Shown here: piece by piece, positions 1-64,000 of the stretch | How positions within the stretch are numbered: the first letter of the stretch is position 1 | Layout of the letters: each line of letters opens with the position of its first letter | Assembly (NCBI GenBank): GCA_963809475.1 | Contig: CAWEJS010000001.1 | Location: forward strand, 80,570-144,569 | DNA from: an uncultured Acidobacteriota bacterium | GTDB lineage: Bacteria > Acidobacteriota > Vicinamibacteria > Vicinamibacterales > JAKQTR01 | Direction of reading: 5' to 3' | DNA length: 64,000 nucleotides | Made by a program: the position numbers and the translations under genes | Notes under the pieces: generated by a model | What the model was told of the DNA's origin: nothing | The model's input: only the letters and a program-made list of their open reading frames with translations | Databases searched by the model: none

Positions 1-1304
1 GTCCACGCGTCGTCGCCCGCGCCGGCGGCGCGCGCGTCTCGCAGGATGCCTTCCACGCACATCAGCACCGTCCCGAGCGGCGTGTTCAGCTCGTGGGAGA
101 ACCCGGACGCAAGAACGCCCAGCGAGGCCAGCCGGTGCGACTCCGCCATCCGGGCCTCGGCGGCGCGCCGCTCGGAGATGTCGCGCCAGACTTCAACCAC
201 CTGCACCAGCGCGCCTGAGGCGTCCAGGATGGGCGAGGCGTGCACTTCTTCCCATGACGCGCCGCCGTCCGGGCCGCGAAGCTCGCATATCCGCACCTGT
301 CGCTGGCCCGACTGCATGCAGCTCATCGTGGGACAGTCGCTCATCGTGCACATGCCGGGCCCGAGGTCCGTGCAACAGCACCCGAGCACCTGCTCGCGGA
401 ATTTCCCGGTGCGGCGCAGGAACGCCTCGTTGGCAGCGAGCACCCGCCTCTTGCCGTCGAGCACGACGATCCCGTCGTCGATGCTGTTGATGATGGTCTC
501 CAGGCGCTCCCGCTGCTGACGGACCTCGCCGAGCAATCCCGTGACCGAGTCTGCCATCGTGTTGAACTCGCGCGCCAGCCACGACATCGTGTCGGACCCC
601 TCGGCCGGCACGCGTTGAGCCAGATCGCCGCTGGCCATCTGGCGGGCCGTTGACTCGATCCGCTGCAGCCGGCGCACCACGACGAGGCGCACCACGAGCG
701 CGATGGCGCCGACCAGCATGAATGTCATGAGACCGCTGCCGGCGACCATCCACCGGGAGTCCCGGGCGATTGACGCGCGCACGTCGGTCACGTCAAGGTC
801 GAAGACCAGGATGCCGTTCACGCGCTGCTTCGGGTCGTGGCAGCGATGGCACCGTTCGTCGTTGCGGAACGGCACCATGGTGCGCAGCACGGTGCCCCCG
901 CTCGCGTCGATGACATGGCTCGACTCGCGCCGGTCGGCCGGGTACTGGTGACATGCCTGGCAGGTCGGCGATCCAATCTGAAGCTCGCGCGCCGGCGGTG
1001 GAGCACCGCTCGAGTAACGCACGCCGCCAAGCCGATCGAGCAAGAGCACGTTCTTGACGCGCGGCTGACGGCCGAACTCGTCAATCATCCGGCCGATCAG
1101 GCTGCGGTCCCGTTCCATCATCTGGTGCTCGAGCGCCGCCCGGATGAGCTCGCCCTGCGAGACACCCGCCTCGCGCGTCGTTTCGATCATGCTCGCGAAG
1201 TGATGGGACGAATAGAGATAGGCGGCCAGCGCAGCCGTCGCCGCCACCACCGCGGTGACGCCGAGAGCGAGGCTGACGGCGCTGCTTGGCAGACGCAGTT
1301 TCAT
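1..1304 (-). CDS. Sensor histidine kinase (periplasmic di-haem c sensor, HAMP, Cys-rich PAS, HisKA); 3' end runs off the window
   Basis: Not in the ORF track because its stop lies outside the window. Manual translation from ATG 1304 (MKLRLPSSAVSLALG...) gives a TM segment, CQACH and CHRCH, a second TM, HAMP (RRLQRIESTARQMASGDL...REFNTMA), PAS (IINSIDDGIVVLD...WRDISERR) and H-box SGFSHELNTPL. Confidence 0.9.
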   Translation of the reverse strand, partial: MKLRLPSSAVSLALGVTAVVAATAALAAYLYSSHHFASMIETTREAGVSQGELIRAALEHQMMERDRSLIGRMIDEFGRQPRVKNVLLLDRLGGVRYSSGAPPPARELQIGSPTCQACHQYPADRRESSHVIDASGGTVLRTMVPFRNDERCHRCHDPKQRVNGILVFDLDVTDVRASIARDSRWMVAGSGLMTFMLVGAIALVVRLVVVRRLQRIESTARQMASGDLAQRVPAEGSDTMSWLAREFNTMADSVTGLLGEVRQQRERLETIINSIDDGIVVLDGKRRVLAANEAFLRRTGKFREQVLGCCCTDLGPGMCTMSDCPTMSCMQSGQRQVRICELRGPDGGASWEEVHASPILDASGALVQVVEVWRDISERRAAEARMAESHRLASLGVLASGFSHELNTPLGTVLMCVEGILRDARAAGAGDDAW

Positions 1305-1365
1305 GCCAGGGCTTGAGTGAGGACCCGGAGCATCGTCGCAGACAGACGCCCGCGAGTCAAATGTC

Positions 1366-1402
1366 CTGCCATTTCGTCAGGCATGACCTGACAGCCTGGC
1401 AG
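1366..1402. promoter_or_regulatory. Dyad-symmetric site, candidate upstream activator (bEBP) binding sequence
   Basis: CTGCCA-N4-GTCAGG-N5-CCTGAC-N4-TGGCAG, about 60-100 bp upstream of a sigma54-like promoter. Confidence 0.55.
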
Positions 1403-1462
1403 ACGCTCTGGAAAACCAGGAGATGGGGCACGTTTCCAGCCGTGTTTCGCATGATCTCGCCC

Positions 1463-1478
1463 TGGCACCAATCCTGCT
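1463..1478 (+). promoter_or_regulatory. Sigma54 (-24/-12) promoter
   Basis: TGGCACCAATCCTGCT with exact GG-N10-GC spacing, 30 nt upstream of ATG 1508. Confidence 0.7.
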
Positions 1479-1507
1479 CCATCAGGCGTGCAAGAGGGAG
1501 ACCGCAG

Positions 1508-1855
1508 ATGGAAATGTTCTTGATGGCAGTCTGTTTGGCGTTCTTCGGCGTGGCCGTGAGCGCGATGGCCTTCGGGGCCGCGACGAGCGGGGTGCGGGAG
1601 CAGCAGGCCGCGACGCTCGACACCGAGGTCGACAAAGTCCTGGCCAGCATGCCCGAGCGGTTCTTCGCCCGTGACACCGCGCCGGCATTCAGCACGCCTC
1701 CGCCGGTCGTGAACGTGCCGCGCGTCCCGATCGAGGTATTCCTGGCGCAGATCGAGCGCCACGTCCGCCTTGAGCAAGCAGCGGCGGAGTCGTTCCTCCT
1801 CGACCCGACGGTGGAGTCGCTGCACGGCCGAACAACGTCTCCCCTCGTGCATTGA
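1508..1855 (+). CDS. Small hypothetical membrane protein
   Basis: RBS GAGGGAG, N-terminal hydrophobic helix MEMFLMAVCLAFFGVAVSAMAFGAA; first gene of the operon. Confidence 0.7.
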   Translation: MEMFLMAVCLAFFGVAVSAMAFGAATSGVREQQAATLDTEVDKVLASMPERFFARDTAPAFSTPPPVVNVPRVPIEVFLAQIERHVRLEQAAAESFLLDPTVESLHGRTTSPLVH

Positions 1856-1870
1856 TCGTCGGGGATCTTC

Positions 1871-2347
1871 ATGAACACGCTTCAAGCGGACCTTCTGACA
1901 GGCCTGACCGAGGCCCAGAGCGCGGAACTGCTGGCGCTCGGCGTCAGACGCCAGTATCCGACCGGCGCCGAGTTGTTTCCTCTCGGCGGCGAGGCAAGCC
2001 ACGTCTTCCTGATCGAGCGCGGCCGGGTCGCGCTCACGCTGCCCATGCAGGTACGAGGCCGGAAGCAGGACGTGATGGTCGAGGAGCGTGATGGGGGCCA
2101 GGTTGTGGGCTGGTCCGGCCTGATCCCTCCGCACCGGTTCACGCTCAAGGCGACCGCCCAACTGCAGACGGACGTGATCGCGCTGGAGCGGGAGGCCCTC
2201 CTGGCTCACTTCGCGAGGAACCCCGAGGTTGGGTATATCATCACGCGCAACGTCGCATCGGTGACCGGTCAGCGCCTGCAGATCTTCCAGGCCATGTGGC
2301 TGCGCGAGATGCAGCGCGTCATCGAGTTGGGCTACCCGCAAGGGTGA
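1871..2347 (+). CDS. Stand-alone cyclic nucleotide-binding (Crp/Fnr-type) domain protein
   Basis: LF..G......FLIERGRV, GQVVGWSGLIPP, ATA; no C-terminal HTH. Confidence 0.85.
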   Translation: MNTLQADLLTGLTEAQSAELLALGVRRQYPTGAELFPLGGEASHVFLIERGRVALTLPMQVRGRKQDVMVEERDGGQVVGWSGLIPPHRFTLKATAQLQTDVIALEREALLAHFARNPEVGYIITRNVASVTGQRLQIFQAMWLREMQRVIELGYPQG

Positions 2348-2351
2348 GACG

Positions 2352-2867
2352 ATGAGGTCGGCGCTCGTAGCAGCCTTGATCCTGGCGGCCTGGACGGCAG
2401 CCCCCGCGGGTGCCGGCCAGGCCCCGGCCGCGAAAGAACGCCCCGAAGTGCCGCCTCCTCCGTTTACCGATGGGATCTTCCCCTGCTCCGCGTGCCACGC
2501 CGGCATGCCGGTGAATCGCACGCGCCGGGAACTGACGGAGATGCACACCGACATCGTGCTGAAGCACGACACGGAGCACCGGTGGTGCCTCGACTGCCAC
2601 GACGCGGCCAATCGCGACCAGTTGCACCTGGCGAGCGGCGAGCCCGTTGCCTTCGAGCAGTCCTATCTGCTCTGCGGGCAGTGCCACGGCGAGAAGCTCA
2701 GGGACTGGCGGGCCGGGGTGCACGGCCGGCGCACGGGCGACTGGAACGGCCACAAACGCTACCTGCTGTGCGCCAATTGTCACAACCCGCATCAGCCGCG
2801 TTTCCGGGCGATCGAGCCGAAGCCCGCGCCGAAGAGGCCGGCGCCCCCCGGGAAGCAGGGCCGCTGA
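2352..2867 (+). CDS. Periplasmic tetrahaem cytochrome c
   Basis: Signal peptide; four CxxCH motifs (CSACH, CLDCH, CGQCH, CANCH). Confidence 0.9.
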   Translation: MRSALVAALILAAWTAAPAGAGQAPAAKERPEVPPPPFTDGIFPCSACHAGMPVNRTRRELTEMHTDIVLKHDTEHRWCLDCHDAANRDQLHLASGEPVAFEQSYLLCGQCHGEKLRDWRAGVHGRRTGDWNGHKRYLLCANCHNPHQPRFRAIEPKPAPKRPAPPGKQGR

Positions 2868-2877
2868 GGAGATCTGG

Positions 2878-3756
2878 ATGGACTCCGCGCCACGCACACC
2901 GAAGGTCAGCCGGCGGCAGTTCGCCTCGTGTGCGGCGGCTGCCGCGGCGGGTTGGCTCCTCACGGCGTGCGGCCCGCGGCGGCTGAAGGAGATGTCGCCG
3001 GCTCGGCTGAAGGAACTGCTGGCCGCAATGGAGCGGCAGTACTCGGCGAAGTACGGCAAGCCCGTCACGGTGGCGGGCACCGGAGCGATGGCGGGCGTCG
3101 AGTTCGCCTACGCGCTCGACTTGTCGCGGTGTATCGGGTGTCGCCGGTGCGTGTACGCGTGCGTCGACGAGAACAACCAGTCGCGCGATCCGCAGGTGCA
3201 CTGGATCAAAGTCTTCTCGATGGAGAAGTCGAAGGGCGTCGACTTCACCGACGCCGACCCGTACTACCAGCCGGCGGAAGTGCCCGAGGAGGGCCATTTC
3301 TATGTGCCGACCGCATGTCAGCAGTGCCGCAATCCGCCGTGCACCAAGGTGTGCCCGGTCGGCGCGACCTGGACGGAGCCCGATGGCATTGTCGTGATCG
3401 ACTACGACTGGTGCATCGGATGCCGCTACTGCATGGCGGCGTGTCCCTACGGCGCGCGGCACTTCAACTGGGGCGAACCGACGCTGTCGAAGGACCAGGT
3501 CAATCCCAACACCCACTACCTCGGCAACCGCCCTCGGCCCAAGGGCGTGGTCGAAAAGTGCACGTTCTGCATCCAGCGGACGCGGGCCGGCCGGTATCCC
3601 GCCTGCGTCGAGGTGTGCCCGGTCGGCGCGCGGAAGTTCGGGAACCTGCTCGACCCCGACAGCGAGATCCGCTACATCATCGAGCACAAGCGGGTGCTCG
3701 TGTTGAAAGAAGACCTCAATACGGTGCCGAGGTTCTTCTACTTCTACGCGACGTGA
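2878..3756 (+). CDS. NrfC/DsrO-like 4x[4Fe-4S] protein with Tat-like signal
   Basis: SRRQFA twin-arginine motif; CIGCRRCVYAC, CQQCRNPPCTKVCP, CIGCRYCMAACP, CTFC...CVEVCP. Confidence 0.9.
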   Translation: MDSAPRTPKVSRRQFASCAAAAAAGWLLTACGPRRLKEMSPARLKELLAAMERQYSAKYGKPVTVAGTGAMAGVEFAYALDLSRCIGCRRCVYACVDENNQSRDPQVHWIKVFSMEKSKGVDFTDADPYYQPAEVPEEGHFYVPTACQQCRNPPCTKVCPVGATWTEPDGIVVIDYDWCIGCRYCMAACPYGARHFNWGEPTLSKDQVNPNTHYLGNRPRPKGVVEKCTFCIQRTRAGRYPACVEVCPVGARKFGNLLDPDSEIRYIIEHKRVLVLKEDLNTVPRFFYFYAT

Positions 3757-3763
3757 GGCCCTC

Positions 3764-5008
3764 GTGAGAAGTGTCCGCCTCTTCCTGCAGTTCGTGCGCG
3801 GAAGCCTCACGCTGATCCTCCAGGGCAACCGCCAGTACTGGGCCTGGGTCGCGTTTCTTCTCCTGCTCATCGCGTCCGGCGCGAAGGCCTACACCGAGCA
3901 GTTGAGCGGCGGGTTGATCGTGACGGCGATGCGCGACCAGGTGAGCTGGGGCTTCTACATCGGCAACTTCACGTTCCTCGTGGGCGTGGCGGCCGCGGCG
4001 GTCGTGCTGGTCGTGCCGGCTTACGTCTACGACTGGAAACCGATCCGCGAGATTGTCATCTACGGCGAGCTTCTGGCGGTGAGCGCCATCCTGATGTGTC
4101 TGCTGTTCGTGACGGTGGATATCGGCCGGCCCGATCGCGTCTGGCACCTGGTGCCCGGCGCGGGACACCTCAACTTCCCCCAGTCGCTCCTGGCATGGGA
4201 CGTGCTGGTGCTGAACCTCTACTTCCTGGTCAATTTCATCGTCGTGACGCACATCCTGTACCGGACGTTCGTCGGGCGCCCGTACGAGAAGCGCCTCGTC
4301 GTGCCGCTGGTGCTGCTGTCGATTCCGATGGCCGTGGGCATCCACACCGTGACCGCGTTCCTGTACAACGGGCTCGCGGCGCGCCCGTACTGGAACTCGT
4401 CGATTCTCGCGCCGCAGTTTCTCGCCTCGGCATTCTGCTCGGGGCCGGCCATTCTGCTCGTCGTCGTGCAGCTTCTCCGGCGCTTCACGCGGTTCGAGAT
4501 CCAGGACCAGGCCATCTGGAAGATCGCCGAGTTGATGGCGTACGCGATGTTCCTGAACCTCTTCCTGCACGGCGCCGAGGCGTTCAAGGAGTACTACTCC
4601 AACACCGAGCACCTGCTCTACACGCGCTACTGGTTCCAGGGGCTCGGCGCACACCGGACGCTGGTGCCCTACGCGTGGACGGCCGTCACGCTGAACGTGC
4701 TGGCGTTCCTGCTGTTCATCGTTCCCGCGGCGCGCCGGAACGTGATCGCGCTCAACGTGGGCTGCCTGGCGACCTATGCCGGGTGCTACATCGACAAGGG
4801 CATGGGCCTGATCATCCCGGGCCTGACCCCGGACGTGCTGGGCGAGATCTACGAGTACGTGCCGTCGATGACCGAGTTGCGCGTCGCCTCCGGCGTGTTC
4901 GCCCTGGGCTTCCTGGTCTTCACCCTGATGCTGAAGGTTGCCGTCCCGATCTCGCTCAACGAGTTCACGCGCGACCCGCTCGCGAAAGCCCGTCAGCCCA
5001 TCCACTAA
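3764..5008 (+). CDS. nrfD: NrfD/PsrC/DsrP-family membrane quinol-interacting subunit
   Basis: VSWGFYIGNFTFLVGVAAAA, DIGRPDRVWH, multiple TM helices, follows the Fe-S subunit. Confidence 0.9.
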   Translation: MRSVRLFLQFVRGSLTLILQGNRQYWAWVAFLLLLIASGAKAYTEQLSGGLIVTAMRDQVSWGFYIGNFTFLVGVAAAAVVLVVPAYVYDWKPIREIVIYGELLAVSAILMCLLFVTVDIGRPDRVWHLVPGAGHLNFPQSLLAWDVLVLNLYFLVNFIVVTHILYRTFVGRPYEKRLVVPLVLLSIPMAVGIHTVTAFLYNGLAARPYWNSSILAPQFLASAFCSGPAILLVVVQLLRRFTRFEIQDQAIWKIAELMAYAMFLNLFLHGAEAFKEYYSNTEHLLYTRYWFQGLGAHRTLVPYAWTAVTLNVLAFLLFIVPAARRNVIALNVGCLATYAGCYIDKGMGLIIPGLTPDVLGEIYEYVPSMTELRVASGVFALGFLVFTLMLKVAVPISLNEFTRDPLAKARQPIH

Positions 5009-5125
5009 TCCCGGCTCCTGCGTCCGACGAGTGCCATCGCTTCTGTGCGCGGGCCACCTCCGGCTCCGCCGAAGCCGGGATACTATTAGCCGCGTCGTCT
5101 CCGCCGTGAGCGGCGCCGCACGAGC

Positions 5126-7465
5126 GTGACCGAAATGCTGCTGGAACTGACAGTGTGGATGGCGGTGTGGGGCGGGCCTGCGCCGCTGGCGCAGGCGCCG
5201 GCGTCGGCGTCTCCGCCCCTGTCTGCCTGCCGTATCAGCGGCACCGTCGTTGATGAGCGGAGCCGGGCCGGGGTGTCGGGCGCGTCCGTCGTGCTGCGAG
5301 CCGCCGCCCGCGCGGCCGGCGGACAGGGTCCGGCAACGGCGCCGTGCGCCGACGGGTGCGAGACGACCGCCGATGGCGACGGCCGGTTCGAGTTTACGGG
5401 CCTTCCGCCTGGCGTCTATGCGGTTGCGGCATCGGTCGCGGGCTTTGCCGAATCGACGCCGTCGGCGGTGACGCTGAACGGCCCGGGGTGCGCCGTCATC
5501 GCCGACATCCCGTACCGCCTGCAGATGCACGCGCAGGCGCGCGCCGAGATGCCGCGCGCGCTGGACGCGACGCCGATCGCCAGCCCCATCGCGCCGGCCC
5601 TCACGGGCGAGGCCATCGGTCTCACGCCGGGCGCGCTCGAGGACATGTCGCGCGCGTTCCAGGCGCAGCCGGGCGTCGCGGCCTCCCAGGACAACCGGAA
5701 CGACCTGCTCGTGCGCGGCGGCGGCGCCCTGGAGAACCAGACGCGCATCGACGGCTTCGACGTGCCGAACCCCAGCCACTTCGGCACCCAGGGCGGAAGC
5801 GGCGGCGCCCTGTCGATCCTGCCGCCGTCGCTCATCCAGCGCGGATCGCTCGAGATGAGCGGGTTCTCGGTGGCCTTCGGCGATCGCATGTCGTCCGTGG
5901 CGGACATCCGCCTGCGCCCGGGACGCCAGGATCGCGTGCACGCCACGCTCGGCGCGGGAATCGGCGGCATCATGGGCGTGGCGGAAGGCGCGCTGGGCTC
6001 ACGCGGGTCGTGGCTCGTCTCCGCCCGCCGCAGCTTCCTCGACGCCATCTTCCACGACCAGACGGGCGAGGTCATCCCCAGCTACGCCGACATGCTGGTG
6101 AAGGTGGACCGCCGCATCGGCTCGCGCCACGGGCTGATCGTCCTGGGCATCGGCACGAAGGACCACGCTTCGGCCCACGACGAGAAGGCCGGCAACGACG
6201 AAGTCCGGGGCGACGAGACCGTCGGCCTCGCGGGCGTGCGCGTCGACTCGGCGTGGTCGGCGCGAACCTCTTCGATCCTCGTCGCGAGCATCGGCACGAG
6301 CGAGGTGGACGCGAAGGCCGTCGACAACGCGATCGTGGACGGCATCGACCGCGGCCGCGACGTCGAATTCCGCGCGCGCGCGGACGTCCGCCGCAAGGAC
6401 ACGCCCGTTGGCGACGTGATGGTGGGCGCGGCGGTGAAGGCGTACCACTACGACTACGACCTGTACGTGAACGACTTGTGGACGCCCTACGAGACCGTCA
6501 ACCGCGACATCACGGCGCACGACCGCCGGTCGTTCACGGACGTGGCCGGGTACGCCGAGGTGGAGCGGGCGGTTCCGGGCAGGGGACGGCTGCTCGCCGG
6601 CATCAGGGTCGACCGCTGGGGCGCGGCGTCCGTCACGGCCGGGAGTCCGCGCCTGAAAGCCGAGTTCCTGCCCGCGCGCTTCCTGCGGGTCGTCGGGTAC
6701 TGGGGCCTCTACCGCCAGGGCGTGCCGTACATCTGGATGGCGAGCGCGCCGGTCAACCGCGGCCTCGCGCCCATCGCGTCGCGCCAGTTCGGCGGCGGAC
6801 TCGACGTGGAGCCGCGGCCCTGGCTGCGGCTGGCCGTCGAGGGCTTCGACAAGCGGTACCACAACTACCCCGTGGATCCCGCGATCCCGAGCCGGGTGCT
6901 GGTGAGTTCGTCCGCCGAGTTCGAGTCGCCCTACGTCGGCCCGCTCGTCAGTTCCGGGCAGGTGCACGCGTCCGGCGTCGATACCGTGGCGCAGTTCACG
7001 CCCGGCTCGACGTTTCAGATGGCTGCGAACTACTCCTACTGGCACGTTTCGCAGCTGGGCCTGGACCGCGTCTGGCGGTCGGCCGAGCACGAACTGCGGC
7101 ACCAGGCGCGGGTCGAGCTGCTCTACCGGCCGAACACGCGCTGGAGCGCGGGCATGCGCTGGCGCTACGCGAGCGGGCACCCGTACACGCCGTTCAGTGT
7201 CGCGCAGTCGATCAAGCGCGGTAGAGCGGTGTACGACCTCACGCAGATCAACGCGGCAGACTATCCGGCGTACACGCGCATCGACGTGCGCATGGATCGC
7301 TCGTTTCGCACGCGGTTCGCCTCGACCATGGCGTATCTGGAGGTGGACAACCTCACGAACCACGACAACGTGCTGATCTACAACTGGAGCCGGGCGCTCA
7401 AGGGGCCCAAGACGGTGTATCAGTGGGGACGGACGCTGATTGCGGGAGTGAGGGTGGAGTTCTAG
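5126..7465 (+). CDS. TonB-dependent receptor with N-terminal carboxypeptidase-regulatory-like domain
   Basis: Plug motifs (PGV...VRGG...EN...IDG..VPNPSHF, FGDRMSSV), beta-barrel, C-terminal Phe. Confidence 0.85.
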   Translation: MTEMLLELTVWMAVWGGPAPLAQAPASASPPLSACRISGTVVDERSRAGVSGASVVLRAAARAAGGQGPATAPCADGCETTADGDGRFEFTGLPPGVYAVAASVAGFAESTPSAVTLNGPGCAVIADIPYRLQMHAQARAEMPRALDATPIASPIAPALTGEAIGLTPGALEDMSRAFQAQPGVAASQDNRNDLLVRGGGALENQTRIDGFDVPNPSHFGTQGGSGGALSILPPSLIQRGSLEMSGFSVAFGDRMSSVADIRLRPGRQDRVHATLGAGIGGIMGVAEGALGSRGSWLVSARRSFLDAIFHDQTGEVIPSYADMLVKVDRRIGSRHGLIVLGIGTKDHASAHDEKAGNDEVRGDETVGLAGVRVDSAWSARTSSILVASIGTSEVDAKAVDNAIVDGIDRGRDVEFRARADVRRKDTPVGDVMVGAAVKAYHYDYDLYVNDLWTPYETVNRDITAHDRRSFTDVAGYAEVERAVPGRGRLLAGIRVDRWGAASVTAGSPRLKAEFLPARFLRVVGYWGLYRQGVPYIWMASAPVNRGLAPIASRQFGGGLDVEPRPWLRLAVEGFDKRYHNYPVDPAIPSRVLVSSSAEFESPYVGPLVSSGQVHASGVDTVAQFTPGSTFQMAANYSYWHVSQLGLDRVWRSAEHELRHQARVELLYRPNTRWSAGMRWRYASGHPYTPFSVAQSIKRGRAVYDLTQINAADYPAYTRIDVRMDRSFRTRFASTMAYLEVDNLTNHDNVLIYNWSRALKGPKTVYQWGRTLIAGVRVEF

Positions 7466-7534
7466 AAGCAAGAGACTGTCCAGCTGGCGCGGTGTCTAAC
7501 TGTCATGAATCCGAGTCCCGAGTGAGGAGGACCT

Positions 7535-9682
7535 ATGCGTAGAGTGCTGATCGTGGCCAGTGCGGTGGTGTTCTGCTTCGTGGCCACGGGCGTGGCGCAG
7601 CAGGCCGCGCCGCCCGCGAGTCCGGCTGCCGCGCGCGTGAGTGCGGCGCCAGTGGAGCCGGCCGCGGGCGACCGGCTGCCCATCAAGCGCGTCGTGCTCT
7701 ACAAGAACGGCGTCGGGTTCTTCGAGCACCTCGGGCGCGTCCGCGGCACACAACAGGTGTCGATCGACTTCACGAGCGGCCAGCTGAACGATGTGCTGAA
7801 GTCGCTGACGACGGTGGATCTCGGGAACGGGAAGGTGACCGGCATCAGCTTCAACTCGGACGATCCCGCCAACCGGAAGCTCGGCACCCTGTCGCTCCCG
7901 CTGGACGAAGAGACGTCGGCGCTGGCCTTTCTCGGCGCGCTGCGCGGCGCGCGCGTCGAGGTGCAATCCGGCGCGGGCCCAATCATCGGGCGCGTGCTGG
8001 CGGTGGAGCAGCGGATGCAGGGCGAAGGCGACCGCCAGGTTGCCGTCCGCGAGCTCGCACTCGTCACGGATGGCGGCGAGCTCCGCACGTTCGATGTGAC
8101 GCCGAAGCTGTCCGTCCGGCCGCTCGAAGGGGACGTGCGCGGCGACGTCCGCCGCTACCTCGACATCGTCGCGTCGACGCGGCAGCGCGACCTGCGGCGC
8201 ATGACGATCGCCTCCGCCGGAACCGGGGAGCGCCAGCTCTACGTGAGCTACATCAGCGAAGTGCCCGTGTGGAAGAGCACCTACCGGCTCGTCCTGCCGG
8301 CGAAGAGCGGAGACGCGCCAATCCTCCAGGGCTGGGCCATCGTGGACAACACGATTGGCGAGGACTGGACCAACGTCGAGTTGTCGCTGGTGGCCGGTTC
8401 GCCGCAGTCGTTCATCCAGCAGCTGTCGCAGCCCTTCTACGTGCGGCGGCCCACCGTCGCGCTGCCCTCGGGCGTGCAGCTCACGCCGCAGACGCACGAG
8501 GCGACGCTCCTGATGGAGAAGAGCGAGGCCGACGCGGCCCCGTCGGAGGACGCCGTCCGGGCGCCCAGGCAGCGGATGGCGCTGGCCGGCGGTGTCGCAG
8601 GCGGCGTGGTGGGCGGCGTCGTGGGCGGGATGCCGGGTGCGCCTGCGCCTCCGCCTCCTCCCTCCGAACTCGCCGCGGAGGCGATGTCGCGCGTGGAAGC
8701 CGCCGCGCAGGGGCGCGAACTCGGCGACCTGTTCGAGTACCGGCTGACAGAACCGGTCACGATCCGGAAGAACCAGTCCGCGCTCGTACCCATCATCAAC
8801 GCGCCGGTCCAGGCCGAGCGTGTATCGGTATGGAACGCGGCGGCCGGCCAGCGCCCGCGCAGCGCCGTGTGGCTTACGAACGCCACGCCGAACACGCTGG
8901 ACGGAGGAGCCGTCGCCGTCCTCGAGGCGGGCACGTTCACGGGCGAGGGCCTGCTCGACGCGGTGAAGCCCGGCGAGAAGCGGCTGCTCTCGTACGCCGC
9001 CGACCTGGCGCTGCTCGTCGACGTGAAGCAGGACCCGTCGGGCCCCGAGCGCGTCTCGAGCCTCCGCATCGCGCGCGGCGTGATGACGCTGAAGCGGGAG
9101 CTGCGCGAGAAGCGCACCTATAGCGTCCGCAACGAAGACAGCAAGCCGAGGACGCTGGTCGTCGAACACCCCAATCGCGCCGGGTGGACGCTGACGAGCG
9201 CCGTGAAACCAGACGAGACCGCGCCCAGTGTTTTCCGCTTCCGCCTCCAGGCGCCGCCGAAGGCCACGGCATCGCTGACCGTCGAGGAGACGCGCACGCT
9301 CGACTCGTCGTACCAGGTGACGAATCTCACCGACGATCAACTGGCGATGGTCGTGCGGCAGCGGGCACTGACGCCCGAGGCCGAGCAGGCGCTTCGCGCC
9401 GTCGTGGCGAAGAAGGGCGAGATCGCGGCCGTCAGCCGCGAGATCACGGACCTCCAGCGCGAGACGGAACGGATCTTCCAGGACCAGGAACGGCTGCGGG
9501 AGAACCTCAAGGCGCTGAAGGGCAGCGCCGAGGAGAAGTCCCTGGTCGCGCGTTACACGCGCCAGCTCGACGAGCAGGAAACCCGCCTCGACGCGATCCG
9601 GCGCGAGAGCGCGGACCGCGAGTCGAAACGCGCGAAACTTCAGGCGGAGCTGGAAGCGCTCGTGCAGGGACTGGCGTTCTGA
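7535..9682 (+). CDS. DUF4139-like secreted protein with C-terminal coiled coil
   Basis: RBS GAGGAGG; signal peptide; LPIKRVVLYKNGVGFFE, WKSTYRL, GWAIVDNT.GEDW..V.LSLVAG. Confidence 0.8.
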   Translation: MRRVLIVASAVVFCFVATGVAQQAAPPASPAAARVSAAPVEPAAGDRLPIKRVVLYKNGVGFFEHLGRVRGTQQVSIDFTSGQLNDVLKSLTTVDLGNGKVTGISFNSDDPANRKLGTLSLPLDEETSALAFLGALRGARVEVQSGAGPIIGRVLAVEQRMQGEGDRQVAVRELALVTDGGELRTFDVTPKLSVRPLEGDVRGDVRRYLDIVASTRQRDLRRMTIASAGTGERQLYVSYISEVPVWKSTYRLVLPAKSGDAPILQGWAIVDNTIGEDWTNVELSLVAGSPQSFIQQLSQPFYVRRPTVALPSGVQLTPQTHEATLLMEKSEADAAPSEDAVRAPRQRMALAGGVAGGVVGGVVGGMPGAPAPPPPPSELAAEAMSRVEAAAQGRELGDLFEYRLTEPVTIRKNQSALVPIINAPVQAERVSVWNAAAGQRPRSAVWLTNATPNTLDGGAVAVLEAGTFTGEGLLDAVKPGEKRLLSYAADLALLVDVKQDPSGPERVSSLRIARGVMTLKRELREKRTYSVRNEDSKPRTLVVEHPNRAGWTLTSAVKPDETAPSVFRFRLQAPPKATASLTVEETRTLDSSYQVTNLTDDQLAMVVRQRALTPEAEQALRAVVAKKGEIAAVSREITDLQRETERIFQDQERLRENLKALKGSAEEKSLVARYTRQLDEQETRLDAIRRESADRESKRAKLQAELEALVQGLAF

Positions 9683-12145
9683 CTACTTCCCGTGCGCGGT
9701 GAAGTAGTCCGCCGCCCACTTCCGCATGACGTCGTTCAGGGCGCCGATGGTCTCGGCCTCGGACATGGCCTTGTCCCTGGTCCAGCCGTCCACCATCACG
9801 CGCTTGACCGCCCAGATCGCCGCGGCCCGGGCGCCGCTGGCGCAGTGGTAGAACAGCGGCCGGTTCGCGGGATCCTTCACGGCCGCCAGGAACGCGTCCA
9901 CGACCAAGTCCACCTTCGGGTCGGTCCTCACGAACGGGATGTGGATGAACTTCATCCCGGCCGCCTCGACCGCCGCCTTCTCGGCTTCGATGTCCGCGCC
10001 GGGTTCGTCGGCCGCGCGCAGGTTCAGCACCGCCGCGTACCCGAACCGCTTCAGCTCGGCGGCCGCCTCCGGCTTCGTCGCCCCGCCGCACGCGATGCCG
10101 TCGTCTATACGCGCGTAGTTGAGCACGCCGGCGAACGGCTCGACCCGGGCGGCCTTCGGCGCGGGTGCCGGAGGCGTCTCGCCCCAGATGTATTTCCCGA
10201 ACCACTCCAGGTTGTGCTCCATCGCCGCGCGATGCGCCTTGGGCTTCGTCAACCCGTGCCCGAACCCCTTGTAGACGATGAGCTTGGAGGGGACGCTGTT
10301 GTCCTGCAGCCCCTGCAGCAGTTCGTACACGTTCGGGATGGGCACGCGCTTGTCGAGTTCGCCGTGCTGGATGAGCGTCGGCGCGGAGGCCTTCTTGATG
10401 TAGGTGATGGGCGACGTGTCCGCGTAAATCCGCGGATCCTCCCACGGCGTGGCCTTCAGGTACTGGCGTGTGAACGGGTGGATGTCGGTGTTCACGTAGT
10501 ACGTCATCCAGTCCGAGATGCCCGCGCCCACGGAGACCGCCTTGAACCGCGCGCTGTCGTGCGTCGTGAGGAACGCTGAGATGTAGCCGCCCTGGCTCCA
10601 GCCCATCACACCGACCTTGTCGTTGTCCGCCAGGCCCTGCGCAACCAGGTAGTCGATGCCCGACACGACGTCCCAGGCGTCGCCGATGCCGAGGTTGCGC
10701 ACGTTGAGCGACCGGAACTTCTCGCCGTAGCCCGCGCTGCCGCGGTAGTTCGGCTCGAGCACGATCGCGCCCTTGTTCAGCCAGATGTCGATGGGATACG
10801 TCGTTGTCGAGGCGAACGGCGTCGGGCGCGAGACGCCCGTGGGCCCGCCGTGAATGACGATGAGAAGGGGATAGCGTGTGCCGGCCTTGAAGCTCGCCGG
10901 CTTGTGCAGGATGCCCTCGATGGGGGTGCCGTCCATGCTCTTCCAGGTGATCACCTCGTGCGTCGGCTGCGGCCATGACGCCGTCTGGGCGCCCATGTCG
11001 GTGAGCTTCTTCAAACTGCCGGTCATGACGGAGACGGTCCAGATCTCCGGGAACTCCTTCGGGCCCGTGCGGACGAATGCGATGGTGCCGCCGTCGGCCG
11101 TGAAGCTGGCGCCGGAGACAATCCCGACCGTATCCGGCGTGACCTTCGTGACCGCCGACGTCGCCGGATCGAGCCTGTAGAGGTGAGCCGATGTCCGCTC
11201 CGACGCGCCGAAGATGATGCCGCCCTTCATCCACGCGATCGGGCCCGGATTCTCGTCGAACGCCTTCATCAGGTCGCGGATCGCACCGCCGCCCGACGGC
11301 ACCGCCGCGATGTGGCTGTTCGTGTAATAGAAGAACGGCTGCGCCATCGCCGAGGAAAACGCGATCTCCTTCCCGTCGGGCGACCAGAGCGGACGGTTGT
11401 CCGGACCGTCCTGCTTGACGAGCGGCGCGACGACAGCGTCGGCGACCGTGACGATCGAGATGTCGGCCGTGCCGCCGTTCGACGGGTCGCCGTTGACCGT
11501 GTGGTCGAAGGCAATCTGCCTGCCGTCGGGCGACCAGTCGAAGCTGCCGACCGTGAAGTCGCCCTTTGTCAGGCGCTTCGTCTTCTTCGAGCCGACGTCG
11601 ATGACCCAGAGGTGACTGAGGCGCTGATCGGCGCCGACGACCTCGATCTCGCCGTACTTCTTGTCGCGGTCCTTCCACGACTCCGCCTTCGGGTCGGTCA
11701 GCGTGAACGCGATCTGGCTGCCGTCCGGCGACCATGCGAACGTGCCGACGCCCTCGGTCTCGTGCGTCAACTGCTCCGCTTCGCCGAAGGACGGGCGGAT
11801 GAGCCAGATCTGCTGCTTGTCGGAGCGGTCCGACGTGAACGCCAGCCGCGATCCGTCGGGCGACCATTTCGGCGACCCGCTCGACTTCTTGCCGTTCGTC
11901 AACTGGCGCGTCGTCGCCGTGGCGACGTCCGCGATCCAGATTTCCGTCTCGTAGGAGTCCTCGTCCCAGTTGGCCTCGCGGACCGTGTAGGCCACGAGCT
12001 TCCCGTCCGGCGAGATTGCCGGCGCCCCGACCCGTTTGAGCGAGATCAGTTGATCGACTGTGGGCCCTGTCTGGGCGGCGACAGGCCAGGCGACGGCAAG
12101 CGTCATCAACATGGAGACGAGACCGGCACGAGCTATGCTCTTCAT
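9683..12145 (-). CDS. S9 family peptidase (propeller + alpha/beta hydrolase) fused to a C-terminal DUF442/TIGR01244-like domain
   Basis: Signal peptide, WSPDG repeats, HGGP, GWSQGG, HGELDKRVP, GFGHG; C-terminal domain with VLNLR and YHCASGARA. Confidence 0.9.
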   Translation of the reverse strand: MKSIARAGLVSMLMTLAVAWPVAAQTGPTVDQLISLKRVGAPAISPDGKLVAYTVREANWDEDSYETEIWIADVATATTRQLTNGKKSSGSPKWSPDGSRLAFTSDRSDKQQIWLIRPSFGEAEQLTHETEGVGTFAWSPDGSQIAFTLTDPKAESWKDRDKKYGEIEVVGADQRLSHLWVIDVGSKKTKRLTKGDFTVGSFDWSPDGRQIAFDHTVNGDPSNGGTADISIVTVADAVVAPLVKQDGPDNRPLWSPDGKEIAFSSAMAQPFFYYTNSHIAAVPSGGGAIRDLMKAFDENPGPIAWMKGGIIFGASERTSAHLYRLDPATSAVTKVTPDTVGIVSGASFTADGGTIAFVRTGPKEFPEIWTVSVMTGSLKKLTDMGAQTASWPQPTHEVITWKSMDGTPIEGILHKPASFKAGTRYPLLIVIHGGPTGVSRPTPFASTTTYPIDIWLNKGAIVLEPNYRGSAGYGEKFRSLNVRNLGIGDAWDVVSGIDYLVAQGLADNDKVGVMGWSQGGYISAFLTTHDSARFKAVSVGAGISDWMTYYVNTDIHPFTRQYLKATPWEDPRIYADTSPITYIKKASAPTLIQHGELDKRVPIPNVYELLQGLQDNSVPSKLIVYKGFGHGLTKPKAHRAAMEHNLEWFGKYIWGETPPAPAPKAARVEPFAGVLNYARIDDGIACGGATKPEAAAELKRFGYAAVLNLRAADEPGADIEAEKAAVEAAGMKFIHIPFVRTDPKVDLVVDAFLAAVKDPANRPLFYHCASGARAAAIWAVKRVMVDGWTRDKAMSEAETIGALNDVMRKWAADYFTAHGK

Positions 12146-12402
12146 CGTGTTCCTCGCAGCGGCAAGGGTGTGGGGTCAGACTCCGGGCCGGATCCCGGGC
12201 CGCGGCCTGACGGATACGAGCCGATCATAGTTCGAGTCCGATCCCGCGTCTCTCCCCGGCCTCCCTGACCCCCGCACATTGCCCTGAACGCGGCTCTGTA
12301 GCCTCCTCGTTTCCGAGCCGATAGACATGCGCGGACCCTGGTGCCTGGCCTCGAGGCGAGGGGCTGGTGCATCAACAAGGTGACCGGGAAGGACTGACGG
12401 TC

Positions 12403-13245
12403 ATGAGCCTCGACCAGGCGATGATTCCGCCCACGCCGCCAGCCAGAGCGTACTCGGGTGAGTGGCATGACTCGATCCTCAGGGTGCTGGGCCCCGCAGC
12501 CTGCAGACAGCTCGGAATCTACGTCATCCCCTCGGAGTTCCTCCTGTCGGTCGTGATCCCTGTCTTCAACGAGGCGCAGACACTGCGGGATCTGGTTCTG
12601 CGGGTTGCCGCCGTGCCCATCCGCAAGGAGATCATCCTCGTCGACGATTGCAGCCGTGACGACACGTTCAAGGTCATGCAGGCAATCCGTGGAGATCTGC
12701 AGGACGGTCTCAACACAATCGTGATCGACCGGCATGAATGGAATCGCGGAAAGGGCGCTGCGCTTCGGACAGGGTTCGCTCGAGCGACCGGGACCGTGAT
12801 CATCGTGCAGGACGCCGACCTCGAGTACGATCCGGGAGAGTACCCGCGGCTCCTGCAGCCGATCGTTGAAGGACAGGCCGACGTGGTATACGGCAGCCGG
12901 TTTCTCGGCGATCACCCGCACCGCGTCCTCTACTTCTGGCACTTTCTCGGCAACAAACTCCTGACGACCCTCTCCAACTGCTTCACGAACCTCAACCTGA
13001 CCGACATGGAAACCTGCTACAAGGTGTTCCGGCGGGACGCCTTGCTCGACATCCTGCCGACGCTCAAGCAGGATCGGTTCGGTTTCGAGCCGGAAGTGAC
13101 GGCCAAGATTGCCCGGAAGCAGCACCGGGTCTATGAGATGTCGATCAGCTACTCCGGCAGGACCTACGCGCAAGGGAAGAAGATCGGCTGGCGCGACGGC
13201 ATGAAAGCGCTCTGGTGCATTGTCCGGTACAGCGCGGCAGACTGA
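12403..13245 (+). CDS. Glycosyltransferase family 2 (polyprenyl-phosphate glycosyltransferase-like)
   Basis: [44 protein letters not shown]. Confidence 0.9.
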
Positions 13246-13271
13246 GCACGGTCGGGTCTTCTCTCGTCTCC

Positions 13272-14288
13272 CTACGCGGTCAGAACCACCTTCCCCACGT
13301 TCGCCCGGTCCTGGAGGAACGCGTGGGCGTCGGCCGCGCGTGCCAGGGAAAACGTCTTCGAGATGACCGCACGCAGGCGCTTGCTCGAGAAGTCGGTGAG
13401 CAGCGCCTCCATGGCCGCGGCGGCGTACCGCCGTTCCTTCCACAGGTGGGCCAGGTTCAGGCCGAACACGCCCTTGTTGGAGCTCATGAGGTCGAGCGGA
13501 TCGAAGCGTGGCCGCTGCTGCAGGACGCGTTGCACGCGCTCGTCGTTGCGCTCCGGGCCGTCGACGAGATCCTGCGAGCCGTAGATGACGAGGCGGCCGA
13601 GCGGCGCGAGCATTCGATAGCTCTGTTCAAGATGCGCGCCTCCGCGCGGATCGAGTACGACGTCGACGCCGCGGCCGTTCGTGATGCGTGCGACCTCGGC
13701 CTCGAGGTCCGTGCGGCTCGGATCGATCACGTGGTCGATCCCGAGGCTGCGCAGCGCGTTGTGCTTGGACGAGGATGCCGTGCCGATCACGGTGGAGCGC
13801 CGCAGCCGTGCGAGTTGAAGGGCGGCGACGCCAACGCCGCCGCCGGCGCCGTGGACGAGGACCGTCTCGTTGGCCTTCAGGTTCGCCATCCGGTAGAGGG
13901 CCACCAGGCCCGTCAGGAACGTGACCGGGACGGCCGCGGCTTCGTTGTGGCTGAGATTGGGCGGCGCGTTCCACACGAAGTCGGCCGGAACAATCGCGCA
14001 GTCGGCGTAGCCGCCGAAGCGGGTCAGCGCCAGGACGTGCCGCCCCGTCTCGTGACGCGCCGGGCCTGGCCCGACGGCATCGACGTATCCCGACACCTCG
14101 TAGCCCGCGACGAACGGCGGCGGGGGCGCGTCGGGATACAGGCCCATCCGCGCGAGCACGTCGGCGAAGTTCACGCCGGCGGACTTCACGCGGATGCGGA
14201 CTTCTCCGGGGCCGGGGTCGGGCGTGGGACGGTCCCGCTCCTCCAAGACGTCCGGGGCGCCGTGACGGGTGACGACGATTTCGCGCAT
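13272..14288 (-). CDS. MDR-family NADPH:quinone oxidoreductase (VAT-1-like)
   Basis: MREIVVTRHG, GVNFAD, GYEVSG, VLVHGAGGGVG, GKVVL. Confidence 0.9.
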   Translation of the reverse strand: MREIVVTRHGAPDVLEERDRPTPDPGPGEVRIRVKSAGVNFADVLARMGLYPDAPPPPFVAGYEVSGYVDAVGPGPARHETGRHVLALTRFGGYADCAIVPADFVWNAPPNLSHNEAAAVPVTFLTGLVALYRMANLKANETVLVHGAGGGVGVAALQLARLRRSTVIGTASSSKHNALRSLGIDHVIDPSRTDLEAEVARITNGRGVDVVLDPRGGAHLEQSYRMLAPLGRLVIYGSQDLVDGPERNDERVQRVLQQRPRFDPLDLMSSNKGVFGLNLAHLWKERRYAAAAMEALLTDFSSKRLRAVISKTFSLARAADAHAFLQDRANVGKVVLTA

Positions 14289-14320
14289 GTCGGGATCCTG
14301 ACAGGACGTTGCATCATAGA

Positions 14321-14369
14321 TCGGGACTCGGGACTCGGGACTCGGGATCCGGGGCTGGGGATTCGGGAT
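14321..14369. repeat. Heptamer tandem repeat (TCGGGAC/T consensus, 7 units)
   Basis: TCGGGAC x3, TCGGGAT, CCGGGGC, TGGGGAT, TCGGGAT in a divergent intergenic gap. Confidence 0.85.
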
Positions 14370-14399
14370 TGTGGCAAGCGGGATTAGACTGGCGACAGA

Positions 14400-15755
14400 A
14401 TGAGCAACCTCCACGCCGCACGGCGGGGCATCGCGGCCGCGGCGATCGCGGTTTCGGCGACGGCAATAGGCCAACAGCCCATCCCAAAGCCGGCCGTGCT
14501 GATCACGGGGGCGCGGATCCTGGACGTGGCCAAGGGGCGCTACCTGGCCCCGGCAGCTATCCTCGTCCAGGACGGCCGGATCGCGAGCGTCACGCCGGAG
14601 CCGCCCGCCTCGCTTCCCGCGTCCACGACGCGCCTCTCCGCCACCGGCGCCGTCATCGTCCCCGGCCTCATCGACGCGCACGCATGGGCGGCGCCGACGG
14701 CGGATCTCGACGCCGACTACTTCTACCTGATGGGGCTGGCCCACGGCGTCACGGGCTACCGGGTCCTCGACGTCCGCACGGCCTGGGGTGTGGCACAGCG
14801 CGCGCGTGCCGCCTCGGGCGTCATCCTCGCGCCGCGCCTCTGGACCAGCGGCGGCGGCATCAACCAGGGCGCCAGCCCTGATCGCTGGCTCGTCGATGCG
14901 CCGGACGCGGCGGCGGCCGAGCGCGAGGTGTCGCGACAGATCGACGCGAAGGTGAACTGGATTGCCGGCCACGACGCGCTCGGACCGGAGATGTACACGG
15001 CGATGGTTCTGGCGGCGCGTCGGTCCGGTGTCCGCATCAGCGGCCAGCCCGGGGCGAGTTCGATGGCCGACCTGGCTGCCAGCGGCGTCTCGTCGATTGA
15101 GACGCTCGCATACCCGCTGAAGCCCGCAAACGGCTCGGCAGACGGTGAGTGGCCGGCGGCGTCAGCGAAGGAACTCGCCACGCTGCAGGCGGCGCTGGTG
15201 CGTCGCCACGTCACGCTCGTTCCGATGATGGCGGCCTCGATGGCCCGCGCGTCTCCCGAGGAGGCTGCGAAGGACCCGGCGCTTGCGCTGCTGCCCGAGG
15301 GACGGCGAACTGAGCTGGCGGCGGCCTTGAAGAGGACGCCCGCAACCGACGTCGCGAAGGCGAAGCGCGCATGGACCAGCCAGGCGGCGTTCCTGGCGCG
15401 CTTGATCACGGCAGGAGGCCGGGTGGCGGCCGGCACGGGCTTCGAGTTGCGCGGCTACCCCGTGCCGGGAGTCGGCCTCCATCGCGAACTGGCTGCCCTC
15501 GTGCGCGCCGGCCTGACGCCGGCCGATGCCCTTCGCGCGGCGACGGCAACGGCGGCCGACCTCGTTGGTGCGCAGCCTGGAATGATCCGGCTTGCATCGG
15601 GGACCGAGGCCAACTTCATCGTCGTGAAGGGCGATCCCCTGACGCGGATTGAAGACCTCGCCAGCATCGTGCATGTCATCCGGGCCGGCGAGGTGCTGGA
15701 TCCGAAGGCACTCCTCGCCCGCGCACGGCAGGCCGCCGCGCCGCGACCGCGATGA
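14400..15755 (+). CDS. Amidohydrolase-superfamily protein, metal ligands largely degenerate
   Basis: Signal peptide; IVPGLIDAH, LHRELAALV.AGLTP.DAL.AAT, ANFIVVKGDPL. Confidence 0.8.
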   Translation: MSNLHAARRGIAAAAIAVSATAIGQQPIPKPAVLITGARILDVAKGRYLAPAAILVQDGRIASVTPEPPASLPASTTRLSATGAVIVPGLIDAHAWAAPTADLDADYFYLMGLAHGVTGYRVLDVRTAWGVAQRARAASGVILAPRLWTSGGGINQGASPDRWLVDAPDAAAAEREVSRQIDAKVNWIAGHDALGPEMYTAMVLAARRSGVRISGQPGASSMADLAASGVSSIETLAYPLKPANGSADGEWPAASAKELATLQAALVRRHVTLVPMMAASMARASPEEAAKDPALALLPEGRRTELAAALKRTPATDVAKAKRAWTSQAAFLARLITAGGRVAAGTGFELRGYPVPGVGLHRELAALVRAGLTPADALRAATATAADLVGAQPGMIRLASGTEANFIVVKGDPLTRIEDLASIVHVIRAGEVLDPKALLARARQAAAPRPR

Positions 15756-15758
15756 ATC

Positions 15759-16493
15759 ATGGTGCCTGACCCCGTTTTCCAGTGGATGGAACTTGACGCG
15801 CCGCGGCTGGCGACGGCGCGCACGACGCCGCTGCGGGGGACGTTCATCGAGCGGCCGCACCGGTTCGCGGCGATCTGCAGGCGGCGCAGCGGCGAGATCG
15901 TGGCGGCCCACGTGCCCAACCCGGGCCGCCTCACCGGCGTGGTTGCGCCGCGCTGCGAGATCCTGCTCGACGGGCCGTTCCCGCCTCCGCGGTCGCTCGT
16001 CTACACGATGCTGGCGGCCAGACGGGCGGACATGTGGATCGGCACCAACACGATCTATGCGAACCGCGTGTTCCCGTCGCTTGTCGCGCACGGCCTCTTT
16101 CCCGAGATCGATCCGGGCCCGCTTCGCGCGGAGGTCGCCTGCGGCCGGTCGCGGTTCGACTTCCACACCGGGTCGATGTTCGTGGAAGTGAAATCGGTGA
16201 CGCTCGCAGACGGCGGCGCCGGGAGGTTCCCCGATGCCGTCAGCGCCCGCGCAACCAGGCACTGCGAGGAACTGGGTGCTCTCGCGCAAGCGGGTCAGCG
16301 CTGCGCCATTGTCTTCGTGGCGCAACGGGGCGACGTCGAGTCGGTGTCACCCGAAGACGACATCGACCCGGCGTTCGGGGTCGCGTTGCGGTCGGCCGCG
16401 TCGGCGGGCGTGCTCGTCATGGCCTGCGCCCTCGACATTACACCTGTCGGAGCCTCCCGCGCCCGCCGCATCGAGGTGGTGCTCTTCGGGTAA
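15759..16493 (+). CDS. sfsA: DNA/RNA nuclease SfsA
   Basis: F.ERP.RF, HVPNPGRL, SRFDF, VEVKSVTL, FPDAVSARATRH, IDP.F. Confidence 0.92.
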   Translation: MVPDPVFQWMELDAPRLATARTTPLRGTFIERPHRFAAICRRRSGEIVAAHVPNPGRLTGVVAPRCEILLDGPFPPPRSLVYTMLAARRADMWIGTNTIYANRVFPSLVAHGLFPEIDPGPLRAEVACGRSRFDFHTGSMFVEVKSVTLADGGAGRFPDAVSARATRHCEELGALAQAGQRCAIVFVAQRGDVESVSPEDDIDPAFGVALRSAASAGVLVMACALDITPVGASRARRIEVVLFG

Positions 16494-16528
16494 GGAAGTC
16501 TTCCACCGATCCGCTACAATTGCCGGGC

Positions 16529-16786
16529 ATGGACGGTTCACCCGACTACGCCAGGATGATCGAGTACCTGAAGAAGGAGATTCTCCGGGATCCGGATGCG
16601 GAGATCGAACCGGACACTCCCCTGGTGTCGTCCGGCATGGTGGACTCGTTTTCCCTGATCCAGGTTGTCCAGGAACTCGAGAAGATCACCTCGTTGCGGA
16701 TCCCTCCCAGCAAGGTGGCCCCGCGCGATCTGGACAGCGTCAGCAAGATGTTCGCCACCGCCGGGCGTGTCGGGATGCCACGCTAG
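16529..16786 (+). CDS. Acyl/peptidyl carrier protein (DltC-like)
   Basis: 85 aa acidic protein; LVSSGMVDSFSL phosphopantetheine Ser motif. Confidence 0.85.
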   Translation: MDGSPDYARMIEYLKKEILRDPDAEIEPDTPLVSSGMVDSFSLIQVVQELEKITSLRIPPSKVAPRDLDSVSKMFATAGRVGMPR

Positions 16787-16792
16787 CCTCAC

Positions 16793-18193
16793 GTGAGCCA
16801 GGCTTCACTCGTCTACATCGCCGCCGTCTTCGTGGTGTGGGGCGTGGCACGCGTGGCTGCCAGCCGGCCCTTGCGGCTGGGCATCTACCTGGCGGCGAGC
16901 TGGCTCTTCTACGCCAGCCTCGACGCCCGGTTTCTGCCCCTGCTGATTCTGAGCAGCCTGTTCAACTACCAGTTCGGCCGCGTGATCCGCGCCCACCCGC
17001 GCGCCGCGTGGCTGTGGGCCGGCGCGCTGGTCAACGTCCTGCTGCTCGCGGTCTTCAAGTACCTGCCCGCGCTGGGCCCCTCCTTTCCTGGAAGCCCGTT
17101 CTGGCAGCACGTGGGGAGATTCGCGTTGCCGCTGGGCGTGTCATTCTGGACCTTCCAGGCTTTGAGCTACCTGTTCGATCAGTATCGGGGCGATGAAACC
17201 AGGCCCTCGCTCGGCGAGTTCTGCCTGTTCATGAGTTTTGCGCCGACCGTGATGTCCGGCCCAATCTGCAGGATCGGCGACCTCGTGCCCCAGTTCCGGG
17301 CGCCATTCGCCGGATCCTGGCAGACCGTCAAGGAGGGAGCCCAGGGCGCGTGGGTCGGCGTGGGCATGATCGTCCTGGCGCGCATCCTGGCGGCGGGGTA
17401 TGGCGGATTCGGCGTCGATGACGCCTTCGCGTTGCGGGGTTCCCTCGGCACGGCGGACGCGTGGGTCATGCTGCTGGGATACGGCTTCCAGATCTTTCTG
17501 GATTTCGCGGGCTACTCGAGACTGGTGATTGGCGTCGCCCGGATGTTCGGATTCCAGTTGCCCGAGAACTTCGATCGGCCCTACCTCTCGCCGAACGTCT
17601 CGGTGTTCTGGCAGCGCTGGCACATGTCACTGTCGTTCTGGATCCGCGACTACGTGTTCCTGCCACTCGCGATGTCACGCCGTGAAGTCTGGTGGCGCCA
17701 CGCCTCGCTCGTGATCTCCATGGCGGTGTTCGGGCTCTGGCACAACGGGTCCTGGCTCTTCCTGACGTGGGGCGTCTACCAGGGCTCTTTGATGGTGGCT
17801 CACAGGCTCTGGCAGCAGCACCGCCGGGGCGCGTCGCCAATCGGCCCCCGATGGCTGCGCAGCGGCGCATCGTGGCTGCTGACCTTCCTTGCGATCACGC
17901 TGAGTTGGGCGCTGTTCCGCGCGGACGGCGTGTCGCACGCCGCGATGATCGTCAAGGCCGCCCTCCTCCCCTCGGGAGGCCAGCACCTGCCTGCGGGGTT
18001 CGTCCTGCTCGTCCTTGCCTTCGTGGCGGGCTACTTCGCGACGCAGTTGTTCATGTCCCGCAGGGCCCGGCCGTCGCCGGGCCTGCTCTCGTGGCTGCCG
18101 ATGCCGGCCCGGTTCGCCTGCTACGGCGCGATCTTCTACCTGGCCGTGTTCCGCGCCGCGGAGGCGCAGGGTTTCATCTACACCCAGTTCTGA
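16793..18193 (+). CDS. MBOAT family O-acyltransferase (AlgI/DltB-like)
   Basis: LPLGVSFWTFQALSY, SGPI, DFAGYS, ENFDRPY, FWQRWHMSLS, GLWH. Confidence 0.93.
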   Translation: MSQASLVYIAAVFVVWGVARVAASRPLRLGIYLAASWLFYASLDARFLPLLILSSLFNYQFGRVIRAHPRAAWLWAGALVNVLLLAVFKYLPALGPSFPGSPFWQHVGRFALPLGVSFWTFQALSYLFDQYRGDETRPSLGEFCLFMSFAPTVMSGPICRIGDLVPQFRAPFAGSWQTVKEGAQGAWVGVGMIVLARILAAGYGGFGVDDAFALRGSLGTADAWVMLLGYGFQIFLDFAGYSRLVIGVARMFGFQLPENFDRPYLSPNVSVFWQRWHMSLSFWIRDYVFLPLAMSRREVWWRHASLVISMAVFGLWHNGSWLFLTWGVYQGSLMVAHRLWQQHRRGASPIGPRWLRSGASWLLTFLAITLSWALFRADGVSHAAMIVKAALLPSGGQHLPAGFVLLVLAFVAGYFATQLFMSRRARPSPGLLSWLPMPARFACYGAIFYLAVFRAAEAQGFIYTQF

Positions 18194-19305
18194 TGTCGAC
18201 ACGAACACGGATCGCCCGGGCCGGGCTGGCGCTCCTGATCTTCGCTGGATCGCTGGAATTGTGCGCGCGGATCGACGACTACCTGACATACGGGGCCCCG
18301 ATGTGGGGCGTCTACGACGCCGAGACACTCTACGTGCGCGACGCCATCGGCAAGCGAGGCATACCGCATGCGCGCTTCCGCAAGTGGGGACTGAACGCGC
18401 TCGGGTATCGGGGGCCCGACCTCGTTGCCGGCAGGCCGACGATCGTGTGCTTCGGAGCGTCCGAGACGTTTGGCCAGCAGGAACGTGAGGGATTCGAGTA
18501 CCCGCGGCAACTGGAACGCGAGCTGAACGCACGCGCCGGGAGTGACTCCTACCAGGTGCTCAATGCCGCCTATGCCGGCCAGACCGTGCGGACGGCCACC
18601 TCTCGCGTTCCGGAAATAGCGGCGACGGCCAAGCCGGTCGCGGCCCTCATCTACAGTGTGCCGGCAAACTACATCGAGTTGGCGCGTTTCGAGGCGACGC
18701 CTGCGCCCGCCGGGCCGATCAGGCAGCCGCGATTTGAACTGCGGATCGCCGATCGGATCCGGACGCTCCTCAAAGCGGCGGTGCCCTCGACGGTCCAGAC
18801 CTGGCGTCGAACCCGTGAGATCCAGTCTGACAGCGACTCCGCCGCGGCCGTCGCCCAGTTGCCCGAAGAGAACATCCAGCGTTACCGCGAGGATCTGCTG
18901 CGGATGGTGGACGCCCTGCGCCGGGAGAACATCACGCCCGTCCTCGTCACTCATTTGGACGCGTTTGGGGACACGCTCTCGAAGCAGGATCGGGAGTTAC
19001 TGACAGGCTGGCGGAAGTTCTACCCGGTTCTGAAAGAAGAGGGTTTCCTCGACATGGAGCGCAGGGCCAACGCCGCCGTGCGGTCCCTCGGCGCCGAAGC
19101 GGGCGTTCCGGTGATCGACCTGGTGGACGCCGTACCGCCGACGCGGGAGAACTTCACGGACTTCGCTCACTTCTCCGAGGCCGGAGCGGCCATCGTCGCG
19201 CGAACCCTCGCGGACGGACTCCTTCCGATTCTCAATCGCGACTCGTCGTCCCGGCCGACTGGAACGTCAGTGAGCCTCCCACGGAAGGGCCCCGGCCGGC
19301 CATAA
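18193..19305 (+). CDS. Membrane-anchored SGNH/GDSL hydrolase-fold protein (AlgJ/DltD-like partner)
   Basis: TGATG overlap with the MBOAT gene; N-terminal TM; FGASETFG and DFAHFS motifs. Confidence 0.8.
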   Translation: MSTRTRIARAGLALLIFAGSLELCARIDDYLTYGAPMWGVYDAETLYVRDAIGKRGIPHARFRKWGLNALGYRGPDLVAGRPTIVCFGASETFGQQEREGFEYPRQLERELNARAGSDSYQVLNAAYAGQTVRTATSRVPEIAATAKPVAALIYSVPANYIELARFEATPAPAGPIRQPRFELRIADRIRTLLKAAVPSTVQTWRRTREIQSDSDSAAAVAQLPEENIQRYREDLLRMVDALRRENITPVLVTHLDAFGDTLSKQDRELLTGWRKFYPVLKEEGFLDMERRANAAVRSLGAEAGVPVIDLVDAVPPTRENFTDFAHFSEAGAAIVARTLADGLLPILNRDSSSRPTGTSVSLPRKGPGRP

Positions 19306-20901
19306 CTCCGGAAACCGTACCCGTAGCGCATCACGGTCGACTTCGCCCTGCCGGTCGACGGGAATGGCGTCCACGAACCGGACCTCCTGTGGCGCCTCGA
19401 CTGGTGACAGGCGCCGGCTGACCCTCAGCCTGAGATCGAGGTCGAGGTCGCCAGACGGCTCGTGTGGCGGCTTCAGCACGATGAAGGCGGCGACCTTCTC
19501 CAGGAAGACGGCGTCAGGCACACGGACCACGGCACAGGCGGCGACCTCCGGACACTCGAGCAGCGCCGATTCGACCTCCGCCGGCCCGACCAGGTGGCCT
19601 GCGGTATTGACAATGTCGTCCTCCCGGCCGCTGAACCAGTAGTACCCGTCACCATCCCGGCGAACTGCGTCACCGGTGTAGTAGCGGTCACCCCGGCACT
19701 TCCCGCGATACGCGCCGGTGTCGCCGAGGTAGTCGACGAACATCGATGGACACGCGCGGCCGAGAGCGAGATGGCCGATCGAGTCGGGAAGAGCGGCGTT
19801 GCCCGCGTCATCGAGCACGAAGGCCTCGACCCCATCCACGGGCTGACCCATCGATCCCGGGCGGATCGGCAGCCCGGGGCGATTGGCAATGACGATGGCG
19901 CCGGTCTCGGTCTGGAAGTAGGTGTCGAAGACATCCCGGCCCAGAACCTCGCGAGACCAGGCGAGCGCGTCCGGGTCGAGCCACTCACCGACGCCGAAGA
20001 TGTGCTTCAACCGAGACAGATCGAATCTGGCGAAGAGCGCGGGGTCTTCGCGCATCAGCATCCGGATCACGGATGGTGCGGTGTACCACACCGACACCCG
20101 CTCACCCTCGAGCAGCGCGAGCCAGCCTTCGGCGGTGTAGCCGCCCCCGAAGTGCAACTGGGTCACGCCGAGGCTCCACGGACCGGCGATCCCGTACGAC
20201 GTGCCGGTGACCCACCCGTGATCCGCGGTGCACCAGAACAGGTCGTCCTGCGTCAACTGCAGCACCGAATGGACGGTGCTGCTGATGTGACGGATGGCCC
20301 CGTGAACGTGCACGACCGCGCGCGAGTCCGCCGTCGGTCCCGGCGTGAAATGGATGAATGACGGCACTGACGCACCGGTCCGCTCGGAGAGGAAGGCCGG
20401 AGACGCCTCACCGACCAGGACGTGTGCGCTCAGGATGCCGTCCGCCTGATGCGCGTCGAGGTCAGTCGCCAGCACGTGCGTCAGCGACGGGAGAGCGCCG
20501 CGCATTCCCGCGAGCTGCCTGGCGACCCGTCGCCTTGTAAGAATGCCCTTGGCGGCGGTCTTTGCCATGCGCTCGGCCAACGCCCGCTCTCCCAGGCGGG
20601 AGAACGGAGTGGAGACGATCACGCCCAGCTTCAGCGCACCCAACACCGCGAAGAAGAGATCCGGCGTCTTGGGGAGGTGGATGAAGAGCACGTCGCCCTT
20701 GACGAAGCCCAGCGCGTGCAGGGCGTTCGCGAAGCGGTTGCTGTGCTCCTCCAGGTCGTCGAACGTGTAGTCGGTACGCGCGAGATCCGGGGCGACCCAT
20801 CTGCACGCCAATCGGCCGCCGTGGCCCAGGTCGCACTGCTGTCTGGAACAGATGTGGCCGATGTTGTATTGGCCGTCCCGAATGAGATCCGTGTCCTTCA
20901 T
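19267..20901 (-). CDS. AMP-binding enzyme (acetyl-CoA synthetase-like) with degenerate signature motifs
   Basis: WCTADHGWVTG, DTYFQTETG, YYTGD, GREDD, GPAEVES; P-loop reads FTPGPTADSRA. Confidence 0.8.
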   Translation of the reverse strand: MKDTDLIRDGQYNIGHICSRQQCDLGHGGRLACRWVAPDLARTDYTFDDLEEHSNRFANALHALGFVKGDVLFIHLPKTPDLFFAVLGALKLGVIVSTPFSRLGERALAERMAKTAAKGILTRRRVARQLAGMRGALPSLTHVLATDLDAHQADGILSAHVLVGEASPAFLSERTGASVPSFIHFTPGPTADSRAVVHVHGAIRHISSTVHSVLQLTQDDLFWCTADHGWVTGTSYGIAGPWSLGVTQLHFGGGYTAEGWLALLEGERVSVWYTAPSVIRMLMREDPALFARFDLSRLKHIFGVGEWLDPDALAWSREVLGRDVFDTYFQTETGAIVIANRPGLPIRPGSMGQPVDGVEAFVLDDAGNAALPDSIGHLALGRACPSMFVDYLGDTGAYRGKCRGDRYYTGDAVRRDGDGYYWFSGREDDIVNTAGHLVGPAEVESALLECPEVAACAVVRVPDAVFLEKVAAFIVLKPPHEPSGDLDLDLRLRVSRRLSPVEAPQEVRFVDAIPVDRQGEVDRDALRVRFPELWPAGALPWEAH

Positions 20902-22355
20902 ACTGAGCGCGCGTCAAGCGCCTGCTGGACGAGCTCCCACACTCGTGCGACGTGGCGCTGGGTCGTCTGCAGATTGCCGATCGCCACACGGATCGTGAAA
21001 CGCCCGCCGAGCACCGTGTGCGAGATGAAGACCTCGCCCGAGGCGTTCACGCGCCGCATGATGGCGTCGTTCAACTGAGTGAGCTCCGCCTCGGTCCACT
21101 CGCGGCCGCGCGGCTTCGCGCGGAAACAGACGACGCTGAAGGGCGCAGGCGCCAGGCGCTCGAAGTCGGGGTGCGCATCGACCCACGACGCGAACTCCTG
21201 CGCGAGCCTGATGTGATGGCGGAGCCGGTCGCGCACGCCCTCGGCGCCGAAGTAGCGGAGGATCATCCAGAGCTTCAGCGAGCGGAAGCGCCGACCGAGT
21301 TGAACACCCGTATCCATTAGATTGCGGGCGGCGTCCGGCGTCTTCAGGTACTCCGGCACGAGGGAGAACGCCTGGCGGAGGACGTCCATCCGGCGGCAGA
21401 AGAACGCACTGAGATCGAACGGCGTGAAGAGCCACTTGTGGGGGTTCACGACGAGCGAGTCGGCGCGCCCGGCGCCGGCCAGGATGTCCGCGTGCTCGGG
21501 CAGCATCGCCGCGACGCCGGCGTACGCCGAGTCGATGTGCAGCCAGATGCGCTCGGCCTCGCAGGCGTCGGCGATGGCGGCCACGGGATCGACGCTCGTG
21601 GTCGAGGTCGTGCCGACGGTGGCCACGACCGCAACCGGCAGGAAGCCCGCCGCGCGGTCCTCGGCAATCGCAGCCCGCAGCGCGCCGGGCGGCATGCGGA
21701 AGCTGGCGTCGCACGGGATGCGGCGCAGCGCCTCGTGGCCGAAACCCGCAAGGATCACGCCCTTGTCGATGGAGGAGTGCGCCTGGTCCGAGCAGTAGAC
21801 GCGCAGGCGCGGCACGTCCGCGCGGCCAGCCAGGCCGAGCCGGCGCACATCCGGCACGGCGGCCTCGCGCGCCGCGGCGAGCGCGTGCAGGCTCGACATC
21901 GACGCAGTGTCGTAGATGACGCCCTCGAAGGAGTCCGGCAACCCGATCAGGCGCCGCAGCCAGCCCATCGCGACAGCTTCGAGTTCCGTGGCCGACGGCG
22001 ACGTGCGCCAGAGCATCGCCTGCTGGTTGAGCGCCGACGCGATGAAGTCGGCGAGCACGCCCGGAGCGCTGGCCGTCGTGGCGAAGTAGGCCATGAAGCC
22101 CGGGTGGTTCCAGTGGGTCATCCCCGGCATGAGGATGCGATCGAAGTCGGCCATGATCGCGTCGAAGGCCTCGGGCGATTCCGGGGCCTCGGCCGGCAAT
22201 GCGTTCCTGATGTCGCCTGGAGCGACCTGCGCGAGAACCGGGAGCCGCTCGGGATACTCCATGAAGCGCGCGATCCACTCGACCATCGCGTGGCCGTGCC
22301 CGCGAAACTCGTCTGCCGGCATGTCCCCGAGCAGCCGGCCGGAGTCGGGAACCAC
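20898..22355 (-). CDS. ddc: PLP-dependent aromatic-L-amino-acid decarboxylase (group II)
   Basis: RBS GGGAGG before GTG; THWNHPGFMAYF, SPSATELE, SDQAHSS, HIDSAYAG, NPHKWL, LGRRFRSLKLW. Confidence 0.92.
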   Translation of the reverse strand: MVPDSGRLLGDMPADEFRGHGHAMVEWIARFMEYPERLPVLAQVAPGDIRNALPAEAPESPEAFDAIMADFDRILMPGMTHWNHPGFMAYFATTASAPGVLADFIASALNQQAMLWRTSPSATELEAVAMGWLRRLIGLPDSFEGVIYDTASMSSLHALAAAREAAVPDVRRLGLAGRADVPRLRVYCSDQAHSSIDKGVILAGFGHEALRRIPCDASFRMPPGALRAAIAEDRAAGFLPVAVVATVGTTSTTSVDPVAAIADACEAERIWLHIDSAYAGVAAMLPEHADILAGAGRADSLVVNPHKWLFTPFDLSAFFCRRMDVLRQAFSLVPEYLKTPDAARNLMDTGVQLGRRFRSLKLWMILRYFGAEGVRDRLRHHIRLAQEFASWVDAHPDFERLAPAPFSVVCFRAKPRGREWTEAELTQLNDAIMRRVNASGEVFISHTVLGGRFTIRVAIGNLQTTQRHVARVWELVQQALDARSV

Positions 22356-22373
22356 AATTGACCTCCCTGAAGA

Positions 22374-22455
22374 TGGGGTCAGACTCGACCGAGCGCACTT
22401 GGGGTCAGACTCGACCGGTTCCCGACACAGACCGGTCGAGTCTGACCCCAAGTGC
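22374..22455. repeat. REP-like element: two direct copies of TGGGGTCAGACTCGACCG plus a perfect 25-bp inverted repeat
   Basis: GCACTTGGGGTCAGACTCGACCGGT (22395-22419) pairs with 22431-22455; extra direct copy at 22374-22391; related TGGGGTCAGACTC at about 12171. Confidence 0.85.
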
Positions 22456-22466
22456 CGGACGAGCCC

Positions 22467-23549
22467 CTATCTTTCGATCGTCACCGTCACCGCCTGCCGC
22501 AGCCGGACCGTGACCGCGGTCCCCGACGCGAGGACGGCGGGGTTCCGACCGCCGGCCATCGTGGCAGCCGTGCCGCCCGCGGCGCCAATCGCGCCGCCGA
22601 TGGCCGCGCCCTTGCCGCCGCCCACGATCGCGCCGATGATGGCGCCGCCTGCGGCCGCGCCGCCCATCTTGGCCGCCGCTTCCTTGCCCGGTGACTTGCC
22701 CTCGCGAGAGACCGCGTCGGTGCTGATCGAGAGCCTGGTGCCGTCGGCCAGCACGAGCGTGTGGAACCGGACGCCAATCTTCGCGGTGGTCTTCATCTTG
22801 CCGCCGCGCTCGACGGCAATGACCGACCCGATCACCCGCGTGCCCGCCGGGATGGCCACGTCGTTCCCGACGCGGACGTCACGGGCGACGCGCGCTTCGA
22901 CGGGATCCTCTACCCTCGCCACCTCACTCGACACAGACGACTCGACCTTGAGCCCGAGCACGGAGTCGGCCGTGACGACCAGTTCCTCGAAGGTCTTCGG
23001 CGGCGGCACGGGTTCCGGCGGGGTTGCCGGCTCGGTCACAGGCGCCTCTGGAACGGCAGGCGGGAGAGGCAGTGCCGCGGCACTCGGGTTCACCGAGACC
23101 GGTGCCGCTGCCGTCGCCGCACCGGCGACGCCCGCCGCGGCCGTTGGCGCCGTCTTCGGTCGGACGGGCTTCTTGACAACCGCCTTTGCCGGCGCGGCGG
23201 CCGCGACCGGCGCAGGCGTCTCAGCCGTCGCCGCCTGAGCGACTGGTGCCGGCTCCACCACGGGTTGAGCCGCGGGCTCCGTCGGCTGGGCCGCCGCGGG
23301 ATCGGCCGCCGGGATCGTTGCAGCCTCGATCGGCGCCGTGTGCTCCGCTGCCGCCGCGGGCGCGGCCGCAGACTCGACGGCTGCCGGCGTCTGCGCGGCC
23401 TGCGCCGTCTCCGCCGTTACCGCCGCTCCCGCAGGCGCGGCCGTCGCCGCCGCGGGCGCCGGCTTCGGCCGCAGCACCATGTAGGCGCCGAACCCGGCCG
23501 CCGCCACGACCAGCAGGATCGCCACGCCAAGCGCCACGAGCTTCTTCAT
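22467..23549 (-). CDS. Membrane-anchored Ala/Pro-rich protein with TrbI/VirB10-like beta domain and glycine zipper
   Basis: N-terminal TM MKKLVALGVAILLVV; IPAGTRVIGSV; GGAAAGGAIIGAIVGGGKGAAIGG. Confidence 0.75.
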   Translation of the reverse strand: MKKLVALGVAILLVVAAAGFGAYMVLRPKPAPAAATAAPAGAAVTAETAQAAQTPAAVESAAAPAAAAEHTAPIEAATIPAADPAAAQPTEPAAQPVVEPAPVAQAATAETPAPVAAAAPAKAVVKKPVRPKTAPTAAAGVAGAATAAAPVSVNPSAAALPLPPAVPEAPVTEPATPPEPVPPPKTFEELVVTADSVLGLKVESSVSSEVARVEDPVEARVARDVRVGNDVAIPAGTRVIGSVIAVERGGKMKTTAKIGVRFHTLVLADGTRLSISTDAVSREGKSPGKEAAAKMGGAAAGGAIIGAIVGGGKGAAIGGAIGAAGGTAATMAGGRNPAVLASGTAVTVRLRQAVTVTIER

Positions 23550-23582
23550 GATTGTCTCCCCCCGCACGTGCTCTGAATCCAC

Positions 23583-23598
23583 AGCAAGGGCCGTGCCG
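23583..23598 (-). promoter_or_regulatory. Sigma54 (-24/-12) promoter
   Basis: Minus strand CGGCACGGCCCTTGCT, GG-N10-GC, about 35 nt upstream of ATG 23549. Confidence 0.65.
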
Positions 23599-23761
23599 GG
23601 ACCATCGATCGGCCGCTTCCCGGCAATCGCTGGTTGACGTGCAGTTTACCAGAACGGCCCCCGGAGGGCGCCGCGTGCCGCTGACCCCTTTCTTACACGC
23701 CCGGGCGCCCCGCGCCGTCCTCATTTGCAAACGGCCCGTTCGCACGGCAGAATGGCTCGCG

Positions 23762-24493
23762 ATGAAACTCCTCGACCAGTTCGAACGGGACGGCGACCGC
23801 CTGTTCCGCTGGCGCAGCTACCTTCCGCTCGTGCTGGTCCCTGTCGTCATCGCCGGTGTGATCACGACCGCCCCACCGTTCTCGACGCGCCAGGCCGAGC
23901 GGCTCTGGGAACTCGCCAGCGTCTGCCTCGCCCTCACCGGCCTCGCCCTGCGCGTGTGGGCCGTAGGATCGGCGCCGCAGGGCACGTCCGAGCGCAGCAC
24001 CGTCAACCCGCGCGCCTCGCAGCTTCGCACCTCCGGCCCCTACTCCCTCGTGCGCCACCCGCTCTACGTTGCGAACGGCCTGATGGCGCTCGGGCTGTCC
24101 CTGTTCCCCGGCGTCTGGTACCTGCCCGTCATCCTCGTTGCCACGTTCCTCCTCTACTACGAGCGGATCGCCGTGCGCGAGGAGGCGTTCCTCCTGGAGC
24201 GGTTCGGCGCCGAGTTCGAATCCTGGGCGGCGCGCGTGCCCGCGTGCGTGCCGCGCTTCGCGAACTACACCCGCTCGACCACGCCGTACTCCTGGAAAAA
24301 GGTCCTGCGCCACGAGTTCCACGGCCTGCTCGTCATCGCGGCAAGCGCCTTCCTCTTCGACGCGCTGCAGGAATCCTGGCGCGCGCGCGCCTGGCAGGCC
24401 GATGCGATCTGGCTCTGGTTCGCCGCCGCGAGCGCCGTGCTCTTCGCCGTCTTCACCGTGCTGAAGAAGGGCACGGGTCTTTTCAAGAGCTGA
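23762..24493 (+). CDS. Isoprenylcysteine carboxylmethyltransferase-family membrane methyltransferase (LmtA-like)
   Basis: LFRWRSYLP, GTSERS, TSGPYSLVRHPLYVAN, YYERI..EE.FL. Confidence 0.8.
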   Translation: MKLLDQFERDGDRLFRWRSYLPLVLVPVVIAGVITTAPPFSTRQAERLWELASVCLALTGLALRVWAVGSAPQGTSERSTVNPRASQLRTSGPYSLVRHPLYVANGLMALGLSLFPGVWYLPVILVATFLLYYERIAVREEAFLLERFGAEFESWAARVPACVPRFANYTRSTTPYSWKKVLRHEFHGLLVIAASAFLFDALQESWRARAWQADAIWLWFAAASAVLFAVFTVLKKGTGLFKS

Positions 24494-24508
24494 CCGGGAG
24501 GCGGATTG

Positions 24509-24991
24509 ATGCGCCTGAAGCGTTACTACAGTTCCCGCGACGTCACCGCGCTGACCGGTCTCACCGCGGACCAGCTCCGGTGGTGGGAGCGGCAGAAGCT
24601 GGTGCAGCCGGCCGTGGCCTCGCACCGCACGGAGGCCGGCGGCTTCACCGAGCGCCGCTATACGCCGGTGGACCTCCTCGAGATCATGGTGCTCGCCGAC
24701 CTGCGCCGCCGCGGCTTCTCGCTCACCCGGCTCCGCGAACTCATCGACAAGCTCCGCGATCACTTCCAGGTGCGCCTCTACGAGGCCACCGGCGAAAACG
24801 GCCCGGTGACGCTGCTCACCGACGGCGGCGACATCTACGTGCGCACGCTGGACGGGCGCTTCTTCAACCTGCTGAAAGATCCCACGCAGCCGCTCCTCGT
24901 CATCGGCGAGGAAGCCAGCTTCAAGGTGCTCGCCTCGCGCGCGCGCCCGCGCAAGAAACGGCCCCGGAAAAGCGACCCGGCGGCGGAGTGA
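24509..24991 (+). CDS. MerR family transcriptional regulator
   Basis: YSSRDVTALTGLTADQLRWWERQKLV, RRYTPVDL, GFSL. Confidence 0.85.
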   Translation: MRLKRYYSSRDVTALTGLTADQLRWWERQKLVQPAVASHRTEAGGFTERRYTPVDLLEIMVLADLRRRGFSLTRLRELIDKLRDHFQVRLYEATGENGPVTLLTDGGDIYVRTLDGRFFNLLKDPTQPLLVIGEEASFKVLASRARPRKKRPRKSDPAAE

Positions 24992-27036
24992 CGGTGCCAC
25001 GCCTGCGCGGCGCGTGGATGGCCGGGCTCGCAGGCACGATCCTGGGCCTCGCCGCCGCGGCAGGCGCGCGGCCCGCCGCCCAGGCCGGGCAGCAGCCGGT
25101 CTTCAGATCCGGCGTCGATCTCATTGCCGTCGATGTCTCGATCGTCGACAAGCACGGCAATCCCATCCCCGGTGTGCGTCCCGATCAATTCGACGTCGCG
25201 ATCGATGGCAAACCCCGCCGGGTCATCTCCGCTGAGTTCATCGAGTTCACGCCGCGCGACAAGCCGGGCCCGGCCCTGCCCGAACCGCCGCTTGCCACGC
25301 ACCGGCTGTTCAGCTCGAACGAGCAGGCCGCGCCGGCGGCGCCGCAGGGACGGCTGATCTACCTCGCCATCGACCAGGGCAGCTTCAAACCCCTCGCCGC
25401 CCGCGGTGCGATGGAAGCCGCCCGGCGTTTCATCGACCGCCTGCAGCCGGCCGACCGCATCGGTCTCATCGCGTTCCCCGCCCCCGGACCGTCGGTGCCG
25501 GCCTCTGCAAACCACGAGGACGCGAGAGCCGCAACGGCCCGGATCATCGGCCGCGCCACGCCGTTCCGGGCGGACGGCCTCGACAAGAACGTCAGCCTCG
25601 GCGAGGCCATCGACATTCGCGCCGGCGACGCGCTGACGACCCAGAAGGTGCTGGCTCGCGAGTGCGCAGGGCTCAGCGGCGCCGTCATACCGGGCTGCGA
25701 ACTCGACGTGCGGAACACGGCGCGCAGCATCGGGATCAACGCCGAGATCCAGGCGCTCCGCAGCCTCTCGGGCATGGAGGCGGTCATCAGGAGTCTCGCC
25801 CAAGTCCGCGAGCGCAAGACGCTCGTGCTCGTCAGCGCCGGGCTGCCGGTTTCGGATCGCGCCGGCATGGACCTGCAGTTGCTGCCCTTCATGACATCCC
25901 TCGGCCGCGAGGCTGCCGCCGCCAACTTGAACTTCTTCGTGCTCCACGTCGACTCCGGCTTTCTCGACGCCTTCTCGGCCGAGCAGCGGACGATCAGCGA
26001 CACGCTGGACCGGGACCTGAGCATCATGAGCGGCGGCCTCGAGACGATCGCCGGCTCCAGCGGCGGCTCGCTGGTTCGCATCTTCACCGGGGCGGATTCT
26101 GCCTTCGATCGCGTGCTGCGGGAGACGTCGGCAGCGTACCTGCTCGGTGTGGAGCCGCTCGAAGGCGACCGTGACGGCAAGCCGCATCGCATCAGCGTCA
26201 AGGTCAGGATCTCTGGCGCCGAGGTGCGCAACCGCCGAGAGGTGATGCTGGCCAGAACCGACGTGAAGCCGGCGACCACCGCCAAGGAGGCCCTCGCCGC
26301 GGCCTTCGCGTCCAGTCGGCCCGAAACGTCGCTGCCGATCCGCCTCGCGACGTTCAACCTCGCGCCCGACGCCACCGGCGGTCAACGGGTTCTGGTCAGC
26401 GCGGACATCGGCACGAACGCCACCGGCCCGGCCGACATCTGGACGGCGTATGCCACGACCGACGCCTCGGGCCGGACGCAACCCGGTATCGCCCGGGAAC
26501 AGACCCTTCGCCCTCGCGCCGCGGGCCCACGGGGGGCCCTCTCGTTCACGGCACAGACCGTGCTCGACCCCGGCCGCCACACACTGAGATTCGCGGCCGT
26601 GGACGCAGCCGGGCGGGCTGGAAGCCTTGACCACACCTTCCTGGTCGGCCTCGCGAAGGGCGACGGCTTCCTGATGAGCGACTTGCTGGTGCTCGAGCCG
26701 CTCGAGAGCGGCGAGGCGCGGCTCGACGTCGTGACAGACGGCATCGTCCGAGGCGACGCCGTCGATGCGTACATCGAACTGGTGCCGGCGACCCAGGGTG
26801 CTGCAGCCCCCGATGTCACGTTCGCCGTGGCGGAGACGCCCCAAAGCGACCCGATCGTGTCCGCCACAGGAATGAAGACGCGCGTCGAAGGAGCCGGGCA
26901 CTGGTCGGTCACGGCCCGGCTGGGGCTGACGACGCTCGCCTCAGGCGACTACGTGGTGACGGCCACTGTCATCACGGGCGAGCGAGAGGTCGGCCGGGCC
27001 GTTCGCGCCATTCACATCGAACCGCCCGCCAGGTAG
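24988..27036 (+). CDS. VWA domain-containing protein (acidobacterial VWFA-related type)
   Basis: QQPVFRSGVDLIAVDVSIVDKHG, RKTLVLVSAG, YLLG.EP...DRDGKPHRISVKV; start set at GTG overlapping the MerR stop. Confidence 0.85.
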   Translation: MTVPRLRGAWMAGLAGTILGLAAAAGARPAAQAGQQPVFRSGVDLIAVDVSIVDKHGNPIPGVRPDQFDVAIDGKPRRVISAEFIEFTPRDKPGPALPEPPLATHRLFSSNEQAAPAAPQGRLIYLAIDQGSFKPLAARGAMEAARRFIDRLQPADRIGLIAFPAPGPSVPASANHEDARAATARIIGRATPFRADGLDKNVSLGEAIDIRAGDALTTQKVLARECAGLSGAVIPGCELDVRNTARSIGINAEIQALRSLSGMEAVIRSLAQVRERKTLVLVSAGLPVSDRAGMDLQLLPFMTSLGREAAAANLNFFVLHVDSGFLDAFSAEQRTISDTLDRDLSIMSGGLETIAGSSGGSLVRIFTGADSAFDRVLRETSAAYLLGVEPLEGDRDGKPHRISVKVRISGAEVRNRREVMLARTDVKPATTAKEALAAAFASSRPETSLPIRLATFNLAPDATGGQRVLVSADIGTNATGPADIWTAYATTDASGRTQPGIAREQTLRPRAAGPRGALSFTAQTVLDPGRHTLRFAAVDAAGRAGSLDHTFLVGLAKGDGFLMSDLLVLEPLESGEARLDVVTDGIVRGDAVDAYIELVPATQGAAAPDVTFAVAETPQSDPIVSATGMKTRVEGAGHWSVTARLGLTTLASGDYVVTATVITGEREVGRAVRAIHIEPPAR

Positions 27037-27143
27037 CCCGGGCGCGCGCGGACCGTCGCGCTCCGGCCGAGCGCTACTATACTGCACCCGTACGCGTATA
27101 CGCGGGGTGCCGCCGACCTCGTCTCCAGAGGAGTCTGACTGAC

Positions 27144-30116
27144 ATGAACGCTGGATTCGCCCGCCGGGTTTGCGCCCGGACGCCCATCGTCGCCTGCCTG
27201 GTGGTGTGCGCCGCCCTGGCCTCTCCACTTCACGCCCAGAAGCCCGCGGCCGCGCAGAAGCTGGATGCAGCCTACACGAAGCTGATCAAGGACTACACGC
27301 AGGACGCGCGCATCAGCACGGAGCTCGTCGATCACATGCCGGCGAGCGACAAAGTGCCGTCGCCGCTCACGTTCTTCGGGCGCATCCCGGGAACGCCCGG
27401 CGAGTTGACGTACGCGAAGGACATCCAGCGCTACTACGAGGCCCTCGCGAAGTCGTCCCCACGCTTCAAGTACTGGACGATTGGCAAGTCGGAGGAGGGC
27501 CGCGACATGATCCTCCTGGCCGTCGCAGACGAGGCCACCATCAAGACGCTCGACAAGTACAAGGCCGATCTCAGCGCGCTGACCGACCCGCGCACGACGA
27601 CTGAAGCGCAGGCGCGGCAGATCATCAAGACGGCGAAGCCCATTTACTGGGTGACCGCCGGCATGCACTCGGGCGAGACGGGCGGGCCCGAGATGCTGAT
27701 CGAGCTGCCGTACCGCCTCGCGGTCGAGGAGACGCCCTTCATCCAGAACATCCGCAAGAACGTCATCGTCTTCATCACGCCGGTGCTCGAGGTGGACGGC
27801 CGGGAGAAGCACGTCGACACCTACTACTACGGGAAGAAGACCGGAAAGCAGCGGCCGCCGCTCGTCTACTGGGGCAAGTACGTCGCTCACGACAACAACC
27901 GCGACGCCATGGGGCAGATGCTCAAGCTGACGCAGCACGTCAACAAGACGTTCCTCGAGTGGAAGCCGACGATCCTCCACGACCTGCACGAGGCGTCGAA
28001 CTACCTTTACGCCTCCACCGGCACCGGCCCTTACACCGAGGCGCTCGACGCCATCACCATCGACGAATGGTGGGCTTTGGCGAACACCGAGGTCATGGAG
28101 ATGGCCAAGCGGAACGTGCCGGGCGTCTGGACCTACGGTTTCTACGACGGCTGGACCCCGAACTACATGTTCTACATCGCCCACACGAAGAACGCCGTCG
28201 GGCGGTTCTACGAAGTCCAGAGCTACGGCCCGGACATCGTCGAGAACCTGCGCATGGGCACGAACGCGACCAGCCGCGAGTGGTTCCGCCCGAACCCGCC
28301 GTTGCCGTCGATCAAGTGGGGCCCGCGCAACAACACGAACATCCAGGAGTCGGCGCTGCTCCTCGCCCTCAACTACGTGGCGAAGAACCGCGAGACGTTC
28401 CTCGAGAACTACTGGCTCAAGAACCAGCGCGCGGTGAACAAGGGCAGGACGGAGGCGCCGTTTGCCTGGGTGATCCCGGCCGCACAGCGGCGCAAGGCCG
28501 AGGCCGCGGATCTCGTGAACGCGTTGCGCCGCCAGGGCCTCGAGATCTCCCGGGCGGACGCGCCGTTCAAGGCGGGCGCCGCCGACGTCGCCGCCGGCGA
28601 CTACGTCATCCGCGCCGACCAGCCCTACCGGACGATGGCCGAGATGTACTTCGGGTTGCAGAACTACGCGCCGGCAAACCCGAGGCCGTACGACGACACC
28701 GGCTGGACCATGCAGCTGATGAGGAACGTCAAGCTGGTGCCCGTGGCGGACAAGGGCGTGCTCGCCCAGCCGATGACGTTCGTCGCGGCCGACGTGAGGG
28801 CGCCTGGAGGCATCGAGGGCACGGGCCCGGTGCTCGTCGTCGAACACACGAGCGACAGCAACGTGGTGACGTTCCGCTTCACGCATGCCGGAGTCAAGAT
28901 GCTGGCGGCGGAAGAAGACTTCATGCTGGCCGGACACCAGTTCCGCGCCGGGGCGTTCATCATCCCCAATGCCGATCGCGCGGCGCTCGAGCCGACGTTG
29001 AAGAACCTGGGCCTGTCGGCGTGGGCGGTGAGCACTGCGCCCACGGTCAAGACGCACGACCTCGACGTGCCGCGCATCGGCTACGTGCACTCGTGGTCGC
29101 GCACGCAGGACGAGGGTTGGGTCCGCGCGGCCTTCGACGTCTACGGCGTGCCCTACACCTACTTCGGCGACATCAAGCTGCGCGAGGGCAACCTGCGGGC
29201 GAAGTACGACGTGATCGTGTTCCCGCACGTCGGCGGCACCGCGCAGTCCATGGTGAACGGCATCGCCAGGACCGGCGCCGACCCGGTGCCATACAAGAAG
29301 TCCGAGTTGACGCCCAACCTCGGCGTCCAGGACCAGGCCGATGACATTCGCGGCGGGATGGGCCTCGAAGGCCTGATGAACCTCTACCAGTTCGTCAAGG
29401 ACGGCGGCCTGCTCATCGTCGAAGGCGCGACGTCCACCATCTTCCCCGAGTACAAGCTCGTGAATGGCGTGACGGTGGAGAACCCCGAGGGGCTGTTCGT
29501 GCGCGGGTCCATCATGCGCGGCGTGGTGGCCGACGCGAGGAGCCCGATCGTCTACGGGTGGGACGGCGCGCAGTTGCCCGTGTACTTCAGCCAGGATCCC
29601 GTGCTGGCCGTCGGCGGCTTTGGCGGTGGAGGCGGCCGCGGCGGGTTCGGCGGCGGCGCGCAGATTCCCGGCGTCGGCATGACTGTCGCGCCCAACGCGA
29701 GCGCGACGCAGAAGCTGTCGCCGTGGGAGGCGGGGAGTGCACCGGTGGTTGCAGGCACGGTTGGCAGCGGCCCGGTGACAGGCGTGGCCGCCGGCGGTCC
29801 GAGCGGCGGACGTGCCGGGGGGCCCGGCGGTGGCCCTTCGGCAGGCTCAGGGCAGGCAGGGTTCGCCGGGTTCGGCGCCGATGCGCCGCGGGTCATCCTG
29901 CGCTTCCCGACCAACCCTGACGAGATGCTTCTGTCAGGAGTGCTCGTCGGCGGCCAGGCGCTCTCAGGGCGCGCCCAAGTCGTGGACGCGCCCATCGGCA
30001 CGGGCCACGTCGTGATGTTCGCCATCCGGCCCTACTGGCGCTGGCAGACCCAGGGCACCTACTTCCTGGGTTTCAATGCGATCATGAACTGGAACGACCT
30101 CGGCGCCGGGAAGTGA
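27144..30116 (+). CDS. M14 family zinc carboxypeptidase
   Basis: Signal peptide; GKSEEGR, MHSGE, HDNNRD, HDLHE, PYDDTGWT. Confidence 0.9.
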   Translation: MNAGFARRVCARTPIVACLVVCAALASPLHAQKPAAAQKLDAAYTKLIKDYTQDARISTELVDHMPASDKVPSPLTFFGRIPGTPGELTYAKDIQRYYEALAKSSPRFKYWTIGKSEEGRDMILLAVADEATIKTLDKYKADLSALTDPRTTTEAQARQIIKTAKPIYWVTAGMHSGETGGPEMLIELPYRLAVEETPFIQNIRKNVIVFITPVLEVDGREKHVDTYYYGKKTGKQRPPLVYWGKYVAHDNNRDAMGQMLKLTQHVNKTFLEWKPTILHDLHEASNYLYASTGTGPYTEALDAITIDEWWALANTEVMEMAKRNVPGVWTYGFYDGWTPNYMFYIAHTKNAVGRFYEVQSYGPDIVENLRMGTNATSREWFRPNPPLPSIKWGPRNNTNIQESALLLALNYVAKNRETFLENYWLKNQRAVNKGRTEAPFAWVIPAAQRRKAEAADLVNALRRQGLEISRADAPFKAGAADVAAGDYVIRADQPYRTMAEMYFGLQNYAPANPRPYDDTGWTMQLMRNVKLVPVADKGVLAQPMTFVAADVRAPGGIEGTGPVLVVEHTSDSNVVTFRFTHAGVKMLAAEEDFMLAGHQFRAGAFIIPNADRAALEPTLKNLGLSAWAVSTAPTVKTHDLDVPRIGYVHSWSRTQDEGWVRAAFDVYGVPYTYFGDIKLREGNLRAKYDVIVFPHVGGTAQSMVNGIARTGADPVPYKKSELTPNLGVQDQADDIRGGMGLEGLMNLYQFVKDGGLLIVEGATSTIFPEYKLVNGVTVENPEGLFVRGSIMRGVVADARSPIVYGWDGAQLPVYFSQDPVLAVGGFGGGGGRGGFGGGAQIPGVGMTVAPNASATQKLSPWEAGSAPVVAGTVGSGPVTGVAAGGPSGGRAGGPGGGPSAGSGQAGFAGFGADAPRVILRFPTNPDEMLLSGVLVGGQALSGRAQVVDAPIGTGHVVMFAIRPYWRWQTQGTYFLGFNAIMNWNDLGAGK

Positions 30117-30123
30117 AGGAGGG

Positions 30124-32853
30124 TCAGCGGAGCAGGGCGGCCTCGGGCGGCACGAGACTGATGCGCCGCACGCGGGGGAGCGCGCCGCCCTTGATGCGCA
30201 TCGTTACGCGATTGAGCCCGTCGATCCAGGCGGCGGCAGGTGTCGCCCAGTCCAGCGTGTTCCAGGCTGTCGCGTACGGGCGGGTGCCGAGGCTCTGCCC
30301 GTTCACGAGCAGTTCGGCCGTGCCGCCGTCGGCGGCTCCGCCAAGGCGGATGCTGACAGCGACCGGCGAGGGCTTTCCAAGCGGCAGCACGAGCTCGGCT
30401 TCCGGATCCGAGAGTTCACGCTCGAATCCGAATGCGGTTGGCCAGACGCGGCCCCAGCCGCCTCCAAAGTACTTGTCGCCGCCTGGTCCCAGATACACCG
30501 CGGTGGTTGGCAGACTGGCCGAGAGACTGAGGGGCTCGGCCGGCGGCGCACACACGATCGCATGGGGAGCCTCCGGAACGTCCACACGGCCGCGTGCGAT
30601 GACCCAACTCGGAACGCCTCCGAGCAGCAGGTCGAACACGCTGAATTGGCCTTTGTCGTTGACAGTGACAGCGACGCGCGCGACGGCCCGCGCCAACAAC
30701 AGTGCCTCCACAGGCGGCACGTGGTCCTGGAGAAGACGTGCGGCGAGCCCGTTCCCGCCGTCGGATTCCCGCCTGAATTGCTCCGTGAGTATCCCCGGTG
30801 TGCCGGTCCCGGAGTACTCGCCCAGCCTGATCCGCAGCGGGGCTGTCGAGGCGACGTACAGATCCAACCCGGCCAGCGCCGGTCTGCGGTTGTCGAGATA
30901 GCCGGACAAGACAGTGCCCTTGACCTGCTTCAAAGACACCCAGTTCCCGCGCCCGACCTCGGCGCACGACTCCGGTCGGATCGCCTCGCCGACCTCGAAC
31001 AGCGGGCGCCTGCCCATTTGCATCGGTACGCGCATCCCTTGTTCTGGCAGTGCCGCGTACGCGCTATGGACGTGGCTCCCCATCTCGACGATGACGAGGC
31101 CGCGACGGGACTCGACAACCGATTCACCGCCGATCCGTATCTCGGCCCGGCCGCCGGTTACGGTGGCCATGATGTCGGCCGGGGCTGCCACGCCCGTGTC
31201 ACCCAGCATCTGACCGGCCGGTATGGTGACCTGCCCGTCGAAGCCATCAGGCGTTCTCGCGACGATGCCGGCATTCTTCACGGCGATGACGACGGCCCGA
31301 CCATGAGGAGTCCCGCCGGCGACGAGGCCTAGCGAAGGAACCGCCGGCCACGGGTCCGCCGTGCCGGAGAGGACGACGACCCACCCCGGGTCGAGCGTCC
31401 TGAGCCTCTCGTCCAGCGTAAGCCCGAATAACTCGACGGGCTTCATGACATGACCGCGCGCGAGGAGATCCCGCCCTCCTCCGAAAGCGAAAACGGAGAT
31501 GCCTTCCTCGAGCAGCGGCTCCACACGATCAGGTGTCGGGGGGACGCTCGTGATGACCCACTTCTGGCCAGTCACCACCTTCTGGTACTCGATCATGTGA
31601 TCCAGCGTGTAGTGCTCGGCGACGAACGCCGCCTTGGGCGGCAGACTGCCGAACAGCACTCGCATGTAGTCCATGTCATATACGTCATTGCGGTGGTTGT
31701 TCACCGTGTAGTTGCCGACCGCGAGGACGGCCGCGATCGACACGGCGACACCTGCAGCCGCGGCTGAGGCAAGCCGGGCAGGCGCGCGCGACCGAAGTGC
31801 CACGCGGAGGCCGTCGATCCCGCAACCCACCAGCATCCAGAGGAGCGCAACAGCAGGCAAGGCGATTGGGCCGATCGCGACGTCTCCAAGCAAGGCGAGC
31901 AGCAGGAGCTGTCCCGCGCTGGCTCCGACGAGCAAGGCGCCAAGGCACCGCTCCCGCCTGAACAGCCACACCGCGCCGGCCGCGGCAAACATGGCAGCGG
32001 CCCAGCCCGTCTCGGAGCGGACCGCCCTCAGGACCGCAGGTATCCGCCGCTCGGCCACCACCGTGGGCGGATCTTTGAAAGCCAGCGACTCGAACTGCTT
32101 GGCTCTCATGACGTCCACCAGTTCGCGCAGGTTCCCCGCCCGGGATTCGAGGTACGTCGAATGCTGGATCGTGCGAACCCACACGTAGCCGTACTGCGCG
32201 AGCCCGGCTGCGACGATCAGAGCTGAGACGACGGCGACACGCCATGGCGGGCGCCACCTGAACCTCGCCAGCACGAAGAGCACAAATGCGGGCAGGGAGC
32301 CCACGAAGATCAGGTGTGCGCCGAACGCGAGACTGGCCAGAGCGACCGCGGCGTAGAGCCATTGCAGGCGTTGCGACCGGACCCAGTACAGCAGCAGGAG
32401 CATCGCCGCCGCCGTCAGTGCCGCCGCCAGCGTGTAGACCTCGGCGAACACCGAGTGCTGCCAGAACGTGCGCCCCAGCCCCATCGCGCACGCGACGCCC
32501 AGCGCAACCCATCGGTAGACCCGAAGCCTCCTCATGGCGAGGAACACGAACGCGCAGGCGGAGGCCCCGCAGAGGGCCGAGAACACATTGATGCGGTAGG
32601 CCAGTGTCCCGAATGGCAGGCGGGACCAGGCGTGGGTGAGAGTCGTGTAGAGCGGGTATCCGGGATCGTGGGGCGTGCCCAGCACCGCGCCGATGTACTG
32701 GAACTTGGCGGTATCCTCGGTACCGCCGAGGCCGGGCAGCAACGTGAGGAGATACAGGAGGAACAGCGAAACGAAGACGGCAGCGGCGGCAGCCCAATCA
32801 ACCCAGTCCCGATCCTGCGCGGCCTGACGCGTGGTCGTTATCGTGGCAGCCAT
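30124..32853 (-). CDS. DUF2723 / TMEM260-like polytopic glycosyltransferase with a long C-terminal extracytoplasmic extension
   Basis: LYLLTLLPG..GTED..FQ, HDPGYPLY, AYRINVFSA, AEVYTL; start placed at ATG 32853. Confidence 0.8.
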   Translation of the reverse strand: MAATITTTRQAAQDRDWVDWAAAAAVFVSLFLLYLLTLLPGLGGTEDTAKFQYIGAVLGTPHDPGYPLYTTLTHAWSRLPFGTLAYRINVFSALCGASACAFVFLAMRRLRVYRWVALGVACAMGLGRTFWQHSVFAEVYTLAAALTAAAMLLLLYWVRSQRLQWLYAAVALASLAFGAHLIFVGSLPAFVLFVLARFRWRPPWRVAVVSALIVAAGLAQYGYVWVRTIQHSTYLESRAGNLRELVDVMRAKQFESLAFKDPPTVVAERRIPAVLRAVRSETGWAAAMFAAAGAVWLFRRERCLGALLVGASAGQLLLLALLGDVAIGPIALPAVALLWMLVGCGIDGLRVALRSRAPARLASAAAAGVAVSIAAVLAVGNYTVNNHRNDVYDMDYMRVLFGSLPPKAAFVAEHYTLDHMIEYQKVVTGQKWVITSVPPTPDRVEPLLEEGISVFAFGGGRDLLARGHVMKPVELFGLTLDERLRTLDPGWVVVLSGTADPWPAVPSLGLVAGGTPHGRAVVIAVKNAGIVARTPDGFDGQVTIPAGQMLGDTGVAAPADIMATVTGGRAEIRIGGESVVESRRGLVIVEMGSHVHSAYAALPEQGMRVPMQMGRRPLFEVGEAIRPESCAEVGRGNWVSLKQVKGTVLSGYLDNRRPALAGLDLYVASTAPLRIRLGEYSGTGTPGILTEQFRRESDGGNGLAARLLQDHVPPVEALLLARAVARVAVTVNDKGQFSVFDLLLGGVPSWVIARGRVDVPEAPHAIVCAPPAEPLSLSASLPTTAVYLGPGGDKYFGGGWGRVWPTAFGFERELSDPEAELVLPLGKPSPVAVSIRLGGAADGGTAELLVNGQSLGTRPYATAWNTLDWATPAAAWIDGLNRVTMRIKGGALPRVRRISLVPPEAALLR

Positions 32854-32903
32854 TATGCCACGGCGGGCCGCGGTCTCCCGGGCTCCCTGGGCGGCCCGCC
32901 TCG

Positions 32904-33454
32904 CAGGGGCCGCCAGTTGGCGTGCCCGATCTGCAGGAACACACAGTTCTACACGCGCGCGTACCTGCTGAACACACGCATCGCGGGCTTCTTCAACTTC
33001 GACTGGGCCAACAAGGCCGCCCTCACGTTCGTCTGCGAACAGTGCGGCCACATCCTGTGGTTTCGGCCGCATCCGCCTGGCGGGCAACACCGGCGTGGGC
33101 CTGCTGATGGTGGACCAGGAACTCGCGAGCGGCAACATTCCTGGCGCCCCGGCGGAACCGCCGGCGGCGGGCGGCGCCCAGGCGTAGCGGCGGGGCTCAG
33201 TACCCCTTTGCCGCGCCGACGCGCCGCGGGTGATCCTGCGCTTCCCGGCGAATCCGGACGAGATGCTCCTTTCGGGCGTGCTCGTCGGCGGGCAGGCGCT
33301 CTCGGGCCGTGCCCAAGTCGTGGACGCGCCCGTCGGCACGGGCCACGTTGTGATGTTCGCCATCCGGCCGTATTGGCGCTGGCAGACCCAGGACACCTAC
33401 TTCCTGGGGTCCAATGCGATCATGAATTGGAACGATCTGAACGCGGGGAAGTAG
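32904..33454. pseudogene. Mosaic relic of four neighbouring genes (zinc-ribbon, ferritin 3' end, GGT 3' end, M14 3' end)
   Basis: 32904-33063 matches 36237-36396; 33063-33174 matches 36834-36945; 33197-33218 matches 37655-37676; 33213-33454 matches 29875-30116. Confidence 0.9.
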
Positions 33455-33567
33455 ACAACAATTCGCGTCGCCTTGCGCCATTCCGGGCACCGCTCCCTGC
33501 GGGATGGGCGCGGTCGATTCCTCAGCCCGCCCGCTGCCTGTGCGCCTGTGCGCGCTCCGCATGCCAG

Positions 33568-33583
33568 TGGCGCGTTCCTTGCA
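33568..33583 (+). promoter_or_regulatory. Sigma54 (-24/-12) promoter
   Basis: TGGCGCGTTCCTTGCA, GG-N10-GC, about 90 nt upstream of GTG 33672. Confidence 0.6.
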
Positions 33584-33671
33584 CGGTTCGTCATGTGGAG
33601 AGTTGTGCCATACTGCTCGCGTCCCCTCCAGCAGCCGTGGTTCTCCGCACAGCGTGTGGAAGGAGCACCCA

Positions 33672-36044
33672 GTGACTCGTGGTACTCGAACGCGCGGAGC
33701 CATCCTGGCGGCGGGATGCGCGCTTCTCGCCTTCTCTCTCAGCGCGAATGCCCAGACGGCCGTGCCGTCGTTCGACCCGGGCGCCAACGCCGCCATCTAC
33801 GCGATCGCGGTACAGCCAGACGGGAAGATCCTCGTCGGCGGCTCCTTCACGATGCTGGGCGGCGGCGGCTCGGGCTCGACGCCGCGCAACCACATCGGGC
33901 GGCTCAATGCCGACGGGTCCCTGGACACCGAATTCAACCCCGGCGCCGACAGCTACGTCTACGCGATTGCCGTGCAGCCCGACGGGAAGATTCTCGTCGG
34001 CGGCGACTTCTCGGCACTGGGCGACGGCGGCTCCGGCACCGCTCGGCACCGCATCGGACGGCTCAATGCCGACGGGTCGGTTGACGGGAGCTTCGACCCG
34101 GGCGCCAACAGCGCGGTGTACGCCTTCGCGATTCAGCCGGACGGGAAGATCGTGGCCGTTGGCAGCTTCACGATGCTCGGCGGCGGCGGGGCGGGCACGA
34201 CGGTACGCCACCGGATTGGCCGGCTCGACAGCAACGGCTCCCTCGACGTGGACTTCAATCCCGGCGCGAACGCGGTGATCATCTCCACGTGCCTGCAGAG
34301 GGACGGCAAGATCGTCGTGGCCGGCCTGTTCACGATGCTGGGCGGCGGCGGGACAGGGACCACGGCGCGCAGCCACATCGGGCGGATCGACGGCAGCGGC
34401 TCGCTCGACACGGGCTTCGACCCCGGCGCGAACGGCGACGTCGTCGCGACTGCCTTGCAGCCCGACGGAAAGATCCTCGTCGGCGGGACCTTCTCGATGC
34501 TGGGCGGCGGCGGATCGGGCACGACCGAGCGCTACGCAATCGGGCGGATCAACAGCAACGGTTCGTTGGACCCGGACTTCAATCCCGGCGCGAACAGCAC
34601 CGTGCTCGGCCTCGCCGTGCAGGCGGACGGGAAAATCGTCGCGGGCGGGTACTTCTCCATGCTCGGCGGCGGCGAGCGCTCCTATGTCGGGCGCTTGAAC
34701 GCCAACGGTTCGCTCGACGCCGGGTTCGATCCCGGAGCGGACAATTCCACGCCGGCCGTCGCGGTGCGGGGCGACGGGGGCGTCCTGGTCGGCGGCTCCT
34801 TCTCCGACGTCGGCGGCGCGCCCCGCAGCCGGATCGCGCTCCTGTCGAACCCCGACGCTTCGGTCCAGGATCTCAGCGTCGCGGGCGACGGCACGTCGGT
34901 GACGTGGTTGCGCGGCGGCGGCAGCCCCGAGGTGGCGCGCGCGAGCTTCGAGTTCTCGACCGACGGCCTGACGTACACGCCGCTCGGTGCCGGCTCGTAC
35001 GTTTCAGGCGGCTGGCAGATCACCGGGCTCAGCCTGCCGGTGGAGGGGAACCGCTACGTGCGCGCGCGCGGGTTCTATGCCACGGGCCAGTCGGACGGTT
35101 CGGGGTCGATTGTCGAGTCCGTCTGGCGGTCCGTCGCGGCGACCCGCAGCGACTTCGACGGCGACCTGACGTCGGACGTCATGTGGCGGAACATCGCACA
35201 AGGCGACATCTGGCTGTGGTCGATGGCTGGCGGGGCGAAGGCGTCGGAAGCCTACGTGGGGACGGTGGCGGACCTGAATTGGGAGATTCGCGGGCAGGGC
35301 GACCAGGACGGCGACGGGAAGTCGGACTTCCTCTGGCGGAACAAAGCCACCGGGATGATCTACTACTGGCGGATGGACGGCGGCACGCCGGCAGGAGAGT
35401 CGTACGTGTCGACGGTGGACCTCGCCTACGACATCATCGGCACGGGTGACTTCGACGGGGACGGGAAATCGGACATCCTCTGGCGGAACACGGTGGTCGG
35501 GGACGTGTGGGTCTGGCGGATGGACGGGGCGACGGTGCTGGGCGAGGGTTACGTCGACACCGTGGGCCCGGGCTACGTCGTGAAGGGCATCGGCGACCTG
35601 GACGGGGACACCGCGGAGGACGTGGTGTGGTACGGCGCGGCGGGGGACGTCTGGGCGTGGCTGATGGACGGCACGGCCAAGAAGTCGCAGGCTTACGTCG
35701 GCACGGTGGAAGAACTGGCGTTTCAGATCCAGCAGGTGGCGGACTTCGACGGCGACAGGAAGGCCGACCTCCTGTGGTGGAACAACGTGTCCGGCGAGGT
35801 GTGGATCTGGCAGATGGACGGCACGTCGGTGGCGTCGAAGCACTTCGTCGGGGTCGTCCCGGAGACGAACTACCGCGTCATGGCGGCGGGAGACTACAAC
35901 GGCGACACCAGAGCGGACATCCTGTGGCGCCACGCGACGCGCGGCGACCTGTGGGTGTGGCTGATGAACGGCCCCGTGAAGGAGTCCGAGATCTACCTCG
36001 GCATGGTGCCGGACACGAACTACCAGATCGTCTTGGCGAAGTAG
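33672..36044 (+). CDS. Secreted protein with 7 delta-60 repeats and 6 FG-GAP repeats
   Basis: RBS AGGAG; signal peptide; AVQPDGKILVGG-type repeats x7; DFDGDGKSDILWRN-type repeats x6. Confidence 0.88.
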   Translation: MTRGTRTRGAILAAGCALLAFSLSANAQTAVPSFDPGANAAIYAIAVQPDGKILVGGSFTMLGGGGSGSTPRNHIGRLNADGSLDTEFNPGADSYVYAIAVQPDGKILVGGDFSALGDGGSGTARHRIGRLNADGSVDGSFDPGANSAVYAFAIQPDGKIVAVGSFTMLGGGGAGTTVRHRIGRLDSNGSLDVDFNPGANAVIISTCLQRDGKIVVAGLFTMLGGGGTGTTARSHIGRIDGSGSLDTGFDPGANGDVVATALQPDGKILVGGTFSMLGGGGSGTTERYAIGRINSNGSLDPDFNPGANSTVLGLAVQADGKIVAGGYFSMLGGGERSYVGRLNANGSLDAGFDPGADNSTPAVAVRGDGGVLVGGSFSDVGGAPRSRIALLSNPDASVQDLSVAGDGTSVTWLRGGGSPEVARASFEFSTDGLTYTPLGAGSYVSGGWQITGLSLPVEGNRYVRARGFYATGQSDGSGSIVESVWRSVAATRSDFDGDLTSDVMWRNIAQGDIWLWSMAGGAKASEAYVGTVADLNWEIRGQGDQDGDGKSDFLWRNKATGMIYYWRMDGGTPAGESYVSTVDLAYDIIGTGDFDGDGKSDILWRNTVVGDVWVWRMDGATVLGEGYVDTVGPGYVVKGIGDLDGDTAEDVVWYGAAGDVWAWLMDGTAKKSQAYVGTVEELAFQIQQVADFDGDRKADLLWWNNVSGEVWIWQMDGTSVASKHFVGVVPETNYRVMAAGDYNGDTRADILWRHATRGDLWVWLMNGPVKESEIYLGMVPDTNYQIVLAK

Positions 36045-36201
36045 GCGCGGCCGCGGCGGGCGGCGCGAGCGCGATGCGCCCTCGTGGCGGAATTGACCAT
36101 GCAGGGGCGATAATTGCCGGCAATCGCCTGCGGCGGGTGGCGCAGGTCGGGGGTGACCGGCGACAGGACCCGGCACCGAGGCGATTGGGGGGGACCCGCC
36201 G

Positions 36202-36432
36202 ATGAGCAAGGATACCGAGGCTGCGCCGAGATCGGTCAGGGGCCGCCAGTTGGCGTGCCCGATCTGCAGGAACACGCAGTTCTACACGCGCGCCTACCTG
36301 CTGAACACGCGCGTCGCCAGCTTCTTCAATTTCGACTGGGCGAACAAGGCCGCCCTGACGTTCGTCTGCGAACAGTGCGGCCACATCCTGTGGTTTGCCG
36401 CCGACACCGAACACGAGGACCATCATGAATAA
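36202..36432 (+). CDS. Small zinc-ribbon protein
   Basis: CPIC...CEQCG; the duplicated copy differs mostly at synonymous sites, supporting this frame. Confidence 0.85.
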   Translation: MSKDTEAAPRSVRGRQLACPICRNTQFYTRAYLLNTRVASFFNFDWANKAALTFVCEQCGHILWFAADTEHEDHHE

Positions 36433-36955
36433 GGACCTGCTGAAAGGCCTGAACGAGCACCTGACGCTGGAATTCCGCGCGTCGCACGAATATCTCGCCA
36501 TGTCGACGTGGCTCACCGTCAACGACCTGCCCGGCTTCTCGAAGTGGATGCGCCAGCAGTCCGCCGCCGAGCTCACCCATGCGCAGCGCATCATCGACCA
36601 CATCCTCGAGCGCGACGAGCAGCCGATCCTGCCTGCCATCGCCGCGCCACCGAAGGGATGGAAGTCCGTGGAAGCCCTCTGCGCGCACGTCCTGAAGAAC
36701 GAGCAGGAGGTGACGGCGTCGATCCACGACCTCTACGCCGCCGCCGATCAGGCGAAGGACCGCGCGGCCGCCATCATGCTGCAGTGGTTCGTGACGGAGC
36801 AGGTCGAGGAGGAGGCGCAGGCGCGCGCCGTGCTCGGCCGCATCCGCCTGGCGGGCAACACCGGCGTCGGCTTGCTGATGGTGGACCAGGAACTCGCGAG
36901 CGGCAACATCCCCGGCGCGCCGGCGGAACCGCCGACGGCGGGCGGAGCGGCATAA
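36425..36955 (+). CDS. ftnA: Non-haem ferritin
   Basis: LNEH...EF.AS..YLAMS.W, E..HA, EQEVT, LQWFVTEQVEEE. Confidence 0.9.
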   Translation: MNKDLLKGLNEHLTLEFRASHEYLAMSTWLTVNDLPGFSKWMRQQSAAELTHAQRIIDHILERDEQPILPAIAAPPKGWKSVEALCAHVLKNEQEVTASIHDLYAAADQAKDRAAAIMLQWFVTEQVEEEAQARAVLGRIRLAGNTGVGLLMVDQELASGNIPGAPAEPPTAGGAA

Positions 36956-36988
36956 CGCGACTACCCATGAGAAGCTGAGGTACGGAGA

Positions 36989-37645
36989 ATGCCGCAGGGC
37001 CCTGCCCCTGACGATGCGAGCTTCCGGCACCTGAAGTACCTGATCTTCAGCGACCTGTATCGCTACGATCGAAGGACGGGATCACGGGTGTTCCGCGAGC
37101 ACTTGTTCCACGGTGTTGGGAGCAAGTACATGATTTGGCTGCGGATCGCGAAGTACCTGTCCCGCAAAGGACCGATGTATGCGCTGCCCTTCCTGATTGC
37201 CAAGTTCATGATCAAGAGGCTCGGCGTGAAGTACGGCATTTCGATCCCGTGGTGGATTGAGATCGGGCCGGGATTCTACGTTGGACACCATGGGGGAATC
37301 TGGGTCAGCCCCCTCGCTGTCATTGGCAGGGACTGCAACATCAGCCAAGAAGTGACGATCGGGGTTGGCAATCGCGGCAAGGTCGGAGTCCCGACCATCG
37401 GGGACAGCGTGTACCTTGGACCCGGCGCGAAGCTGTTCGGCCGGATCAAGGTGGGGAACAACGTGGCCATCAGCGCGAACGCCGTCGTGAGCAGGAACGT
37501 CAAACCCAACTCGGTCGTCATGGCTGCGCCTGCCGAGATTGTGGCAACGGACGATCCTTCGTTCCCGATCTACGGCTCTCGGGGCTATGTCGACAACACA
37601 GACTACGACGCGATACTCCAGGAAGAGCTTCGCCAGAAGATGTAG
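36989..37645 (+). CDS. Serine O-acetyltransferase-like hexapeptide acetyltransferase (EPS type)
   Basis: IGPGFYVGHHGGI, PTIGDSVYLGPGAKLFG, ANAVV; more AT-rich than its neighbours. Confidence 0.85.
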   Translation: MPQGPAPDDASFRHLKYLIFSDLYRYDRRTGSRVFREHLFHGVGSKYMIWLRIAKYLSRKGPMYALPFLIAKFMIKRLGVKYGISIPWWIEIGPGFYVGHHGGIWVSPLAVIGRDCNISQEVTIGVGNRGKVGVPTIGDSVYLGPGAKLFGRIKVGNNVAISANAVVSRNVKPNSVVMAAPAEIVATDDPSFPIYGSRGYVDNTDYDAILQEELRQKM

Positions 37646-37654
37646 CGGCCGCCG

Positions 37655-39331
37655 TCAGTATCCCTTCGCCGCCCCGGCGCCGCGGGGATCGGCGCCGCCG
37701 CGGTAGGTCATCGGGTTGCCGTCCGAGTCGTATGCGATCGTCAGTCCGTGTGCGTTGCCGAGCGCGCGGACCACGCGGACGTTGTGACCCATGGCCGCCA
37801 GGGCCGCGCGCACGTCCGCGGGGATCCCTTCCTCAACGGCGAGCACGTCCGGTTCGACGAAGCTGACGCGCGGCGCCGCGATCGCCTCGTCTATCGGCAT
37901 CCCGAAGTCAATGAGGTTCATCACGATCTGCGGCACAGTCTGGCCGATGGTGTGCCCGCCAGGGGTGCCCACGGCGGCCCACAGCCGGTTGTTGCGCAGG
38001 ATGATCGTGGGGCAGTCGCCGGACAGCTTCCGGCGCCCCGGGAACGCGTCCATCGGGTTGCCCTTCGGCTCGAACGTGCTGTACGCGAGCGAGTCGTTCA
38101 GCCAGATGCCGGTGCCCTCGGGCATGACGCGGCTGCCGAACGCGTTGCCGAGCGTCTGTGTGGCCGACACCACGTTGCCCCACTTGTCGGCCACGACGAA
38201 GTGGGTGGTGTGGCTGTCCTTCCCGCCGGACCATTCCGGCGGCTCGAATGGCTTCGCGCGCTTCGGGTCGATGCGCTCGATCTCCTTGTGCCAGTACGGT
38301 TCGGAGAGCAGTTCGCCGAGCGGCGGCCGGGCCACGTCGGGATCGCCGGCATAGCGGAGGCGCAGCCAGTAACCGTGCTTCGTGACCTCGGCGAACCGGT
38401 GCAGGTACGCCACGGTGTTGTGGCCGAGCACCCGGGAGTTGCTGCGGCTCATCATGCCGAGGCGGACGAGCGAATCGAACGCGTTCGCCGGCGGCGCCGC
38501 CGTGAAGACTGCGTAGCCGCGGTACTCGATGGAGATCGGGTCAATCCACTCGGCGCGGTCCTTCTTCAGATCTGCCAGGGACAGGAACCCGCCGGCCTGG
38601 CGCATGGCGCGGTCCACCGCCGCGCCGATCTCCCCCTCGTAGAACGCCGCCGGTCCGCGCTGCACCACGGTGCGGAACGACCGCGCGAGATCCTGCTGCA
38701 CGAGCCGTTCGCCTGTCGTGAGCGGCTTGCCGCCCCTTCCGTAGATGCGCCTGGCGTGGTCGGGAAAGGCGCCGTAGGCCGACGTGATGACGCCGGCGCC
38801 CGCCGCGTCCAGGACGAACCCCTCTTCCGCCAGCTTGATGGCCGGCTCGAACACCCGCGACCATGTCAGTCGGCCGTACTTCTTCCCCAGCGCCTCCCAG
38901 GCGTGCAGGTTGCCGGGCGTCGACACCGCCTTGGCGCCGGAGCGGTTCTGCAGGTAGTCCGGCGTGGGCGGGCGGAAGACGTCCGCGTCGACCAGGGTGG
39001 GGATGCGCCCGGCAGCGTTGAGGTAGCGCACCTGCTCCTGCTTCGCGTCCCAGATGAGGATCGTGCCGTAGCCGCCCATCCCGGACATGGCCGGCTCCAC
39101 CACATTCAGGGCCGCGGCGATGGCGACGGCGGCATCGAAGGCGTTTCCGCCGTTCTTGAGGATCTCGAGGCCCGCGTCGGTGGCAAGGGGATGGGCCGTG
39201 CTGACCATGCCGGACATGCGGCCGCCCTGGCGCGCGGGCGACGCCCCGAGCGGTGGGAGCTGCACCTGCGACGACAAGATCACCGGCAGGGCGATGGCGG
39301 CGGCGAGAACGGGAATAAGTAACGGGCGCAC
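37655..39331 (-). CDS. ggt: Gamma-glutamyltransferase
   Basis: GGNAFDAAVA, EPAMSGMGG, HTTHFVVAD (nucleophile Thr), GTPGG, GGADPR; GTG start after GGAG. Confidence 0.93.
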   Translation of the reverse strand: MRPLLIPVLAAAIALPVILSSQVQLPPLGASPARQGGRMSGMVSTAHPLATDAGLEILKNGGNAFDAAVAIAAALNVVEPAMSGMGGYGTILIWDAKQEQVRYLNAAGRIPTLVDADVFRPPTPDYLQNRSGAKAVSTPGNLHAWEALGKKYGRLTWSRVFEPAIKLAEEGFVLDAAGAGVITSAYGAFPDHARRIYGRGGKPLTTGERLVQQDLARSFRTVVQRGPAAFYEGEIGAAVDRAMRQAGGFLSLADLKKDRAEWIDPISIEYRGYAVFTAAPPANAFDSLVRLGMMSRSNSRVLGHNTVAYLHRFAEVTKHGYWLRLRYAGDPDVARPPLGELLSEPYWHKEIERIDPKRAKPFEPPEWSGGKDSHTTHFVVADKWGNVVSATQTLGNAFGSRVMPEGTGIWLNDSLAYSTFEPKGNPMDAFPGRRKLSGDCPTIILRNNRLWAAVGTPGGHTIGQTVPQIVMNLIDFGMPIDEAIAAPRVSFVEPDVLAVEEGIPADVRAALAAMGHNVRVVRALGNAHGLTIAYDSDGNPMTYRGGADPRGAGAAKGY

Positions 39332-39377
39332 GAGGATCTCCATTGCCGGCGTGAATTGCTCTTCAGGCGCGTCCACA

Positions 39378-40394
39378 CTACCCGCGCCGCGGGCGAGTAT
39401 CCAACCGCTTCGCCGCCTGAATCACGTACCGCTGGGCACGAAGCCATGCGGAGCCAGACGGAATCGGGGCCGGGTCAGCACGGGCCACGACCACGCCCGC
39501 CTTGAGCCGATCCCCGAGCCATCTTACCGTCCTGACGTTGAATCGGCCCCGCTCCTGATTCAAGAAGTCCAACACCTTCCGAAGGCGCCTGATGTTGATT
39601 CGGTTCGGCCGTCCGCTCGGGATGCGCTCATCGTCCACGACGAAGAACTCGGTACCGTGTGTGATGATGGTGGCGCACGCAGCGCCCGCCGCCTCCAGAC
39701 GCTCGAGTGCATTCCGCATTTCGGCAAACGAGACAGCCGTGAGCTGCAGGGGGCGATAGCCGGCGCCCTGGCGGACGCAGCTGATCGGCAGCTCCCAGAT
39801 GCCGGGCGCGGCCTCGTAAAGATCGATCCTGGGCCGATCAGGGCGAATCAGACAGCCGCGATGGAGATACGCGAGGTTGAGACTGCTGCTCAGAATCAGG
39901 CCCACCCGGGAGAGCGCTTCCCACGTCGAGTTCGCGGCGCCAAAACTCCCGGCGCGAAATGCGCACAGTCGATCTCGAGGCACGCCCGCCTTCGTCAGAA
40001 GACCCACGCCGTCCTCGAGCAACCGCACCTGATCGTCCAGCGGATACGCGCCGATATTGTCCTCGAGGCACTGGCCGCCGATCAGCCGCCACGCTGGCCG
40101 GCGAAAGCGTGGATGCAGGTGCAGCTGAATGTCCTGACCAGAGTCCTGAAGCTGGGAGACGACTGTTGTCAGTCCTTCAATACCGAAATGCTCACTGCAC
40201 AGCGGTTCGAGGAAGAACGTCGCCTTCAGGTTCGCACGGGTGAGTTCCCGGACCAGCAAATCGGTCCCAAGGCCGTCGGCCTGGTTGGCGAACCGGCCCC
40301 GCATCATGATGTCGTAGCCGACAGGCGCACGAACACCGAAGGGCAGCCGCCGCTCCACCGCGCATTCGATATCGACCGTGAGGAAGACGTTCAT
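39378..40394 (-). CDS. Polysaccharide deacetylase family protein
   Basis: FLTVDIE, ATFF.EP, DIQLHLHP, AFRAGSF, WELPIS. Confidence 0.8.
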   Translation of the reverse strand: MNVFLTVDIECAVERRLPFGVRAPVGYDIMMRGRFANQADGLGTDLLVRELTRANLKATFFLEPLCSEHFGIEGLTTVVSQLQDSGQDIQLHLHPRFRRPAWRLIGGQCLEDNIGAYPLDDQVRLLEDGVGLLTKAGVPRDRLCAFRAGSFGAANSTWEALSRVGLILSSSLNLAYLHRGCLIRPDRPRIDLYEAAPGIWELPISCVRQGAGYRPLQLTAVSFAEMRNALERLEAAGAACATIITHGTEFFVVDDERIPSGRPNRINIRRLRKVLDFLNQERGRFNVRTVRWLGDRLKAGVVVARADPAPIPSGSAWLRAQRYVIQAAKRLDTRPRRG

Positions 40395-40782
40395 CTGAAC
40401 CTGGTCGGGCCGACCCCTACCTTTCGTCTGGCTTCGGTGTCTTCGCGGTACTCGGCGGAAGCGCCGGCGGCTCCTTCGTGCAGCCGCCCACAAACGAGAC
40501 GACGGCGAGGGCGAGGGGGATTAGTACGGCAACTGGTCTGCGCAAGGGTGAACTCCGCCGGGGGCCGGTGGACTGGCTAAGGATAGCACTGAGCTGCACG
40601 AGTGTGATGACTCCTGGCTGCACAGGATCACGCGTAGAGAGTACCCTAATCCGTCGGATACTCCCGCCCGCAATTCCAGATCGGTCTGGCTTGGACAGCC
40701 AGGGAGCGCTACGCGGAAGGCCCGGCCCAGCCGACATGCGTGGTAACATCACACGACCTGCTGTCGCGGCGGAGAGCGCAGT

Positions 40783-41514
40783 ATGCCAGGATACTACCGC
40801 AGGATCCTTCGTTCTGAGCGCCCCTTGGTCCGCTGGGCCAAGCGCCTCTATCGACGCGGACAGGCGCTGACCCTGCCCGCACCGCGAGTGCTCACTCTGC
40901 CGCTCCTCTGGTTCTTCTTGGCAGTACGCTCCGTATACTACGCCTTGGTTCGCTTGTTGGTATGCGAACCGATCTTCAAAGCGTACTGCAAACAGCACGG
41001 GCGTTCGGTGAGGACCGGAACATATATTCACTGGATTACCGGATCAGGAGACCTCATCGTCGGAGATGATGTTCGGGTAGATGGCAAGTGCTCTATCACG
41101 TTCGCCTCTCGGTTCAGTCCGCATCCGACACTGAAGATCGGTTCCAGGACCGGAATCGGGCATGGGTGTGTCTTCACGGTCGGGAAATCGATCAGTATTG
41201 GCGACGATTGCCGTGTGGCGGGTTTTGTCTGGATCTTCGATTCGGGCGGCCACCCGGCCGATCCTGCGAGCCGTCTCGCGGGTCGCCCGCCCCGCGATGC
41301 TGATGTGCTCCCAGTGGTTGTGTGCAACAACGTCTGGATCGGAAGCCGCGCCATTGTCCACCCCGGGGTGACGATCGGAGAGGGCAGCGTGGTGTCCGCC
41401 GGAGCGGTCGTCATGTCCGACGTTCCGCCCTTCAGTGTGGTGGCCGGCAACCCCGCCCGAAGAATCGCGAGTCTTGAGCCCGACAGCCGGCCGGACTCGT
41501 CTACCGCACCGTAG
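40783..41514 (+). CDS. Hexapeptide-repeat acyltransferase (maltose O-acetyltransferase-like)
   Basis: DSGGHP, NVWIGSRAIVHPGVTIGEGSVVSAGAVV, VAGNPAR. Confidence 0.88.
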   Translation: MPGYYRRILRSERPLVRWAKRLYRRGQALTLPAPRVLTLPLLWFFLAVRSVYYALVRLLVCEPIFKAYCKQHGRSVRTGTYIHWITGSGDLIVGDDVRVDGKCSITFASRFSPHPTLKIGSRTGIGHGCVFTVGKSISIGDDCRVAGFVWIFDSGGHPADPASRLAGRPPRDADVLPVVVCNNVWIGSRAIVHPGVTIGEGSVVSAGAVVMSDVPPFSVVAGNPARRIASLEPDSRPDSSTAP

Positions 41515-41566
41515 ACTGTAGACGGACGGTGCGGCGTCCAGAGAGATCGGAGCGAGGTCGAATCAG

Positions 41567-41806
41567 ATGGATGTGAAGCAAATGCAGGAGGTCGTTGACA
41601 TCGTGTGCAACATCGGCGGCCTCGCGGGGCTTGTGCCGGACGAGGATTTCTACGCCGCCGGGTTCTCGTCGATTCGCGCGCTTCAGTTGCTCATGGAGCT
41701 CGAGACACGGTTCGACGTCAATATCCCCGACGACGAGTTCATTAAGGCGAGGACGGCGTCCGAACTTGCCAGGATGCTGGATCGTGTCCGGGAGGCCGGA
41801 AGATGA
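41567..41806 (+). CDS. Carrier protein (aa:CP ligase-associated type)
   Basis: 79 aa; DFYAAGFSSIRALQLLMELETRFDVNIPD, a GxSS variant of the phosphopantetheine motif. Confidence 0.88.
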   Translation: MDVKQMQEVVDIVCNIGGLAGLVPDEDFYAAGFSSIRALQLLMELETRFDVNIPDDEFIKARTASELARMLDRVREAGR

Positions 41807-42987
41807 CCGAACTGAAGATCGCGTTGCGGACGCAGGCTGGCGAGATGGCCCAGGAGGAGATCCGCAAACAAGTGCCCTTCCTTTCCCCCTGCATCCGGAG
41901 CGTCTCCTTTCTCGACTCCGGAAGCACGATTGTGTGCGGCCTCTCGACAGAGCCGGGTCGGAACCTGGAGGCGGAGATCCTCGATCTCGCGTCGCGTGTC
42001 CAGCGAGGCCTCAGGAGCCTTCAGCGGCGGGTGCTTTACCAAAGTGCATCGATCGCGTCCGCCGCGTTCCCGCCGCTTGGAGACCTCCCGGGCGTGCGAT
42101 ACCTCGGCCAGGGACAGGTTGCGCTGTACGGACCCGCGCTCGGGCTCTTCCGGTACTTCGACCGGCGTTTCCGCGAGTTTGGCGAGTTCTGGACGACGCA
42201 GGACATTCTTACGCCGACGCTCATACCGGCCGAAGTGCTCGGGCGTTGCGACTATTTTCGCTCGTTTCCTCACAACGTGACTTTTGCCTGCCATCTCGAA
42301 GGCGAAGCCGAGGTGATTGAAGGGTTCCGGAAGCGGCACGCGACGGCCAACGCGCTTGATGAGAAGTCGATCCACGACATGTCGACGCCGGAAGCCTGCC
42401 TCTCACCGGCGGTCTGCTACCACATCTACCATTTGTACGAGGGACAGACGCTCACCGAGCCGCTGCATGTTCATGGCATCTGCGGGAAGTGTTTCCGGTA
42501 CGAATCGGCCAATATCAGCGACCTGCGTCGCTTGTGGGACTTCACGATGAGAGAGATCGTGTTCCTGGGGTCCCGGGAGACCGTTCTCCCGCAGCGCGAC
42601 ACTGCGATCGAGAGGTTCTCGCGCTTCCTTGAGGAGCATCGCCTGGAGGGAGAGATCAGGACAGCCAGCGATCCCTTCTTCGTGGCGCCGGACGCGGTAG
42701 CCAAGACGTACTTCCAGTTGAGCTCCGAGACGAAGTACGAGGTTTCCCTGCTCGTGCCTGACGGCGAGCGACTGGCAGTAGGGTCCTTCAACTATCACAC
42801 CGACTTCTTTGGCAGGGCGTTCAACGTCTCCGCCCAGGACCAGGGTCCGATGCACAGCGTGTGCGTGGCGTTCGGGTTGGAGCGCTGGGTCTATGCCTTT
42901 GTTTCGCAGCACGGACTGCGGATCCATCAATGGCCGGACTCGATTCGAAACGCACCCGAACTGGCCGGGCTCACATGGCAGACGTAG
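41803..42987 (+). CDS. Amino acid:[carrier protein] ligase (atypical SerRS-like class II aaRS homologue)
   Basis: YFRSFP, SPAVCYH, CFRYE, RLWDFTMREIV, ASDPFF, KYE, SFNYH, HSVCVAFGLERW; ATGA overlap with the carrier protein gene. Confidence 0.88.
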   Translation: MTELKIALRTQAGEMAQEEIRKQVPFLSPCIRSVSFLDSGSTIVCGLSTEPGRNLEAEILDLASRVQRGLRSLQRRVLYQSASIASAAFPPLGDLPGVRYLGQGQVALYGPALGLFRYFDRRFREFGEFWTTQDILTPTLIPAEVLGRCDYFRSFPHNVTFACHLEGEAEVIEGFRKRHATANALDEKSIHDMSTPEACLSPAVCYHIYHLYEGQTLTEPLHVHGICGKCFRYESANISDLRRLWDFTMREIVFLGSRETVLPQRDTAIERFSRFLEEHRLEGEIRTASDPFFVAPDAVAKTYFQLSSETKYEVSLLVPDGERLAVGSFNYHTDFFGRAFNVSAQDQGPMHSVCVAFGLERWVYAFVSQHGLRIHQWPDSIRNAPELAGLTWQT

Positions 42988-43931
42988 AGATTGCCGCTAT
43001 TGATCCGCTGTCGGCTGTGGATTCCGCTGCCGCCGTCCTTCACGAGGCATGGCCTCGACCGTGCTTTCACTACACCCCGGCTTACCTGGCCTGGCAGTTC
43101 CAGTACCCGAGTCCACTTCGGTCCTGTGCCTTTGGTGCGTTCGACGGGTTTCGGTTGGTCGGTTTCGTCGGTGCCTGCGCCAGGCGGGTCCAGACGAGAG
43201 GCATCGCACAGGACATCTATGCCTATTCATTCGCGGGTGTCTTGCCGTCGTTCCAAGGAAGAGGAATTGCCTCCCGTCTCTACGAGGCGCTGTTCCGCGT
43301 CATCGAGCCAACGGGCGCGGACATCGTGGCATTCGCCGAAACCGGCTCCCGGGCTGAGTACGTGTTCGTGAAGATCGCGCAGCGGCTACGGAGTGTCGTG
43401 CGCGCGCATTCACCTCTGCGGGGATACGCGACTGTCGTGGATCCTGTCGATCTGGCGACCGTAGGCACGGTCGGGACGTACTCGGACTTGGAGAGACTCG
43501 TGCTGGAATCGACACAGCAAGGTGTCGGATGGAACAGCCCATCGCGCGCCCAACTGGACCACCACGCGAACGATCCCCGGGGAGCGGAGTGGTTGACCAC
43601 CGAAGATGATGGCGGCATGGCTGGCGCCATCGCGACTCTATTTGAGGTCGCCAACCTGACAGATATTGAGCGGGTTCCCGTGCTCGACAGTGTCTTTCTG
43701 CCGTCGGGCAGGGCAAAGCACCTCAGGAACCTCGCCATTTCAGCCGGTTCCAGGTGGTCACGCAGGTCGTCCACGGTTGTGATGCTGCCGAATCCCGGGA
43801 CGATAGCCCCTTCCGTGTTGCGGGAGGCCGGCTTTCGCGGAACCAAGGCCTCTTTCACGCCGTACGTCATCGGAAACGACCCGAGTTCGCCTCTGATGAG
43901 CGCGGACGCGACGAACCTGGAGATTGTCTGA
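42975..43931 (+). CDS. GNAT family N-acyltransferase
   Basis: YLAWQF, GVLPSFQGRGIASRLY (motif A); overlaps the ligase 3' end. Confidence 0.8.
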   Translation: MADVEIAAIDPLSAVDSAAAVLHEAWPRPCFHYTPAYLAWQFQYPSPLRSCAFGAFDGFRLVGFVGACARRVQTRGIAQDIYAYSFAGVLPSFQGRGIASRLYEALFRVIEPTGADIVAFAETGSRAEYVFVKIAQRLRSVVRAHSPLRGYATVVDPVDLATVGTVGTYSDLERLVLESTQQGVGWNSPSRAQLDHHANDPRGAEWLTTEDDGGMAGAIATLFEVANLTDIERVPVLDSVFLPSGRAKHLRNLAISAGSRWSRRSSTVVMLPNPGTIAPSVLREAGFRGTKASFTPYVIGNDPSSPLMSADATNLEIV

Positions 43932-43977
43932 GCGTCTGCCCCGAAAAGAAGTTGGGTGATATCAGGAAGAAGTTGAA

Positions 43978-44005
43978 GCCCGGGGGGTAGAGTCACCCCC
44001 CGGGC
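43978..44005. terminator. GC-rich hairpin between convergent genes
   Basis: GCCCGGGGGGT / ACCCCCCGGGC 11-bp stem with 6-nt loop; TTCAACTTCTT follows on the minus strand. Confidence 0.65.
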
Positions 44006-44032
44006 CGAGCGAGCGAGGCGGCGGGCAGTCGG

Positions 44033-47000
44033 CTACTGTGTTGCACCCGCAGTCGCGACGAAGACCGCGCCGCAGGTGCGCGGCCCATCGAGCGCGAGGA
44101 AGAACCCCGGCGATGTGGCGGCGGAGCAGTGGCCCGTCCACCCCGAGAAGACGTACCCCTTGTCTGGCGTCGCCTCGATCCCGAGCCGGATGGGCCCAGG
44201 CATGGTCACCGAGCAGCTATTGCCCTTGCCGCAGTTGACGCCGGCGCTCCTGATCGTTCCGCCCGAAGGGCGGGTCACGGTCAGCGTATAGGGTGCCCCC
44301 ATCGGCAGGGAGCCGCCGCTGGGCGTGGTTGCTGGCGGTGTAGTGGTCGAGCCGGAAGACCCGCCGCCGCCCGTCGCCACAAACGTCGCCGCGCAGGTGC
44401 GAGGGCCTTCGAGCGCCAGCCAGTAGTTGGCGCTCGTTCCCGAGCAGTGGCCCGACCAACCCGTGAACGTGTATCCCGCATCGGGTGTCGCTTGCATCCC
44501 GAGCGTCATCGGCGCCGGCATCTGCACCTCGCAGGCCCCCGTGTTCGTGCCGCAGTTGACGCCCGCGCTCCTGACCGTCCCCCCCGTCCCGCGGGTGATG
44601 GTGAGCCTGTAGGGCGCTCCGAAGGTGAGCGTCCCCGATGGCGGCGTCGACGAACCACCGGACGAACCGCCTGGTGTCGGTGTCGGCGTGCCCGCCGTCG
44701 CGGTGAACGTCGCGCCGCACACCTTGGCACCGTTGAGCCGAAGCATGTAGCTGGCGCTCGTCCCCGAGCAGTCACCGGACCAGCCCGAGAAGGTGTAGCC
44801 GCTGTCGGCCACAGCCTGGATTCCGAGAGACATGCTCGATGGCATCGTCACCTGGCACAGCGCAGAGGACGTGCCGCAGTTGATGCCGGCGCCTTGGACG
44901 ACGCCGCCGGTCGGCCGCGTCACGGTCAACTGATAGACGACCGCCGCGTTCACCGTAAGGCTCCTCGTGGCCGAGGCGCTGTTGTACAGCGACGTGTTCG
45001 TCGGCGTGAAGGTTACCGTAAGCGTCTGGGTCCCGGCAGCAAGGACAGTGCCCGCCGCCGGCGAGTAGACGAACGTTCCGGCCACGCTGGCTGTCGCGTT
45101 CAACTGGGCGCTGCCGAGGGCCGTGCCGGCGTTGATCGCCGCCGGTGTCGCCCACGTGATCGATGGCGTCGTGCGGGTCACGGGGTTCACCGTCAGGGTC
45201 GTGCTCGCCGAGGCGCTGGTGTACAGCGAGGTGTTCGTCGGCGTGAAGGTCACCGTGAGCGTCCGGGTTCCGGCAGCAAGGACAGTGCCCGCCGCCGGCG
45301 AGTAGACGAACGTTCCGGCTACGCTGGCTGTCGCATTCAACTGGGCGCTGCCGAGGGCGGTGCCGGCGGTGATCGCCGCGGGCGTCGCCCAGGTGATCGT
45401 TGGCGTCGTGCGGGTCACGGGGTTCACGGTCAGGGTCGTGCTCGCCGAGGCGCTGGTGTACAGCGAGGTGTTCGTCGGCGTGAAGGTCACCGTGAGCGTC
45501 CGGGTTCCGGCAGCAAGGACAGTGCCCGCCGCCGGCGAGTAGACGAACGTTCCGGCCACGCTGGCTGTCGCGTTCAACTGGGCGCTGCCGAGGGCGGTGC
45601 CGGCGGTGATCGCCGCGGGCGTCGCCCAGGTGATCGTTGGCGTGGTTGGCGTTGGCGATACCGCCGGGCGCCACCCCAGTTGGACCACCTCGAAATCGCT
45701 GCCCTTCAACTGGCCGAACGCCGGGTTGAGCTCGTCGTTGTTCCAGCGCCCGTCCATCGTGCCGCTGATGAAGAGGTCGCTGCCGTTGTCGGCCAGGATC
45801 AGCCCGTACGTTTTCATCGCCTGGAAAATCCGCCGCAGCGGGGGCGCGAATCCAGACAGGTCGACCGACGCCTTGAGGCGGAGGCGCGTGCCCATCGGGG
45901 GCGCTCCAGAGGTGTTGCCGGCACGATGGGACGCCGGCCACACGTAGCCGTTCGTTGCACGGCTCGTGAACCTGATGGCGTGCCGGATCTCTCCCGTCCC
46001 GTAGGCCTCGTCATAGCGAACGAGGCCCGGCAGTACCGCCAGACCGGCGGCGTCCACGGACGTCCAGCTTTCCGGCCGTCGCGCGTTGCTGGACAGGTCG
46101 AAGATCGCCCCTGCTCCGGCTTCCCAGCGGTTGGCCGCCGCATTCCACACGGTCCCGCCGAGCTCGTAGAGCAGCCCCCGGTCCCGATCGACAATCGACA
46201 TGTGCCGGTCACCATCGGTGCCGCCGCCCGCAACGCCCCCCTCGATGTAGTTGGGCGATGTGCGCGCTTCGTCCGGCACCGGATAACCGGGAAGATCGCC
46301 CGGGGCGCCCGCATCGCTCTCGTCGCCATACAGATAGAACGTGACGGGGACGCGGGGCTGGCTCGCGCCCACAGTCACGTAGGGGATGCCGTACGGCGGC
46401 GGGCCGAAGTCGGGATGAAGCCCGCGGGTCGTCCCGAGAAACGTAATGAACGATGAAGACTGCGGGTCCACTGGCGCGTGCGAGACGTCCACGTTCCACC
46501 AATTGTCGGCGGGGAACAACTGGCGGCCCTGGAGATCTTCCAGCAGGCGCACGGGCCCGGCGTCCGCGGTGACGACGAGTCCCACTGAGGCTGTCGCAGC
46601 GGGCAACGGGCTTGCCGCCGGAACCATCGGTCCCTGAACCGGTGCCGAGTCCGCGCTCGCGGAACCGGCCGAGCCCGCCGGTGTGAAGACCGCCGTGAGC
46701 GTCTGAAAACCGGCTGGAAGCACCGTGCCGGCCGGGGGCGAGTAGACGAAGGTCCCCGGCACGTTGGCGGTGGCACAGAGCTGCGCCGGCCCTAGCGGGG
46801 TGCCTTGAACGATTGGCGCCGGCGTCGGCCAGGTGATGGTGGGCGACACCCCCGGCGTGACCGGCGGATTCGACCCGCCAGTTCCGCCGCCTGCCGCCGG
46901 CGTCCCGAGGGCGACGACTTCCGAGAGGCCGCTCTCACCCTTCTGGGAATCGACCGTGGTCAATGCAAAAGCGTACGAGCCGGCCGGGTCGAGGCCGGTC

Positions 47001-48979
47001 ACCGTGGCGGTGTACGTCGCATTGCCGCCCACCGTCCCGATGAAGGTGCGCTGCCCTCCATCGACCCTGTAGATGTTGAAGCCCGTAATGGTTGGCAGGG
47101 CAAGGTCGGCCGGCCGCGCCCAGTTGAACGTGACACTGCCGGCACCCGGAGTCGCCACGAGCCCGAGCGGGGGAACGGCATTGCCTAGATAGCCCCAGAT
47201 GTAGTTCGTCAGGGTCTGACCGTCAGCGCAGAACCCTCTCTTGCCATCCTCGCCCGCCGTGGCGTAGAAGCCGAACACCAGGAATTTCCCACTCGCAGGT
47301 GTCGGAGCGGTGTTGGCGCTCAATCTCCAGACCGTTGGACTGATCCGCGTCCACGTATACGCCTGTCCAGGCCCGACCGAGTACGTCGCTTCAGGTCTCG
47401 CGCCAGCGTAGAAATCGCCCAGTGATCGATAGATCGAACAGACGGCGTCTGCGCTCCTGAAATCCGCGATGTACGTATCGAAGTCTCGAGTGGTTCCGTT
47501 GGTTTCCCACGGCTCCAGGGTGTGGACGGGCGCGGGCGTATAGGTCCGGAAGTCCGCCCGAATCAACGCCTCGTTCGGAAACGGCCAGAGGGGAATCTCG
47601 GTGAGTTGGTCATATCCCGTCTCGCCCCACAACGTCCCCGAGACGCCGTACTGATAGACGACGTTGGCTCCAATGTCTCCTCCGTCAGACGCTGCGCCTT
47701 TCAGTGGTGAATCCGGCTCCACACGGCAGATATACTTGACCCCCGGATCGACGTAGGTATCGTGTGTGCCGGGAGTGGGCTGGGCAATCCCATACACACC
47801 CGTTCCGTAATCATCGTTGTTGGCAAAGAAGTTGTTGTGGTCTGACGTGAACCAGGACGCGACGCCGAAGGACTTCGCGTCGTAGACGAGTGAGTTCCGC
47901 AGGTCGAAATTGGGTTGCGGAGTGACGAAACCGGCTTGTACGGCAGTTCCCCATCCACGCTCCCCGTCGCGAGAAGTGCCCCAGATATTCCCAAACGTCG
48001 AGTGACTGATATCGGACGACCTGGGGCGAAGGAACTCCACATAATCGCCATCGCCAATGTAGCCACCGAGCGAGTCCCAGATGACATTGTCCCTGACTGT
48101 ACGCGCCCCGTTCAGCCCGAAATCCTTGATGCCCGCGCTGCCTTCGATGTTCAGTTGGATGTTGCCGAGTATCGGACCACTATTGTCGAGGGCGTGCGCA
48201 TTGGGAAGGAAGATGCCACCCTCCAGGTATCCATTCGTGAGGTCAGCCCGCCCCGAGTCAATGGCGATGTTGTTTTCCAGGATCACGCTGCGCGTGTCGT
48301 ACAGAGTGAAACATGCACTCTGTCGGCCAAAGTCCGGAGCTGGCGTGTGGTAGTCGTGCCGGGCGACAGAGCGTCGAATGACGATACGCTCGGACTGATA
48401 GACGATGAATTTGTACCGTCCCGTTCCCCACGCCCAGCATTCCTCGACCAATACGTCATTGGCGCCGTTGGTCACCGTGAGCACCGCGCTGTTGCCGGTA
48501 CGTGGGGCATCGTAGAACGCACAGCGAATGATCTTGATGTGATGGGTCGTCGTGGGCGGGCCGTCGACATTGATCGGTTGGGTTCCTACCACCATGCCGG
48601 GATAGGTGGTCGCACTGTCTGGGTTTCCCCTGAACCGGATCCCCTCGATCTGTACGTAGCTGACGCCGCCCAGACTCAGTGCCGCGGAATCCTCACTCAA
48701 TGTAGAGGCATCGAATGTGACCCTTCCGACGTGTTCGGCCTTGACAACGGTGTATGCGCCAGCCGTCCCGCTCGGGGGATTGTAGAGACGCTCGGCATAG
48801 GTGCCGTCCCGGATGATCAGAGTGTCGCCACCCCTCATTGCAGCCACGGCCTGCTGGAACGTCTTGCAGGCTTCGTTCGGGCCCATGTAGACCACGGCGG
48901 CGGCCACGGGTTTCGCACCGAGAACCAGCAGAAGCAGTAGCCCTACTCCGAGGGATTCGATGGCTCTGATTCGGGACAT
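44033..48979 (-). CDS. Large secreted multidomain protein: right-handed beta-helix, FN3, Ig/MBG-like repeats, uncharacterised central domain, three InlB B-repeat-like domains
   Basis: Signal peptide; GGDTLIIRDGTY; FN3-like ITGFNIYR...VTGL; TITWATPAAI repeats; GYTFSGWSGDC-type repeats. Confidence 0.85.
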   Translation of the reverse strand: MSRIRAIESLGVGLLLLLVLGAKPVAAAVVYMGPNEACKTFQQAVAAMRGGDTLIIRDGTYAERLYNPPSGTAGAYTVVKAEHVGRVTFDASTLSEDSAALSLGGVSYVQIEGIRFRGNPDSATTYPGMVVGTQPINVDGPPTTTHHIKIIRCAFYDAPRTGNSAVLTVTNGANDVLVEECWAWGTGRYKFIVYQSERIVIRRSVARHDYHTPAPDFGRQSACFTLYDTRSVILENNIAIDSGRADLTNGYLEGGIFLPNAHALDNSGPILGNIQLNIEGSAGIKDFGLNGARTVRDNVIWDSLGGYIGDGDYVEFLRPRSSDISHSTFGNIWGTSRDGERGWGTAVQAGFVTPQPNFDLRNSLVYDAKSFGVASWFTSDHNNFFANNDDYGTGVYGIAQPTPGTHDTYVDPGVKYICRVEPDSPLKGAASDGGDIGANVVYQYGVSGTLWGETGYDQLTEIPLWPFPNEALIRADFRTYTPAPVHTLEPWETNGTTRDFDTYIADFRSADAVCSIYRSLGDFYAGARPEATYSVGPGQAYTWTRISPTVWRLSANTAPTPASGKFLVFGFYATAGEDGKRGFCADGQTLTNYIWGYLGNAVPPLGLVATPGAGSVTFNWARPADLALPTITGFNIYRVDGGQRTFIGTVGGNATYTATVTGLDPAGSYAFALTTVDSQKGESGLSEVVALGTPAAGGGTGGSNPPVTPGVSPTITWPTPAPIVQGTPLGPAQLCATANVPGTFVYSPPAGTVLPAGFQTLTAVFTPAGSAGSASADSAPVQGPMVPAASPLPAATASVGLVVTADAGPVRLLEDLQGRQLFPADNWWNVDVSHAPVDPQSSSFITFLGTTRGLHPDFGPPPYGIPYVTVGASQPRVPVTFYLYGDESDAGAPGDLPGYPVPDEARTSPNYIEGGVAGGGTDGDRHMSIVDRDRGLLYELGGTVWNAAANRWEAGAGAIFDLSSNARRPESWTSVDAAGLAVLPGLVRYDEAYGTGEIRHAIRFTSRATNGYVWPASHRAGNTSGAPPMGTRLRLKASVDLSGFAPPLRRIFQAMKTYGLILADNGSDLFISGTMDGRWNNDELNPAFGQLKGSDFEVVQLGWRPAVSPTPTTPTITWATPAAITAGTALGSAQLNATASVAGTFVYSPAAGTVLAAGTRTLTVTFTPTNTSLYTSASASTTLTVNPVTRTTPTITWATPAAITAGTALGSAQLNATASVAGTFVYSPAAGTVLAAGTRTLTVTFTPTNTSLYTSASASTTLTVNPVTRTTPSITWATPAAINAGTALGSAQLNATASVAGTFVYSPAAGTVLAAGTQTLTVTFTPTNTSLYNSASATRSLTVNAAVVYQLTVTRPTGGVVQGAGINCGTSSALCQVTMPSSMSLGIQAVADSGYTFSGWSGDCSGTSASYMLRLNGAKVCGATFTATAGTPTPTPGGSSGGSSTPPSGTLTFGAPYRLTITRGTGGTVRSAGVNCGTNTGACEVQMPAPMTLGMQATPDAGYTFTGWSGHCSGTSANYWLALEGPRTCAATFVATGGGGSSGSTTTPPATTPSGGSLPMGAPYTLTVTRPSGGTIRSAGVNCGKGNSCSVTMPGPIRLGIEATPDKGYVFSGWTGHCSAATSPGFFLALDGPRTCGAVFVATAGATQ
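44947..45643 (-). repeat. Three near-identical 237-bp intragenic tandem repeats (79 aa)
   Basis: Units begin at about 45643, 45406 and 45169 on the minus strand; diverged fourth copy near 46680-46845. Confidence 0.9.
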
Positions 48980-49026
48980 CTGTGCGTCTCCAGGTGGCAT
49001 TCGACAGGTCAGCCTAGCTACCTGAG

Positions 49027-49042
49027 AGCAGGAATCGCTCCA
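49027..49042 (-). promoter_or_regulatory. Possible sigma54 promoter
   Basis: Minus strand TGGAGCGATTCCTGCT, GG-N10-GC with an imperfect -24 box, about 50 nt upstream of ATG 48979. Confidence 0.45.
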
Positions 49043-49237
49043 GCGGGATTCCCTCCGAAGACCCCTGGTTTCCCGTGAAAACGTGCGCAGCAGCGCGAAA
49101 CGGCTCCGTCCCCCTCCCGTCCCGAGATTTCAAAAGCGTCAGGCAAATGACATCGATGCCCAACCGTTCGACGGACAATTGGCGAACCCGCACAAATACC
49201 TACCAAAAACGTAAGTAACCACGCCCTGCGCTCGCGG

Positions 49238-50614
49238 TCAGGGCCCCTGTGGAACCCGGGCGATTGACCAGACCTGAACCTGCGTAAGGACCGCGATGGC
49301 GCCCGTTCGTTGCCATGGAAGACGCCACTCGACGCCAGGGTCACCCTCGGTTCCGAGGAGCACGAGCACGCTGCTCGGGCCCGTCGGTGGAGGGAATACC
49401 TGGGTGAGCCCCGCATAAGCCGCAGCCACTCGCGCCTTCCGGACCGGAGAGTAGGGCCACCCGGCATCCTGGAACGTCAGCATGTAAGAGTCATCGACGA
49501 TGCGCGTGCCCGCAACGAAGGCCTCCGCGCACTCCTGCTGAATGGGTCCCGGCACCCTGGCCCGAAGGCCGCTCTCGAAATGGAAGTTCGAGCCGACCTC
49601 GAAGACGCGACTCAGCGCCCCTTGCGCGAAGAACACGTCCGGCAGGCTGTCCCGCCTGCCCGGCTGCTCGCGTTCGTCTGCGCCGACGGGTTCGTTGTCG
49701 ACGACGAAACGGTTCGTCCGAACGCTTTCCTCGCCGAGGGCACGAACACGGCGCGCTCGTTCCCACCGGTCGCCGCCTCGATCGATGTGGACGGTGATGA
49801 CGGGCGCCCGGTCAACAAGAGCGGCACTGCCGCCAGGTGGCGCGCCGAGGGCTGTCGGAATCCCGGCTGGCACACGGGCAGCCCATCGGGCCAGGGCGGT
49901 CGGATCGTGCACCTCCGCGCGCTGCGTGGGATGCCAGAACTCGTTTGCCACCTCGACAAGGGCGCAGTTCGCGGCCGCAGCGCAGATCCGGCCGGCGCGT
50001 TCGACGTAGCTGCCGAGGTCCGCCTTTGACGGGAGCGACGCTGTGTTCGCCAGGACGGTTACCTCGACGTATATGTCGGCGTCGCGGGCCAGCGCCAGCG
50101 TGCGTGGGAGAGCCGCCAGGCCCTCTTCGGGCGTGAAGTCGCTGTCGGTGAACCAGCCCTTTGGCAGCATCACCAGCGTTCGGACGACGTTGAACCCCGT
50201 TTCGCGCGCCCACGTCAGGAACGCCGCGGCGTCGTCGTCGTGTCCGCTCGACACTCGCTCGTTGAGCATGAACCCGGTGACGCCCCGCCAACGAAACCGG
50301 CTCCCATCCGGGTAGACGAGCCAGCGTCCGCTCGGACGGAGCTGGCCGCGAAACTGCCGCTGACCGGTTCGTGGCGCACTTTCGGGCGGGTTGGCCGAGA
50401 GGGTCCCCGCCGCGTGCGCTCGGTCGCTGGGCTGGACAGCCGGGTCCGGTAATGCCTCGCGGGGCACCGGCTGGACCGCCGGCTCCTTCGCCGGCGGCGG
50501 CATTGGACCACCGGCAGGCGAGGCAATCGTCAACAGGAGCGTGACCGCCGAGGCCAGGATGCCGACGCGGACGGCTCGACGGCCCGCCAGGCTGAGAATG
50601 GGTGTCGGCTCCAT
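49238..50614 (-). CDS. Secreted hypothetical protein, possible clan-A glycoside hydrolase-like TIM barrel
   Basis: TM/signal segment, Pro-rich linker, GFNVVRT, VEVANE, VDNEP. Confidence 0.6.
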   Translation of the reverse strand: MEPTPILSLAGRRAVRVGILASAVTLLLTIASPAGGPMPPPAKEPAVQPVPREALPDPAVQPSDRAHAAGTLSANPPESAPRTGQRQFRGQLRPSGRWLVYPDGSRFRWRGVTGFMLNERVSSGHDDDAAAFLTWARETGFNVVRTLVMLPKGWFTDSDFTPEEGLAALPRTLALARDADIYVEVTVLANTASLPSKADLGSYVERAGRICAAAANCALVEVANEFWHPTQRAEVHDPTALARWAARVPAGIPTALGAPPGGSAALVDRAPVITVHIDRGGDRWERARRVRALGEESVRTNRFVVDNEPVGADEREQPGRRDSLPDVFFAQGALSRVFEVGSNFHFESGLRARVPGPIQQECAEAFVAGTRIVDDSYMLTFQDAGWPYSPVRKARVAAAYAGLTQVFPPPTGPSSVLVLLGTEGDPGVEWRLPWQRTGAIAVLTQVQVWSIARVPQGP

Positions 50615-50744
50615 GGCGGGAATCGTACACCGCCCGGGTCACATATGATTGCAGGATATCCGCGCGAATGGGGGCCATTCCGCCGCACAGGCTCTGCAGG
50701 GCCGGGTGGTTGGTACCGAAACCTAGACTGGGGCTTCACTGGTG

Positions 50745-51638
50745 ATGGCCAACGCCGCCGCAGGACGCGACATCTCCTTCGTTTCGCTGACGTGGAATTC
50801 CGACGCGTACCTGCGCCGCTGTCTCGACTCTGTCATCGGCCAGTGTCTGGTCGAGAATCTCCGCTTTGAGTTCACGGTTGTAGACAATGGTTCCCGGGAT
50901 GGGTCCATCGACATCATCAACGAGTACTGCACCCGGTATCCTGACCAGGTTCGCCTGATTGCCCTCGACCGGAACAAGGGCACGACGTACACCAGGAACC
51001 TGGCGTTGAAGATGGTGCGAAGCCCTGTTGTCTGCATCCTGGACTCCGATACGGAGTTCCTCTCGGGCTCATTCCGGTCAGTGATCGGCCTGCTTGCCGC
51101 ACACCTGTCTCTCGGCATCGTCGCGCCGCGCCTCCTGCTCGCGGACGGCAGCGTCCAGCACTCGGTGAAGCGGTTCCCGACCATCGTCGACAAGCTGCAG
51201 AAGGTCCCGAGGATCCTCGTCGGCCGGAAAGCCACACGCAACGACTTCTACGACTCGTTTCCCTTCGACCGGTGCACGCTCGTCGAGACCGCCATCTCCG
51301 CATGCTGGTTCTTGCGGACCGAACTGCTCGCGCAGGTGGGCTTGCTCGATGAGGGCATCTTCTATTCCCCGGAGGATCTCGACTACTCGGCGCGCGTCAG
51401 GTCAGCCGGGAAGGAGATCCTGTACTATCCACACCTGTCGTTGCTCCACCACACGCAGCAGCTGTCGCACCGTCGCCCGCTGTCCAGGCTGTCGGTTTCC
51501 CACTTGATGGGCCTCCTTCGGTTCTACCGCAGGCACGGCGGGTGGCTGAAGAGGCGGCCCTGGGAGCCGCTGCCCTGGCCGGCCGGTGCCCCGGCGGCCG
51601 ACCTTCCCGGGCGAGAAGGCGCGGGCACGCGATCATGA
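50745..51638 (+). CDS. Glycosyltransferase family 2
   Basis: VVDNGSRDGS, ILDSDT, GLLDEGIFYSPEDLDY. Confidence 0.9.
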   Translation: MANAAAGRDISFVSLTWNSDAYLRRCLDSVIGQCLVENLRFEFTVVDNGSRDGSIDIINEYCTRYPDQVRLIALDRNKGTTYTRNLALKMVRSPVVCILDSDTEFLSGSFRSVIGLLAAHLSLGIVAPRLLLADGSVQHSVKRFPTIVDKLQKVPRILVGRKATRNDFYDSFPFDRCTLVETAISACWFLRTELLAQVGLLDEGIFYSPEDLDYSARVRSAGKEILYYPHLSLLHHTQQLSHRRPLSRLSVSHLMGLLRFYRRHGGWLKRRPWEPLPWPAGAPAADLPGREGAGTRS

Positions 51639-52789
51639 GCGGCACGTCGTCGGAGAGCAGCTCCATGTCCAATCACGCTGGCCCCATCCGCCTGGTGCAC
51701 GTCGTGACGACGCTGAACATTGGCGGCCTTGAGAAGGTGGTTCTGGACCTCGTCCGTCACCGGACGCAGAAGGCCGTGGAAGCACGGGTCGTTTGCCTGG
51801 ATTCGTCAGGTGTCGTCGGAGACGGATTCCGCGACATCGGCGTCCCGGTCGAGACGATCGGGACCGCGGGTTCCGTCCCGCGTCGGGTCCTGAGGCTCGC
51901 CCGGCGGCTCCGCCAGTTGAAGCCGCACGTGGTGCACACCCACAATCCCCAGGCTCATATCCATGGAGCGTGGGCCGCGCGGCTGGCCGGGATCCCGGCC
52001 GTCGTGCATACCAAGCATGGACGCGGGTACCCGGAGGGACGCCTGAGCTCCGCTTCCAGCCGCCTGGCGACCGCCTGGACGTCTCGCTTCGTCGTCGTCT
52101 CCGAAGACGCCGCCCGCGTGGCGCGGGACATTGAGCACGTGCCGGGTCGAAAGGTGCTCGTGATCCACAATGGCATCGACGTGGATCGCTATTGCGCGGT
52201 GGGAGCCCGGAGGTCCGCGTCTGGCGTGCGCGCCGTTACGGTCGGCCGCCTCGACCCCATCAAGGACCAGGCGACCATGCTGCGGGCTGTGCGCCTGGTG
52301 GTTGACCACGCGCCCGGGTTCAGCCTGGATGTCGTCGGCGACGGGCCGTCGCGGGCAGCGCTCGAGGCACTTCGCGGGTCGCTCGATCTGGGGGATCATG
52401 TTCGATTCCACGGATACCGCGCCGAGGTCAGCCCGTACCTGTCCGAGGCGGACCTCTTCATCCTGTCATCCATCAGCGAGGGTGTCCCGCTCGCTCTGCT
52501 GGAGGCGATGGCATGCGGCCTGCCCGCTGTGACAACTGACGTCGGAGGCCTTCCGGAGGTGGTCGTGCCTGGAGAAACCGGCTGGCTCGTGCCGCCGCAG
52601 TCTCCGGACGCGCTGGCGGAGGCGGTGCTCGGAATCCAGCACGCGCCGGAAGCTCTCGACCGGATGGGAAAAGCCGCGCGCCGGCGCGTGGAGGACCAAT
52701 TCAATCTCCGGAAGGTCGTCGCGCAGTATGAACAGGTGTACTTCCAGTCGCTGGGACGGCACGCGGCGGGCGGCCTCGTCACAGCGTGA
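51635..52789 (+). CDS. Glycosyltransferase family 4
   Basis: GGLEKV, HTHN, HTKHG, VGRLDPIKD, SEGVPLALLEAMACG. Confidence 0.92.
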   Translation: MSGTSSESSSMSNHAGPIRLVHVVTTLNIGGLEKVVLDLVRHRTQKAVEARVVCLDSSGVVGDGFRDIGVPVETIGTAGSVPRRVLRLARRLRQLKPHVVHTHNPQAHIHGAWAARLAGIPAVVHTKHGRGYPEGRLSSASSRLATAWTSRFVVVSEDAARVARDIEHVPGRKVLVIHNGIDVDRYCAVGARRSASGVRAVTVGRLDPIKDQATMLRAVRLVVDHAPGFSLDVVGDGPSRAALEALRGSLDLGDHVRFHGYRAEVSPYLSEADLFILSSISEGVPLALLEAMACGLPAVTTDVGGLPEVVVPGETGWLVPPQSPDALAEAVLGIQHAPEALDRMGKAARRRVEDQFNLRKVVAQYEQVYFQSLGRHAAGGLVTA

Positions 52790-52793
52790 CGCC

Positions 52794-54002
52794 ATGCGAA
52801 TCCTCTTCGTTACCCCGACGTTTCCCAGTTCCCTCGATCCGACCAGGGGAATCCCCAACTTCGAGACGGCGCGATCGCTCGCGATGCGCCACGAGGTCGT
52901 GGTCATCGCACACCTCTCGTGGCTCGACTGGCTCAGGCGACGACCATCGTCCGGGGGCCCCCCTCGTGTCCGGACGCTGGATGGCATTGAGATTCACCAT
53001 CCCGTCTACTACTACCCGCCAGCTTGCCTGCGAACCACGTACACATGGTTCCTGTGGCGTTCGATCCGGCCAACGGTGAGGGTTCTGCTCAGCCGCTTCG
53101 TGCCGGATGTCGTGCTGGCGGGGTGGGTGCATCCCGACGGCGACAGCGCCCTGCGCGCCGCTGCGCTCGCGGGCGCCCCTTGCGTGCAGTGGTCCGGAGG
53201 ATCCGACGTCCTCGTACTGCCCCGCAACCCCGGACGCCGGGCGTGCGTGGTCGATGTCCTGCGGCGTTCGGATGCGGTGGTTTGCGTCAGCGAGCATCTC
53301 AAGCGCGCAATCAACGACCTGGGTGTGTCCCGCGACCGTATCCACGTCGTCCGGAACGGCCTGGATCACAGCCGGTTCCTTCCCGGGGACCGCGCTGGTG
53401 CCCGCGAGCGGCTGGGATTGCCCATCGGCGGCAAGATGCTGCTCTGGGTCGGGCGGATGGTACCGGTCAAGGGCGTTGACGTTCTCATCGACGCGTGCGC
53501 GGTCCTGAGGAAGGGGAGCCTCGATCTTCGGTTGTGCCTGGTCGGTGACGGCCCATTGCGCCGGGCGCTAGCCTCTCGAGTTGCCGACGCGGGCCTCGAA
53601 GACCGGGTGACGTTCGCTGGAGACGTTCTCAACGAGGCGCTTGCCGACTGGTACCGGGCAGCCGATCTGACCGTGTTGCCCAGTTACAGTGAGGGGGTGC
53701 CAAACGTCCTCTACGAATCGATGTGCTGCGGGACGCCGTTCGTCGCCAGTGCCGTAGGGGGAGTGCCGGAGATTGCAGACCCCGGCCTTGACCGGCTCGT
53801 TTCGAGCGGCGACGTGGCGGGTCTGGCCGATGCTATCCGGTTCCAGCTGCTGACGCCGCTCCGGTCGGTGAGGGCCCACTTCCCCGGCACCTGGGAAGAA
53901 CACGGCCTGCAACTGGAAGCCGTGCTCGAGCAGGCCATCACCGACAGGCGTCTGGCTGGGCCGGAATCCGCCGGATCGACGCTGGAGCCGGAGCGTTTCT
54001 GA
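52794..54002 (+). CDS. Glycosyltransferase family 4 (TuaC-like)
   Basis: HPDG, GGSDV, VGRMVPVKG, SEGVPNVLYESM. Confidence 0.9.
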   Translation: MRILFVTPTFPSSLDPTRGIPNFETARSLAMRHEVVVIAHLSWLDWLRRRPSSGGPPRVRTLDGIEIHHPVYYYPPACLRTTYTWFLWRSIRPTVRVLLSRFVPDVVLAGWVHPDGDSALRAAALAGAPCVQWSGGSDVLVLPRNPGRRACVVDVLRRSDAVVCVSEHLKRAINDLGVSRDRIHVVRNGLDHSRFLPGDRAGARERLGLPIGGKMLLWVGRMVPVKGVDVLIDACAVLRKGSLDLRLCLVGDGPLRRALASRVADAGLEDRVTFAGDVLNEALADWYRAADLTVLPSYSEGVPNVLYESMCCGTPFVASAVGGVPEIADPGLDRLVSSGDVAGLADAIRFQLLTPLRSVRAHFPGTWEEHGLQLEAVLEQAITDRRLAGPESAGSTLEPERF

Positions 54003-54047
54003 CCCGATACTGAACAGGGCCCCCGGGAACGAACTGGAGTAGGGAAC

Positions 54048-55268
54048 GTGAAGATCCTGCACATCCTGAACGACTCCGTCCCGCACGTCAGCGGTTATGC
54101 ATCGCGCAGCCAGTACATCGTGGAGTTCCAGAAGCGGATGTCGTTCACGCCGATTGTCGTCACCTCCACGAAGCACGGAAGGCCGGGCTCGGCCGTTGAG
54201 CACATCAACGGGATCGACTATCACCGCTGTGACGTGCCCCAACGGCCGATGGATGCCGCACTCGACAAGGTTCCCCTCCTGAACGAGTGGCGGCGCATGC
54301 GGATTCTGGAGCGCGCCGTCGAGGCGGTGGCGTCGGAGCACGCCGTTGACGTCATCCATGCCCACTCGCCCATCCTGTGCGGTATGCCAGCTGCGCGGGT
54401 CGCCCATCGGCTGCACATTCCCTTCGTGTACGAAGTCCGAGCGCTCTGGGAGGATGCGGCCGTCGACCAGGCGCGGATGCGGGAAGGAGACCTTCGCTAT
54501 CGGCTCATCCGGAAGCTGGAATCCGACCTGTTGAGGCGGAGCGACAACGTGGTCGTGATCTGCCAGGGCCTGAAGAACGAGATCGAGTCGCGAGGCGTGG
54601 AAGCGCGGCGCATCCACGTTATCCCCAACGGGGTGGATACCGGCGCATTTGTACCGGTTCCACGGGACGCGGCCCTTGCGCAACAGTTGGGCGTCGATCG
54701 GGGCGTCGTCATCGGCTTCATCGGCAAGTTCTTCAAGTTCGAGGGGCTTGATGTGCTCCTGAGGGCCATGGCGAGGGTGACCACGCACTGTCCCGAATGC
54801 AGGCTGGTAATCGTCGGCCACGGCAACGAATCGGCGGCTTTGCAGGCGCTCAGCCGGGAGCTGAAACTGGAAGATCGGGTGGTCTTCGCGGGAAAGGTCC
54901 CGCACGCGGACATCGTGAAGTACTACTCGATCATGGACGTGCTCGTGTACCCGCGGATCCGCCTGAGGATTACCGAGATGGTCACGCCCATCAAGACGCT
55001 GGAAGCGTTGTCGATGGAAAAAGCGGTCGTCGCCAGCGACGTGGGCGGACTGAAGGAACTGGTGGATGACAATCGCACCGGGCTGTTGTTCAAAGCCGAG
55101 GACGCTGACGACCTCGCCGCGAAGCTGCTTCGCCTCGCCGGCGACGCTTCGCTGCGGCGCAGGCTGGGTGCCGCCGGCCGTGCGGCCATGATCGAATCCC
55201 GCGGCTGGGCGAAGCTCATCGCGCCTTACAGCGACATCTATGGCAATCTCGTGAAGAGCGTTCGGTAA
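54048..55268 (+). CDS. Glycosyltransferase family 4 (resembles the PEP-CTERM/exosortase A-associated type)
   Basis: SGYASRS, HAHSP, YEVRALWEDAAVD, IPNGVD, EMVTPIKTLEA. Confidence 0.88.
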   Translation: MKILHILNDSVPHVSGYASRSQYIVEFQKRMSFTPIVVTSTKHGRPGSAVEHINGIDYHRCDVPQRPMDAALDKVPLLNEWRRMRILERAVEAVASEHAVDVIHAHSPILCGMPAARVAHRLHIPFVYEVRALWEDAAVDQARMREGDLRYRLIRKLESDLLRRSDNVVVICQGLKNEIESRGVEARRIHVIPNGVDTGAFVPVPRDAALAQQLGVDRGVVIGFIGKFFKFEGLDVLLRAMARVTTHCPECRLVIVGHGNESAALQALSRELKLEDRVVFAGKVPHADIVKYYSIMDVLVYPRIRLRITEMVTPIKTLEALSMEKAVVASDVGGLKELVDDNRTGLLFKAEDADDLAAKLLRLAGDASLRRRLGAAGRAAMIESRGWAKLIAPYSDIYGNLVKSVR

Positions 55269-55343
55269 GGACCGTCCCCCGTTCGAGGTCATCGCCGTGT
55301 CATCACGTCCTCCGTCCGGGACTCCCGGCAGACTGAAGAGAAG

Positions 55344-55904
55344 GTGCGACCGATGATGCTCGTGGCCGACATGCGCGCGAAGCAGGCCCTCTATTCCCAG
55401 TACGGCACCCGCTGCTCGCTTGTGAAAGCGATGTTGTCCGATGGAACGGCAGCAAACGTGCTTTATCGAGGCCAGGCGCGTCTCGCGAAAGCGGGGCTCG
55501 CCCCACTCGCGTTCGTACTCCACTTGTTGAACAAGTGGGTGAACGGCTGCGTGATTGGCCTCCGCGCCGAATTCGGGCCCGGCCTCGTCCTCGTCCACCC
55601 GATAGGAGTCGTGATCAACTCGAGCACGCGGGGCGGTCGGAACGTCTGGATCGAGAGCGGCGTGGTGATCGGGGACAATCGCGGCCGGTCACCCGTACTC
55701 GGCGACGACATCTTCGTCGGGTCCGGCGCGAAGATCATCGGCGGCGTGACGGTTGGTTCGGGTGCGCGGATCGGCGCGAATGCGGTCGTCGTGCACGATG
55801 TGGTCCCGGGCTCGACCGTGGTTGGAATCCCGGCACGCCCGGCGTCACGGCGTCGGGACGGCGGCGACACTGGACGGTCGCCCGGGGACGCAAGCTCGAC
55901 GTGA
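55344..55904 (+). CDS. Serine O-acetyltransferase-like hexapeptide acetyltransferase
   Basis: FGPGLVLVHPIGVVI, PVLGDDIFVGSGAKIIG, GANAVV, VGIPAR. Confidence 0.88.
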   Translation: MRPMMLVADMRAKQALYSQYGTRCSLVKAMLSDGTAANVLYRGQARLAKAGLAPLAFVLHLLNKWVNGCVIGLRAEFGPGLVLVHPIGVVINSSTRGGRNVWIESGVVIGDNRGRSPVLGDDIFVGSGAKIIGGVTVGSGARIGANAVVVHDVVPGSTVVGIPARPASRRRDGGDTGRSPGDASST

Positions 55905-55988
55905 ACCGGGGTTGCCGTCGCGCCGGCCTTCCTCTGGGACGCAGTCACCGATCGGAAACGTGCTGACCGACGCCGATTGGCAGCATGA

Positions 55989-57014
55989 TCACGGTGTTCT
56001 CTTCTGGGCCGCCAACGTCATATCGAGAGCCTGCTCCATCGGGACCCTGGGCGTCCACTGAAGCAACCGCTTGGCCTTGTCGTTCGAGTACCGCTGGCCT
56101 TTCCACATCGCGTTGACCTTGTAGGGGGTGAACACCATCGGCAGGTGCCCCTGCGTTCGGCGGCTGTACCACACGTTGAAATGCGCGAGTTGGCGCAGGG
56201 CGAAGAACGGCACGCGGACGAACCGGACGTTCTGGACTTCTCGCCGGTATCGCGCCAGGAGTTGGCGGCTGGTGGGCAGATCGTCATCGACGATGCAGAA
56301 GACCTCGCCCTCGATGCCCGGAACGAGGCCTGCCTGCACCACCGCGTCGGCGCAGTTGTCGACGTAGGTCAACGGGATTGTGCTCCCGCCACCCAGATGG
56401 AGTAGCAGCCCGAAGAAGCTGACGCCGATGCGGGCGTTCAAGAGGGGTTGGCCCGGGCCGAAGATCGCGCCTGGCCGGACGACCACGAGCGGGAGGCCGG
56501 ACTCCCGGTGGTACTTCCACGCCAGGGACTCCTGTCGGTTCTTGCCGAACGAGTACGGATCGCGCCACTCCGGATGGGGATCCATCGGGACCGACTCGTC
56601 CACCACGGCCCCGCGCGGCAAGTCCGAGACCCCGATCACCCCGAACGAACTCACGAGCACGAATCGTGACGTGTGCAACTCGACGGCGGTCTTGAAGAGG
56701 CTCTCTGAGCCAACCACGTTGCTCGCGACCTGCGCCGCGGCCGAACCCGTCTTGACCGCCGCGACGTGGTAGACCACGTCGACACCCTCGAAGGCGCGGC
56801 GGAGCGCAGCGGAATCACCGAAACCCGCTTCGACCATCTCCACTCGCGGGTTCGACACTCCCTGGAGGCAGGCGTCGAGCGCGGCCGCGTCCGTCCCGGG
56901 ACGAACCAGCGCGCGAACCGGCCTGCCGGTCTCGGCAAGGCGCCTGAGGATGCGCTGTCCGAGAAACCCCTTCGGCCCGGTCACCAATACGATCCCCGTG
57001 GGCATGCTGATCAC
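55989..57014 (-). CDS. NAD-dependent epimerase/dehydratase
   Basis: LVTGPKGFLG, YHVAA, YSFGK, VRPGAIFGP, TYVDNCA; GTG start overlaps the upstream stop. Confidence 0.9.
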   Translation of the reverse strand: MISMPTGIVLVTGPKGFLGQRILRRLAETGRPVRALVRPGTDAAALDACLQGVSNPRVEMVEAGFGDSAALRRAFEGVDVVYHVAAVKTGSAAAQVASNVVGSESLFKTAVELHTSRFVLVSSFGVIGVSDLPRGAVVDESVPMDPHPEWRDPYSFGKNRQESLAWKYHRESGLPLVVVRPGAIFGPGQPLLNARIGVSFFGLLLHLGGGSTIPLTYVDNCADAVVQAGLVPGIEGEVFCIVDDDLPTSRQLLARYRREVQNVRFVRVPFFALRQLAHFNVWYSRRTQGHLPMVFTPYKVNAMWKGQRYSNDKAKRLLQWTPRVPMEQALDMTLAAQKRTP

Positions 57015-58090
57015 AGGTCCTCCATACTTCGGTCGCACTGGGTGAAGATCTCCTCCAAGATGCGCGTCGTTCTGAGGGCCTCCGCCATGGGAATTGGCAT
57101 GTCGCCGCTCCCGTGGATGGCCAGATAGAAGCGGCGAATCAGCTCGTGCATGCCGTCGAAGAAGTGCAGCCGCGCGTGAACGAGACCCGCGACGTTCCGT
57201 CGCCATTCCCGCTTCGTCTCGCTGTGATCGCGATACGCCCACTGCACGCGTGCAAACGGGCCGGGCATCGAGGCGCCGCGAACGACCCGCACGGTGCGGC
57301 TGTCAATTGAGGCGGTTGCGCAGGCCTGGGTTCCGTGGAGCGTCGCGTACAGTTGGAGCGGCCTCGCTCGACAGGTGAACAGAAGGGAAGCGGTTGTGGA
57401 TCGCCCGAGGAGCGTGACTCGGATCTCATCCGGGAACCGATCGCGCACATCGTTGAATCGCTTCACCCGCAACCGGCGTCCATGGGCGGACACCAGGGGC
57501 TTCTCGTCCGGCACAAAGGGGAGCACCAGCGACAAGGGATGCGAGAGGTTGTTCTGCGCCAGACCTCCCGGAAGCGTGTGTACCCAGTGAGCCGGATCAC
57601 CCATCACGACGGCGCCGAACGGGCCCGCCAGGTTGTATCCCATCACGGACTCGGCGTGGACGGCGTCGCCAACAACGCCCTCCTCCCACAGACGCTTCAT
57701 CCGCAAAAACGCGCTGTCGAACGCGTTACTGTGTCCGACGCAGAACAACACGCCCGCGCGAGTCGCGGAGTCGATCAACTCCTCCGCTTCCGCGACGGTC
57801 GCCGTGAACGGCTTCTCGATGTACGCGTGCACGCCGCGGGCGGCGAGCGTCTTCCCGAGTTGGAGGTGGGTTCCGGGTGGAGTCGTGACGTGCACCACGT
57901 CCGGATGCACACTGTCGAGCATCGTGCCGACATCCGTGAAGACCTGTCCGACGTCAAAGCGCACGGCCGCCTGTTCCGCCATGTGGATGTTGACGTCGCA
58001 GACCGCTTCCACCGTCGCTCCAGGAAGCCTGCGTATCTCCTGGATGTGCGCGTCAGCGATTTGCCCGCAGCCCACGATTGCAGCTCTCAC
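57011..58090 (-). CDS. Gfo/Idh/MocA family oxidoreductase
   Basis: RBS AGGAG; AIVGCGQIA, VHVTTPP.TH, IEKP. Confidence 0.92.
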   Translation of the reverse strand: MRAAIVGCGQIADAHIQEIRRLPGATVEAVCDVNIHMAEQAAVRFDVGQVFTDVGTMLDSVHPDVVHVTTPPGTHLQLGKTLAARGVHAYIEKPFTATVAEAEELIDSATRAGVLFCVGHSNAFDSAFLRMKRLWEEGVVGDAVHAESVMGYNLAGPFGAVVMGDPAHWVHTLPGGLAQNNLSHPLSLVLPFVPDEKPLVSAHGRRLRVKRFNDVRDRFPDEIRVTLLGRSTTASLLFTCRARPLQLYATLHGTQACATASIDSRTVRVVRGASMPGPFARVQWAYRDHSETKREWRRNVAGLVHARLHFFDGMHELIRRFYLAIHGSGDMPIPMAEALRTTRILEEIFTQCDRSMEDL

Positions 58091-58315
58091 GCCCGCTCCT
58101 TTCGCCTGTGTGCCGACACGGGGATTCCGAGATGTTCCTGCCAACAACCAAGACAGCCCGGGGCACTAGTTGCGAGATCTCCCACGATGGCCGTTCTCCG
58201 ATTCCTCTGCAGCGAGGATGACACGGACCGTCTCCCGTGCCGCGCGGTCGTGCAGCCGAGACGGTGTTCCGTCGTTGTGCGCTCCCGGCGGTGCGTCAGC
58301 TCTCACCATCACGTC

Positions 58316-60400
58316 TCAGCTTCCGTTGGGACAGGAGGTGTTGCCGCTCGTCGTCACGGACGCGAGCGGAACGAGACAGACCGGCCCGAAACACCGGGGG
58401 GTGCCGGTCTTTCCCCGCTCCGTTAGTTCCGACAGCGCAAGGTGGGGACCCGGTTGTTGCCGATCCACATACAGGTAGTCCGGGCGGAGATCTTTGACGA
58501 CCCGCTCGAGTTCCTCGGCATTGGCGGACTGGAACATCCGCTCAAGGGCGCTCCGACGGTATTCAAGCTGGTCCTCGTCCACCCGGAGCACGTAAGGATG
58601 GTGGTAATTCGCCCACAACGCCCGGCGTTCCCCAAGCGCCGGGATCAGCAAGTCCGCATTGTCGTTCAAACGTCTCTCCGGGCGCACCTGAGCGATGTCC
58701 TGGAACACCGCGGTGGCAGGCGTGCACCGGCGCACCCAGTCCAGTGCTGACATCTGACTGGCCGACATGTACGTCGATCCCGGCTTCGTGAGGCCGCCCG
58801 CCGTATACTGCCAGACGTCTGTGAACGAGGTGATTGCCGACAGCACCGCGAGCGTCATCCAGATGCCCACGGCAAGCCTGCGTCGAGGCTCACGCCAGGC
58901 CCAGGCGACCGCAACTGCGGCAAACACGCACAGCGGGAACTGAAGGACCTTTATGGCCTTCCGCAGCGCGGTGTTGGGATCATTCGGCACGATCACTCCG
59001 AAGGCGATGATCAGGCAGAAGATCATGAGGGCCACAAGGGGCCACGCTTCTACTGGCCAGTCCCGGCGGCGCCGGAGTGCCAGGATCAACCCGCTTGCGC
59101 CAAGCAGGCCGAGCACACCCGTCTCGACCGCCAGATAGAGCGGGGCGTACTTGGCAGCTGGATGCAGGCTCAGAATCACCGAGTGGCCACCTGTCGGGAT
59201 CACCTCCAGAACCACACCGAGCGTCGCCCACAGGCACACTGGAACGAGGTAGCATGCCAAGAGCGCAAGCGGCAGCCTGTTCCATCTCGCGCCCCAGAGG
59301 ATCCACACCGGTCCCCACGCGACCGCCAGCGCGCCCACGAACCCATCCGAGAGCAGCGCCGCCCCGCTCAGGAGCCCTGCGAGTGCCGCCGCCACCCTCC
59401 CGGTCACGCGGCCAGTCTGGCACACGAGCAGGCAGGAGCACGCCATCCACGTCAGTGCCGTCAGCGCGTGCGGCTCGTACAGCACATCGCGAAACCATGA
59501 GTGGGACAGGAACGAGTACGCGCTCACGCTGTTCACGCTCGGGAGCGGCAACAGCGCCTGAGGCAGTACCGCCTGCAACAGCGCGAGTACGCCGACGAAA
59601 CTCGGTGCGAACAGCGCGACGGCGACGGCGGTGTGCCGGGCAGGGGCAGCCGCCCACCCTCGAGGCAGAAGCACGAGCACGGCGATGAAGTGCAGCGCCA
59701 GGAACGGCACGGTGGATGCGACAGCGTACCGAGCCGGTGCTCCGGTCAGCGCCGCAAGCGCCGCCGGGTACACGTGGTAGAACCAATAGTAGTGCAGCGG
59801 CGCGCCGGCGAAGAAAGGATTCCCGGGCGGGACGCTCCGACTCAACTCTGCCGCGATCGACGAATGCTGCAGGTAGTCGAGGTTGAAGTACGGAATGAAG
59901 ACGACGCCTGACGCGGTCGACCGTCCGACAAATGCGTAGACAACTGCCGCGACCATGATAACAGCCGAGGATATCCAGCATGCTGCGCGGAGATCGTGCC
60001 GGTCCTCCTCGTCAAACCAGGATCGCTTCCAGACACTGGTTGCCACCGCCGCCGTCAGGAGGACCCCGGCAGCCACGGTCACGAGAGCGCCTGCCCTGGG
60101 TCCGGCGACACCGGCGGCGCCCAGCAGACAGAGCCGCCCCAGTACCTGCCCGGCGGCGGCACCGACCACTGACAGCAAGAGCGAATGGCCAGGCGTCTGA
60201 AACAGGGCACGGGCGAGCCAAATCCCGGGAACGCTGAACGCGACGAACCAGATTGCAGCAAGCGCCGCCAGGCTCACGGGCACCCGGGCCATCACCATGA
60301 ACGTGACGGTCGCGCCAACCACGACGCCCAACGACAGAACCTCCCGCCCGGCCATCGCCTTGTCAGGGTGAACGACGTGCAGTGCCTGGGCCACGGTCAC
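58316..60400 (-). CDS. Polytopic membrane protein, possibly GT-C-like
   Basis: Many TM helices; D...H, PPGNPFFAG.PLHYYWFYH; C-terminal soluble domain ALDWVRR.TP. Confidence 0.65.
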   Translation of the reverse strand: MTVAQALHVVHPDKAMAGREVLSLGVVVGATVTFMVMARVPVSLAALAAIWFVAFSVPGIWLARALFQTPGHSLLLSVVGAAAGQVLGRLCLLGAAGVAGPRAGALVTVAAGVLLTAAVATSVWKRSWFDEEDRHDLRAACWISSAVIMVAAVVYAFVGRSTASGVVFIPYFNLDYLQHSSIAAELSRSVPPGNPFFAGAPLHYYWFYHVYPAALAALTGAPARYAVASTVPFLALHFIAVLVLLPRGWAAAPARHTAVAVALFAPSFVGVLALLQAVLPQALLPLPSVNSVSAYSFLSHSWFRDVLYEPHALTALTWMACSCLLVCQTGRVTGRVAAALAGLLSGAALLSDGFVGALAVAWGPVWILWGARWNRLPLALLACYLVPVCLWATLGVVLEVIPTGGHSVILSLHPAAKYAPLYLAVETGVLGLLGASGLILALRRRRDWPVEAWPLVALMIFCLIIAFGVIVPNDPNTALRKAIKVLQFPLCVFAAVAVAWAWREPRRRLAVGIWMTLAVLSAITSFTDVWQYTAGGLTKPGSTYMSASQMSALDWVRRCTPATAVFQDIAQVRPERRLNDNADLLIPALGERRALWANYHHPYVLRVDEDQLEYRRSALERMFQSANAEELERVVKDLRPDYLYVDRQQPGPHLALSELTERGKTGTPRCFGPVCLVPLASVTTSGNTSCPNGS

Positions 60401-60450
60401 TTGGGGCTCCTGGTCTCCCTGGCGGCAGTCCTGGACTCAGCCATGGCATG

Positions 60451-61737
60451 CTACCCGAACATCCATCGCAGTCGCACCAGGGAGTAGACCGTTACCATGA
60501 GTACAAGCACGGCCACTCCGTTCCACGCCAGCCATGAGAGACGAAAGACAGGCAATGGCTCGGATTGATCTTTGCGGGCTACGAGAAACGCAGATGTGGC
60601 CACGCCAAGGAAGATGTATGGCGTCAGCGCGTAGGTGCGCGACAGAAAGAAGCCCGTGATCATGACGGACGCCAGTGCCAGGGCGCCCGCGCGGCAGAAG
60701 CGGCGCGAGTCCGGAGACACCTGTGTGTCCGACAAGACCGGCCACAACTGAAAGTAGGTGACGAGGAACGCCGCAAGCCAGAAGTACAGGCCCAAGATGC
60801 CGGTCTCGACGAGGCAGAGCACATAGGAATTGTGAGCCGTGTAGCCACCCAGGGAATCCTGAATGTTCTTGTAACCCACCCCGAGCAGTGGCGACGACGC
60901 GAGAGCCTGGAGGCCCTCCGACCAGAGCTCGATCCGGCCCGCGCCCGTACCCTCGCTGATCGATGTGGCTCGTCCGCCGCTGAAGCCCAGTGCAAGCGCG
61001 GCCGCAGTGATCGCCACGCCCGCGATCGGGGCGGCGAATCTGGAGATGCGCGACGCGGCCAACGTCACGAGAAGGACGAGGCCGATGAGACCGCCCCGGG
61101 AACGAGTCAGGAACATGGCGCCAAGCATGACGCACGTGGGCAGCACAACTTGGAGTGCGTTGCCGAGTGCGCGCCCGGGGCGCCACAACAGGGCAGCCAA
61201 CGGAAGACATGCCAACAGGTATTGAGCAAGGTCGTTCGGATCGGCGAGAAACCCGAGAGCGCGGGCCCGGTAGATCTGCGCAGCGCCCCCGCTCTCGTCA
61301 ACGCCGACCGTCTCCACCAGCCCGTACGTGTCCAGATCCATCCCGAACTCCAGCGCGAGGATGACCCTGACCGAGAGGTACGCTCCGACGATCACCAGGG
61401 TCCGGGACAGCCACCGAATCCGAGATGACGAATTCACATTACCGATTACGGCGATACAGGCCACCATCGGCACCGTGACATCGTTGAACGCGATCAGGGC
61501 ACCGCCCAGCCAGCCCGTCGCGGCAACCGAGAGCATGACCAGGAAGAGAAAGACACCCAGCAACGGAACCTGGGGAGTCCACAGCGAGATCCTCCCCAGA
61601 ACCACGTTGGCGAGGGTCAAGAAGGCGATAGTCGCCATCAGCCAGGCCATAATCCGGAGTCCGGCGAGTTCCGGATATGCGGCCCACGGCGAGATCAGCG
61701 CCAAGGCGAGGTAGACGAGAGTTGCAGCAAAGCCCAT
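60451..61737 (-). CDS. O-antigen ligase / Wzy polymerase family protein
   Basis: DPNDLA, TRSRGG, GRIELW, PLLGVG, TAHNSY, ETG.LG. Confidence 0.9.
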   Translation of the reverse strand: MGFAATLVYLALALISPWAAYPELAGLRIMAWLMATIAFLTLANVVLGRISLWTPQVPLLGVFLFLVMLSVAATGWLGGALIAFNDVTVPMVACIAVIGNVNSSSRIRWLSRTLVIVGAYLSVRVILALEFGMDLDTYGLVETVGVDESGGAAQIYRARALGFLADPNDLAQYLLACLPLAALLWRPGRALGNALQVVLPTCVMLGAMFLTRSRGGLIGLVLLVTLAASRISRFAAPIAGVAITAAALALGFSGGRATSISEGTGAGRIELWSEGLQALASSPLLGVGYKNIQDSLGGYTAHNSYVLCLVETGILGLYFWLAAFLVTYFQLWPVLSDTQVSPDSRRFCRAGALALASVMITGFFLSRTYALTPYIFLGVATSAFLVARKDQSEPLPVFRLSWLAWNGVAVLVLMVTVYSLVRLRWMFG

Positions 61738-61949
61738 GGTCTGGCCGCCGGTGTCGGCCTCTCAGGAGTCCACGCGCCCGGGCGCTGAGGGGCCGCCCCG
61801 GACGCATTCGCAACGGGGCCGCGGTTCGCGACCGTCACGCGTCGCGTACTCCAGCCTGCGGAGTATATCGGCGGGAATGGAGACCGAGCCCAGCGCAGAA
61901 TCCACCATTCGCACCTGCGGTCCGACGGGCCGTCGTCGGCGGCCTCCCC

Positions 61950-63485
61950 TCACGCGTCAAGCCTTGACTTGACGAGCGGCAGCCTCGCGAGCACAGGGCG
62001 CACCCCGCGTGCAACGGCGTCCCATCCAATGAGCCATGAAACCGCTACGCCGGATGCCACCAGGAAGAGCACGCCGTACGCCCAGAGTTCCAGCCAGTTG
62101 ACAGGCTGATGCACGTATGCGAGAAGCGCCAGGCCGGCGATCGGGACGCTCAAGGCAAGGAGGGTCGGAACAAACACCTCACGCGTGTAGAATCCCCAGG
62201 CCAGCCCGCTTCCGCGAAGCCCGAGGGCCATCGTGCCGAAGCCCCGGCAGACGGTGGCCGAGACCGCAAGGACCACGCATGCGCCATACAGGCCGAACCT
62301 CTGCATGGCGGGTATCGCCAGGCCGACGCCGATGATTGCCTCGATGATGCTGAGGGCCGCGAGGGGACGGTGACGAGAAGCGCCGAGGATCACCGTCTCG
62401 GTCACACGTTGGGACATGGGCAGCAACTCGCCGACAGCCAGAATCGCCAGGAGGTACCCCGCTGTCCGGAGACGCTCTCCGACCCAGAGGCTGATGAACG
62501 CCGGGCCGAGGACGAGAAAGGCCCCGGCGATGACCAGCCCCAGCACCAGACATGCGCGCCCCCCGTCCAGGAGCAGCTGCCCCTGTTCACGGTTCCGACC
62601 CTGCGCATGGAACGCCGTTGCCACCGGGAGCAACACTCCGGCAGCGGCCACGACCAACTCCAAGGCGTACGCGATCAGGTTGGACGCGAGCGAGAATGGC
62701 GTCACAGCCGCCAGCCCAAGCCACGAGCCGACGACAACGGGGCCCAATGCCCTTCTGGTCATCGCGCCGACCATCCTCACGAGGTTCCAGAACCCGTAGC
62801 CGAAGATGGTGCGTATCGCCGCGGTGTTCACATCCGCGAGTCTCGCCTTGAGCCGCGGCGCCACGAAGGCCGTGAAGGCGAACTTGAGCGCGCCCGTGAC
62901 GATCGTCGCCAGGAGGGTGATCCAGGCCAGTGCCAGGAGGCCGGAGCCGTGACGGACGAAGTACAACGTGAGCGCCACGCGGAGAACCGTCACGGGGACG
63001 TCGATCGCGTTGCTCAGGTCGAACCGCTGATACGCCCAGAGCGTTGCGTCGTAGACGTTGAGGACGAGCGCACACCCCAGGTTGACGCCCACGACGAGCA
63101 GCGCCATGCGCGCCGGATCCATCAGGGGCGCGGGTACCTCGACCAGCTGCAACAGCCAGCCGCGCCCGGCGATGACTGCCGTTGCCGCGACGGTGCCCGC
63201 CGCCAGCAGCATCGCGAACGCCGAACTGAGGATCTCGTTCATTCGGCGCTCGTCGTCCTGCGCCAGGTAGTACGCGAGGTAGCGACCGACCGATCCCCGG
63301 ATGCCGAGATCCAGGAGACCGAAATAGCCCGTCAGCGAGGCGATGAAGATCCACAGGCCATAGCCCGTGTCGCCCAGGCGATGCACAAGGAACGGCGCAA
63401 CGACGAAGCCCGCAGCGACATTCACGAGCACGCCGAGCCAGTTCCAGACGACGTTCAGGCCGATGCGTCGTTTCTGGGATGTCAT
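61950..63485 (-). CDS. Wzx-type oligosaccharide flippase
   Basis: HRLGDTGYGLW, LLDLG, many TM helices, FGLYGA. Confidence 0.9.
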   Translation of the reverse strand: MTSQKRRIGLNVVWNWLGVLVNVAAGFVVAPFLVHRLGDTGYGLWIFIASLTGYFGLLDLGIRGSVGRYLAYYLAQDDERRMNEILSSAFAMLLAAGTVAATAVIAGRGWLLQLVEVPAPLMDPARMALLVVGVNLGCALVLNVYDATLWAYQRFDLSNAIDVPVTVLRVALTLYFVRHGSGLLALAWITLLATIVTGALKFAFTAFVAPRLKARLADVNTAAIRTIFGYGFWNLVRMVGAMTRRALGPVVVGSWLGLAAVTPFSLASNLIAYALELVVAAAGVLLPVATAFHAQGRNREQGQLLLDGGRACLVLGLVIAGAFLVLGPAFISLWVGERLRTAGYLLAILAVGELLPMSQRVTETVILGASRHRPLAALSIIEAIIGVGLAIPAMQRFGLYGACVVLAVSATVCRGFGTMALGLRGSGLAWGFYTREVFVPTLLALSVPIAGLALLAYVHQPVNWLELWAYGVLFLVASGVAVSWLIGWDAVARGVRPVLARLPLVKSRLDA

Positions 63486-64000
63486 CGCGCGGCGACTTCG
63501 GGGGTCGGGAGGCGCGGACCTTGAACAGGCGCCAGAGCGAACTCCCGGAACTGGTCCGGGCGTCCGACCAGTCCGGCCTCAGCCGCGTGGATGATGTTGA
63601 CCATTTCCCGCGCGGTGACGTAGTGCAGGCGGAAGCCTTCTCCGTCGTTGAACGTCTCCTGCAGAGCCCCATGGAAGTCAGCGGTCTCCGGGCCGAGCAA
63701 GGTCGCCGCGTTGGCTTCAGGGGCGCCATGGGTGTACACCTTCACGAACACCCACTCCGGTTTCCCCGCAACGCAAATCCCGCAGGAGAGCCAGTCTCGA
63801 AACCGCTCGCGCGTGGGTGCAAAGCCCGCGTGCAGCGAACCGTTCTCGAGGCGCGGCACGATGCCCCACTTCGCCCTGCGAAAAGACAGCGCCAAAGGCC
63901 CCTGCACCATCAAGAGATCGTCCGTCGGCGGCGCGGTGCCGGCCGTCGCACGGACGCCGCGGTCGTGACCTTTCCGGCTCTGGCCGGCACACGCGGCATA
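63482..64000 (-). CDS. Hypothetical protein (5' end outside the window), possibly deacetylase-like fold
   Basis: Open frame to the window edge; WVFVKVYTHGAPE, LHYVTAREM.NII.AAEAG; ATGA overlap with the flippase. Confidence 0.7.
   Translation of the reverse strand, partial: YAACAGQSRKGHDRGVRATAGTAPPTDDLLMVQGPLALSFRRAKWGIVPRLENGSLHAGFAPTRERFRDWLSCGICVAGKPEWVFVKVYTHGAPEANAATLLGPETADFHGALQETFNDGEGFRLHYVTAREMVNIIHAAEAGLVGRPDQFREFALAPVQGPRLPTPEVAAR

What the first reader, a model, noticed from the sequence alone, without database searches (positions are those of the whole stretch)
29875..33454. 550-bp mosaic of four neighbouring genes records capture of an alternative allele of the same locus
Seen: 32904-33454 strings together indel-free but diverged copies of the zinc-ribbon gene (160 bp; 7 synonymous and 2 nonsynonymous differences by my count), the ferritin 3' end with its own TAG, the GGT 3' end (GAAKGY-stop, synonymous changes only) and the last 242 bp of the M14 peptidase (about 20 synonymous codon changes, 5 amino-acid changes). 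The GGT/M14 junction shares GCGCCG. Inference: synonymous-biased divergence means the copies evolved as functional orthologues in another strain. A roughly 3.3-kb donor piece (M14 end - DUF2723 - Zn ribbon - ferritin - GGT end) appears to have recombined into M14 and rejoined by microhomology, displacing the resident M14 end. Two alternative cargos of one variable slot (DUF2723 and delta-60/FG-GAP) now sit in tandem with no integrase or IS, as expected for homology-facilitated illegitimate recombination.
Basis: partly seen in the sequence, partly recalled or inferred. Interest (0 to 1): 0.7.

Follow-up and report, generated by a model that had tools for sequence, protein, structure and literature searches.

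The report
Two alleles joined by recombination scar
In a soil acidobacterium, two versions of the same variable gene slot sit side by side, and the 550-base mosaic between them is the broken leftover of four duplicated flanking genes, most likely a scar of integrase-free recombination with a related strain, a known process rather than a new system.

Summary
Window 32904-33454 holds four gap-free, diverged pieces of neighbouring genes: zinc-ribbon, ferritin end, GGT end and M14 end. The differences are mostly synonymous (37 synonymous, 9 non-synonymous). The parent arrangements exist intact elsewhere: DUF2723 directly beside a whole zinc-ribbon gene (runs X1 and X2, contig L110), and ferritin tail-to-tail with GGT (X2, X3). 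There are three breaks, not two, with shared stretches of 11-15, 1 and 6 bp. The stranded M14 end has lost two residues that are invariant in 16 of 16 relatives. None of 8 same-genus genomes repeats the mosaic, and no integrase is near. Best reading: a related strain's allele was added by one homologous crossover plus a microhomology join (HFIR-like), and the redundant genes then decayed. Which allele came in is not settled (about 2:1 for DUF2723). No contig bridges the joins by 31 bases or more, and the source reads were not available. The same anatomy recurs at other loci of this Vicinamibacterales genome (clearest at sodA) and in relatives. This scan has noted such displaced gene ends in many other genomes. 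It is a clear new case of a known process.

The parts
27144..30116 (+). M14 zinc carboxypeptidase, intact; upstream core gene of the slot
   Evidence: PF00246; upstream of the slot in 10 relative genomes
29875..30116 (+). M14 3' end, copy A (functional end; DUF2723-linked type)
   Evidence: X1 contig 29955-30702 has 10 differences in 748 bp
30124..32853 (-). Cargo 1: DUF2723/TMEM260-like membrane glycosyltransferase, intact, single copy in the genome
   Evidence: (PF11028); same slot in G001, L103, L110
32904..32918 (+). Break 1: about 127 bp, including the zinc-ribbon start, lost between two 11-15 bp direct repeats
   Evidence: alignment with L110; size; X1 and X2 joints
32904..33063 (+). Remnant of zinc-ribbon gene: no start, no end; 7 synonymous and 2 non-synonymous differences
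33063..33187 (+). Ferritin 3' end remnant ending in QA-stop, as in relatives. Break 2 at 33063 shares 1 bp, about 437 bp is lost, and the remnant is out of frame with the Zn piece
   Evidence: frame
33197..33218 (-). GGT 3' end remnant (22 bp, GAAKGY-stop), tail-to-tail with the ferritin end across a 9-bp spacer
   Evidence: the same adjacency in X2 and X3 and in L096, L098, L101, L102
33213..33218 (+). Break 3: GGT/M14 join with 6-bp microhomology GCGCCG; likely the illegitimate junction
33213..33454 (+). Stranded M14 3' end, copy B; G>D and F>S at residues invariant in 16 of 16 relatives
33504..36044 (+). Cargo 2: delta-60 (DUF5122) / FG-GAP repeat secreted protein; start codon uncertain
36202..36432 (+). 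Intact zinc-ribbon gene (name from its CxxC motifs; no Pfam hit)
36425..36955 (+). Intact ferritin gene
   Evidence: PF00210
36989..37645 (+). Hexapeptide (serine-acetyltransferase-like, SAT) gene; absent from the mosaic's ferritin-GGT allele
37655..39343 (-). Intact gamma-glutamyltranspeptidase (GGT)
   Evidence: PF01019

Best explanation
The 550-bp mosaic is a non-functional remnant between two tandem alleles of one variable slot, most likely made when DNA from a related strain (M14 end, DUF2723, zinc ribbon, ferritin, GGT end) entered by one homologous crossover near the M14 3' end and was rejoined at a 6-bp microhomology, pushing the resident M14 end and its delta-60 cargo downstream. Shown: the four pieces, their synonymous bias, the intact parent adjacencies in other strains, the shared bases at the three breaks, and decay of M14 copy B. 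Inferred: which allele came in; that break 3 is the primary join; that breaks 1 and 2 are deletions of redundant genes, during or after entry; and that the DNA came by natural transformation. A fragment that circularised at the same 6 bp and entered by a single crossover in the last 242 bp of M14 would give the same map and is counted here. The broader claim, two diverged alleles joined without an integrase, I put at about 0.9.
For: Synonymous bias in all four pieces. 38 of 43 mosaic letters at differing sites are seen in intact relatives. DUF2723 joins a whole Zn gene in X1 and X2 (two studies) and in L110. Ferritin joins the GGT end without SAT in X2 and X3. Identity step: the listed contig pieces of X1, X2 and X3 are 98.2, 98.2 and 98.3% to the M14-end/DUF2723 block but 95.6, 95.0 and 94.3% to the flanks (from 8 listed pieces per run). 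In X1 the step falls between a 96.1% piece ending at 29679 and a 98.7% piece starting at 29955. X5 has pieces about 99% to the M14 body and 98.4% to the 36-kb Zn, at similar depth, but 8 differences in 160 bp to the mosaic Zn. The 6-bp microhomology fits the 3-10 bp given for HFIR (PMC3240628, Introduction). No integrase is nearby. ComEC, DprA and HHH_3 proteins are present. The same anatomy occurs at sodA.
Against: No contig bridges any break by 31 bases or more, and the junction pattern had 0 hits in JGI metagenomes. Metagenome pieces need not come from one strain, and X2 and X3 share a study. The mosaic's Zn piece is not closer to the DUF2723-linked Zn of L110 (87%, against 90% for the 36-kb Zn and ferritin start). 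X2's ferritin is not closer to the mosaic either (93.7% versus 94.7%). X5 shows no identity step (95.5 versus 96.4%, P=0.21). The M14-B to delta-60 link was not seen in any other strain (no cover at 33464-33539 in 4 of 4 runs). HFIR usually deletes about as much as it inserts (PMC3240628), but here little resident DNA seems lost.
Confidence: 0.5

Rival explanations
1. Mirror direction, same mechanism. The resident was M14-DUF2723-Zn-ferritin-GGT. The incoming piece (M14 end B, delta-60, Zn, ferritin, SAT, GGT end) crossed over inside GGT and joined at GCGCCG on its left, and the resident Zn and ferritin then decayed.
For: The topology is identical. DUF2723-Zn and ferritin-GGT are the adjacencies seen in other strains and species. 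Delta-60 was in this slot in 0 of 10 relative genomes and 0 of 27 metagenome contigs.
Against: It needs a background whose DUF2723 and Zn were already foreign to its M14 body. X5 pieces match the M14 body and the 36-kb Zn at about 99% but not the mosaic Zn, and X1-X3 show the identity step around DUF2723.
Confidence: 0.22
2. A longer partial diploid formed first (unequal crossing-over with donor DNA, a merodiploid). All three breaks, including GGT/M14, are later microhomology deletions that trimmed the redundant copy.
For: Breaks 1 and 2 are deletions within one allele, so break 3 could be a third. At sodA and at C2:21613 the copies have 100-200 bp identical blocks beside the join. Transformation is reported to make merodiploids in S. 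pneumoniae (PMC3784515, abstract).
Against: There is no identical block at this join: the first difference lies 7 bp from it and differences run through all 242 bp. No IS-like repeat borders the region. It needs one more multi-kb deletion.
Confidence: 0.17
3. Assembly chimera of two co-occurring strains.
For: The genome is a 2-contig assembly whose reads I could not lay: the best run held 0.23 of the words, and no contig bridges the joins. Long pairs of this kind were not found in 1.2 Mb sampled from two relatives.
Against: There are three nested breaks with 1-15 bp overlaps, too short for assembler overlaps (inference). Two substitutions hit invariant residues. The same cargo-plus-diverged-end anatomy occurs in small JGI contigs L099 and L102 and in G009. 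One 151-base X7 contig crosses break 3 with 18 bases on the GGT side (below the 31-base rule, so a weak hint). Contamination is 1.14%.
Confidence: 0.06
4. Local duplication inside this lineage, followed by neutral drift of the spare copy.
For: The copies lie within 3-4 kb of their genes, and 5 of 43 variants are private to the mosaic.
Against: Differences are synonymous-biased (P from 1e-8 to 3e-3). The ferritin end and the ferritin-GGT adjacency match other strains, not the local copy.
Confidence: 0.03
5. The mosaic is a conserved functional element (recombination template, attachment site, small RNA or small protein).
For: A 74-codon frame survives at 33230-33454.
Against: 0 of 8 same-genus genomes have second copies (only 3 of the 8 pass 90% completeness and 5% contamination). 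The Zn start is deleted, the Zn/ferritin fusion is out of frame, invariant M14 residues are lost, and the changes are not adenine-specific (8 of 43 sites have A in the gene copy).
Confidence: 0.02

Closest known systems
Homology-facilitated illegitimate recombination (HFIR) in S. pneumoniae, A. baylyi and P. stutzeri (PMC3240628: Introduction and passages read; the primary papers are cited through its reference list and were not read)
   Same: One homologous end plus one join with a 3-10 bp microhomology (6 bp here), and no integrase.
   Different: Here the incoming DNA is an allele of the same locus. Little resident DNA seems lost, so both alleles are kept in tandem and flanking genes are duplicated and then decay. 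It is seen as a scar in an uncultured soil lineage, not shown by experiment.
C-terminal displacement at Vibrio T6SS effector-immunity arrays and rhs loci (PMC5361080: passages read)
   Same: An incoming module takes over a gene's 3' end and shifts the old end and its downstream gene back; HFIR is proposed there too.
   Different: The genes here are ordinary enzymes with no toxin-immunity logic, and the remnant strings together four genes from both sides of the slot.
Transformation-induced merodiploids in S. pneumoniae (PMC3784515: abstract and outline read)
   Same: Partial diploidy after DNA uptake, with spare gene copies free to decay.
   Different: Those duplications are 100-900 kb and bordered by IS861 repeats. 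Here the span is a few kb, there is no IS, and the copies differ by 6-11%.
Circularise-and-integrate by single crossover (PMC3240628: abstract and Introduction read)
   Same: It gives an insert flanked by two copies of the homologous stretch.
   Different: It cannot be told apart from HFIR here without locating the crossover relative to 29875.

Membership tests
HFIR product | Homology with the recipient at one end of the incoming DNA | tested here: met
   The M14 end is present in both alleles at 89%, and the identity step lies near the M14 3' end in X1. The crossover is placed only coarsely.
HFIR product | 3-10 bp microhomology at the illegitimate join | tested here: met
   GCGCCG at 33213-33218; about 9 bp at the sodA locus
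HFIR product | Deletion of resident DNA of about the size of the insert (usual, not obligatory) | tested here: inconclusive
   The insert is over 3.3 kb and resident loss looks to be a few hundred bp at most, if the X1 step marks the crossover. No parent strain is in hand.
HFIR product | The join is primary, made at integration | tested here: inconclusive
   No identical block at the join, but two other breaks in the same 550 bp are deletions
HFIR product | RecA-dependent event on linear DNA taken up by transformation | not testable with these tools
   ComEC, DprA and HHH_3 families are present, but ComEC and DprA also ring in 10-11 of 14 control genomes, so they do not show competence
Integrase-driven island (attL/attR in a gene 3' end) | Integrase on or beside the element | tested here: not met
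   No integrase or transposase hit among the predicted window proteins; PF00589 hits lie over 2 Mb away on C1 or on C2
Integrase-driven island (attL/attR in a gene 3' end) | Short identical core repeat at both ends | tested here: not met
   The flanking repeat is 242 bp with 27 differences spread along it
Transformation-induced merodiploid (Johnston type) | Duplication bordered by pre-existing repeats such as IS copies | tested here: not met
   No such repeats in the window self-comparison or the Pfam scan
Diversity-generating retroelement template/variable repeat | Adenine-specific differences and a nearby reverse transcriptase (features recalled, not from a call) | tested here: not met
   A in the gene copy at 8 of 43 sites and in the mosaic at 6 of 43; no RT hit in the window scan

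The most novel reading that the evidence does not exclude
In Vicinamibacterales, additive capture of alternative alleles at ordinary core-gene boundaries, with no integrase, is a routine route of gene gain. It leaves several datable scars per genome (about 9 candidate loci with pairs of 100 bp or more in this 4.75-Mb genome), so HFIR, rare in the laboratory, would be a measurable force in an abundant soil lineage.
Probability: 0.5. Interest if true: 0.5.

Novelty: new member of a known kind. Interest (0 to 1): 0.3.

Why it matters
HFIR is described as orders of magnitude rarer than homologous recombination in the laboratory, and its natural footprints are best known from toxin loci. This locus is an unusually complete natural case at ordinary enzyme genes: parent adjacencies can be found in other strains, and the microhomologies and later decay can be read. 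Counting such scars across genomes would test how much integrase-free recombination adds to gene gain in soil bacteria. It is not a new molecular system and the mosaic itself appears to have no function.

Tried and rejected
Read support. The run search found no run with half of the words (best 0.23) and no RNA holder listed. All laid runs were contigs of other strains. The degenerate GGT/M14 junction pattern had 0 hits in JGI metagenomes. Lack of cover at 33464-33539 is not evidence of absence.

Rate in relatives. With one automatic filter, G000 gave 20 loci in 4.75 Mb, G002 3 in 0.8 Mb and G009 0 in 0.4 Mb. The only G002 pair of 100 bp or more is a multi-copy repeat that looks non-coding. About 2 long loci were expected and 0-1 seen, so the sample is too small to say whether G000 is typical. 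Several G000 hits are intragenic repeats or possible IS remnants and were not all classified.

At other G000 loci the synonymous bias is not always significant: sodA 2/5, CBM9 6/12, C2:1524582 0/6. It is significant at recD2 (9/1) and the 3-keto-disaccharide hydrolase (6/3).

Rejected: DGR, integrase island, functional fusion protein, local neutral duplication. PMC122324 (de Vries and Wackernagel) was not held. Paper searches for Vicinamibacterales with recombination and HGT (3 papers, none on this by title or abstract start) and for natural-population scars (1 unrelated paper) found no description. The library lacks most subscription journals, so this is not proof of absence from print.
Full report
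Observation. A self-comparison of the window gives three strong local pairs in this region: 33213-33452 with 29875-30114 (88.75%), 32904-33070 with 36237-36401 (93.4%) and 33063-33177 with 36834-36948 (93.9%). Ungapped diagonals fix the ends at 32904-33063, 33063-33177 and 33213-33454. The GGT piece is only 22 bp (33197-33218), but the GGT 3' end is the single other place in the genome within three mismatches. Pfam names the parents as M14 peptidase, ferritin and gamma-glutamyltranspeptidase (GGT), and the cargos as TMEM260-like (DUF2723) and DUF5122/FG-GAP. The zinc-ribbon gene has no Pfam hit. Differences are synonymous-biased in every piece: 7/2, 6/1, 3/0 and 21/6. The closest zinc-ribbon relatives in GTDB are titled Vicinamibacterales or Acidobacteriota.

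The slot is variable. In 10 relative genomes with M14 and the zinc-ribbon gene on one contig, 9 have an S46 peptidase between them and 1 has nothing. G001 also has DUF2723 there; none has delta-60. Of 27 close metagenome contigs, 23 show S46 upstream of Zn (L103 with DUF2723 as well), L110 has DUF2723 alone, L097 has M14 directly, and 2 give no upstream sequence. None has delta-60. This genome has no S46 orthologue at the locus. None of 8 same-genus genomes carries second copies of the pieces.

The parent allele exists. Contigs from runs X1 and X2 (two studies) run from DUF2723 straight into an intact zinc-ribbon start, and X2 and X3 join the ferritin end to the GGT end with 28 and 17 letters between and no SAT gene. 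L110 shows the same DUF2723-Zn-ferritin order at 95% in DUF2723. Aligning L110 shows that its intergenic DNA holds a near copy of the 15 bases at Zn codons 12-17 (14 of 15 alike, 11 in a row). The mosaic is the 127-bp deletion between these two copies. The mosaic's ferritin ends QA-stop, as in L096, L099, L100, L101 and L102, unlike the local gene. At the 43 sites where mosaic and gene differ, the mosaic letter occurs in at least one intact relative at 38; 5 are private to the mosaic and 3 to the genes. Two of the private changes, G>D and F>S in the stranded M14 end, hit residues invariant in 16 of 16 relatives. The copies were therefore working orthologues for most of their divergence and have since begun to decay.

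Mechanism. The map is M14 (end A), DUF2723, Zn remnant, ferritin end, GGT end, join, M14 end B, delta-60, Zn, ferritin, SAT, GGT. One homologous crossover plus one join at the 6-bp GCGCCG gives this map. PMC3240628 (Introduction read) defines HFIR that way, with 3-10 bp of microhomology. PMC5361080 (passages read) uses it to explain displaced 3' ends at Vibrio T6SS loci. No integrase or transposase family was hit by the predicted window proteins, and the three PF00589 genes are far away. ComEC, DprA and HHH_3 proteins are present, but such genes are common in the control genomes and do not prove competence.

Direction. For DUF2723 as the incoming allele: listed pieces of X1, X2 and X3 are about 98.2% to the M14-end/DUF2723 block and 94-96% to the flanks (8 listed pieces of 101-161 laid per run). 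X5 has about 99% pieces in the M14 body and a Zn close to the 36-kb copy, not the mosaic. Against: X5 shows no step overall, the DUF2723-linked Zn of L110 is not closer to the mosaic Zn (87% versus 90%), the contigs may come from several strains, and delta-60 has not been seen in this slot elsewhere. The mirror history, anchored in GGT, stays open at about 1:2. So does a longer partial diploid trimmed by three deletions (compare PMC3784515, abstract read), although no identical block lies at this join.

Artefact. The source reads were not available. In four runs laid on 32780-33900 no contig bridges a break by 31 bases. One 151-base X7 contig covers 33195-33326 with 6 other letters, crossing break 3 with 18 bases on the GGT side, which is a weak hint only. 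The junction pattern was not found in JGI metagenomes. A chimera is still unlikely, because the three breaks have biological-looking microhomologies and the remnant carries damaging substitutions.

Recurrence. A genome-wide scan gave 130 local repeat pairs, and a stricter filter gave 20 loci. By my reading about 9 of these have pairs of 100 bp or more outside intragenic repeats. The clearest parallel is C2:1462091-1470749: sodA, a PIN gene, the start of a Vps10-domain gene fused at about 9 shared bases to a second sodA end, a second cargo, then the intact Vps10 gene. G003 has sodA, PIN and Vps10 alone, and G008 has the second cargo in the same slot. C2:824789-832848 (CBM9 / 3-keto-disaccharide hydrolase, adjacent in G007), C2:21613-23923 and the recD2 ends at C2:1632526-1642608 look similar. 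In relatives, L099 and L102 carry a 0.7-kb insert followed by a diverged second Zn end (47-48 bp, 89-94%), and G009 (L038) has a fused two-gene remnant. A 1.2-Mb sample of two relatives was too small to give a rate. The scan's own index lists 62 earlier findings with these words in other genomes (AI notes, not checked here).

Verdict. It works like HFIR with 3'-end displacement and meets the sequence-level marks I could test; RecA dependence, the uptake route and the direction are not shown. It is a well-documented new case of a known process. Interest 0.3.

Noticed in passing
G000:C2:1462091-1470749 (L174): The same two-alleles-in-tandem anatomy at sodA / Vps10-domain gene. The remnant forms an open 183-codon fusion (Vps10 start plus SOD C-terminus) with a 54-bp internal deletion between about 10-bp repeats.
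   Followed up: partly
G000:C2:824789-832848, 21613-23923, 1632526-1642608, 871014-874459, 1524582-1531354: Further diverged copies of gene ends flanking cargo (CBM9 / 3-keto-disaccharide hydrolase, hydrolase/esterase, recD2 with two extra ends, FG-GAP tail, beta-lactamase-fold protein).
   Followed up: partly
L099:262-1059 and L102:864-1666: A 0.7-kb insert between the zinc-ribbon gene and ferritin, followed by a diverged 47-48 bp copy of the Zn 3' end; L101 looks like a deleted form.
   Followed up: partly
L219 (G002:C5:1087183-1098004): Four diverged copies (87-93%) of a repeat of about 100 bp that looks non-coding, spaced 1.6-7 kb apart; it could be a cassette-array boundary.
   Followed up: no
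window 33504-36044: The FG-GAP tail of the delta-60 gene has at least 6 paralogues at 74-77% elsewhere in the genome, which suggests a family with a shared tail and swapped N-termini.
   Followed up: no
window 39378-63485: A lower-GC polysaccharide and envelope island (glycosyltransferases, Wzy, flippase, acyl carrier plus seryl-tRNA-synthetase-like gene, Ig/InlB-repeat protein) begins right after GGT.
   Followed up: no
window 29600-29875: Break 3 maps to the edge between M14's variable glycine-rich linker and its conserved last 80 residues; several relatives' alignments also break in this linker.
   Followed up: no

Follow-up and report, generated by a model that had tools for sequence, protein, structure and literature searches.

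Amino acid:[carrier protein] ligases, reportedly described by Mocibob and colleagues in 2010 and 2013, include Bll0957 and Bll6282 of Bradyrhizobium and Atu2573 of Agrobacterium. D-alanylation of teichoic acids by the Dlt proteins (DltA, DltC, DltB and DltD) and addition of glycine to Vibrio cholerae lipid A by AlmEFG follow a logic that the locus described below appears to share: an ATP-dependent ligase charges a small carrier protein (CP) with an amino acid, and transferases decorate a cell-envelope glycopolymer. In contrast to these two systems, its ligase is aaRS-like and not of the ANL superfamily, and its candidate transferases are soluble LbH and GNAT proteins and not MBOAT/LPLAT membrane proteins.

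We analysed a 64,000-nucleotide stretch of DNA from an uncultured Acidobacteriota bacterium (hereafter the window), in which a four-gene cassette spans positions 40783-43931 on the plus strand. The features considered are as follows:

39378-40397, minus strand: deacetylase-like protein, 339 aa from the probable start, the ATG at 40397; the ORF extends to a TTG at 40493
40783-41514, plus strand: LbH acyltransferase, 243 aa; Pfam Hexapep, 4.7e-10
41567-41806, plus strand: CP, 79 aa; PP-binding, 4.3e-13; AGFSS at residues 31-35
41803-42987, plus strand: SerRS-like ligase, 394 aa; tRNA-synt_2b, 1.5e-8
42975-43931, plus strand: tandem GNAT, 318 aa; Acetyltransf_1, 8e-8
50742-63485, strand not applicable: polysaccharide island (context, from Pfam matches), with a GT2, three GT4, a second LbH, an epimerase/dehydratase, a GFO/IDH/MocA oxidoreductase, a DUF2298-like membrane protein, a Wzy-like polymerase and a Wzx flippase

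The LbH and CP genes are separated by 52 nt, the CP gene lies upstream of the ligase gene and is translationally coupled to it (4-nt overlap), and the ligase and GNAT genes overlap by 13 nt, the GNAT start being placed at ATG 42975 in preference to GTG 42861 on the basis of 17 homologues. Gene calls and Pfam matches thus agree with an earlier note on this DNA, which had described a co-oriented run of these four genes with the last three overlapping and no dehydrogenase or NRPS: among the genes scanned (27 to 64 kb of the window), neither an acyl-CoA dehydrogenase nor an NRPS was seen, the former being a difference from Bll0957-type systems.

The best family match of the ligase was the NCBIfam amino acid--ACP ligase model NF005479 (147.8 bits), compared with 130.6 bits for the archaeal-type SerRS model NF002120. 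In phmmer, M. kandleri SerRS (3w3s, 1.8e-25) and Bll0957 (3mey, 1.4e-24) were matched about equally. The NF005479 cut-off of 357 bits was reached by none of the 32 ligase relatives tested, nor by the window ligase itself; since the latter scores 148 bits against 357, it belongs, judged by sequence, to a separate subfamily of ~390 aa outside NF005479, and that it loads a CP is thus a prediction carried over from a sister family. As in Bll0957-type ligases, the class II aaRS core descends from SerRS of the methanogen type and keeps the Cys/Glu/Cys Zn site (C205, E251 and C354) and the arginines of motifs 2 and 3, and a gene for a dedicated CP adjoins the ligase gene. The motifs SPAVCYH, MREIV and SVCVAFGLER (residues 201, 249 and 352), previously read as the Zn site, indeed fall, in the alignment, at the positions that bind Zn in Bll0957 and archaeal SerRS. 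Across 64 relatives the Zn ligands, class II motifs and both arginines are conserved, with C205, R232, E234 and E251 invariant and C354 and R361 kept in at least 90% of the sequences. Superposing the ligase model (pLDDT 93.6) on Bll0957 (3mey) with VIA-align gave a Z of 32.0 and an rmsd of 2.2 Å over 291 residues, within model residues 90-388. Because this fit begins at residue 90, the previously proposed N-terminal extension of roughly 90 aa is real; it holds a beta-alpha-beta-beta-alpha-beta domain (residues 2-80) that is extra relative to Bll0957-type ligases. Profile matches, motif conservation and superposition together support a Zn-site SerRS-like ligase with its own CP.

The CP scores below the cut-off of its NCBIfam model (NF005480; 36.8 bits against 72). 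The AGFSS motif noted earlier is present, and its Ser35 is the predicted phosphopantetheine site; G32, S35, L42, E46 and D55 are invariant among 29 sequences. In 32 of 33 close loci the CP gene lies directly 5' of the ligase gene, a strong LbH is found in 23 of the 33 and a full GNAT in 19. Moreover, five proteins of 1080-1179 aa (P0121, P0122, P0125 from Chondromyces crocatus, P0126 and P0127) fuse LbH, CP, ligase and GNAT collinearly with the window gene order, LbH forming the N-terminal domain (54-57% identity over residues 1-231), and two others (P0123 and P0124) fuse ligase and GNAT; the GNAT is the last domain in all seven. Partnership with LbH and a tandem GNAT, extending to fusion with all partners, distinguishes this ligase from the Bll0957 type. 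In a far clade, P0129 combines a ligase with a BtrH_N domain; BtrH takes an aminoacyl group from its carrier and attaches it to an amine of an aminoglycoside. The conserved neighbourhood and the four-part fusions support the earlier view that the four genes act together, and, with the module spread across at least eight phyla, they most likely constitute one self-contained, portable thiotemplate module.

The GNAT (model pLDDT 92.7) is a tandem-repeat protein resembling N-myristoyltransferase (NMT). NMTs were the top Foldseek matches of its model (E 1e-13, TM 0.70), and VIA-align extended to both C-termini when it was aligned with yeast NMT (Z 21.6, 291 residues) or Eis (Z 16.9), with sequence identity to NMT and Eis-type tandem GNATs of 10-13%. 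The Pfam NMT model found no match in the window GNAT and a weak one (E 6e-4) in the fused relative P0123, and the tandem GNATs FemA/FemX and Sbb17 are related by fold at a Z of about 11. In NMT and Eis the C-terminal carboxylate is the catalytic base. As in these enzymes, the window GNAT has a fixed, conserved C-terminus (NLEIV, invariant), and the same acidic-hydrophobic ending closes 18/18 aligned GNATs and 7/7 fusions. W26, P29, W40, Q41, R70, H196, D200, P201, R202, G286, R288 and E316 are also invariant. An acyl-CoA P-loop, QGRGIA, occupies residues 94-99; the canonical Q/R-x-x-G-x-G/A form is present in 13 of 18 members and missing in five.

Prediction of a CP-GNAT complex gave a score of 0.67 (median of three runs), against 0.00 for the best of three controls. 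Of 80 solved complexes 58 attain the mark of 0.67, as do 2 of 110 mismatched pairs, counts that apply roughly, the complex having been run with analysis-specific alignments. At least 97% of contacts are shared between the runs, and partner pLDDT is at least 87. On the CP the predicted interface is centred on Ser35 and helix II (residues 32-43, 55 and 59), and on the GNAT it comprises P29, 152-154, 225-234, 268-270 and 288-291, pairing invariant R288 with invariant CP D55; the P-loop (94-99) is absent from the predicted contacts. This controlled prediction supports CP-GNAT binding and places the CP against the GNAT's acceptor face and its C-terminal domain, away from the P-loop; the donor-or-acceptor reading of this placement rests on the contact list and on general GNAT topology. 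SbzI (altemicidin) and FeeM are GNATs that take acyl-CP donors and, according to PMC11685415, both are without a canonical P-loop; grafting the canonical loop into SbzI lowered its activity to 2-5%. The window GNAT resembles them in its predicted recognition of a small CP around the phosphopantetheine serine and helix II, but SbzI and FeeM replace the P-loop (PMC11685415), whereas the window GNAT keeps it and its CP is predicted to dock elsewhere.

LbH belongs to the maltose/galactoside O-acetyltransferase branch. Its best NCBIfam match, below cut-off, is maltose O-acetyltransferase (82.8 bits), as are its closest solved structures (6ag8 and 1ocx), and it has a conserved N-terminal extension of ~90 aa. 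R49, R57, E62, P63, C69, H127 and H157 are invariant among 21 homologues. Its nearest solved relatives all use acetyl-CoA, none an acyl carrier protein; it is the candidate for passing the CP-bound group to the acceptor.

As for what that acceptor may be, at least one glycan-pathway Pfam family lies within 8 kb in 27 of the 33 close loci, with Wzx, Wzy, initiating transferases or nucleotide-sugar enzymes often right beside the cassette. GT2 and GT4 HMMs built for this analysis gave at least one match in 24 of 33 loci and at least two in 18, compared with 10.1% and 3.9% of 17.2-kb windows of this bacterium's own genome, a rough measure, as part of the HMM training data came from these loci, which are also related to one another. 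The neighbourhood survey thus bears out the suggested association of such cassettes with glycan genes. The same cannot be said in full of placing the cassette at the edge of a GT/Wzx/Wzy island: the island is in the window, but 6.8 kb away, and a 5-kb gene for a secreted protein of 1655 aa and a gene for an unknown protein of 458 aa lie between, so that "edge" is loose. Likewise, the divergent gene taken for a polysaccharide deacetylase is there, but its product has no Pfam or NCBIfam match, and its deacetylase likeness comes from language-model features (0.97 to atlas clusters named polysaccharide deacetylase, in which 12-31% of members carry PF01522) and from a homologue's PF01522 match at E 0.023. 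Homologues lie near the ligase in 3 of 74 loci (L029, L042 and L057), making this gene a neighbour and no conserved partner of the module, and leaving the idea that it exposes the acceptor amines without comparative support.

These observations can be arranged into a pathway, which we put forward tentatively, at somewhat less than an even chance for the whole. At its Zn site the ligase would use ATP to activate a small amino acid, which, by homology to Bll0957-type ligases, it would then attach as a thioester to the phosphopantetheine of its CP. Since the GNAT keeps its P-loop and the predicted docking site of the CP lies elsewhere, the GNAT would bind the loaded CP and N-acylate the attached amino acid on its free alpha-amine, with an acyl-CoA, probably acetyl-CoA, in the P-loop as donor. 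The reaction would be akin to the one that NMT performs on N-terminal glycine, the conserved carboxylate at the C-terminus serving as base, although here an amino acid on a carrier would take the place of the protein N-terminus. LbH would then take the (N-acyl)aminoacyl group off the CP and place it on a sugar hydroxyl or amine, probably at the stage of the nucleotide sugar or of the lipid-linked repeat unit. Because LbH and GNAT are soluble, this transfer should be cytoplasmic and precede export.

The earlier note had the two enzymes the other way round. In a rival reading with that order, the GNAT would move the aminoacyl group from the CP to an amino-sugar amine, and LbH would solely acetylate, with acetyl-CoA, the amino acid or a sugar hydroxyl. 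We consider this possible but rather unlikely. LbH does fall in an acetyl-CoA O-acetyltransferase branch, and the BtrH_N fusion would fit, given BtrH's role. Bryobacterales loci L010 and L012, which hold CP, ligase and GNAT with no LbH within 10 kb, fit the GNAT as sole transferase and count against our preferred order, as do the five GNATs without a P-loop and the acetyl-CoA use of LbH's relatives. CP-GNAT binding passes the complex test, fold-related FemA/FemX and Sbb17 use tRNA-carried amino acids, and CP-dependent GNATs exist in SbzI and FeeM (PMC11685415). The part of the claim that has the GNAT meeting the CP stands as a prediction; its role as transferase is opposed by the P-loop, common in the family and, according to PMC11685415, incompatible with CP use in SbzI, by predicted contacts that avoid this loop, and by an LbH-CP-ligase trio at least as conserved as the GNAT. 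Both enzymes come from acetyl-CoA-using families, and from P-loop and docking the GNAT as N-capping enzyme and LbH as transferase appears the more likely assignment.

A product other than a glycan, for instance an N-acylated amino acid, a decoration of a lipid head group or the starter unit of another pathway, with the glycan proximity in the window incidental, strikes us as improbable. It would suit a module so portable, the gap between cassette and island, the six close loci with no glycan gene (L002, L006 and L007 among them) and L017 (Singulisphaera), where a 2813-aa PKS (AMP-binding, KS, DH, PP, AT) directly follows the ligase; the last three also count against our preferred pathway. It sits poorly with glycan genes in most close loci over an own-genome background of about 10% by the rough GT2/GT4 measure. 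Least credible by far is a ligase that has remained a tRNA synthetase, as a SerRS paralogue serving, e.g., resistance or tRNA-dependent transfer, beside an unrelated CP: archaeal-type SerRS, in models and structures alike, comes close to Bll0957 as a match, and ligase residues 36-90 line up with the last part of the tRNA-binding domain of SerRS, but about 90 N-terminal residues are kept compared with about 210 in SerRS, and the CP gene overlaps the ligase start, is present in 32/33 loci and, in five fusion proteins, adjoins the ligase in frame.

Taken together, what is new here are the four-part fusions, the NMT-like tandem GNAT, the predicted CP-GNAT binding and the co-occurrence with glycan genes. 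Most likely, the module decorates a surface sugar polymer with a group derived from an amino acid; in this bacterium's own genome that polymer would be the neighbouring Wzx/Wzy-dependent polysaccharide.

The cassette consists of four co-oriented genes on the plus strand (window 40783-43931), which encode an LbH acyltransferase, a carrier protein (CP), a class II aminoacyl-tRNA synthetase (aaRS) homologue, hereafter the ligase, and a GNAT.

Features of the cassette and its surroundings (window coordinates)
39378-40493 (probable start 40397), minus strand, deacetylase-like gene, recognised by language-model features
40783-41514, plus strand, LbH acyltransferase, 243 aa, with maltose/galactoside O-acetyltransferases as relatives
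41567-41806, plus strand, CP, 79 aa (PP-binding, 4.3e-13)
41803-42987, plus strand, class II aaRS homologue (ligase), 394 aa
42975 (ATG) to 43931, plus strand, GNAT, 318 aa, start set by comparison with 17 homologues
50742-63485, polysaccharide island by Pfam: GT2, three GT4, LbH, epimerase, GFO, Wzy and Wzx

These coordinates agree with the earlier note, which had described a co-oriented run with its last three genes overlapping: the CP and ligase genes overlap by 4 nt, and the ligase and GNAT genes by 13 nt. The encoded proteins matched only the Hexapep, PP-binding, tRNA-synt_2b and GNAT families in Pfam. The named best relatives of the LbH protein were maltose and galactoside O-acetyltransferases, every one under its family cut-off, and its most hydrophobic 19-mer (KD 1.67) contains two invariant Arg residues. 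In the CP, Ser35 of the AGFSS motif was invariant among 29 homologues. Scanning window 39000-44300 returned no sigma-70 promoter and two terminator-like sites, the latter without excess over shuffled sequences.

The gene divergent from the cassette had been called a polysaccharide deacetylase. Its divergent orientation was confirmed, but no family HMM recognised its product: the protein had no Pfam or NCBIfam match, and the PF01522 HMM was silent even at E 10. Its likeness to deacetylases comes only from Atlas language-model features (0.97 to clusters named polysaccharide deacetylase) and from a homologue near a ligase relative in another genome (L042), which matched PF01522 (CE4) weakly (E 0.023). 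A PDB sequence search with the protein gave nothing useful, and only 3 of the 74 ligase loci have the gene alongside.

The 6.8 kb separating the cassette from the island encode a secreted-looking beta-helix/Ig protein of 1655 aa and a 458-aa protein without an assignment. The former (44033-49000, minus strand) has an N-terminal right-handed beta-helix/chondroitinase-B-like region followed by an fn3 domain, as well as three near-identical Ig-like repeats and three InlB B-repeat (Flg_new_2) domains. Its residues ~822-1109, a domain of ~290 aa, fall outside any Pfam family and matched only 'hypothetical' clusters of ~320 aa in the Atlas; homologues of this domain adjoin the ligase cassette in six other loci (L004, L024, L025, L027, L045 and L057). 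Just upstream of the cassette, 36989-39376 encodes two enzymes: an EpsC/CysE-like homologue of serine O-acetyltransferase, which at 87 bits stays under the 150-bit cut-off, and a complete gamma-glutamyltransferase that passes its own (TIGR00066, 381.7 bits). A ferritin gene lies at 36395-36955, and 30124-36044 encodes a TMEM260-like protein O-mannosyltransferase homologue (1090 aa, minus strand) and a DUF5122 beta-propeller/FG-GAP protein (846 aa, plus strand).

Structures and in vitro activities of aaRS-like amino acid:CP ligases have been available since 2010. The accessible portion of a 2022 review (PMC9437257) lists these enzymes only by their CP-loading activity in vitro. Our full-text literature search, with subscription papers mostly outside its scope, returned neither a pathway or product assigned to them nor a paper describing an LbH-CP-ligase-GNAT module. 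When we placed the ligase by HMM, as the earlier note had proposed, the outcome was divided: NF005479, the NCBIfam amino acid--[acyl-carrier-protein] ligase model (the type of the Bradyrhizobium ligase Bll0957), was the best match (147.8 bits, 3.4e-43), followed by the archaeal-type SerRS model NF002120 (130.6 bits, 6.3e-38), but the score fell below the NF005479 equivalog cut-off of 357 bits, a difference from Bll0957-type ligases that extended to 32 of 32 relatives tested (127-183 bits). Sequence distances to SerRS from M. kandleri (3w3s, 1.8e-25) and to Bll0957 (3mey, 1.4e-24) were about equal. The ligase is a sister subfamily of the characterised amino acid:CP ligases, outside their equivalog group.

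Residues C205, E251 and C354 of the ligase line up with their counterparts in Bll0957 and SerRS, at positions that we take to be Zn ligands in the amino-acid site. Among the 64 full-length sequences of the family, C205 and E251 never varied, nor did R232 and E234 of motif 2, while C354 and R361 of motif 3 were conserved in at least 90%, in keeping with the Cys/Glu/Cys Zn-site motifs first read from the sequence. The AlphaFold model (pLDDT 93.6) superposed on Bll0957 (3mey) with Z 32.0 and an rmsd of 2.2 Å over 291 residues (model range 90-388), and on methanogen-type SerRS with Z 29-30 (30.2 for 3w3s), starting at residue 36 or 55. Because the Bll0957 core begins only at model residue 90, the N-terminal extension of roughly 90 aa noted earlier is real. 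In the model it forms a small beta-alpha-beta-beta-alpha-beta domain, of which residues 36-90 match the last part of the SerRS N-domain. No other stretch is as poorly conserved among the 64 members, and family length is ~390 aa throughout.

A search for longer proteins yielded nine matches. Five of these (1080-1179 aa) were fusions of LbH, CP, ligase and GNAT, collinear with the window's four genes, including one from Chondromyces crocatus, a cultured organism with an 11.4-Mb genome. Identity to the window proteins was 54-57% for LbH, 51-53% for the ligase and 28-31% for the GNAT, whose similarity extends to the very C-terminus. Two further proteins, one from Chondromyces apiculatus, were ligase-GNAT fusions, and in a quick ML tree the fusion ligases nested within the clade of the window ligase. 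The fused form was not found among 201 genomes of the class of genome G041, seven of which matched in the ligase part only (35-44% identity). These natural fusions define the full part list of the module, and they are the strongest evidence that its four proteins share a single carrier-bound intermediate. A 738-aa protein of Paenibacillus sp., from a far clade, joins a distant ligase (32% identity) to BtrH_N, which is the N-terminal domain in the butirosin family of carrier-protein-dependent acyltransferases.

The GNAT was modelled as a tandem GNAT, with two domains in one chain (pLDDT 92.7). Its top Foldseek matches were N-myristoyltransferases (NMTs; E 1e-13, TM 0.70), and VIA-align matched this tandem fold to yeast NMT with Z 21.6 over 291 residues, up to both C-termini. 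Scores were 19-21 against other tandem GNATs, 16.9 against Eis, 16.0 against glucosamine N-acetyltransferase, and about 11 against FemA/FemX and the aa-tRNA-dependent Sbb17. A PDB sequence search gave nothing useful, its best hit (E 0.018) being a proteasome chaperone. In NMT and Eis, the C-terminal carboxylate serves as the catalytic base for the amine acceptor. All 18 aligned GNATs end in E-[IV]-x; all seven fusions likewise finish with the GNAT, and with this ending. The acyl-CoA P-loop of the N-terminal GNAT domain (Q/R-x-x-G-x-G/A) is canonical in 13 of 18 members, reading QGRGIA (residues 94-99) in the window protein. By contrast, the CP-dependent GNATs SbzI and FeeM have this loop replaced, and grafting the canonical loop into SbzI lowered its activity to 2-5% (PMC11685415).

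The predicted CP-GNAT complex scored 0.67 (runs of 0.67, 0.69 and 0.65), against 0.00 for the best of three controls. Of 80 solved complexes, 58 had reached that mark, as had 2 of 110 mismatched pairs; these counts are only roughly valid here because our own alignments were used. The runs agreed in at least 97% of contacts, with a partner pLDDT of at least 87. On the CP, the predicted interface is the classic surface (G32, 34-40 including Ser35, 42-43, D55 and I59), and on the GNAT it comprises P29, 152-154, 225-234, 268-270 and 288-291; the lowest-error pairs include invariant GNAT R288 with invariant CP D55, and the P-loop (94-99) lies outside the predicted contacts. The modelled complex supports binding of the GNAT to the CP.

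We then surveyed the 33 loci of the ligase's own clade (close loci) for glycan-pathway families by searching Pfam with crudely called genes up to 8 kb from the ligase; the calling rule (GC3 > GC1 ≥ GC2) recovers the window's Pfam-supported genes and misses some, such as the GFO gene. The families counted were GT2, GT4, Wzx, Wzy, initiating transferase, Wzz-type, UDP-GlcNAc 2-epimerase, CapD-type dehydratase, UDP-sugar dehydrogenase, DegT, Acyl_transf_3 and PF01522. At least one was present in 27 of the 33 loci, five of which had a single, distant glycan gene; on these crude calls none was seen within 8 kb at L002, L006, L007, L017, L022 and L029, with L006 and L029 being short contigs. GT2 and GT4 HMMs gave at least one match in 24 loci and at least two in 18, compared to 10.1% and 3.9% of 17.2-kb segments of the genome that the window comes from, a rough control with our own HMMs; since these were trained partly on the tested loci, which are mutually related, the contrast is overstated, yet large. 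These counts support the proposed association of the cassette with glycan loci.

Two loci differ in what follows the ligase. At L017, in a Singulisphaera MAG, a 2813-aa PKS (AMP-binding, KS, DH, PP, AT; 11234-19675) comes directly after the CP-ligase pair, and neither LbH nor GNAT is present. At L015 (Bryobacterales), an ArnA/Fmt-like formyltransferase (11055-12074) occupies the position directly after the ligase, which in its close relatives L010, L012 and L014 holds a tandem GNAT. Its nearest solved relatives were the sugar N-formyltransferases ArnA (1e-22) and GDP-perosamine formyltransferase (3e-18); Met-tRNA formyltransferase (1.9e-13) came behind them, and the F domain of LgrA further back (1.4e-5). 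We considered this gene as support for N-capping of the carrier-bound amine and dropped it, because it fails to tell the models apart.

Companion genes in the close loci were counted with HMMs that we derived from the proteins of the module itself, which makes matches to the training members inevitable. On these counts, the specific LbH family gave a strong match in 23 of 33 loci, with another LbH adjacent in three more, and the tandem GNAT matched at full score in 19 and at a weaker score in seven, all Gemmatimonadota. At L002 and L004, where tblastn missed the GNAT, a divergent member is present on the opposite strand.

Among 8000 candidates scored, a protein search found at least 1631 ligase relatives at E ≤ 1e-5, a family of more than 1600 detected members that occurs in soil phyla; the best matches, mostly ~390 aa and 57-62% identical, came from Acidobacteriota, Planctomycetota and Armatimonadota. 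Scanning a single genome for each species gave 74 ligase loci. In the quick ML tree, the window ligase fell in a 39-row clade with a long stem and SH-aLRT 100, in which at least eight phyla are intermingled and, for instance, an Acetobacteraceae copy pairs with an Acidobacteriaceae copy. The cassette was not found in 21 genomes of the window's own family, eight of them congeneric; across 19 further families of the order, a single one yielded a relative, and that only 36% identical. In agreement with this absence, GC was 0.62 over window 40000-44000 and 0.65-0.72 elsewhere, and GC3 was 0.69-0.80 in the cassette genes and 0.85-0.93 in flanking core genes of 1-39 kb. Because of this absence and the lower GC and GC3, the cassette looks horizontally acquired.

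Of the known systems, Bll0957-type ligases share with the module a class II aaRS core like that of methanogen SerRS (Z 32.0 against 3mey) and a dedicated CP next door, here overlapping the ligase gene, directly upstream of it in 32 of 33 close loci (the remaining locus is cut off) and fused to it in five proteins. In Dlt and AlmEFG, a ligase and a CP are followed by transfer to an envelope polymer, a logic that the module would share by analogy. It stands outside both systems because its ligase is aaRS-derived and its transferases are soluble: DltA and AlmE belong to the ANL superfamily, whereas the module's ligase is tRNA-synt_2b/SerRS-like, with no AMP-binding match among the cassette proteins in Pfam or NCBIfam, and the membrane-embedded MBOAT DltB and LPLAT AlmG contrast with its LbH and GNAT. 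The Lipocone preprint (10.1101/2025.01.14.632903), in its accessible part, treats aminoacylation of lipids only, by tRNA-dependent enzymes, and is not relevant to the module.

Given the NMT-like GNAT, the fusions and the CP-GNAT prediction, we reassigned the roles of the two transferases. We propose that the ligase would load a small amino acid on the CP, that the GNAT, with acetyl-CoA at its P-loop, would N-acylate the carrier-bound alpha-amine, and that, in the cytoplasm, the LbH enzyme would pass the (N-acyl)aminoacyl group on to a sugar. We hold this full three-step scheme tentatively, at somewhat under an even chance; decoration of a glycan by the module with a group derived from an amino acid, in either transferase order, is probable. 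The earlier note had the roles reversed, with the GNAT as the aminoacyl transferase and the hexapeptide enzyme as the N-acylator. The canonical P-loop kept in 13 of 18 GNATs and the predicted CP contacts, which avoid that loop, speak against that order, which is nonetheless a live, if rather unlikely, rival: in some loci that hold CP, ligase and GNAT, the nearest 10 kb contain no LbH, and acetyl-CoA is the usual donor in both transferase families.

A non-glycan product would fit the PKS-linked locus and the loci without glycan context; set beside the glycan families at 27 of 33 close loci, we consider it improbable. That the ligase, whose sequence lies about as close to SerRS as to Bll0957 and whose best model is that of the amino acid:CP ligases, still charges tRNA is very unlikely. 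Returning to glycan decoration by the reassigned roles, its boldest form would be a four-part 'mini-NRPS', in which the NMT-like GNAT would cap the carrier-bound amine and an acyl-carrier-using LbH enzyme would esterify or amidate the amino acid onto a polysaccharide, a possible but doubtful reading.

Our analysis adds the four-domain fusions, the kinship of the GNAT with NMTs, a controlled prediction of CP-GNAT binding and the reassigned transferase roles, and the module offers a concrete, testable pathway for amino acid:CP ligases. The mini-NRPS, if true, would be the first cellular job for these aaRS-derived enzymes, sometimes carried out by one 1160-aa polypeptide, and a cytoplasmic, tRNA-free counterpart of Dlt/Alm; the GNAT and LbH transferase activities would both be new for their families. 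Should the product be an (N-acyl)aminoacyl decoration of exopolysaccharide or O-antigen, the module would explain some tRNA-free, NRPS-free amino-acid substituents of glycans, and a carrier-bound amine would join the substrates of NMT-like GNATs.
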